In this document: piece after piece, positions 1-32,000 of the stretch
Position numbering within the stretch: the stretch's first letter is position 1
How the letters are laid out: each line of letters begins with the position of its first letter
NCBI RefSeq assembly: GCF_016127575.1
Contig: NZ_CP066019.1
Span: 2,400,001-2,432,000 of the forward strand
DNA: 32,000 bases
Reading direction: 5' to 3'
From: Cupriavidus necator
GTDB taxonomy: Bacteria > Pseudomonadota > Gammaproteobacteria > Burkholderiales > Burkholderiaceae
Translations under genes and position numbers: made by a program
Notes under the pieces: model-generated
Databases searched by the model: none
Told to the model about the DNA's origin: nothing
The model's input: the letters and a program-made list of their open reading frames with translations, nothing else

Positions 1-131
1 ACATGCTGCGCCCACGCGCTGCCGCCGACGCCAGCAAGGCTGGCCACCACGCCGCCGGCAACCAGCCCTTGCACGAAGCGGCGGCGGGGTAAATCGGGCA
101 GCACAAGGCGGGTACTGGGGTGGCGTCGCAT
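1..131 (-). CDS. copA: N-terminal ~43 codons of a Tat-exported protein, most likely copper-resistance multicopper oxidase (CopA/PcoA family); the gene runs off the left edge
   Basis: Hand translation of the minus strand from ATG at 131-129 gives MRRHPSTRLVLPDLPRRRFVQGLVAGGVVASLAGVGGSAWAQH. It carries a twin-arginine motif (RRRFVQG) followed by a hydrophobic h-region, and it is divergent from a heavy-metal RR/HK pair, as in cop loci. Only the signal peptide is visible, so the family call is an inference. Confidence 0.45.
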   Translation of the reverse strand, partial: MRRHPSTRLVLPDLPRRRFVQGLVAGGVVASLAGVGGSAWAQH

Positions 132-191
132 GTCATCAGTCCTGGTAGAAAGCATGCCAAGCGTAGCCAAGGCCACCCTACGCACGTCTGA

Positions 192-230
192 CCGGAACAT
201 GACATTGCGGTAATCTTCCGGTCATGTTGG
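192..230. promoter_or_regulatory. Candidate heavy-metal response-regulator operator ('cop box'-like) in the copA/copR divergent promoter region
   Basis: ATGACAttgcgGTAAT at 199-214 resembles the ATGACA/TGTCAT-type half sites recalled for CusR/CopR/PcoR boxes. A perfect 8-bp inverted repeat AACATGAC (196-203) / GTCATGTT (221-228) lies in the 165-bp intergenic region. Confidence 0.3.
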
Positions 231-296
231 CGCCCGCGTTGCCGGCGTAGAGTTGCCGGACCCTGCCCAAAGGGCCGATCGATCAAGGAAAGTGCT

Positions 297-992
297 GTGA
301 AACTGCTAGTGGTGGAGGACGAGTCCAAGACCGGCGAATACCTGCGCCAGGGGCTGACCGAGGCGGGCTTTGTCGTCGACCTGGTGGCCAACGGGCTGGA
401 CGGCCAGCATCTGGCGATGACCGAGCCCTATGACCTGGTCATCCTGGACGTGATGCTGCCGGACGTAGATGGCTGGCGCATCGTGCAGGCGCTGCGCGCG
501 GCGGAGATCGCCGTGCCGGTGCTGTTCCTGACCGCGCGCGACAGCGTGGCCGACCGCGTCAAGGGGCTGGAGCTGGGTGCGGACGACTACCTGGTCAAGC
601 CCTTCGCCTTTTCCGAGCTGCTCGCGCGGGTGCGCACGCTGCTGCGCCGGGGCACGGCGCAGATGGCGCTGGACCGCATCCAGGTGGCCGACCTGGTGCT
701 GGACCTGGGCCGCCGCCGGGCCACGCGCGCCGGGCGCCGCATCACGCTGACCAGCAAGGAGTTCGCCTTGCTGGAACTGCTGGCGCGCCGCCGCGGCGAA
801 GTGCTGCCGCGCTCCTTGATCGCCTCGCAGGTGTGGGACATGAACTTCGACAGCGACAGCAATGTCATCGACGTCGCCATCCGGCGCCTGCGCGCGAAGA
901 TCGACGATGAGTTCGAGCCCAAGCTGATCCAGACCGTGCGCGGCATGGGCTATGTGCTGGAAGCCCCCGAGGCAGCGGAGAACGCTGAATGA
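297..992 (+). CDS. copR: Heavy-metal (copper-type) OmpR-family response regulator
   Basis: GTG start. The receiver domain shows MKLLVVEDE...[15 protein letters not shown]...[23 protein letters not shown]. The winged-helix output shows [12 protein letters not shown]...VRGMGYVL. There is a 4-nt ATGA overlap with the downstream kinase. The cop assignment rests on the divergent Tat-signal neighbour. Confidence 0.88.
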
Positions 993-2368
993 AGGTCCGG
1001 ATGTCGCTGACGGCACGGCTCACCATCCTGTTCTCGCTGTCGTCGGCCGCGGTGCTGCTGGGGCTGGGCGTGCTGATCTGGCTGGCGATCGACAATCATT
1101 TCGCCGACGAGGACTACGCCGTGCTGGGCGACAACGTGCGGCTGATCCAGAAGATCGCGGGCGAAGGCCCGGCGGCGTCGCTGGCGCAACGACTGGGCCC
1201 GGTGCTGGAACACCATGCCGGATTCCTGGCCGAAGTGCGCGCCGCGGACGGCAAGCGCCTGTATGCCACGCAGGACTTCGACTTCGGCATGGCCCTGGCC
1301 GCCGCCGCGCAACTGCCGGCGCAGCGGCATGCCTTCACCTGGGAACAGGGTGGCCAGACCTACCGCGGCATGCGTGCGCTGGCGCAGGTGCCGCCCGGAC
1401 AGCCGGGGCCGCTGCAGGTCGTGGTCGGCATGGACACGGCACTGCATGCCCACTTCATGCACGCCTTCCGCCAGTCGCTGGCCTTCTACGCCGCGCTGGC
1501 CGCGCTGGCGAGCGGGCTGCTGGGCTGGTGGGCCGCGCGCCGCGGGCTCTCGCCATTGCGCACCATGGCCTCGCGCGCGCGCACTGTCACCGCGCACAAG
1601 CTCGACGAGCGCATGCCGGTCGATGCCGTGCCGGTGGAAATGGCCGACCTGGCCGCGACGCTCAACGCCATGCTGGAACGCCTGCAGCGCGATTTCGCGC
1701 GCCTGTCGGAGTTCTCATCGGACCTGGCGCACGAGCTGCGCACGCCGATCACCAACCTGATGACGCAAACCCAGGTGGTGCTGTCGCAGCCGCGCGATGC
1801 GGACAAGTACCGCGACGTGCTGGCGTCCAACGTGGAAGAGCTGCAGCGGCTGTCGCGCATGGTGTCGGACATGCTCTACCTGGCGAAGATGGAGCACGGC
1901 ATCACCCTGCCGAACGCCGAGCCGATCGAGGTCGCTGATGAGGTCGCTGCGCTGTTCGATTTCTACGATGCGTTGGCTGAGGACAAGGGTGTGCGCATGG
2001 CCGTGCGCGGCAGTGGCCGCATCACCGGAGACCGGCTGATGCTGCGGCGGGCGCTGAGCAACCTGCTGTCGAATGCGCTGCGGCATACGCCGGCGGGCAA
2101 GGGCATTGTGGTGGAGATCTTGCCCGCTGCCGAAGGGGTGACGGTGGTCGTCGAGAACGAAGGCGAGACCATCCGGCCTGAACTGCTGCCCTCGCTGTTT
2201 GACCGGTTCTTCCGCGCGGACAAGTCGCGGGCGCGGCCCGAGTCCGATGGTGCGGGGCTGGGGCTGGGGCTGGCGATCACGCAGGCGATTGTGGCTGCGC
2301 ATGGCGGGGGCATTGGAGTGGAGTCGGAGGGGGGGCGGACGCGCTTTGTCCTGACGTTCAGGGCGTAG
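989..2368 (+). CDS. copS: Heavy-metal sensor histidine kinase (CusS/CopS/CzcS family)
   Basis: It has two TM segments flanking a periplasmic loop. The H-box is [16 protein letters not shown], the N-box is [13 protein letters not shown], and the G-boxes are [21 protein letters not shown]. Its start is translationally coupled to copR (ATGA). Confidence 0.88.
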
Positions 2369-3404
2369 GGAGTGAGGGAGACTGCGCCGTGCCAGCGCTG
2401 ATCGCATCCGCCGGCAACCCAGGCAGCATGGCGCGTATCGCGGGGACGAGCTCCCGCGTGAGCACCGTCCGCGTGATCCGGGCAATGTCTTCGGCAAGGT
2501 CGGACCATTCCGCCATTCGGCAAAGCAGGTAAAAATCGCGCTGGCCCAGCCGCGATGACGGGATCGGCACCAGCTCGACCTGATCCAGCCACACCCGCGA
2601 TTGCCAGAGGCAAAGGGGCGTGCTGACGGCCCACCCAAGTCCCGCAGCCACCAGGCTCAGCAGCGGATCGGTCGCATCGAACTCGAATCGACGTGCCGCT
2701 TCCACGCCGATGTGGCGCAGGTATCGCTCGACTTGCTGGCCGATGACCGAGCGCTGCGTGTACCGGATCAGCGGCAGATCGCCGACACGGTCGGCGAGGT
2801 CTTGCGCCTTGGACAACGGCAGTACATGGCTGCCTTTGGGAAATACGGCCACCCAGCTTTCGGAAAACAGAAGTCGCTGGGCAATGCGTGCTTCGGCTAC
2901 CGGCACTTCGGTGCAGATCGCCAGGTCCAGCTCCCGGCCCAGCAGCTGGGCATTCAGGCCCGGGGTCAGGCCAGACCATAGCTGCATTTGCCTGGCAGAC
3001 CCTGACAGCCCGCGAATCAACGCCGGCCCCAACGTCGCTGCAAAGGAGTCCACACAACCGAGCCGTATCTGGGCGTGGTCCAGCCGCACGCGCTTGCGCA
3101 ACTCCTCATCCACATGCCGGGCCTCGGCCAGCAGGCGGTCCGCCATCTCCAGCAGGATGTTCCCTGCGCGCGTGGGCCTGGCAGGCCGCACTTCCCTGTC
3201 GAACAGCTGGATCCCGTATTCGACTTCGAGTGAGCGGATCATCTGGCTGACCGCGCTTTGGCTGACGCCGAGCCCTTGTGCGGCAAGGGCCATGGAACCG
3301 GATTCACAGACAGCCATAAAGACCTGTAGCGCGTGCAGGTCGGGCACGCGCGCGCGGCGCCGAGTCGGGGAAATCGCGGAGGGCATGGGAGCGGACTTGG
3401 CCAT
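2358..3404 (-). CDS. LysR-family transcriptional regulator
   Basis: The N-terminal HTH is LHALQVFMAVCESGSMALAAQGLGVSQSAVSQMIRSLEVEYGIQLFDR, followed by a LysR substrate-binding fold of about 200 aa. It is divergent from the FAD oxidoreductase. An alternative ATG at 3386 is possible. Its 3' end overlaps the copS 3' end by 11 bp. Confidence 0.88.
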   Translation of the reverse strand: MAKSAPMPSAISPTRRRARVPDLHALQVFMAVCESGSMALAAQGLGVSQSAVSQMIRSLEVEYGIQLFDREVRPARPTRAGNILLEMADRLLAEARHVDEELRKRVRLDHAQIRLGCVDSFAATLGPALIRGLSGSARQMQLWSGLTPGLNAQLLGRELDLAICTEVPVAEARIAQRLLFSESWVAVFPKGSHVLPLSKAQDLADRVGDLPLIRYTQRSVIGQQVERYLRHIGVEAARRFEFDATDPLLSLVAAGLGWAVSTPLCLWQSRVWLDQVELVPIPSSRLGQRDFYLLCRMAEWSDLAEDIARITRTVLTRELVPAIRAMLPGLPADAISAGTAQSPSLPTP

Positions 3405-3435
3405 GGGCTTGCCTGCAACAGGGAGCGGTGTCGGC

Positions 3436-3490
3436 CACTATAACTTAAGCAAATCTAAATTTTTCTATAAATATCTCTTCAACTAAGGCT
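3436..3490. promoter_or_regulatory. AT-rich divergent promoter/operator region between the LysR gene and the FAD oxidoreductase
   Basis: There is a sharp AT island (ctataacttaagcaaatctaaatttttctataaatatctcttcaac) in otherwise GC-rich DNA. It contains a T-N11-A type dyad TTAagcaaatcTAA at 3445-3458 and TATAAA at 3466-3471. Confidence 0.4.
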
Positions 3491-3548
3491 CCGGGGCTGC
3501 CGTCGCTCCTAGGCTTGCATCCAGTTCTGATCCCACCAGGAAATCTCC

Positions 3549-4733
3549 ATGCAAAGCTACGACGCGATCGTTATCGGAGCCGGCGTGATCGGCAGTTCCG
3601 TCGCCTGCCATCTCGCCCGCCAGGGCTGCACTAACGTGCTCGTGCTCGAGCGCATGCAGATCGGTACAGGAACCACCTCCCAATCCAGCGGCATTCTGCG
3701 GACGCACTACTCGGTCATCGAGAACGTCCGGCTGGCGCAAGCGTCGTGGCAGGTGTTCAACGACTTTGCCGCTTACCTGGGCGACGAAGAGGCCTCCGCG
3801 GGCATGGTCAAGTGCGGCTACCTGATCGCCGCGCCGGATGGTCCCAGGCTGTCCCCGCTGCGTGCCTCGCTGGAAGCCCAGCAGGCACAGGGGATCGAAG
3901 TGCGGCTGCTCGATGCAAAGGAAGCGCAAAGCCTGCTTCCGATTGCCCGCTTCGACGACGCTGCGCTGATCGGCTACGAGCCGGAAGCCGGCTTTGCCGA
4001 CGCTTACCTGGTCGCCACCGGCTTTGCGCGGGCGGCACGCCGCCTCGGGGTCAGGATCCTCGAAGGCGTCGGAGTCGAACGGTTGTTGCTCGACGGCGGC
4101 AAAGTCGCCGGCGTTGAAACCTCGCGAGGAACCTTCCTCGCCGGCACCGTCATCAGCACCCAGAATATCTGGGCGACCGAAATCGAGCGCTGGACCGGCA
4201 TCGCCAGCCCGGTCGTCCCCGAGCGCCATGCCGTGCTGGCACTGGAAGCGGCATCGCCCTATACGTTCCAGATGCCGGTGTACAAGGACCTCGGCTCTCC
4301 CGGCATGCTGTATTGCCGCAGTTACGGCGGCAGGCAGATGCTGGTCAGCGAGGGCACCGTCGGTGAGACGCTGTCGTCGCCGGACAACGAGCAAGGCGAC
4401 ATCAGCATGAATTACATGGTCGAAGTCGGCGCGCAAGTCGCCGAGCGCTTCCCCACCTATGCGGACGCCGGGATTGCTTCGTCCTGGACCGGCGTCTACG
4501 ACGTGACGCCCGACTGGAACCCGGTGCTCGGGTGTCTGCCCGAGGTACCGGGTCTCGTGGTGGGTTACGGCTTCTCGGGCCACGGCTTCAAGCTGGCTCC
4601 CGCGGTCGGACGCGTGCTGGCCCAGGCAGCGCTGGGCATCGAGACCGAGATTGACATCGCCCCCTATTCCCTGGAGCGCTTCCGCAATGGTGCGCTGCTG
4701 ACTGGCAAGTACGGTCTCGGCGCGGTGTCCTGA
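3549..4733 (+). CDS. FAD-dependent oxidoreductase, DAO family (sarcosine-oxidase-beta / D-amino-acid-dehydrogenase-like)
   Basis: The N-terminal Rossmann dinucleotide motif is YDAIVIGAGVIGSSVACHLARQG. The C-terminal motif GYGFSGHGFKLAPAVG is typical of DAO enzymes. An RBS AGGAAA lies at 3537-3542. Confidence 0.85.
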   Translation: MQSYDAIVIGAGVIGSSVACHLARQGCTNVLVLERMQIGTGTTSQSSGILRTHYSVIENVRLAQASWQVFNDFAAYLGDEEASAGMVKCGYLIAAPDGPRLSPLRASLEAQQAQGIEVRLLDAKEAQSLLPIARFDDAALIGYEPEAGFADAYLVATGFARAARRLGVRILEGVGVERLLLDGGKVAGVETSRGTFLAGTVISTQNIWATEIERWTGIASPVVPERHAVLALEAASPYTFQMPVYKDLGSPGMLYCRSYGGRQMLVSEGTVGETLSSPDNEQGDISMNYMVEVGAQVAERFPTYADAGIASSWTGVYDVTPDWNPVLGCLPEVPGLVVGYGFSGHGFKLAPAVGRVLAQAALGIETEIDIAPYSLERFRNGALLTGKYGLGAVS

Positions 4734-4775
4734 GCCCGCGTTTGCAGTGCTGCCGATCCGGGTCGCAGGGCACCA

Positions 4776-5390
4776 TCACTCCCCTTGTCGCGGATAGATG
4801 GTGATGGACAGGAACCTGATCGGACACCTGGTCAGACCTACCGGGCCATGCGGTATCTCGCCGGCGAAGGTCAGGGAATCGCCGGGTTCGAGCGTATAGG
4901 TTTGCTGTCCGCAGCGATACTCGACCACGCCCTCCAGCATGTACAGGAATTCGGTGCCGGGGTGCTGGAAGGTCGGGTAGCGCTCGGTGTCGTCCTCGAT
5001 CGTGATCAGGAACGGCTCAAAGGCTTTCACGGGGCCCTGGTCATAGGCCAGCAGATGATAGGTATGACCGCTCCTGGTGCCGCGCCGCACCACCTCCATC
5101 CCCGCTCCATGCCTGACATGCTGCGCGGCAGCCGACGCGCCATCGTACTTGCTGAACAGCACCGCCATTGGCACGCCCAGCGCGCGGGCGATACGGGCAA
5201 GCGTATCCATGCCGGCCATGGTGCTGCCGGTCTCGATCTTCGACAGCATCCCGCGGCTCAGGCCTGCCTGTTCCGCGACCTGGGCAATCGTCAGCCTTTC
5301 CCGCAGCCGCAGTTCGCGAATGACCATGCCCACCGATTCCTCAATGTGGGGCACTTGGGCTTCAAAAGGGGGCTCGGCATGGGTCTTCAT
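4776..5390 (-). CDS. XRE-family HTH transcriptional regulator with C-terminal cupin domain
   Basis: The HTH_3 region is IRELRLRERLTIAQVAEQAGLSRGMLSKIETG. The cupin motif is FQHPGTEFLYMLEGVVEY...GDSLTFAGEIPHG. It is divergent from the GS-like operon. Confidence 0.85.
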   Translation of the reverse strand: MKTHAEPPFEAQVPHIEESVGMVIRELRLRERLTIAQVAEQAGLSRGMLSKIETGSTMAGMDTLARIARALGVPMAVLFSKYDGASAAAQHVRHGAGMEVVRRGTRSGHTYHLLAYDQGPVKAFEPFLITIEDDTERYPTFQHPGTEFLYMLEGVVEYRCGQQTYTLEPGDSLTFAGEIPHGPVGLTRCPIRFLSITIYPRQGE

Positions 5391-5406
5391 GTGGGTCTCT
5401 CAGTCA

Positions 5407-5434
5407 TTGACGCACCAGGAGGATGATTCATGAT
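5407..5434 (+). promoter_or_regulatory. Candidate sigma70 promoter of the GS-like/mgsABC-like operon
   Basis: TTGACG (5407-5412), a 16-nt spacer, then CATGAT (5429-5434). The -10 overlaps the left arm of the inverted repeat at 5422-5464. Confidence 0.35.
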
Positions 5435-5464
5435 GGGCACATTTGTTGCTCCACAGGAATCATC
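5422..5464. promoter_or_regulatory. Inverted repeat, candidate operator for the XRE-cupin regulator
   Basis: GATGATTC (5422-5429) and GAATCATC (5457-5464) are perfect reverse complements. They extend to 11/14 matches (GATGATTCaTGatG / GATGATTCcTGtgG) and are centred in the 150-bp divergent intergenic region. Confidence 0.3.
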
Positions 5465-5540
5465 GCAGATTTGCGTCCCAGTGAGCAAGTCATGCGCCTG
5501 GCGCTGCGAGGCGCATTCCAAAGTCGGAAGGAGCCGATCC

Positions 5541-6935
5541 ATGAAGTCAGAGTTGAGTGCGCATCTTGCGGCGCCAGCCGGGGCGCTGACCCCGGCTCCG
5601 CGGTTCAACACCGTCGAAGACGCTCAAGACTATCTGCTGGCGCGCGGCGTCAGCTACGTCCTCGCGCAGTTCGTCGATATCCACGGCGTCGCCAAGGCCA
5701 AATCGGTGCCAGTGGCGCATCTTGGCTCGGTCCTGGCAGAGGGTGCGGGCTTTGCCGGCTTTGCCATCTGGGGCGTCGGCATTGAACCGCATGGCCCGGA
5801 CTTCATGGCTCGCGGGGATCTCGATACCATCGGGCTGGTGCCATGGCAGCCGGGCCTGGCCCGGATCGTATGCGAAGGGCATGTCGATGGTGCGCCATGG
5901 CAGTACGACAGCCGGGTCGTCCTGAAGCGGCAGATCGCCAGGCTCTCGCAAGGTGGCTACACGCTTTATACCGGCCTCGAGCCTGAGTTTTCGCTGCTGC
6001 GCCGTGACGACAAAGGCGGCATCGGTCCGTGCGACCCGAGCGATACGCTGGCCAAGCCTTGCTACGACTACAAGGGGCTGTCGCGCACGCGTACTTTCCT
6101 GGAGCGTCTGTCCAACGGACTGCGCGCCGCGGGAATCGATGTCTACCAGATCGACCATGAAGACGCCAACGGGCAATTCGAACTGAATTACACCTTCACC
6201 GACTGCCTGACGTCTTGCGACCATTTCATCTTCTTCAAGATGGCGGCATCGGAAATCGCCAACGAGCTGGGCCTGGTGTGCTCCTTCATGCCGAAGCCGT
6301 TTGCAAACCGCCCCGGCAACGGCATGCATATGCACATGTCGATCGGCGATGGCCAGCGCAACCTGTTTGCTGACAAGAGCGACCCGCGCGGGCTGGACCT
6401 GTCCCAGCTGGCCTATCACTTCCTTGGCGGGCTGCTGGCCCATGCGCCGGCGCTCACGGCGCTTTGCGCGCCCACCGTCAATTCCTACAAGCGGCTCGTG
6501 GTGGGCCGTTCCCTCACCGGCGCCACCTGGGCTCCCGCGTATATCAGCTATGGCGACAACAATCGCTCGAGCATGATCCGCATCCCCAAGGGCCGGCTGG
6601 AACTGCGGCTGCCCGATGGCGCCGCCAACCCGTATCTCGCCACAGCGGCCGTGATTGCGGCGGGGCTTGACGGCATCGACCGGAAGCTCGATCCCGGCGC
6701 ACCGCGCAACACCAATCTCTATGAGTGGAGCGAGGCGCAGCTGGCCGAAGCCGGCATCGGCCTGCTACCCCAGAACCTTGGCAGCGCGCTGGATGCCCTC
6801 GAAGCCGATGCGCTGATAACCGAGGCACTGGGACCCGTTGCGCAAGAGTTCCTGAAGCTCAAGCGCATGGAGTGGCTCGAATATCAACGGCATGTCTCGG
6901 ACTGGGAAGTGAAGCAGTACCTGGAATTCTTTTGA
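5541..6935 (+). CDS. Glutamine synthetase family (type III-like) ligase; candidate gamma-glutamyl-amide synthetase (GmaS-like)
   Basis: The GS catalytic-domain motifs seen are [31 protein letters not shown] and [10 protein letters not shown] prefer ATG 5541, preceded by GGAAGGAG at 5526-5533, over the upstream ORF-track start at 5430. Confidence 0.85.
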
Positions 6936-6950
6936 AGAAGGAATCACGCT

Positions 6951-7859
6951 ATGTGCGGAATTGTTGCATTGTTAGTCAAGACATCTTCGCTGCGGGAAAA
7001 GCTTGGCGAGCTGATGGTGCCCATGCTGATCGGCATGACCGAGCGTGGCCCGGATTCAGCGGGATTGGCGGTGTTCTCGGCGCCTGTGGAAGAACGCCAC
7101 AGGAAGATCAGCGTCTATGCCGGCTACACCGATGACGGCGAACGCTATGACTGGAATCGCCTGGCCGACGCATTGAATGCGGCCCTCGACGTGCACGCAA
7201 CCGTGCAGGCACAGGGAAACCATGGCATCGTGACCTTCCGCGGCGAGCCAGAGCGCGTCAAGGACTGGATCGCCGCGAACGACCCCAAGCTGCATGTGTT
7301 CTCGACGGGCCGCAGCATCGACCTCTACAAGGACATCGGCACCCCGGCTGAAGTGGCAGCCCGTTACCGCTTCGCCGAACTCCAGGGCAGCCACCTCGTC
7401 GGCCATACCCGCATGGCCACCGAATCTGCCGTCACGCCCGATCGCGCACACCCGTTCACCGCCGGCGAGGACTTTTGCCTGGTGCATAACGGCTCCCTGT
7501 CGAATCCCAACGGCATCCGGCGCATGCTGGCGCCCCATGGCATCCACTTCGACACCGACAACGACACCGAGGCGGCAACGCGTTTCCTGGAATGGCGGCT
7601 GCGCGAAGGCGACACGCTAGAGCAGGCGCTGCAGGCAGGCTTTGATGTCCTGGATGGCTTCTACACCTTCCTGATGGGAACGCCCACGGAACTGGCGCTG
7701 ATCCGCGACCCCTTCGCCTGCAAGCCCGCGGTAGTGGCCGAAAGCGACGACTACGTCGCCATCGCGTCGGAATTCCGCTCGCTGGCCCACCTGCCCGGCG
7801 TCAGGCACGCCCATATTTTCGAACCAGCACCCGAGGAGATGTACGTATGGAAAGCGTGA
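6951..7859 (+). CDS. Class-II (Ntn) glutamine amidotransferase, GlxB/MgsA-like subunit
   Basis: It starts MCGIVAL, with a Cys2 nucleophile. GHTRMATES and LVHNGSLSN are typical of GATase-2. An RBS AAGGA lies upstream. It overlaps the next gene by 13 nt. Confidence 0.85.
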   Translation: MCGIVALLVKTSSLREKLGELMVPMLIGMTERGPDSAGLAVFSAPVEERHRKISVYAGYTDDGERYDWNRLADALNAALDVHATVQAQGNHGIVTFRGEPERVKDWIAANDPKLHVFSTGRSIDLYKDIGTPAEVAARYRFAELQGSHLVGHTRMATESAVTPDRAHPFTAGEDFCLVHNGSLSNPNGIRRMLAPHGIHFDTDNDTEAATRFLEWRLREGDTLEQALQAGFDVLDGFYTFLMGTPTELALIRDPFACKPAVVAESDDYVAIASEFRSLAHLPGVRHAHIFEPAPEEMYVWKA

Positions 7860-8539
7860 AGTTTGACCTCGCGGTCACGCCGCTGCGCGAAGTCAACCAG
7901 TACCTGCACAAGGACGTGCCTGCGCAAGGCGGCTTGCGCGTGCAGATCGACAACCCGAACGGCGCGCACGCGATCGCCGCCGGATTGAATGCGCCTGTCG
8001 ACGTGGTCATCGAAGGCCATGCCGGCTACTACGCCGCCGGGATGAATCAAGGCGCCACCGTGACCATCAACGGCAGCGCCGGAACCGGCGTCGCCGAGAA
8101 CATGATGAGCGGCAAGGTCCACGTCAAGGGCTTCGCCTCCAACGCCGCAGGCGCCACTGCCCACGGCGGGCTGCTGGTGATCGACGGCGATGCCGGCCTG
8201 CGTTGCGCGATTTCGCTGAAGGGCGCCGATATCGTCGTCGGCGGTTCCGTCGGAAGCTTCTCGGCGTTCATGGCGCAAGCGGGCAACCTGGTGGTGCTCG
8301 GCGACGCCGGCGAAGCGCTGGGCGACTCGCTCTACGAAGCCGCCATCTATGTGCGTGGCAAGGTGAAGAGCCTGGGCGCCGATTGCGAAGAGAAGACCAT
8401 GGGCCCGCGCGAACGCGTGGTGCTGGCCGGCCTGCTCCACCGCGCCGGCCATGTGGATATCGACCCGTCGTCGTTCAAGCTGTACGGGTCTGCCCGCACG
8501 CTCTACAACTTCCATGTCGATAACGCAGGAGCCTATTGA
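7847..8539 (+). CDS. GXGXG-motif protein (glutamate synthase alpha-subunit C-terminal-domain-like; GlxC/MgsB-like)
   Basis: It contains repeated beta-helix glycine motifs (GHAGYYAAGMNQGATVTINGSAGTGVAENMMSGKVHVKG...GDAG...VVGGSVGSF...VVLGDAGEALG). An RBS GAGGAG lies at 7833-7838. Confidence 0.85.
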   Translation: MESVKFDLAVTPLREVNQYLHKDVPAQGGLRVQIDNPNGAHAIAAGLNAPVDVVIEGHAGYYAAGMNQGATVTINGSAGTGVAENMMSGKVHVKGFASNAAGATAHGGLLVIDGDAGLRCAISLKGADIVVGGSVGSFSAFMAQAGNLVVLGDAGEALGDSLYEAAIYVRGKVKSLGADCEEKTMGPRERVVLAGLLHRAGHVDIDPSSFKLYGSARTLYNFHVDNAGAY

Positions 8540-8540
8540 T

Positions 8541-9896
8541 ATGAATGCCCCGACCCAACTGCAGGACCTGGCATCAAGTTCCACCCAGACTCCACCGCGC
8601 TATTCCGCGACGTTCGACCCGGCTGCCCTGGCCGAAATCCGGCGCGCCGCGGCCACCGGCATCTACGATATCCGTGGCGGCGGCGCCAAGCGCAAGCTGC
8701 CGCATTTCGATGACTTGCTGTTCCTGGGCGCCTCGGTCAGCCGCTATCCGCTGGAAGGCTACCGGGAGAAGTGCGGAACCGACGTCGTCCTGGGAACGCG
8801 CTACGCCAAAAAGCCGATTCACCTGAAGACGCCGGTCACCATTGCCGGCATGAGCTTCGGCGCGCTGTCCGCCCAGGCCAAGGAGGCACTGGGACGCGGC
8901 GCCACCATCGCCGGCACGAGCACGACCACGGGCGACGGAGGCATGACACCGGAGGAGCGCGGCCAGTCGCAGACGCTGGTGTACCAGTACCTGCCCTCAC
9001 GCTACGGCATGAACCCCGACGACCTGCGCAAGGCTGACGCCATCGAAGTAGTGATCGGACAGGGCGCGAAACCCGGTGGCGGCGGCATGCTGCTGGGACA
9101 GAAGATCAGCGCGCGCGTGGCAAGGATGCGATGCCTTCCCGAAGGCATCGATCAACGCTCGGCATGCCGGCATCCGGACTGGACCGGCCCCGACGACCTC
9201 GAGATCAAGATCCTCGAACTGCGGGAAATTACCGACTGGGAGAAACCCATCTACGTCAAGGTTGGCGCCACCCGCCCCTACTATGACGTGGCCCTGGCGG
9301 TCAAAGCCGGCGCCGATGTGGTGGTGCTCGATGGCATGCAGGGTGGCACCGCCGCGACGCAGGAAGTGTTCATTGAGCACGTGGGTATCCCCATCCTCGC
9401 GGCCATCCGGCCCGCGGTGAAGGCGCTTCAGGACCTGGGCATGCATCGCAAGGTTCAGCTGATCGTCTCGGGCGGCATTCGCAACGGCGCGGACGTCGCC
9501 AAGGCCCTCGCCCTTGGAGCAGATGCCGTTGCCATCGGCACGGCTGCACTGGTCGCGCTGGGGGACAACGACCCGCGCCATGCCGGCGAGTACCACAAGC
9601 TCGGGACCGTTCCGGGGGCTTACGACGACTGGCATGAGGGCAAGGATCCCGCAGGCATTACCACGCAGGATCCGGAACTGGCTTCTCGCCTGGATCCGGT
9701 ACAGGCCGGGCGGCGCCTGGCAAACTACTTGTCGGTCATGACGATGGAAGCGCAGATCATCGCGCGTGCCTGCGGCAAGTCGCACCTGCATAACCTGGAG
9801 CCCGAAGACCTCGTTGCACTGACCATCGAGGCGGCGGCGATGACACAGGTGCCGCTTGCCGGGACCGCGTGGGTGCCCGGGCAAGGTGGGTACTGA
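8541..9896 (+). CDS. FMN-binding glutamate synthase family protein (GlxD/MgsC-like)
   Basis: TIM-barrel GltS motifs are present: ISGMSFGALS, IGQGAKPGGGG, VVLDGMQGGTAA and VSGGIRNGADVAKALALGADAV. I chose ATG 8541 (RBS AGGAG at 8527-8531, one nt after the preceding stop) over the ORF-track start at 8451. Confidence 0.9.
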   Translation: MNAPTQLQDLASSSTQTPPRYSATFDPAALAEIRRAAATGIYDIRGGGAKRKLPHFDDLLFLGASVSRYPLEGYREKCGTDVVLGTRYAKKPIHLKTPVTIAGMSFGALSAQAKEALGRGATIAGTSTTTGDGGMTPEERGQSQTLVYQYLPSRYGMNPDDLRKADAIEVVIGQGAKPGGGGMLLGQKISARVARMRCLPEGIDQRSACRHPDWTGPDDLEIKILELREITDWEKPIYVKVGATRPYYDVALAVKAGADVVVLDGMQGGTAATQEVFIEHVGIPILAAIRPAVKALQDLGMHRKVQLIVSGGIRNGADVAKALALGADAVAIGTAALVALGDNDPRHAGEYHKLGTVPGAYDDWHEGKDPAGITTQDPELASRLDPVQAGRRLANYLSVMTMEAQIIARACGKSHLHNLEPEDLVALTIEAAAMTQVPLAGTAWVPGQGGY

Positions 9897-9911
9897 GTTC
9901 AAGTGGCACCC

Positions 9912-9962
9912 AAAAAAGCCGCCCACGCCAGTTACGGCCATTGGGGGAGCTGGCGTGGGCGC
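9912..9962 (-). terminator. Rho-independent terminator for the CHASE2 kinase gene (minus strand)
   Basis: An 11-12 bp GC stem is formed by GCCCACGCCAG (9921-9931) and CTGGCGTGGGC (9950-9960). Read on the minus strand it is followed by TTTTTT (A-run at 9912-9917 on plus). It lies between convergent genes. Confidence 0.55.
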
Positions 9963-10077
9963 GAAGACCACCGGATGCGGCTCCAGCGGCAATACGATGC
10001 TACGCAAATCCGCCTGTGGCGACTGCCAACAATTGTGTCGGCGGCCGTAGCATGGCTTGCGGCCGATGCTGTGCCGC

Positions 10078-12558
10078 TCAGGCCACCGGCAATTCGATAC
10101 GGAACTCCGCCCCCGCCCCAGCCGCACTGCGCACGCTGGCCTTGCCGCCATGCCGCTCGGCCACGGCCCGCACCAGCACCAGCCCCAGACCCGTGCCTTC
10201 CGGCGCGCCCTGCTGCCCCTCATGCAAGCGCGCGAACGGTTCGAACAATCGTGCCTGGTCGGCCTCGGCAATCCCCGGCCCATGGTCCTGCACGGCAACG
10301 ACAAAGCTGCCCGGCTCACGCGTGAGCGAGACCGTCACGGTCCCCGCTTGCGGGCTGAACTTGATCGCATTGCTGACCAGGTTGGCGATGGCGCGCGCCA
10401 GCAGTGTCGGTTCACCCTGCAGCACCGCGGGCTCGTCAGGCAGGTCGATCTGCAGCGTCACGTCGCGGGCATTGGCCAGCGCCCAGAGCTGGTCCGTCGC
10501 ATCCAGCACCAGGCCACCCAATTCCACTTCCATGAACGCCAGGGTCTTCGACTCCGCGCGCGCCACGCTGATGAAGTCGTCGGCCAGCGTCATCGTGCGG
10601 CGTGCATGGGCGGCGATGCGTGCCAGCACGCCGCTGTCCGTGGCGACGTCGCCGGCGGCTGCCCCATCGCGCCGCGCGCGGCGCTCATGCAGCTCGATCA
10701 AGGCCAGGATCGATGCCTGCGGCGAGCGCATGTCGTGCGACAGGAAGCGCAGCATCTGCTCGCGCTGGCGCTCGGCAATGCGGATCGCGGTGATGTCGAT
10801 CACGCTGACGATCAGGCCGGCCACGGCGCCGGCCTCGGCGTGCAGCGGCGCGCCATGCAGCAGGTAGCGGCGGTCGCCGCGCCCGGCCACCTCGATGCCG
10901 CCGTCGGGAACCGGGACCGGAGCGATGCGGGCGCCGGCGTGGCGGTCGTGCAGCGACTGCCAGTACGCCAGGGCCGGTGCCGGCGCGGGAAAGATTGCCT
11001 CGATCAGCGCGCGGATGGCGGCCCGCGGCGGCCCGGCCGCGCCCGGCGCATGAGCGGGCTCGCCGTCCAGCACCGCGGGCGCCAGCGCCACGCAGCGCCG
11101 GTTGGCCAGCATCACGCCGCCATCCAGGTCGCAGATCGCGGTGGCATCGGGCAGGCTTTCCAGGCCATCGGACAGGAAGCGGCGCGTGCCGCGCAGTTGC
11201 GCGCTCATGCTGTAGACGGCGCGCATGCGGCTGTCGAGCGTGGCGCCGGTATGGTGCGGCGCGGCAATCAGGCCGGGTTCGCGTTCCAGCCGCGCCAGTT
11301 CGTCGGTAAGGAAGCGCAAGGCCGCCTCCTGGCGCAACCAGCTCCACAGCGGGTAGAACAGCACGCAGCCCAGCGCCGCGGCGGCGGGTGCAAACCATAG
11401 CCGCGCCAGCGCCAGCAGCAACAGCGAGCCTCCCAGCAGGGCCGCCAGCAGCAGCCCGGTGGCCACCAGCGCGCCGCGCGGGGGCAGGCGCAGCGCGGCC
11501 AGTGCGGCCAGCAGCACCGCCAGCAGCGTGCCGCCGACCTGCCACGCGCGCGGCACCGCCACAATCGCATCGCCGTCGGTCAGCGCCTGCACGGTATTGG
11601 CCAGGATCTCCACCCCGCTCATGCCGCGGCCATCGCGCGACACCGGCGTCGGCAGCACGTCGCCCATGCCGGTGGCGAGCGCGCCGATCAGCACGGCCTT
11701 GCCGGCAAAGATGGCGGGGTTGGCGCGGCCATCCAGCACGTCGCGCGCTGACACGCGGGCAAAGGTGCCGGGCGGGCCGGCATACGGGATACGCAGGCGG
11801 CCGCTGCGCTCCCAGCCGTTGGCTTCGGTGATCCGGGCCGGCTCCTGGCGCGCGATGCCGGGCGGCTCGGCGGCGCGACCGAACGCCGCCATCACCGCGG
11901 CCAGGTGCGGCACGCCGGCGGCGGCCACCGGATGGGGCCCTTCGCTCAGATAGACCTGGCGCGCCACGCCATCGGTATCGACCACCATGTTGATATGGCC
12001 CACCGCGGTGCCCAGCCCGGCCAGCGGGTAGCGCACCAGCATGCCGGCGGGGCCGGATTCGGCCACCACCGGCAGCACCACGTTGCCGGCCCGGGCCAGG
12101 CTGCGGGCCAGCACGGCGTCGTCTTGCGGATAGCGGGTGTCGCGCTCGGACAGGATCACGTCCACGCCGATCACGCGCGGCCCGCCGGCGGCGATGCGCT
12201 CGACCAGCTGCGCCAGCACCGCGCGGCGCCACGGCCAGCGGCCGATGGCGGTGATGCTGGCGTCATCGATGCCGACGATGACGATGTCGTCGCGGGCCGG
12301 ATGGTGCTGGGCGCTGATGGCGATGTCGTAGGCGGCCAGGTCGGCGCGCTCGGCCCAGCCCTGGCGCGCGGCCAGCACCACCAGGGCCAGCACGGCAGCA
12401 AGCAGCAGGCACCATTCGATCAGCGTGCGCTGCCCGAAAGCGTGCCCGGGCGCGGCCGGCGCCGGGCCTGGCGCGTCAGTTGAGCCGGATGCGGCCACCA
12501 CCGTCCGGCCGGTCGCCCGACCCGATTGCGCCGCCCTGCGAGTCGCGCAGGAGGGCAT
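10078..12558 (-). CDS. CHASE2-domain sensor histidine kinase (CHASE2 - TM bundle - PAS-like - HisKA - HATPase)
   Basis: The CHASE2 signature is DIVIVGIDDASITAIGRWPWRRAVLAQLVERIAAGGPRVIGVDVILSERD, followed by a hydrophobic block. The H-box is FLSHDMRSPQASILALIEL, the N-box is IANLVSNAIKFSP, and the G-boxes are QDHGPGI and GTGLGLVLVRAVAERHGG. The start is ambiguous: ATG 12558, TTG 12567, or GTG 12501/12498. Each of them overlaps the 3' end of the upstream gene. Confidence 0.9.
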   Translation of the reverse strand: MPSCATRRAAQSGRATGRTVVAASGSTDAPGPAPAAPGHAFGQRTLIEWCLLLAAVLALVVLAARQGWAERADLAAYDIAISAQHHPARDDIVIVGIDDASITAIGRWPWRRAVLAQLVERIAAGGPRVIGVDVILSERDTRYPQDDAVLARSLARAGNVVLPVVAESGPAGMLVRYPLAGLGTAVGHINMVVDTDGVARQVYLSEGPHPVAAAGVPHLAAVMAAFGRAAEPPGIARQEPARITEANGWERSGRLRIPYAGPPGTFARVSARDVLDGRANPAIFAGKAVLIGALATGMGDVLPTPVSRDGRGMSGVEILANTVQALTDGDAIVAVPRAWQVGGTLLAVLLAALAALRLPPRGALVATGLLLAALLGGSLLLLALARLWFAPAAAALGCVLFYPLWSWLRQEAALRFLTDELARLEREPGLIAAPHHTGATLDSRMRAVYSMSAQLRGTRRFLSDGLESLPDATAICDLDGGVMLANRRCVALAPAVLDGEPAHAPGAAGPPRAAIRALIEAIFPAPAPALAYWQSLHDRHAGARIAPVPVPDGGIEVAGRGDRRYLLHGAPLHAEAGAVAGLIVSVIDITAIRIAERQREQMLRFLSHDMRSPQASILALIELHERRARRDGAAAGDVATDSGVLARIAAHARRTMTLADDFISVARAESKTLAFMEVELGGLVLDATDQLWALANARDVTLQIDLPDEPAVLQGEPTLLARAIANLVSNAIKFSPQAGTVTVSLTREPGSFVVAVQDHGPGIAEADQARLFEPFARLHEGQQGAPEGTGLGLVLVRAVAERHGGKASVRSAAGAGAEFRIELPVA

Positions 12559-14194
12559 TGACTTCAATGCGCTGCGGCGCGGAGAACGCCGCCGGGTCAG
12601 GTGTCACCCCCGGCGCCGCACGTGCCACGCGGATGAAATAGACGCCGGGCGCGGGGCGCGGCAGGTCAATGGCATTGGTGGTGGTGTGCTCGTCGGCCAG
12701 CAGTGTGGCAAAGCCGGCATCGGCCGACACCTGGACCCGGTAGCCCGCGCCGGCGCCGCTGCCCTCGGGCCAGCCGATATGCAGCGCGCCGCCGTCGTCC
12801 TGCAGGGTCGGCACGGGCGGCTTGGGTTCGACGCTGAACGGGACCGCGTCCGACCACGGGCCCGGCCGGCCCGCCGCATCGACGCTGCGCACGCGCCACC
12901 ACCAGCGGCCCGGCACCAGCGCTTGCGTGGCGGCGGGCTCGGAGGCCGCCTGCACCACGGCATCGCGCGTAAAGGCCGAATCGGCGGCCAGCGCCAGTTC
13001 GTAGCGCGCCGCGCTCGGCACGGTGGCCCATTCGAAGGCGACGGCTTCGGCATAGCGCACCGCATCGGCGGCAGGCTGCTGCGTGAACGGCGCCGGCGGG
13101 TTCAGCCGCACCGACACCGGTGCCTGGGCGTCATGGCCGGTCAGCTGGTGCTTGTCGATGGCACTGACGCTCAGGTACAGCGTGCCCTCGGGCAGGCCGT
13201 CGACGCGCGCGGTCGTGGCAGTGGCGCCACTGGCGGTGCCGGTCCAGACCAGTTCGCTCAGCGCCGCATCGCGCGCCACCAGCACGCGGTAGGCGGTGGC
13301 GCCCGGCACCGGCTGCCAGACGGCTTCGAAGGACGGGCCCAGCACGGTATCGGCCGGGGGCAGCAGGGCCGGCGCCGGCAGCAGCGCCACCGGCTGCGAC
13401 AGCTTGCCGCCGGCCGACACGCCGATGCCATAGCCGGCACCGACCGAAGCCGCCGCGGTCATGGCACGCTCTGCTGCCGGCCTGGCGCGGGCACCCCGCG
13501 CCGCACTGACGCCGACGCGCCCTTCCAGCACCTCGCTGCGGCTTCCTGCCGTGTCGGCCGAGACCCGGTAGCGGGTGCCGCGCACGCCGGTCACCATCAT
13601 CGGCGTATGCAGCTCGAAGCGCCCGACGCCGCCGCCCTGCGGTGCCACGCGCGTATCGGCGGCACCCTTCTCGATGCGGATCACGGTGTCGGTCAGGCCG
13701 CTGCGCGCGAACATGCGCAGCCGGCTGACCGAGAGCGTGGTGGCCGGCGGCACCGTGACGCGGCTGCGGTCCGGCAACTCCAGCGTGACCGAGCCGCCCG
13801 CGGGGGTCTCGATGCGCGTGGTTTCGTCCAGCGTCATGCCGGCCTGCACCGGCCGGCCATTGGCGCGGACCGCACCGGCCACATGGACCACACGCGCCGA
13901 CGCGGCCTGCTCGGGAATCTGGCTGAGCGGGATGCGCAGGCGCGAGCCGGGCACCAGCCGGTACGGATCGGCCACGCCGTTCAGGCGCTGCAGCGTGCGC
14001 CACCCCTGCTCGGACGCCATGTAGCGCGAGGCCAGGCCGATCAGCGTATCGCCCGGCTCCACCAGGTAGATAAAATCGGCGCCTTCCGCGCCCGCGGGCC
14101 CGGCGTGCGCCGGAACCGCCATGCCGGCCAGCAGGGCCAGCGCGGCACCACCGATCACCTTACGCATCCGCCCCGGCCTCATCCGCCTCCACAT
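12476..14194 (-). CDS. Secreted LysM + FecR-domain protein with three C-terminal FN3/Ig-like repeats
   Basis: The signal peptide is ...RKVIGGAALALLAGMAVPAHA. The LysM domain is YLVEPGDTLIGLASRY...LNGVADPYRLVPGSRLRIP. The FecR-like beta region is AGAVRANGRPVQAGMTLDETTRIETPAGGSVTLELPDRSRVTV...GVRGTRYRV. Three repeats of about 90 aa follow (W..VPGA..YRV..A.D..F). Possible ATG starts are 14194, 14182 and 14167, all overlapping the RR gene end. Confidence 0.85.
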   Translation of the reverse strand: MWRRMRPGRMRKVIGGAALALLAGMAVPAHAGPAGAEGADFIYLVEPGDTLIGLASRYMASEQGWRTLQRLNGVADPYRLVPGSRLRIPLSQIPEQAASARVVHVAGAVRANGRPVQAGMTLDETTRIETPAGGSVTLELPDRSRVTVPPATTLSVSRLRMFARSGLTDTVIRIEKGAADTRVAPQGGGVGRFELHTPMMVTGVRGTRYRVSADTAGSRSEVLEGRVGVSAARGARARPAAERAMTAAASVGAGYGIGVSAGGKLSQPVALLPAPALLPPADTVLGPSFEAVWQPVPGATAYRVLVARDAALSELVWTGTASGATATTARVDGLPEGTLYLSVSAIDKHQLTGHDAQAPVSVRLNPPAPFTQQPAADAVRYAEAVAFEWATVPSAARYELALAADSAFTRDAVVQAASEPAATQALVPGRWWWRVRSVDAAGRPGPWSDAVPFSVEPKPPVPTLQDDGGALHIGWPEGSGAGAGYRVQVSADAGFATLLADEHTTTNAIDLPRPAPGVYFIRVARAAPGVTPDPAAFSAPQRIEVNALLRDSQGGAIGSGDRPDGGGRIRLN

Positions 14195-14888
14195 CTGCCG
14201 CGGAAGCCTCTTCAAAGCGATAGCCGTGCGAGTACACGGAGGTCAGCCGCACGCCGTTCTCGGGGCGCAGCGCCAGCTTGAGGCGCAGCCGCGAGATATG
14301 CGTATCCAGCGTGCGCGAGCCCGCGCCCATGGCGCGGCCCCAGACGGCCTGCTCCATCACCTCGCGCGCCAGCAGGCGCCCGGTATTGCGGAACAGGAAC
14401 AGGGCCAGCTCATATTCTCGCGGGGACAGCAGCGCCGGCTCGCCGCCGACGGTGATGGTGCGCGCGTGGGTATCGACGATGTAGTTGCCGCGCCGGATCA
14501 GCTCCACTTCCTGCGCCGCCTCGGGGTAGGCGCGGCGCAGCAGCGAACGCACGCGGGCGATCAGCTCGCCGGCGCGGATGGGCTTGAGCATGTAGTCGTC
14601 GGCGCCCACGGTGAGGCCGTCGACGATGTCGGATTCGGCGGTGCGGCTGGTGACGAACAGGATCGGCGGCATATTGCCGGACTTCTGCCGCACCCAGCTG
14701 ACCAGCTCATAGCCGCTGGTGCCCGGCAACTGCCAGTCGACCAGCAACAGGTCATAGGCGCGCTCGCGCAGCGCGCGCAGAAAGTCCGCACCGTTGGCGA
14801 AGGACTCGCACTCGAAGCCGGCTTCGCTCAATATCTGCCGGATCAGTTCGGCCTGATCCGGATCATCCTCCACGGAGGCAATTCGCAT
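14160..14888 (-). CDS. OmpR/PhoB-family response regulator
   Basis: I chose ATG 14888 (RBS AGAGG upstream). The receiver is MRIASVEDDPDQAELI...DLLLVDWQLPGTSG...DDYMLKPIRAGELIARVRSLLRR. The winged helix is LSPREYELALFLFRN...VYSHGYRF. The ORF-track N-terminal extension to 15293 lacks any receiver sequence. Confidence 0.9.
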   Translation of the reverse strand: MRIASVEDDPDQAELIRQILSEAGFECESFANGADFLRALRERAYDLLLVDWQLPGTSGYELVSWVRQKSGNMPPILFVTSRTAESDIVDGLTVGADDYMLKPIRAGELIARVRSLLRRAYPEAAQEVELIRRGNYIVDTHARTITVGGEPALLSPREYELALFLFRNTGRLLAREVMEQAVWGRAMGAGSRTLDTHISRLRLKLALRPENGVRLTSVYSHGYRFEEASAADVEADEAGADA

Positions 14889-15110
14889 ACCTCTACATCC
14901 TTCTGCCAGCTTCCGACTGCAACTGCGGTCTCTGCCACGGCATGTCGACGGCTCGGCCGGCAAGTCATTCCTCATATTCACCCCCAGGGGGGCGCGGCCG
15001 TCGATCTGATCCGACGGGCCAGGCCGAAGCCCGCCGGCTGCCGCCATGTTACCCAATCGCAGGCCCTTCCGTCGAGATGCCCCGACGAGGGGTGGTGGCG
15101 GCAACTGCGC

Positions 15111-15137
15111 CGATCCCTCCGCGATCGTCTTTCGATC
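15111..15137. promoter_or_regulatory. Three phased CGATC direct repeats (11-bp period) in the pelG-RR intergenic region; candidate OmpR-type binding array
   Basis: CGATC occurs at 15111-15115, 15122-15126 and 15133-15137, exactly 11 bp apart. The array lies about 225-250 nt upstream of the RR start codon on the minus strand. Confidence 0.3.
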
Positions 15138-15198
15138 TGCATCATCCTTGCCGCCATCGCGCCGCCCGGGGAGCCGGCCGGCGCGGCCCCGGCAGGGC

Positions 15199-16569
15199 CT
15201 ATTGCAGCATGTAGGTCTCGTACTCCAGCCGGTCCAGCTTGCGGTCCAGCAGGTACAGCGCCAGCGCCACCACCACCAGCAGCGACACCGCAAAGCCGTA
15301 GCCGTACCAGGCCGGCCCCAGGTGCAGCGTCAGCAGCGTCAGCGCGAAGTTCAGCACCACGAAGGTCGCGGTCAGCAGCAGCACCTCGCGGCGGCGGTCC
15401 AGGTAGAAGTAGATGTTGAGCACCCCCAGCAGCACCACCTGCAGGCTGGCGCCGATCACGTCCACGTACAGCAGCGGCAGGTACAGCTCGGAAATGCCCA
15501 GCAGCCGCAGCACCCACACGCCCACCGCGAACAGCAGCAGCGCGGCGATGGCCTGCACCTTGACGATCTCGTACAAACCCAGCCGGATGGTCTGGACCAT
15601 GGTGTTGCGCATGTCCTCGATATGCTCGAGCGAGCTGCCGCCGCGCACCGCGTTGTAGAACGCGTCGTAGTACTCGACGAAATCGGTCTCGATGCGCACC
15701 AGGAACACCGCCATGCCCGGGATGATTGCCAGGTAGGCCAGGAACACCGGGATGTCGTAGATGATCGACGCATGCAGCGGCCCGATCACCTGCTGCCCGG
15801 TGGAGGGCGCGTACCAGAACATGAACTTGTCGATCCAGATACCCAGGTTGTAGAGCAGGCCGATCGCGACCAGGCTGGGGTAGGCATGGCGGCGCTGGAA
15901 CACCTCGAACGACATGAACTGGCGGCTGGTGTAGTTGCGGTAGATCAGCGTCACCATGCCGGTCAGCAGGCACAGCTGGCCGGCGGCGAAACCGCCCAGC
16001 AGCCCTTCCAGCCCGTGGCCGCGCAGCACCAGCGCGGCGCCGACCGAGATCGCGTAGCCCAGCAGGAAGGTCCACACGATGGCCTTGTACTGCTTCATGC
16101 TCGACAGGAAGATCGCAGCAATCCAGATATTGCTCAGCACCACGAAGCCCGCCACCATCAGCAGCCGGTACAGCACCGACTGCTCGCCGAAGCTGAATAC
16201 CGCGCACGCCACGCCGATGCCGCCCGACAGCACCGTCGCCAGCAGCGCCACCGCGTGGTAGTTGCTCAGGACCAGGTGGTCGCGCTTCTCGAACAACCGG
16301 TCCGAGGTGAAGCGCGTGAACGCCAGCTGCATCGGCCCGGTCAGGATCAGGCTGCCGGCGATCAGGTAGGTCACCGACACCTGGAACTGCGTGATCAGCG
16401 AGCCCGGCACCACGAAGGGCAGGCTCAGCATGCCGATCAGCAGGATGCCGACGATGGACAGGATCCATGGCCCGGAGCTGATGATGCCGGCATACGCGTA
16501 GGCGCTCAGCATGCCCGACAGGTTGTCCCGCCGCAGCATCTTGCGCAGCTCGAATCCAATGCCAGCCAT
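15199..16569 (-). CDS. pelG: Pel exopolysaccharide transporter PelG (multi-TM, PST/MATE-like)
   Basis: The N-terminus MAGIGFELRKMLRRDNLSGMLSAYAYAGIISSGPW is characteristic of PelG. It has about 12 hydrophobic segments and is 456 aa, the same length I recall for P. aeruginosa PelG. It is the last gene of a pelA-G order. Confidence 0.9.
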   Translation of the reverse strand: MAGIGFELRKMLRRDNLSGMLSAYAYAGIISSGPWILSIVGILLIGMLSLPFVVPGSLITQFQVSVTYLIAGSLILTGPMQLAFTRFTSDRLFEKRDHLVLSNYHAVALLATVLSGGIGVACAVFSFGEQSVLYRLLMVAGFVVLSNIWIAAIFLSSMKQYKAIVWTFLLGYAISVGAALVLRGHGLEGLLGGFAAGQLCLLTGMVTLIYRNYTSRQFMSFEVFQRRHAYPSLVAIGLLYNLGIWIDKFMFWYAPSTGQQVIGPLHASIIYDIPVFLAYLAIIPGMAVFLVRIETDFVEYYDAFYNAVRGGSSLEHIEDMRNTMVQTIRLGLYEIVKVQAIAALLLFAVGVWVLRLLGISELYLPLLYVDVIGASLQVVLLGVLNIYFYLDRRREVLLLTATFVVLNFALTLLTLHLGPAWYGYGFAVSLLVVVALALYLLDRKLDRLEYETYMLQ

Positions 16570-16571
16570 GC

Positions 16572-18170
16572 TCAGGCCCCTCCGTGGACCGGGCAGCGCG
16601 CGGGGTTGCCGCCGCCCTGCCGCTCAGGTTCGCCATGCCCGGCGCCGTCTGCCTGCGCCATCAGCCGTTGATACAGTTCGCGGTAGCTGCCCACCATGCG
16701 GTCCTGGGTGTAGTAGCGCTCCACGCGCGCCACGCCGGCGGCCTGGGCCGCCTGCCAGCGCGCCGGGTCCCGCAGCAGCCCGAGCGCCGCCGCGGCCAGG
16801 GCCGCGGGGTCGGCAATGCGCACCACCTCGCCGGCCGAGCCCAGCGCGGCGTCGTCGCCGGGCAGGCCGAACAGCAGCTCGCGGCACGAGCCCACGTCGG
16901 TGGTCACGCACGGCACGCCGGCGGCAAAGCCTTCCAGCACCACCAGCGGCAGCGCCTCGCTGATCGAGCTCAGCACCAGCACGCCCACCTGCGGCAGCAG
17001 CGCGTCGATGCGCTGGAAGCCCAGGAACTTGACCTTCTGGCCCAAGCCCAGGCTCTCGGCCAGGCTGCGGCATTCACGCGCGTAGTCGGGATCCTCGTCC
17101 TCGGGGCCGGCGATCCAGCCTTCGGCGTCGGGGTACTCGCGCACCACCGTCAGCATGGCGCGGATAAAGGTCTTGACGTCCTTGATCGGCACCACCCGGC
17201 CAATCAGGCACAGCACCGGCGGCACGCCCGGCTTGCGGCGGGCGCGCAGCGGCGCCAGGCGCGGCAGGTCGATGCCATTGGGGATGCTGCGCGTGCGCAC
17301 CTCAGGCGCGCCGTCCTGCACCTGGCGGCGGCGATTGCCCTCATACAGCGCGACGATGTCGTCGCCGGCGTCGTAGCAGACCCGGCCGATGGTCTCGAAG
17401 AAGCGCACCCACAGTTCGCGGAAGTAGCTGATCTGGGAGATGTCGCGCTCGAACACATTGCGGTTGTCGCGGATCCACTGGCTCTGGAACAGGTCGATCT
17501 TGCGTTCCTTGGTGTAGATGCCGTGCTCCGACACCAGCAGCGGGCGCTGGTTGCGGTGGCGCAGCAGCGCCCCGAGAAAGCCCGCATAGCCGGTGGAAAC
17601 CGTGTGGTAGACGCGCGCCGGGATCAGGTTGTCGGCAATGCGCACCAGCTGCCACAGCGGCTTGTGCATGATGCGCACGGTCCAGAAATAGTCCGTGAAC
17701 GACGGGTCCGTGCAGAAGCGCCGGTATTGCTCGGTGATGGTCTGCCAGGCGCGGCGGCTGTACAGGAAGGCGTCCTCGCCCAGCGCCCCACCCTCGCGCA
17801 GCGCCGGCATCAGCTCGCGCATCATGGCGCCGGCCTCGGCCTCACGGCCCGGGTCGCGCAGCAGCTCGTGCAGGCGGTCCGAGGCGTCGAACGCCTTGGC
17901 ATCGCCGGTGCTGCCCTGGACCAGCGGCGGCGGCGGGAAGTCGTACAGGTAGTGCGTTTCCAGGTGCACCACGTTGGGCGGCAGCTGGTAGGCCATGTCG
18001 CCATAGTCCTCGCGCCGGCTGCCGATAAAGACGATGCCGAAGCGCAGGTCCGGGAACGCGCGGATCATCTGGTTGACCCAGCTCGACACCCCTCCGCTCA
18101 CATACGGGAAGGTGCCTTCGAGCAGCAACATGACGTCGGCCGACGTCGCTTTTACCAGGATCTTGCTCAT
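16572..18170 (-). CDS. pelF: GT4-family glycosyltransferase PelF
   Basis: The N-terminus is DVMLLLEGTFPYVSGGVSSWVNQMIRAFPD. An E-x7-E motif (EALPLVVLE) is followed by GFAAGVPCVTTDVGSCREL. There is an ATGA overlap with the pelE stop, and its stop lies 2 nt before the pelG ATG. Confidence 0.92.
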   Translation of the reverse strand: MSKILVKATSADVMLLLEGTFPYVSGGVSSWVNQMIRAFPDLRFGIVFIGSRREDYGDMAYQLPPNVVHLETHYLYDFPPPPLVQGSTGDAKAFDASDRLHELLRDPGREAEAGAMMRELMPALREGGALGEDAFLYSRRAWQTITEQYRRFCTDPSFTDYFWTVRIMHKPLWQLVRIADNLIPARVYHTVSTGYAGFLGALLRHRNQRPLLVSEHGIYTKERKIDLFQSQWIRDNRNVFERDISQISYFRELWVRFFETIGRVCYDAGDDIVALYEGNRRRQVQDGAPEVRTRSIPNGIDLPRLAPLRARRKPGVPPVLCLIGRVVPIKDVKTFIRAMLTVVREYPDAEGWIAGPEDEDPDYARECRSLAESLGLGQKVKFLGFQRIDALLPQVGVLVLSSISEALPLVVLEGFAAGVPCVTTDVGSCRELLFGLPGDDAALGSAGEVVRIADPAALAAAALGLLRDPARWQAAQAAGVARVERYYTQDRMVGSYRELYQRLMAQADGAGHGEPERQGGGNPARCPVHGGA

Positions 18171-19153
18171 GATTGCCAGTACCGCAGCAGGGGCCGCACC
18201 AGCGGGAGCGGCGAGGGGCTGTCAAACGATGCCATCAGCTGGCGCACCGCGGCATAGTCGCGTTCCAGGTAGGCGGCCTCGGCCAGGTGCGGCAGCACGC
18301 GTTCGCGCGCGAAGCCGAGGGATTCGGCGCGCTGCAGCCATTCACGCGCCTCGCGCGGGGCATTGCGCGCCAGCGCCAGGCGTCCGCGCATGTACCACAG
18401 CGAGGCATTGCTGTCGTCGTACTGCAGCGCCGCGCTGGCGTAGCGCTCGACCTGGCTGGCGGTGTAGCGGTAGACGTCGCCCTGCACCAGGTTCTGGTAG
18501 ATCAGTTCCCAGTACAGGTCTGCCAGCCGCTTGCTGATCTCGGCGCGCTCGCTGGCGCTGTTGGCGCTCTCCAGCCGCGGCAGCTCGGCCAGGATCTGCT
18601 GGGTCAGCTGCTTCTCGGCGCCGTCCAGCATGCCGTAGGCCAGCAGCCGCACGTCGTCGACGCTGTCGGCCAGCAGTTCGCGCAGCACCGGGCTGGCGGT
18701 GCGCGCCGGCATCGACTGCATCGCCACCAGCGCGGTCATGCGCTCGGGCAGGGGCGCGCGCGCATTGCCCAGCTGCGCACGCAGGCGCGCGCCGCCGCCG
18801 TGGGTGACGCGCGACATCAGGTGCGTGACGAACTCGGGCAAGCCCACGGTGCCGATGCCGCTGGTGTCCACGCGCCGCGGGAACAGCTTCGAGAACAGGT
18901 AGCTGCCCAGGCACACCAGCGCGCCGCCCAGCGGCACGAAGAAGCAGAACAGCGCGAGAAAGCCATAGCTCCATCCGAACGGCACGCGAAAGCGCCGCGG
19001 CAGCAGGCGCCACAGCAGCAGCGCCGTCAGCGCGGCGGCCACCGCCTGCATGCCGAAGAAGGCCAGCAGCAGCGCGGTGCTGTTGCCGGCGCGCGCCAGC
19101 AGCGCCAGCGCGGCGATCTGGGCGACGAGCCCGCTGGCGCCGAGCTTAAACAT
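18167..19153 (-). CDS. pelE: PelE (inner-membrane, TPR-like Pel assembly protein)
   Basis: I chose ATG 19153, giving 328 aa. It has two N-terminal TM helices (GLVAQIAALALL..., ALLLAFFGMQAVAAALTALLLW) and then helical TPR-like repeats. Its position between pelD and pelF fits. It overlaps the pelD stop by 8 nt. Confidence 0.75.
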   Translation of the reverse strand: MFKLGASGLVAQIAALALLARAGNSTALLLAFFGMQAVAAALTALLLWRLLPRRFRVPFGWSYGFLALFCFFVPLGGALVCLGSYLFSKLFPRRVDTSGIGTVGLPEFVTHLMSRVTHGGGARLRAQLGNARAPLPERMTALVAMQSMPARTASPVLRELLADSVDDVRLLAYGMLDGAEKQLTQQILAELPRLESANSASERAEISKRLADLYWELIYQNLVQGDVYRYTASQVERYASAALQYDDSNASLWYMRGRLALARNAPREAREWLQRAESLGFARERVLPHLAEAAYLERDYAAVRQLMASFDSPSPLPLVRPLLRYWQS

Positions 19154-20585
19154 GGGGCGCTTCCCCGGCCGGCAGCGTGGCCGGCGCGATCGCGCCATCC
19201 ACCTGGGCCCGGCGCAGCAGCTTGACCAGCGCGTCTTCCGAGCCGGCGCCGGGCACCGCCAGCGTATAGACGCCGATGCCCGCACTGGTGAAGTCGGTGC
19301 CGAACTGCGCGCGCAGCATGTCTTCGATGCGCACCAGGTAGGCCGCCACCGCCTGCGCATCGGACAGCGGCATCAGCGTCAGCATCGCGCGGTGATGGGC
19401 GTTGACCACCGGCCACGCCACATCCAGCGCGCGCCGGCTGCGCACCACCTGCTCGAACAGCGCATCGCGCTCCGGATCCGCGTCGAACACCAGCGCCACA
19501 ACCGAGCTTTCGATGCCGGTCTCGCGCCGCAGCCGCGACAGCCGCGCATAGTCCAGCGCAAACGGGTATGGGCAGGCCGGCAGCGCCGCCTGGATGGTGC
19601 GGGTGGCGCCGGCGTGCTCCACGCCGTCGGCGTAGTAGCCCAGCAGCACCATCAGCATCTGCAGGTTCTCGTAGGTCAGCGACAGGAACGGCATGCGCTC
19701 GACCACCAGCAGGCCGATCAGGTGGTCGGAGCCGGCCAGCACCGGCGCCACCGCCACGTAGCGCGTCTGCGCGCCATGCTGCAGGCCGTCGGCGCTCAGG
19801 TGCGCCAGCTGGCGCGTGTCCAGGCAGTGGCGCACCAACGGGTCGGTGGTGTCGAGCGTGAATTCCGGGCCGATGCTGGCGACCGGGACGCCATCCACGT
19901 GCTCGCCATCGCAGGCATGGAGCGCGGCTGCCTCAAGCTGGCAGGCCTGCGCCACCACCTGCAGCATCGGCTGCGCACCGGCCAGCACCTGGCCGGTGCG
20001 CGCGGCCTCGTCCAGCGCCACGCTGCGCAGCTGCGACAGCGTGTCGCGCAGCGTGGTGGGCCGCGCCAGCAGGTCGTTTTCCAGCCGCTCATGCGAGATG
20101 CGCAGCAGGTAGTGGTTCTTGGTCAGCGCCGCCAGGCGTTCGTCCAGGTAGCGGTTCACGGCGCGGGCGCGCGCCAGGCGCGTGCCCCAGATATCGCCGA
20201 ACTGTCCGGCCACCAGCACCAGCAGCAGCCCGCCGAGGAAGAACAGGCGCGGGAAGGGCCCTGCCATCACGCCGGTCTGCTGGTAGAAGTACCAGCCGCC
20301 CAGCAGCATCAGCACGCTGCCCACGCCGATCAGCGTGCCATAGCGCAGCGCCAGGATCACCGGCAGCAGCCAGGCCCACGGAAAGCCCATGCCGAGCAGC
20401 AGCGGATTCTGCGGCAGCACCAGCCACGCCAGCCCCATTGCGGCCAGCATGGCCACCACCAGTTCCACCACGGCCGCGCGCCCGCTGACCGCCGGCGCCA
20501 GCAGGCGCGCATAGCGCCCACCCAGGCCGATGCCCTGTCCTTGCCGCGCGCGATATGTCTTGTCAGCCGTATTGGCCACGCTCAT
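19146..20585 (-). CDS. pelD: PelD, c-di-GMP receptor (4 TM + GAF + degenerate GGDEF)
   Basis: It has four N-terminal TM segments, a central GAF-like region and a C-terminal degenerate GGDEF. The I-site-type RALD (19422-19433) is followed 5 residues later by VNAHH, where GGDEF would sit. A GTG at 20579 is an alternative start. Confidence 0.85.
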   Translation of the reverse strand: MSVANTADKTYRARQGQGIGLGGRYARLLAPAVSGRAAVVELVVAMLAAMGLAWLVLPQNPLLLGMGFPWAWLLPVILALRYGTLIGVGSVLMLLGGWYFYQQTGVMAGPFPRLFFLGGLLLVLVAGQFGDIWGTRLARARAVNRYLDERLAALTKNHYLLRISHERLENDLLARPTTLRDTLSQLRSVALDEAARTGQVLAGAQPMLQVVAQACQLEAAALHACDGEHVDGVPVASIGPEFTLDTTDPLVRHCLDTRQLAHLSADGLQHGAQTRYVAVAPVLAGSDHLIGLLVVERMPFLSLTYENLQMLMVLLGYYADGVEHAGATRTIQAALPACPYPFALDYARLSRLRRETGIESSVVALVFDADPERDALFEQVVRSRRALDVAWPVVNAHHRAMLTLMPLSDAQAVAAYLVRIEDMLRAQFGTDFTSAGIGVYTLAVPGAGSEDALVKLLRRAQVDGAIAPATLPAGEAPHV

Positions 20586-20651
20586 CCCCTTGCTTCAACC
20601 ATTGCATCGCCGCATCGGTGTGCAGCCTCTTCCTGGTGGCTTGCCGCCGCC

Positions 20652-21236
20652 TCAGCCTTGCATCAGCGGCGCCAGCAGGCGACGCAGCAGCTTCTGCGCG
20701 GTGCCCGACAGCGAGGCGCGGCTCCAGCCGCTGTCGCTGCCGGTGGCCGACCACACCACTTCACCGCTGTTCACGTCCAGCAGCTGCAGCGAGATGCCGA
20801 CCGCAGGCTCGCCGTCCACGCCCACCTTGTAGCGCCATTCCTGCACCGCGCCGGTCAGCGCGTAACGGGCCTTCTCGGCACGCGCCCATTCCAGCGCCTT
20901 GCCCACGGCTTCGCGCTCGGCCGGCTCGAACAGCGTTTCCGGGTTCAGGCTGGCCGGATAACGCTTCAGGCTGGCCACGCCGCCGGTCTTCAGCAGGCTC
21001 TCGGCAATCGCCTCGGCGCGCAGGCCGGCCTGCGGCGTCTCGGTGTAGTTCACGATCGGCAGCACCGCGATGATCTCGCCGCGGGCCAGCGCCGGCGCGC
21101 GGCCGACATCCGTCACCGCACAGCCTGCCAGCCACAGTGCCGCGCCCAGCGCGCCGCACCATGCCGCCAGCCGCCTGGCCACTGTCTTGCCCGTCATTGC
21201 CGTGGTTTGCTTGTTCATCTTCATCCCCTTTTCCAT
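20652..21236 (-). CDS. pelC: PelC outer-membrane lipoprotein
   Basis: It has the lipobox LWLAGC after a basic n-region and is small (~175-194 aa). It sits between pelB and pelD. The start is ambiguous: ATG at 21236, 21224, 21218 (best SD spacing, AAGGGG) or 21197. Confidence 0.75.
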   Translation of the reverse strand: MEKGMKMNKQTTAMTGKTVARRLAAWCGALGAALWLAGCAVTDVGRAPALARGEIIAVLPIVNYTETPQAGLRAEAIAESLLKTGGVASLKRYPASLNPETLFEPAEREAVGKALEWARAEKARYALTGAVQEWRYKVGVDGEPAVGISLQLLDVNSGEVVWSATGSDSGWSRASLSGTAQKLLRRLLAPLMQG

Positions 21237-21277
21237 GTCCTGTTGTTACCCGATCCCTGCCATCCGCTGCCGCCGGC

Positions 21278-24200
21278 TCAGTACAGCCAGCGATAGCGCA
21301 TTCCCAGTTCCGTCAGCGGCCTGCCACCGTTGCGCGCCGCGGTCTCATGCGAGATATACAGCGCCAGGTGGTCGTTGCCGAATACCGATCCGGCCACCCC
21401 GCCCTGCACGCGGAAGTTCTGCCGTGCGCGCGTGTCGCGCAGCAGCCCCACTTCACCGAACGGCCGCCACTTGCGTGTGTATTCGTCCAGCAGCTCAGTG
21501 CCGAAGCCGAACAGCACGCCGGCCTGCGTGAAGCCCTGCGGCATGTAGAACGCCGGCGTGGCTTCGTCGCCGACCGGCACCAGCGACGCCATGCGCGGCG
21601 TCAGGCCGCCGCCGTTGGCACTGTAGTTGGCATGCGTGCCGACCACGCGCACGGTGTAGTCCGGATACGAGGTGCGGATCCTGTAGCCGGCCTCGACGTC
21701 ATAGACCATGCCATGCCCGAGCGCGCTGCGGTCCTGCCCGCGGAAGCTGCTGTACTCGATGCGCGCGCCGACGAACTCGCGCAGGCTGAAGCGCCAGGTT
21801 GCGCCCAGCCCCACGACGTCCTTGGCCCCGCCCACGCGCAGCGGCGCCGATTCGTCGGCCGGCTGGTTCAGCCCGGCCAGCGTGCTGAACTGCAGCCGGC
21901 CCTGCTGGTTCCACTCGCCGAAGAAGCGCGCGGTCGCCATTGTGTCCAGCCCCTCGCGGTAGCCTGCCGTGGCACGCCAGCGCTTGCTGTTGTCGCGATA
22001 ACCCAGCGACAGGTCGGCGCGCCGGTCGGACGACGGCACGTTCACCAGCTGCTGCGGATCGGTGCTGCGCTGGTCGCGCCAGGTGCCGCGCAGGTTCAGG
22101 TCATACCCGTCCCACAGGCGCACGCCACCCGCGAGGCTGCCTTCGGTATATTCCAGCGGCTTCTGGTGCATGAAGCTCACGCGCGGCTCGATCGCCTGGG
22201 CGTTGTAGAGCAGCGTCTCCTGCAAGGAGTCCTGCAGCGTGTCATCGGAACGGGCCCGCTCCTGGGTTTCGAAGGCCAGCGTCTGCGCGGCGCTGATGCG
22301 GTTCAGTTGCTGGTTGGCCTCGATCTGGTTGGCCACCGGCACGCGGCCGGCCTGGCGCTCCAGGATACGGTCAAGGCTGTTCATGTCCTGCCGGTCCAGC
22401 GCGATCGCCACCTCGGCATAGGCCGGTCGCTGCAGCCGGTTGACGTACTGGCGGGCCAGCCAGCTTCGCGCCAGTTCGTTGGATTCCGCGGACATCGCCC
22501 ATGCCAGCGCGGCATCGCGCCCGGCAGCGGACAGCGCGGCATCGCGGCGGGCCGCATTGCGCGCGACCTCCGCGGACGCGGGCGCGGTTGCCGCCTCATG
22601 AAGCGGCGGCAGCCCGGCCACCTCGCCCAGCTGCGACGGCGCGCCCGCCATCGGCGGCACCAGTTCGCGCGCCGCCGTGGAAGCGCGGTCCGCGCGCAGC
22701 ATCTGGATCACCAGCGCGCGCGAGACATCGCCCGAGGCAAAGATCTGCCCCAGCGCCACGGTCTGGCGGCGCAGGTCCGCGCGCGAAGGCGCGCCGGACT
22801 CGTTCTCGTACTCTTCGTCGCCGTCGGTGTTGTCGGGCCGCAGCCGGGCATAGCGCACCCCGCCCTGGGACCAGCCATGGTGCAGGTCGATCCAGGCCTG
22901 GCGGCGCACGCGCCAGGCCATGTCGGTCTGGCCGATGGCTTCATAAGCATCGGCCATCAGGCTGAGCCAGAGCGGATCGGCGCTCTTGCCGTCGTTGAGC
23001 TTGCGCAGGTAGTGCATGGCCGCGCGCCCGTCCTGGAAACGCATATGGCCCGCGGCGAAGGCGCCCCACAGGTCGGGGTTGTCTTCCGCGTCGTCCTTGA
23101 CGCGGCGCATCACCGCGCGCACTTCGGTATCGCTGCCCTGGTCGACCAGCGTCCACAGCAGCGCCGCCAGCGTTTCGCTGTCGGCATCGCGCAGGCCCGC
23201 GGCGCGGCGCAGGTCGGCCAGGGCGTGGTCGCGCTGGCCGGTCACGCGGTAGTACTCCGCGCGCCGCATCAGGAAGCGGCTCGACTGCGCTGCCGCCTGG
23301 CGCTGCTCGGGCGTCATGTCCTGCAACAGGCGCCCGATACGCCGGTAGGCGTGGGCACGCGTGTAGTAGTACAGCGCCAGTTCCAGCGATTCCGGCTTGC
23401 CGCCGCGGCGCCAGTCGGCCTCGGCGATGCGCCCGGCGTCGATCGGGGTCTTGTCGTAGTAGGCGATCAGGTTGGAGAAATCCGCCTCCTGCGTGTCGCG
23501 GACCTCGTCCAGGCAGTCGTTGCGCGCCGGGCCCGCCGGCCTCTCCATGCAGTGCTCGTCCTGCGTCTGCGCCGCCGCCAGCATCAGCTGGCGATAGCCG
23601 TCCTTGAGCAGGTCGTCGCGCTGGTTCAGCCGCGCCAGCTCGGTAAAGGTGCGCCAGTAGAGGATGTCATCCTTCCCGGCCGTGGCACGCGCCGGCAGCA
23701 TGGCGTCCAGCGCCTGCGCCAGCTTGCCGCGCACATAGAGCAGGTTGGCGAGCTTCAGCGCATAGGCGGGGCGCGGGCCGAAGCGCTGCTGCATCTGCGT
23801 ATAGATCTGGAACGCGCGCTCGTCCTTGCCGGCGCGCTCGGCCAGCGCGGCGTGGCGTTCCATGATGTCGCGAGCCCTGGGGCCGTGGCTCAGGCCTTCG
23901 AGGAAGCGCATGGCCTCTTCCGGCTCGCCCAGGCGTTCGTAGGCAGCCACCACCTCGTCCACGGTCTTCAGGTCCGAGCCGCCCGCGCGGTGGCGCAGCG
24001 CGGCCAGGTAGGCGCGATCGTCGGACAGGCCCGGGGCGAGCCGCATCACTGCATCCCACGCGCGCTCGTCGTTGGTGGCGCGGGCATAGTCGAGCCAGCT
24101 CTTCAGGGCCACGGCCGGCTGGCGGTTCCATTCGGCCACCTGCGCCAGCCGTTCGCGCCAGATCGCCTCGCCCGGCAGCCGGCGCACCGCGGTCTCGGCC

Positions 24201-25372
24201 ACGCGCTGCGCCTGGTCGAGCTTGCCGGCTGACAGGAACACGCGATAGGCGAGTTCGTAGTCGTCGGCGTTGAACGGCTTGTCGGCTGGCTCCGCCGGCG
24301 CCTGCGCGGGCGCAGCAGCTTGCGCCGCAATCTTGCGCGTACCCAGCTGGCCGGAGGCGGCCAGCGCTTCACGCAAGGCCAGGCCGCGCGGCCCGTCGAG
24401 GAAGACCAGGCCGCGCTCGGCCCACGGCTGGCTGGCGGCGATACGCCGCGCCTCGGCCTGGCGTGCGGCCAGCGCCGCCGGGCCGGCATCGCGCGTGCGC
24501 GCCGAAACCTTCAGCAGCCGCTCGACATAGCGGCTGGCCTGCTCCGGCTTGTTGGCCGCCAGCGCCAGCTTCGTCAGGTAGCGCAGCACCTCCGGATCGT
24601 CCAGCAGCTTGCCGCCGTGGCGCTCGGCCTGCGCCAGCGCTTCGTCCAGCAGGTTGCCTGACTGCAGCGTCTGCACCGCCTTCAGGAACAGCGCGCGCCG
24701 CTCGGCCAGCGTGGTGGCGGCCGCCTGCTGCGCGAACAAGGCGTTGGCGGCGTTGCGATAGTCGCCGCCCGCGATCGCCATGTCGGCCAGCTGGCGGTTC
24801 CAGAAGGCCGCGTTGTTGCGGTCCTGGCTGGCCAGCGCCGCATAGAACTTGCGCATCGCGTCCTGGGCGCCGGCCTGGCGCGACTGCGTGGCCAGCGTTT
24901 GCAGGTCGGCCAGCCCCCAGCTGCGCCCGGCAGCCTGGTCCAGCAGGCTGCGCAGCTGCACCAGGTTCTGTTCGCGCTCAGGCGTATCCGGCAGCGCGGC
25001 CCAGGCGCGCTGCTGCGCGATCTCGATGCGCGTGCGCAGGATCTGGCCCGACAGGTCGGTGCCCTGCACCGCCTGCATGCGCGCCAGCATGGCCTGCGCC
25101 TCTTCCAGCCGGCCGGTGCGCGCGTATTGTTCGGCCAGCACGCCCATGAAACCGGGGTCGTCGGGCGTGACCTTCCACCAGGCTTCCAGGTAGGCCATGG
25201 TCAGCCCGTCGATGGTGCGGCCCTGGCCCAGCAGGCGCTCGCGCAGAGTCTCGCGCGGGAACATCAGCGCCAGGCCGATCCCCACCATCGCAGTGAAAGT
25301 CAGCACCAGCGCCGGCGGCAGCAGCCGCTCGCGCTCAACCGGCGCAGCGGACTTCGACTTGTTGCCTGGCAT
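21278..25372 (-). CDS. pelB: PelB (N-terminal TM anchor, long TPR scaffold, C-terminal outer-membrane beta-barrel porin)
   Basis: There is a TM segment after MPGNKSKS... (LVLTFTAMVGIGLALMF). Helical Ala/Leu/Arg-rich TPR repeats span about 900 aa. The C-terminal ~400 aa show alternating beta-strand patterns ending ...ELGMRYRWLY (aromatic OMP terminus). The ORF-track start at 25447 is also possible. Confidence 0.85.
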   Translation of the reverse strand: MPGNKSKSAAPVERERLLPPALVLTFTAMVGIGLALMFPRETLRERLLGQGRTIDGLTMAYLEAWWKVTPDDPGFMGVLAEQYARTGRLEEAQAMLARMQAVQGTDLSGQILRTRIEIAQQRAWAALPDTPEREQNLVQLRSLLDQAAGRSWGLADLQTLATQSRQAGAQDAMRKFYAALASQDRNNAAFWNRQLADMAIAGGDYRNAANALFAQQAAATTLAERRALFLKAVQTLQSGNLLDEALAQAERHGGKLLDDPEVLRYLTKLALAANKPEQASRYVERLLKVSARTRDAGPAALAARQAEARRIAASQPWAERGLVFLDGPRGLALREALAASGQLGTRKIAAQAAAPAQAPAEPADKPFNADDYELAYRVFLSAGKLDQAQRVAETAVRRLPGEAIWRERLAQVAEWNRQPAVALKSWLDYARATNDERAWDAVMRLAPGLSDDRAYLAALRHRAGGSDLKTVDEVVAAYERLGEPEEAMRFLEGLSHGPRARDIMERHAALAERAGKDERAFQIYTQMQQRFGPRPAYALKLANLLYVRGKLAQALDAMLPARATAGKDDILYWRTFTELARLNQRDDLLKDGYRQLMLAAAQTQDEHCMERPAGPARNDCLDEVRDTQEADFSNLIAYYDKTPIDAGRIAEADWRRGGKPESLELALYYYTRAHAYRRIGRLLQDMTPEQRQAAAQSSRFLMRRAEYYRVTGQRDHALADLRRAAGLRDADSETLAALLWTLVDQGSDTEVRAVMRRVKDDAEDNPDLWGAFAAGHMRFQDGRAAMHYLRKLNDGKSADPLWLSLMADAYEAIGQTDMAWRVRRQAWIDLHHGWSQGGVRYARLRPDNTDGDEEYENESGAPSRADLRRQTVALGQIFASGDVSRALVIQMLRADRASTAARELVPPMAGAPSQLGEVAGLPPLHEAATAPASAEVARNAARRDAALSAAGRDAALAWAMSAESNELARSWLARQYVNRLQRPAYAEVAIALDRQDMNSLDRILERQAGRVPVANQIEANQQLNRISAAQTLAFETQERARSDDTLQDSLQETLLYNAQAIEPRVSFMHQKPLEYTEGSLAGGVRLWDGYDLNLRGTWRDQRSTDPQQLVNVPSSDRRADLSLGYRDNSKRWRATAGYREGLDTMATARFFGEWNQQGRLQFSTLAGLNQPADESAPLRVGGAKDVVGLGATWRFSLREFVGARIEYSSFRGQDRSALGHGMVYDVEAGYRIRTSYPDYTVRVVGTHANYSANGGGLTPRMASLVPVGDEATPAFYMPQGFTQAGVLFGFGTELLDEYTRKWRPFGEVGLLRDTRARQNFRVQGGVAGSVFGNDHLALYISHETAARNGGRPLTELGMRYRWLY

Positions 25373-28214
25373 GGTTCGGATCGGTGACGGGTGCGGTATC
25401 CACGCGCAGCGTGTTGCGCTCGCGGACGGCCTGTACGGGCTTGCCATCGACGCTCACACGGCAGTTGCCGGCGTTGGCAAGACGGAAGAATGGCTTGAAG
25501 TAGCCGCTGAAGGCGAAGCGCGTGACGCCATCGCGCTGCGACCATTCGCGTACGATGCCGTTGGCTTCGGCCAGCTGCGGCGCGGCCGGGGCGGTGACTG
25601 TGTCGCGCACGGCGAAGCGCGCATCGCCGCCATCCAGGTGCAGGTAGACGCCGCCGCCCGGTGCCGGCGAGGTGCCGGTCACGCCGTGCGCCGCGCCCAC
25701 GTCGGGCATGCCCGCGCCGCTCCAGCGCAGGTTGCGCAGGTTGCCGTCGCCGCGCACGATCCATTCAGCACCGGTGCCGCCCGGCTGGCCGTCGCCCACA
25801 TCCCGCGCCACGGCCATGTCCTGCCAGTCGAGCACCTTGCGCACGTAGTCGGTGGAGTGCAGCGGCAGCAGCGGCTGCGCCAGCACATAGTCATAGACCT
25901 TGCGCAGCGCCTTCAGCGACGCGGCCTTGGTGCCCGAATAGCTGTGGTAGTAGATATTGACCGGCTTGAAGCGATAAGGCTTGTCGGTCAGCTCGTAGGT
26001 CTCGATCACGCGCTCGAAGCCGTAGAACGGGCCGTGCCAGAGGTTGGTGTAGACGTTCTCGTTCTGGTTGGGCGCAAACACCTGGAAGGTGCCGCCGGGC
26101 TTGTTGATGCCTAGCGGCGCGATCGCGATCCAGCTCGGGTTGCTGCGCGTGATCAGCGTATCGCCGCCGTTCATGTTGAGCACGCGCGCCTTCTCGGTGA
26201 GCCGCAGCGCCTCGGCCGGCGGCTGGCAGTCGCCCGACCACAGCAGCATGCTGACCGGCTTGCCGGCCGGCGCCAGCGTGCGGTTGATGTAGTCGATGGA
26301 GCCGCCGATCTCGCGGTTCAGGTCCATGCTGTAGCCGGGGATGCTCAGGTGGAAGGCCTCGTCGCCCTCGACCACCGCGGCGCCGCTGGATTGCGTTGGC
26401 TGCCCTGGCTGGGCCGGCACGGTGCGCGACCACTCGAACGGATGCGAGAAGGTATGGCTGGCCACCTCGACATAGGGCTGCGCGAAGATCTTGCGCGCGA
26501 TCGGCTCAAGCTCGGCGCTGAGCCTGGGGTACATGCCGTCCTTGCTGACTTCGCCCTGGATCACCGACATCGTCATCGGCAGCCGGTAGCGGTCGAAGAT
26601 CTCGCGGAACAGCACCTCGCCGGAGAAGCCGCCGCCGGGAATCTCGGCGCGCGAGGCAAAGCCGTCGCCGTCGATATGGATGGTCAGCAGGCGCCGGCCG
26701 TTCTCGGTGGTGACATCGGGCACGGGCATGGCGGGCAGGCGCAGCGCCGCGCGCAGGAAGTCCAGCGGCTGCACCACCCAGCGGCTCTGGCCGTTGCCGT
26801 TGCCGCTCTGGCGCACCGCATACGGCCCCAGCACATAGCCGCCCCACGGCGTGATCGCGGCGGCGTCATAGGTCAGCGTGCCCGAACGCAGGCGCAGCAG
26901 CGAACGGTAGCCGGCGCCGTCCGGCACCTGGATCGCTTCGGCCTGGGTGCGGTCGGGGGCCACCGGCATCTCGAAGCCCATCATCCGGTCCTTGGCCAGC
27001 ACCTCGACCGGGCCCGACACGCGGCCCTTGACTGCCTTCAGCCCGAAGCTGCGCGCCACCGTGCCGCTCACGCTGGTGCCGAAGTCGTTGAGGAACACCA
27101 CCGGCATGCCCTGCGCCATGCGCGCCTGCACCCAGGCATGGAAGCGTCCCGGCTGCGCCGTGACATTGCCTGACAGGTACACCACCACGCCGGCGTAGCG
27201 GTCCGGCCCGATCTCGGGCAGGTCCTCGCTGGTCTCGGCGAAATCCACGCGATAGCCAAGGTAGTTGAGCGGCATCGAGACAAAGCGCACACCCTCGGAA
27301 TCATCGATCGACACCCCGGGGCGGCGCTCCTGCACTACCAGCACGCGCCGGGGCAGCACCTCGACCTTGCCGATGCCGACCGTCTGCAGCCCGGGATCGG
27401 CCACATAGGGCGTGATCCCCAGCGCGCGGATGCGCTGCGCGGTTTCGCGTGCGCAGCGGCGGTCCGCCGGCGGACAATAATCGATCGAGATCACCGGCAG
27501 GCGGTATTGCTCGCGGATGGTGCGCGCCTGCGCCAGCAGCCAGTCGCGGTCAGCCTGCGCAACGTCGACATAGCGGCCCTGGGCCTGGTTCCAGCCGCGG
27601 AACAGCGACTCGAAGGCAACGGCATAGGCCAGGTCATGCACCTGCGGCAGGATCTCGAAGCCGCGGTTGAAGACCAGGCGCGCCTCGGGGTAGCGCGCCT
27701 TGATCGCGCGGATCACGCGCACCAGCCCCGCTTCCTGCCGTGCGCGCTCGGCGTCGGTCCTGGCGGCAAGCTGGTAGGAATCGAGGGTATCGAGGAAAAA
27801 GCCACGGAAGCCGCGCTGCCACAGCGGCGCGATCACCTTGTCGACATAGAAGGCGGGCCAGCCGTCGGCTGCCTGGTCGATGACCGGCGCGTTCCAGGCG
27901 TCATTGCGCCCGACGAACCAGGCCTTGGGGATGTCCTTGAAGTAGGCGCGGCTCTCCAGCACCTCGCCCACGCTGACATAGGCAAACCAGGCCGTGGCCG
28001 GCGTCGCCGCCTGGCGCGGGTCGAAGCCGCTGTCGGGCTCGACCACGGCGATGTCGAAGGCTTGCAGAGCGTCAACCGGCGGCTTGGCGCCGTAGTGCAA
28101 GGCGATCGACGGCATGGATGGCGCCTGCGCCGCGGGCGCCGGCGCGGCCGCAGCCGTCGCCGCCCCGAGGGCCAGCGCCAGCGCGATGCCTTGCACCCGC
28201 TGCGCCATGCGCAT
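25335..28214 (-). CDS. pelA: PelA (periplasmic glycoside hydrolase / CE4 polysaccharide deacetylase)
   Basis: The signal peptide is MRMAQRVQGIALALALGAATAAAAP. The CE4-type metal motifs are IHIDGDGF and ASHTFSHPFEW (H-[ST]-x-x-H). It is about 960 aa and is the first gene of the operon. Alternative starts are ATG 28208 and GTG 28283 (SD GAGGAAG). Confidence 0.9.
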   Translation of the reverse strand: MRMAQRVQGIALALALGAATAAAAPAPAAQAPSMPSIALHYGAKPPVDALQAFDIAVVEPDSGFDPRQAATPATAWFAYVSVGEVLESRAYFKDIPKAWFVGRNDAWNAPVIDQAADGWPAFYVDKVIAPLWQRGFRGFFLDTLDSYQLAARTDAERARQEAGLVRVIRAIKARYPEARLVFNRGFEILPQVHDLAYAVAFESLFRGWNQAQGRYVDVAQADRDWLLAQARTIREQYRLPVISIDYCPPADRRCARETAQRIRALGITPYVADPGLQTVGIGKVEVLPRRVLVVQERRPGVSIDDSEGVRFVSMPLNYLGYRVDFAETSEDLPEIGPDRYAGVVVYLSGNVTAQPGRFHAWVQARMAQGMPVVFLNDFGTSVSGTVARSFGLKAVKGRVSGPVEVLAKDRMMGFEMPVAPDRTQAEAIQVPDGAGYRSLLRLRSGTLTYDAAAITPWGGYVLGPYAVRQSGNGNGQSRWVVQPLDFLRAALRLPAMPVPDVTTENGRRLLTIHIDGDGFASRAEIPGGGFSGEVLFREIFDRYRLPMTMSVIQGEVSKDGMYPRLSAELEPIARKIFAQPYVEVASHTFSHPFEWSRTVPAQPGQPTQSSGAAVVEGDEAFHLSIPGYSMDLNREIGGSIDYINRTLAPAGKPVSMLLWSGDCQPPAEALRLTEKARVLNMNGGDTLITRSNPSWIAIAPLGINKPGGTFQVFAPNQNENVYTNLWHGPFYGFERVIETYELTDKPYRFKPVNIYYHSYSGTKAASLKALRKVYDYVLAQPLLPLHSTDYVRKVLDWQDMAVARDVGDGQPGGTGAEWIVRGDGNLRNLRWSGAGMPDVGAAHGVTGTSPAPGGGVYLHLDGGDARFAVRDTVTAPAAPQLAEANGIVREWSQRDGVTRFAFSGYFKPFFRLANAGNCRVSVDGKPVQAVRERNTLRVDTAPVTDPNHARQQVEVRCAG

Positions 28215-28480
28215 CCCTACCCACCCCGATCGGAACGGCATGCGGCCGCCCCGGTTCCCTTGTGCTTCCTCCAGCTGCTTCACAGGCTTACTTCCTCTTG
28301 TCTGCGCACGCCGGCAAGTGCCTCACGCACGACATTCCCTGAGGCGGTCGCTGCCGCCTTGTGTCCGACTGTGGATCTCAGAATCGGAAAAATCTGATGG
28401 TATCCGGAAACGAATGCTAGGACAGACGCATGGATCACATTGTCAACAATTGTCCCAACACTGAGACATTGAGCCGGCTC

Positions 28481-28494
28481 GCGCGTTAACGCGC
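28481..28494. promoter_or_regulatory. Perfect 14-bp palindrome upstream of pelA
   Basis: GCGCGTTAACGCGC is read directly from the sequence. It lies about 270 nt upstream of the pelA ATG. Its function is unknown. Confidence 0.3.
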
Positions 28495-28544
28495 GCCACC
28501 GTGCTGCGGGCGCACGTCAGCCGCGCTTGCGGTACGGCGGGCGC

Positions 28545-28564
28545 GGCTCGGCTCGGCTCGGCTC
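28545..28564. repeat. Pentanucleotide tandem repeat (GGCTC)x4
   Basis: ggctcggctcggctcggctc is read directly from the sequence, in the pelA upstream region. Confidence 0.9.
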
Positions 28565-29030
28565 AAATGCAAACAACGAAAACAGTCCAGGTCCCGTGCG
28601 CGACGGGTGGTGGGGCTGTCCGCAACCGAAATTCCGGACAGCTAGGTTTGAAACGCCATGATGGATTCCCCGTTCCGAGCTTTTATGTATGGGCCCGCAT
28701 ACAGTGGGCGCGCTCATGTATGTCTGTGCACGACGCGAGCGCGGCCACCGGCCTGGCCTTTATTGTCAGCATAATGATATATCCGGGCCGCGCCGGCTTC
28801 CCCCGAACGCGGTAGGGATTGGGTGCCGTAAGAATTTGTAAAAAAGATGGCACGCCCATGCACCGGACGACCGCCATTATGCACGGCGGTGTGGCATCGC
28901 GCTCGCTGGCGGTGCACGCACAACCAAACCCGCGATAAAAAAATCAGGGAATTCACTGAACTGAAGCTGAAGTAGAAAACGCTAATATCTCCTATCGGAA
29001 CCTCTCATCATGATTAGGCGCTTAGCCTGA

Positions 29031-29058
29031 TTGACACGCCGGGAAAATTCGGCAGAAT
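29031..29058 (+). promoter_or_regulatory. Candidate sigma70 promoter for the cold-shock gene, implying a ~190-nt 5' UTR
   Basis: TTGACA (29031-29036), a 16-nt spacer, then CAGAAT (29053-29058). Long structured leaders are typical of cspA-family genes. A hairpin CGTGAC...GTCACG lies at about 29110-29131. Confidence 0.5.
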
Positions 29059-29256
29059 GATTCCCACTTGTGCAGCGCCCATGCGGTGTGTCTTTTGGTG
29101 TTGTCGTTCCGTGACGTTTTCGGTTGTCACGACAGCGACATATCGAAGTCATATGGAATGCGCTGGCGGGGAACATAAAAAGGATCCGCTGGGTGCGTTG
29201 CACACGGTGTATAACGAGCGTTTTCGCTCATTTTGAAATTCAAGGTTGAGATAGAT

Positions 29257-29460
29257 ATGGAAACCGGTACCGTTAAGTGGTTCAACGACGCCAAGGGCTT
29301 CGGCTTCATCACGCCGGATGAAGGCGGCAACGATCTGTTCGCGCACTTCTCCGCAATCGAAGGCAATGGCTTCAAGTCGTTGAAGGAAGGCCAGAAGGTA
29401 CGCTACGTCAAGGCCATGGGCCAGAAGGGCGAGCAAGCCACCAAGATTCAGGCCCTCTGA
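29257..29460 (+). CDS. cspA: Cold-shock protein, CspA family (67 aa)
   Basis: [34 protein letters not shown] contains the RNP1 (KGFGFI) and RNP2 (LFAHF) motifs. I chose ATG 29257 rather than the TTG-initiated ORF-track start at 29233. Confidence 0.95.
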
Positions 29461-29502
29461 TACCGGTGGATTCCGGGCCGGTCCAGCGGACCGGCCGGAA
29501 GG

Positions 29503-29537
29503 AAAGCCCCGCAGCTTCGGCGCGGGGCTTTTTTTAT
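29503..29537 (+). terminator. Rho-independent terminator of cspA
   Basis: The stem is AAAGCCCCGC (29503-29512) / GCGGGGCTTT (29522-29531), followed by a T-run to 29537. A second GC hairpin lies just upstream at about 29471-29500. Confidence 0.85.
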
Positions 29538-29589
29538 TGGCGCGCCGGCACCGGGGCCGCCGCTGCGGCAGTCTTGCGACGAGTGAAAT

Positions 29590-29598
29590 TGCTATAAT
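29590..29598 (+). promoter_or_regulatory. Extended -10 promoter (TGcTATAAT) upstream of hpnD
   Basis: A perfect TATAAT at 29593-29598 is preceded by TG at 29590-29591. The nearest -35-like hexamer, TTGCGA (29574-29579), is only 13 nt away, so this is likely an extended -10 type promoter. Confidence 0.5.
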
Positions 29599-29688
29599 CT
29601 GCCGACCCACAACCGCCCTCCCGCCAGTGGGCGCGCACGGATGCTGCGCGATCAGTGCGGGACGGTATGCAGCGTGTCGAGGAGTTAC

Positions 29689-30558
29689 GTGGCCGGTACT
29701 CAAATCGCAACGCAAGACACCCCTGTCGCCGCCGACCATGGCAGCCAGGCGGGCCCGGCGGCCTCGGCCGGCAGTTCCTTCCATGCCGCGCTGCGCATCC
29801 TGCCGCCAGCGCAGCGCCAGGCCATGTTCGAGATCTATGCGTTCTGCCGCGCGGTCGACGACATCGCCGACGGCAACGCACCGCGCGCCGAGCGCCTTGC
29901 CGCACTCGATGCCTGGCGCCACGACATCGCCGCCTGCTACACCGGCAATCCGCCTCGCGCCCTGCAGCCGCTGAGCGCGCAGATCCGCGCCTTCGACCTG
30001 CAGCAGCAGGATTTCCTCGCCGTGATCGACGGCATGACCATGGACGTGGTGCAGGACATCCGCGCCCCCGACGCGGCCACCCTCGACCTGTATTGCGATC
30101 GCGTCGCCAGCGCTGTCGGCCGGCTGGCGGTGCGCGTGTTCGGCCTGGAAGAAGCGTGCGGCATCGCGCTCGCGCACCACCTGGGCCGCGCACTGCAGCT
30201 GACCAATATCCTGCGCGATATCGACGAAGACGCTGCCATCGGCCGGCTCTACCTGCCGGCGGAAGCGCTGGCCGCGGCCGGCATCGGCGCGGACACGCCC
30301 CAGGCCGTGGTGGCCCACCCCGCCGTCGGCCAGGCCTGCGCGGCCGTGGCGCGCGAGGCCCAGGCGCACTACGACCAGGCCTACGCCATCATGGCGCGCT
30401 GCCCGTCGCGGCAGGTGCGCTCGCCGCGCATCATGGCCGAGGTCTACCACCGCATCCTGGCGCGGCTGCGCACGCAGGGCTGGCGCGCGCCGCGCCAGCG
30501 CGTGCGCCTGCCGCGCGCCCAATTGCTCTGGATCTTGCTGCGCCACGCCATTGGCTGA
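29689..30558 (+). CDS. hpnD: Presqualene diphosphate synthase HpnD (squalene/phytoene synthase family)
   Basis: GSSFHAALRILPPAQRQAMFEIYAFCRAVDDIADG is the first Asp-rich motif, in an HpnD-like context. The second motif is LQLTNILRDIDEDAAIGRLYLP. I prefer GTG 29689 (SD GAGGAG at 29679-29684). ATG 29641 is the alternative. Confidence 0.8.
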   Translation: MAGTQIATQDTPVAADHGSQAGPAASAGSSFHAALRILPPAQRQAMFEIYAFCRAVDDIADGNAPRAERLAALDAWRHDIAACYTGNPPRALQPLSAQIRAFDLQQQDFLAVIDGMTMDVVQDIRAPDAATLDLYCDRVASAVGRLAVRVFGLEEACGIALAHHLGRALQLTNILRDIDEDAAIGRLYLPAEALAAAGIGADTPQAVVAHPAVGQACAAVAREAQAHYDQAYAIMARCPSRQVRSPRIMAEVYHRILARLRTQGWRAPRQRVRLPRAQLLWILLRHAIG

Positions 30559-30617
30559 GCGCTGCCCCCGATGCATGCCGGGCGCGGCCGCGCCGTGCGC
30601 CGGCACAAGGAGTCTGC

Positions 30618-32000
30618 ATGTCGATGAACGAGACCGCCTTTGCCACGGCAGTGCCACGGATTGCGCCGGCCAGCGCGGGGGACAGCCCCGCGCCGCGCGA
30701 CGCCGCGCAGGCATTGGACCAGGGCATCGGCCGCGCGATCGACGCGCTGCTGCACCAGCAGCGCCCCGACGGCCACTGGGTCTACGAACTGGAAGCCGAC
30801 GCCACCATTCCCGCCGAATACGTGCTGATGGTGCACTACCTCGGCGAAGCCCCGGACCTGGAGCTTGAAGCCCGCCTGGCCCGCTACCTGCGCCGCATCC
30901 AGAATCCCGATGGCGGCTGGCCGCTGTTCCATGAAGGCCGCTCCGACGTCAGCGCCAGCGTAAAGGCCTATTTCGCGCTGAAGATGGCCGGCGACGACCC
31001 CCAGGCCGCGCATATGCAGCGCGCGCGCCGGGCCGTCCACGCGCTGGGCGGCGCCGAGGCCAGCAATGTATTCACGCGCACGCTGCTGGCCCTGTACGGC
31101 GTGATGCCATGGTTGGCGGTGCCGATGATGCCGGTCGAGATCATGCTGCTGCCGCAGTGGTTTCCGTTCCACCTGTCCAAGGTCTCGTACTGGGCGCGCA
31201 CGGTGATCGTGCCGCTGCTGGTGCTGAACAGCCTGCGCCCGCAGGCGCGCAACCCGCGCGGGGTCGGCATCAATGAGCTGTTCGTCGGCAACTGCCATAC
31301 GGTGGGGCTGCCGCCGCGCGCGGCGCACCAGCACGCCGGCTGGTACACGGTGTTCCGCGGCCTGGACGCGCTGCTGCGCGTGGCCGAGCCGCTCGTCCCG
31401 CGCACGCTGCGCCGGCGCGCCATTGCCGCGGCGCAGGCCTTCGTGCGCGAGCGGCTCAACGGCGAGGACGGCCTGGGCGCCATCTTCCCGGCAATGGCCA
31501 ACAGCGTGATGATGTTCGACGTGCTGGGCGTGCCGCCCGACGATCCGGCACGCGCGCTGGCGCGGCAATCCGTCGAGCGGCTGCTGGTCGAGCACGGCGA
31601 CGAAGCCTATTGCCAGCCCTGCCTGTCGCCGGTGTGGGATACCGCGCTGGCCGCGCACGCGCTGCTGGAAACCGGCGAGGCACGCGCGACGGCCGCGGCC
31701 GGGCGCGGCCTGGACTGGCTCAGGCCGCTGCAAGTGCTGGACGTGCGCGGCGACTGGGCCGTGCGCCGCCCCCTGGTGCGCCCCGGCGGCTGGGCCTTCC
31801 AGTACGCCAATGCCTATTACCCGGACGTGGACGACACCGCCGTGGTGGCCGCCGCGATGAACCGCTACATGCGCGCGCACGATGTGCCGGGCCGCTATGA
31901 CGAAGCCGTGGCGCGCGCCGCCGAGTGGATCGTCGGCATGCAGGGCGGCGACGGCGGCTGGGGCGCGTTCGAGCCCGAGAACACGCATCTCTACCTGAAC
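30618..32000 (+). CDS. shc: Squalene-hopene cyclase, 5' portion (461 codons; continues past the window)
   Basis: This ORF is not in the ORF track because it is open-ended. I translated it by hand from ATG 30618 (SD AAGGAG at 30607-30612). It reads MSMNETAF...QQRPDGHWVYELEADATIPAEYVLMVHYLG...IQNPDGGWPLF...GGWAFQYANAYYPDVDDTAVV. The catalytic DVDDTA lies at 31824-31841, and QW-type repeats are present. Confidence 0.93.
   Translation, partial: MSMNETAFATAVPRIAPASAGDSPAPRDAAQALDQGIGRAIDALLHQQRPDGHWVYELEADATIPAEYVLMVHYLGEAPDLELEARLARYLRRIQNPDGGWPLFHEGRSDVSASVKAYFALKMAGDDPQAAHMQRARRAVHALGGAEASNVFTRTLLALYGVMPWLAVPMMPVEIMLLPQWFPFHLSKVSYWARTVIVPLLVLNSLRPQARNPRGVGINELFVGNCHTVGLPPRAAHQHAGWYTVFRGLDALLRVAEPLVPRTLRRRAIAAAQAFVRERLNGEDGLGAIFPAMANSVMMFDVLGVPPDDPARALARQSVERLLVEHGDEAYCQPCLSPVWDTALAAHALLETGEARATAAAGRGLDWLRPLQVLDVRGDWAVRRPLVRPGGWAFQYANAYYPDVDDTAVVAAAMNRYMRAHDVPGRYDEAVARAAEWIVGMQGGDGGWGAFEPENTHLYLN

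Follow-up and report, generated by a model that had tools for sequence, protein, structure and literature searches.

Genes and domains at the locus

The window, a 32,000-nt stretch of Cupriavidus necator DNA, contains a pelABCDEFG operon and, 3' of pelG, three tightly packed minus-strand genes that encode an OmpR-type response regulator (RR), a LysM-FecR protein, and a CHASE2-PAS kinase, in that order. The open reading frames and junction sequences bear out the genes, the overlapping junctions, and the position after pel proposed in the first-pass annotation of this DNA. The genes are as follows:

15199-28283, minus strand: pelABCDEFG operon (Pfam and synteny with called genes of C. metallidurans)
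25335-28283, minus strand: pelA, maximal ORF (Pfam PelA, GH114)
21278-25447, minus strand: pelB, maximal ORF (Pfam TPR and PelB barrel)
20652-21236, minus strand: pelC, maximal ORF (C. metallidurans synteny)
19146-20585, minus strand: pelD, maximal ORF (Pfam PelD_GGDEF)
18167-19360, minus strand: pelE, maximal ORF (C. metallidurans synteny)
16572-18170, minus strand: pelF, maximal ORF (Pfam DUF3492/GT1)
15199-16569, minus strand: pelG (Pfam PelG, E = 6e-169)
14160-14888, minus strand: RR, OmpR/PhoB-type response regulator, 242 aa (Pfam, NCBIfam)
12476-14167, minus strand: LysM-FecR accessory protein, periplasmic or secreted (Pfam, AlphaFold2 model, Foldseek, hydropathy)
10078 to ~12558, minus strand: sensor histidine kinase, start uncertain within 12498-12567 (Pfam, hydropathy, junction sequence)

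The gap between pelG and the RR gene, whose ATG is at 14888, is 310 bp. The RR and LysM-FecR genes share 8 nt (ATGCGTAA), with the LysM-FecR ATG at 14167 and the RR stop TAA at 14162-14160. All plausible kinase starts (GTG at 12498 or 12501, ATG at 12558, TTG at 12567) precede the LysM-FecR stop (12478-12476) by 23-92 nt; the next start codon would truncate the first transmembrane segment (TM1). A convergent glutamate-synthase-like gene (8451-9896) lies 3' of the kinase.

A Pfam profile search recovered all of the CHASE2, FecR, and LysM domains named in the first-pass annotation. The RR contains Response_reg (8e-27) and Trans_reg_C (3e-16) domains, and its best NCBIfam models are CreB, PhoB, and MtrA, all below equivalog cutoffs. 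The kinase is ordered as TM1 (46-72), CHASE2 (4.9e-57), a hydrophobic block of about three TM segments (~341-415), PAS_4 (6e-7), HisKA, and HATPase_c (7e-28); the HisKA score (1e-4) is below the Pfam cutoff, and the H-box SHDMRSP is present.

The protein encoded between them is an exact match to the annotated C. necator H16 protein CAJ96978 (563 aa) and includes LysM (5.5e-8) and FecR (8.4e-17) domains. Its sole hydrophobic segment by hydropathy is an N-terminal signal peptide with a cleavage site between AHA and G. The three FN3-like repeats that had been proposed have no Pfam match, but are clear in the AlphaFold2 model (pLDDT 87.5), whose best PDB matches by Foldseek are fibronectin fragments with three or four FN3 domains (TM 0.5-0.6). 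Pfam detected no anti-sigma domain, and LysM is preceded by the cleavable signal peptide alone. We rejected a FecR-type anti-sigma factor of the FecIRA kind, given that there is no anti-sigma domain or membrane anchor and that the neighbors are pelG/RR and the kinase.

Relation to the BiofilmReg operon and distribution across genera

The first-pass annotation took the module to be undescribed, which is contradicted by the literature: an RR / LysM-FecR / CHASE2-kinase operon, “BiofilmReg,” has been published in Burkholderia contaminans, where disruption of the RR gene led to loss of biofilm, with orthologs in Achromobacter, Bordetella, and Ralstonia as well as PA4035/PA4036 (Voronina 2016, PMC5192318). 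Based on gene order, accessory and kinase domains, an OmpR/CreB-like RR, and relatedness to listed members, we identify the triad as the C. necator H16 ortholog of this Burkholderiales three-component signaling operon. The B. contaminans/cenocepacia operon (BCAL1443-1446) has the same order of RR, LysM-FecR, and CHASE2-TM-PAS-HisKA-HATPase kinase, with the accessory gene likewise beginning before the RR gene has ended (PMC5192318). The RR has a long leader in both: 173 nt by prediction in B. contaminans, >150 nt in RNA-seq of BCAL1443, and ~150 nt as inferred here. The accessory protein shares 41-48% identity with those of Bordetella, Achromobacter, and Ralstonia loci, with synteny conserved. 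Entry 19 in PMC5192318, “R. pickettii” DTP0602, represents the Cupriavidus type, a long form. Its RR and that of the window share a 90% cluster, the accession of its RR adjoins that of DTP0602 PelG, and its accessory protein has the same C-terminal extension.

There are also differences from the published operon. The fourth gene of the Burkholderia subtype, a DUF4136 lipoprotein gene, is absent after the kinase in the window, whose operon belongs with the three-gene forms of Ralstonia and Bordetella; the accessory protein here has three FN3 domains; and the triad follows pelABCDEFG, with the box promoter described below heading pel rather than RR. PMC5192318 mentions neither pel nor the box, and Burkholderia is the only genus for which the biofilm phenotype is known.

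We surveyed the neighborhoods of 80 species loci (43 Cupriavidus, 21 Ralstonia, 15 Bordetella/Achromobacter, and one Pandoraea-labeled MAG). The triad occurs in the same gene order in 78, and the other two (L016 and L066) end at contig edges. In 31 of 43 Cupriavidus loci, pel is directly upstream and co-directional, across deep lineages and co-diverging with the triad. Outside this genus, pel adjoins the triad in none of the 21 Ralstonia loci and none of the 15 Bordetella/Achromobacter loci (0/37 with the Pandoraea-labeled MAG). Where Cupriavidus loci lack pel, the slot upstream of RR includes GT2 and secreted-protein genes, a wecB-GT2-deacetylase-YaiO cluster, or a divergent GGDEF gene. The slot is on the Cupriavidus secondary chromosome.

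The triad is kept without a nearby EPS cluster in Ralstonia, Bordetella, Achromobacter, and Sphingobium. Ralstonia PelA homologs exist, and several Ralstonia strains are reported to carry pel loci (the one seen here, L093, covers sequence only as far as pelB), although all 21 triad loci in this genus lack adjoining pel genes. We therefore ruled out a pel-cluster accessory gene similar to pelX, as pel adjacency is not conserved across pel-carrying taxa. One locus (L006) kept the triad after pel loss, so pel is not its sole or original target. The link to Pel that had been proposed for the triad holds within Cupriavidus, where a shared promoter box lends it further support, but does not extend to most lineages. 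The first-pass annotation had named occurrence of the triad at loci unrelated to pel as evidence against the link, and most lineages do carry it at such loci.

A direct-repeat box upstream of pelA

The intergenic sequences contain three further elements:

28439-28457, minus strand: direct-repeat box TGGGACAATTGTTGACAAT, candidate operator of the triad RR, upstream of pelA; sole match in the 32-kb window
28414-28419, minus strand: TAGCAT, a -10-like hexamer 19 nt downstream of the box, with no good -35 at standard spacing
15046-15075, minus strand: TCGACG-N18-TAACAT, a promoter-like element internal to the pelG-RR spacer and ~150 nt ahead of the RR start

A search within the window for motifs common to the pelA and RR upstream regions gave nothing convincing; the box pattern is seen across loci as TTGACAA-TTG-TTGACAT, followed by 19 nt and TAnnAT. 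It consists of two TTGACAW heptamers with a 10-bp period, and the 19-nt spacing to the hexamer is fixed in the Cupriavidus, Paracidovorax, and Ralstonia instances. With up to four mismatches, the 19-mer occurs 38 times, compared to once in a reversed-sequence null (1.8 Mb), and 37 of the 38 matches are on the triad strand. This box promoter is new to this analysis.

The position of the box follows the gene content of the slot. It is just upstream of RR in Ralstonia, Bordetella, Achromobacter, Paracidovorax, and three pel-less Cupriavidus. In necator, taiwanensis-clade, basilensis, and (more weakly) metallidurans lineages, it is upstream of pelA in the same orientation; in the gilardii group it precedes pelB'-DEFG, with a flank (GCCACG) common to the pel-less C. 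gilardii J11; and in C. pinatubonensis and C. numazuensis it is upstream of wecB. In Bordetella the palindrome is lost and the 7-mer direct repeat is perfect (TTGACAT-TGC-TTGACAT). As an independent test, an unbiased metagenome-wide scan for the box, N19, and TASSAT yielded 10 matches. All six in high-GC contigs are upstream of pel or wecB-GT2; the other four, in DNA of 32-42% GC, have no pel, EPS, or triad gene of those tested alongside them. We detected no box in the necator-group loci with GT2 and secreted-protein genes or in L006. One Burkholderia pelA upstream region has none, and in one Ralstonia pelA upstream region the sole match is a four-mismatch box that faces the other way and lacks a -10. 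The recognition-helix region of the RR (SRTLDTHxSRxRxKL) is conserved across genera carrying the box, and we predict that the RR binds it. Because the box contains the sigma-70 -35 consensus twice, it could alternatively be part of a promoter or be recognized by another factor.

The internal element is unique in the window (no matches in 100 shuffles). Its components GGTAACAT and CTCGACG are each kept in 18 pelG-RR spacers from the necator, taiwanensis, and pauculus clades, with diverging flanks; the C. laharis variant is TTCGACG/GTTAACAT. Hairpins lie 3' of pelG in several lineages, clearly so in L026 and L023, and may restrict transcription from continuing into the triad. The corresponding hairpin of the window is no better than shuffles (z = -0.86).

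Proposed wiring of pel to the triad, and alternatives

Altogether, the comparative evidence suggests that pel is transcriptionally wired to the promoter of the triad. The reading we favor, and consider probable, is that the window carries a BiofilmReg ortholog with pel transcribed from the sensor system's own RR-activated box promoter. The LysM-FecR-(FN3)3 protein, held on peptidoglycan via LysM, would serve as an accessory or co-sensor for CHASE2, and the kinase would phosphorylate the RR. Phosphorylated RR would then bind the box ~19 nt before the -10 of a promoter lacking a -35 and so activate transcription. In most lineages this promoter would drive the triad itself, i.e., autoregulation. 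In Cupriavidus, an EPS cluster stands between the box promoter and the RR gene (pelABCDEFG here, pelB'-DEFG or the wecB-GT2-deacetylase-YaiO cluster in others), which would make matrix genes the first output of the system. The second, box-less promoter in the pelG-RR spacer may provide basal sensor expression.

This layout resembles pmrCAB (eptA-basRS) of Salmonella and E. coli, in which the target gene precedes the two-component genes and forms a single co-directional unit with them, with a regulator-activated promoter before the target and a separate constitutive promoter just before the regulator gene. However, the sensors are unrelated, as pmrCAB has neither CHASE2 nor an accessory FecR protein, and the wiring here, which we infer from comparative genomics, is to a polysaccharide operon of seven genes spanning 13 kb. 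For the sensory part, the S. meliloti cyclases CyaD1/CyaD2/CyaK, which work with the outer-membrane protein NsrA, show that a CHASE2 sensor can act with separate envelope proteins. FecR-domain genes are co-regulated or clustered with such sensors, as the regulon of the S. meliloti cyclases includes a FecR-domain protein and FecR-domain genes cluster with CHASE2 genes in Campylobacterota (CHASE2-cyclase/FecR/TPR clusters). These cyclases differ in their cAMP output and have no LysM/FN3 accessory protein or Pel link. FecA-FecR-FecI shares the periplasmic FecR domain (PF04773) and is a precedent for a relay from outer envelope to inner membrane, but the protein in the window has a cleavable signal peptide and lacks a cytoplasmic anti-sigma domain or TM anchor; no ECF sigma factor or TonB-dependent transducer is beside the triad in loci with called genes. 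Pel control in P. aeruginosa (FleQ/c-di-GMP at the pel promoter, PelD, Gac/Rsm) acts on the same pelABCDEFG target, and PelD (GAF plus degenerate GGDEF) is present in the window as well. In the literature searched, we found no report of pel having a dedicated two-component system next to it together with a direct-repeat box in the pelA promoter.

The adjacency could instead be a matter of history, with the triad an autonomous envelope-stress or cell-wall sensor, the slot an EPS insertion hot spot, and pel under other regulators. The conservation of the triad at housekeeping loci in other genera fits this, as do the clean indel of the pel segment between conserved flanks, the IS elements and “insertion hotspot” reported upstream of pel in CH34, the promoter-like element of the triad itself, and the hairpins 3' of pelG. 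Yet the same box and -10 head pel, pelB'-DEFG, or wecB-GT2 in every examinable Cupriavidus lineage and head RR where nothing intervenes, the high-GC metagenome matches are confined to pel and wecB-GT2, and three unrelated matrix-type neighbors (pel, GT2 clusters, GGDEF) recur at one junction, making this reading unlikely. We regard as similarly improbable a reading in which another transcription factor binds the box, or the box marks a special class of promoter, with pel and the triad co-regulated and the triad a co-expressed passenger rather than a pel regulator. RR binding to the box is a prediction, the palindromic core ACAATTGT would also suit a dimeric non-RR regulator, and Bordetella has a second, divergent OmpR-type RR gene beside the box; however, the triad is the only gene set always downstream of the box across genera, the conserved recognition helix is that of the triad RR, and the perfect Bordetella repeat without a palindrome fits a head-to-tail OmpR/PhoB-type dimer.

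The accessory protein might also be a peptidoglycan-anchored structural or scaffold protein (e.g., an export tether like TsaP) that is merely co-expressed. Its LysM region matches TsaP and cell-wall endopeptidase-related proteins in the PDB, and its interaction with the kinase is putative. This is nevertheless the least likely of the three, as the gene lies between RR and kinase, its junctions overlapping, in Beta- and Alphaproteobacteria alike, whether or not EPS or secretion genes are nearby, and FecR-domain genes recur beside CHASE2 proteins with other outputs.

Within the favored reading of an RR-activated box promoter driving pel, the accessory protein would communicate with CHASE2; sensing of Pel or glycans by it is purely conjectural. 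A doubtful extension is a feedback loop in which LysM-FecR-(FN3)3 would detect a partly de-N-acetylated amino-sugar polymer, or activity of the outer-membrane barrel that exports it, and, via CHASE2 and the RR, tune the promoter of the operon that makes this polymer. The polymer would be Pel or the wecB-GT2-deacetylase product, detected in the periplasm.

In kinases, no ligand has been defined for CHASE2, a widespread extracytoplasmic sensor domain, the FecR-domain protein that frequently neighbors it has no assigned role, and Pel regulation is well understood in Pseudomonas alone. If the RR controls the box promoter, the genetically tractable C. necator H16 would give a simple pelA-promoter/pellicle read-out, usable to screen for the CHASE2-kinase signal and to probe the co-sensor idea. 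The “no biofilm” phenotype of the Burkholderia operon would then be explained via a conserved operator, searchable in those genomes. Should the feedback reading also be true, it would provide the first defined physiological input for CHASE2 in a histidine kinase and a dedicated sensory regulator for Pel. The different polysaccharide clusters between the sensor promoter and the RR gene exemplify how insertion can rewire regulons.

The regulator, accessory protein and kinase that follow pelG

The window belongs to chromosome 2 of Cupriavidus necator H16, with exact matches for the regulator (CAJ96979), the accessory protein (CAJ96978) and PelG (CAJ96980). After pelG, a gap of 310 bp leads into three further genes, which we refer to as the triad:

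28283 to 15199, minus strand: pelABCDEFG, identified by Pfam
14160-14888, minus strand: OmpR-type response regulator (RR)
12476-14167, minus strand: accessory protein of 563 aa, with a cleavable signal peptide, LysM and FecR
10078 to about 12558, minus strand: kinase, with TM, CHASE2, hydrophobic block, PAS, HisKA and HATPase

The RR stop codon overlaps the ATG of the accessory gene (ATGCGTAA), and every plausible kinase start precedes the stop of the accessory gene by 23-92 nt. Pfam did not detect the FN3 repeats of the accessory protein, giving just a weak DUF4962 match, and because of this failure the FN3 domains were assigned by structure: an AlphaFold2 model from 47 homologs (pLDDT 87.5) matches fibronectin fragments of three and four FN3 domains. 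Together, Pfam, the AlphaFold2 model and the junction sequences confirm in full what the first-pass annotation had observed, namely the genes, their domains, their overlaps and their place after pel. The C-terminal tail of the Cupriavidus accessory proteins is polar and Gly-rich (LLRD..GG..); five distant homologs in alignment A1 (P0069, P0083, P0092, P0100 and P0101) have a hydrophobic C-terminal stretch, a possible membrane anchor. In C. necator EM36 (L013:9902-14077), the accessory gene and kinase form a single ORF of 1391 aa, probably through a frameshift in the assembly.

The same annotation took the module to be undescribed, which does not hold: the triad is a member of a known, barely studied family, published as the "BiofilmReg" operon by Voronina et al. 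2016 (PMC5192318). There, the gene order is RR, LysM-FecR "peptidoglycan-binding protein" and CHASE2-PAS kinase, the accessory gene starts within the RR gene, the leader is long, and a plasposon mutant of the RR gene in B. contaminans completely lost its biofilm. Orthologs were listed in Burkholderia (BCAL1443-1446, a version with a fourth gene, DUF4136), Achromobacter, Bordetella and Ralstonia pickettii, plus PA4035/PA4036 (PMC5192318). No Burkholderia or Pseudomonas members were named among our homology-search matches, and BCAL1444 and PA4035 were compared by description. In entry 19 of that study, chromosome 2 of "R. pickettii DTP0602", the accessory protein is extended at its C-terminus (PMC5192318). 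The RRs of DTP0602 and of the window share a 90% cluster, and the accession of the former adjoins that of DTP0602 PelG; thus, a pel-adjacent copy had already been tabulated, with pel unnoticed. Elsewhere, FecR-domain genes adjoin CHASE2 adenylate cyclases in Campylobacterota, and in S. meliloti a FecR-domain protein lies within the cAMP/Clr regulon of CHASE2 cyclases whose signal is sensed via the outer-membrane protein NsrA.

Distribution of the pel linkage

We scanned one genome per species with an alignment of eight accessory-protein sequences, yielding 80 loci. RR, accessory gene and CHASE2 kinase occur in that order in 78 of these, and the other two (L016 and L066) are cut by contig ends.

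Loci with pel directly upstream of, and co-directional with, the triad
Cupriavidus: 31/43 (the 31 take in two records mislabelled as Ralstonia)
Ralstonia: 0/21 (no pel genes near the triad in any locus surveyed)
Bordetella/Achromobacter: 0/15
Pandoraea-labelled MAG: 0/1

The 31 pel-bearing loci span deep branches of Cupriavidus, with PelG identity of about 88% in the basilensis/pauculus/metallidurans lineages and about 60% in the gilardii group. Identities of the pel and triad proteins co-vary, as would be expected from long vertical co-inheritance. Beyond Cupriavidus, the triad neighbors uvrC/pgsA in Ralstonia and the rpsL-fusA-tuf and rpoBC operons in Bordetella and Achromobacter, and distant homologs (Paracidovorax, Sphingobium and metagenome contigs) carry the triad without pel. 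The triad is an autonomous, widespread module whose link to pel is characteristic of Cupriavidus. In two unrelated metagenome/MAG loci (L086:8037-8459 and L087:8834-9226), the mechanosensitive channel gene mscL lies directly beside the triad. The Pandoraea-labelled MAG (L035:5924-14847) carries the module in rearranged or duplicated form: RR and CHASE2 kinase without the accessory gene, then a second RR with a LysM-FecR gene, and MHYT-GGDEF-EAL.

Close relatives that lack pel align with the window from the hopanoid/cold-shock flank as far as about 28940 (about 28797 if weak similarity is included), and again from 14888-15092, directly before RR. Between pelA and divergent squalene/phytoene synthase-like hopanoid genes, the window has about 1.3 kb of non-coding DNA of lower GC (0.62) at 28284-29640, which is unusually long; its part from about 28797 outward is conserved in pel-less relatives. 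By synteny with loci L090 and L091, a small cold-shock-protein gene should lie near 29150-29350.

The contents of the pel slot vary, with matrix-related genes at the junction upstream of RR in 40 of the 43 Cupriavidus loci. The slot is only 767 bp in L006. In L037 (6682-9092), L009, L010 and L011, it holds a membrane GT2 glycosyltransferase (485 aa) and a 318-aa secreted protein, co-directional with RR; the cassette is inverted in L066. The 318-aa protein is outer-membrane-barrel-like, with the C-terminus ...WIVRF and no Pfam match; a relationship to the YaiO barrel of L014 was rejected for want of significant similarity. C. pinatubonensis and C. numazuensis (L014:426-8982 and L015) carry a co-directional cluster directly upstream of RR, encoding UDP-GlcNAc 2-epimerase (wecB), GT2, an unknown 354-aa protein, a polysaccharide deacetylase-like protein (614 aa), a YaiO barrel and an unknown 279-aa protein, apparently an undescribed locus for a synthase-type amino-sugar polysaccharide. 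A divergent GGDEF gene lies upstream of RR in C. respiraculi, C. gilardii J11, Cupriavidus sp. AU9028 and Paracidovorax, and in the gilardii group and C. basilensis its ortholog is found upstream of pel; therefore, pel is an indel between GGDEF and RR. The gilardii-group pel cluster is itself reduced (pelB'-DEFG; L031, L032, L034, L047, L062 and L064, e.g. L032:2301-9000), consisting of a 292-aa TPR protein that matches only the PelB N-terminus, then pelD, pelE, pelF and pelG. The 10 kb upstream contain no pelA, full-length pelB or pelC, and the GGDEF gene is there instead.

A direct-repeat box and a second promoter-like element

An alignment of the GGDEF-RR and gilardii spacers revealed TTTGACAATTGTTGACATT, a box of two directly repeated TTGACAW heptamers that is a candidate operator for the RR. 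With up to 4 mismatches, the 19-mer has 38 matches in 1.8 Mb versus 1 in reversed sequences, and all matches but one (37 of 38) share the triad's strand.

28457-28439, minus strand: box upstream of pelA, 155 nt before its GTG
15075-15046, minus strand: promoter-like TCGACG-N18-TAACAT in the pelG-RR spacer, unique in the window

The box also lies upstream of pelA in C. alkaliphilus, C. basilensis and, more weakly, one C. metallidurans-group genome, upstream of pelB'-DEFG in six gilardii-group loci, and upstream of wecB in L014 and L015. With nothing between, it is 120-300 nt upstream of RR at 17 Ralstonia loci (TTCACAATTGTTTGCAAT), in Bordetella (TTGACATTGCTTGACAT), Achromobacter and Paracidovorax, and at three Cupriavidus loci (L048, L051 and L059). 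The pelG-RR spacers of pel-bearing loci lack it, save a degenerate copy in the gilardii group. Bordetella also has another OmpR-type RR gene, at L081 (8283-8996, Bordetella genomosp. 7) and at L082, which is divergent from the RR of the triad and shares the box-containing spacer. A box-like sequence directly after the kinase in C. necator EM36 (L013:14108-14126) has no gene downstream and was put down to chance or decay.

In the instances examined from Cupriavidus, Paracidovorax and Ralstonia, TAnnAT follows exactly 19 nt after the box; the second heptamer is then 21 nt away from the -10, too distant for a -35. What all genera with the box have in common is a directly repeated 7-mer with a period of 10 bp, the geometry of OmpR/PhoB-type dimers. 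Scanning all metagenome contigs for box + N19 + TASSAT gave 10 matches: all six in high-GC DNA are upstream of pelA, pelB'-DEFG-triad or wecB-GT2, and the remaining four, in 32-42% GC DNA, have no pel, EPS or triad gene among those tested.

While their flanks diverge, the TCGACG/TAACAT hexamers are kept across the necator, taiwanensis and pauculus clades, and C. laharis has a variant. This element implies a putative leader of about 150 nt, resembling the long leader described for the Burkholderia ortholog. When 9700-15400 was scanned for generic promoters and terminators, the pelG-RR gap yielded neither a sigma-70 site nor a terminator. In several lineages pelG is followed by a hairpin, which in L026 is clearly an intrinsic terminator; the hairpin in the window is no more stable than shuffled sequence. 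Neither Rfam nor a tRNA scan gave any match across the window, and therefore the long leaders contain no known riboswitch. The 14-mers common to the upstream regions of pelA, RR and the L037 GT2 were only GC-rich matches near shuffle level, and the pelA/GT2 similarity was set aside as residual flank homology reaching about 28797.

Literature searches gave no publication that deals with the triad in Cupriavidus or with a two-component system beside pel, and nothing on Rmet_4162-4164, H16_B21xx or the box sequence. Both the box and the Cupriavidus layout, an EPS operon between the box promoter and the regulator gene, are absent from the literature searched. The proposed architecture is similar to that of pmrCAB.

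Proposed wiring of the triad and pel

Alongside the established family membership, pel-linkage distribution, and position, orientation and specificity of the box, we infer a circuit in which the LysM-anchored FecR-FN3 protein would modulate the CHASE2 domain, and the phosphorylated regulator would bind the candidate box and activate a promoter without a -35. In Cupriavidus, this promoter would read into pelABCDEFG and possibly onward into the triad, and the internal pelG-RR promoter may maintain a basal sensor level.

Alternatively, the linkage may be synteny alone, the slot being an insertion hot spot. Two things stand against the proposed circuit: the triad is retained where it has no EPS neighbor and where pel has been lost, and there is no detectable box at the GT2 + secreted-protein loci or at L006. 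The box upstream of pelA, pelB'-DEFG and wecB speaks for the circuit. The box may also be bound by a different factor. The recognition helix of the RR is conserved across the box-carrying genera, as the circuit would have it. Against the circuit, in the one unlinked Ralstonia pelA region examined (R. mannitolilytica, L093:2749-2767) a 4-mismatch box is on the opposite strand with no -10 at the usual spacing, and the single Burkholderia pelA region examined has no box. Finally, the accessory protein, with its LysM and FN3 domains, may be structural and not sensory.

Returning to the proposed circuit, both box-headed clusters are amino-sugar polymer loci with a deacetylase, which is compatible with the glycan sensing proposed in the first-pass annotation. 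The Cupriavidus layout and the box turn the guess of that annotation, a circuit linked to pel, into a concrete, testable wiring diagram.
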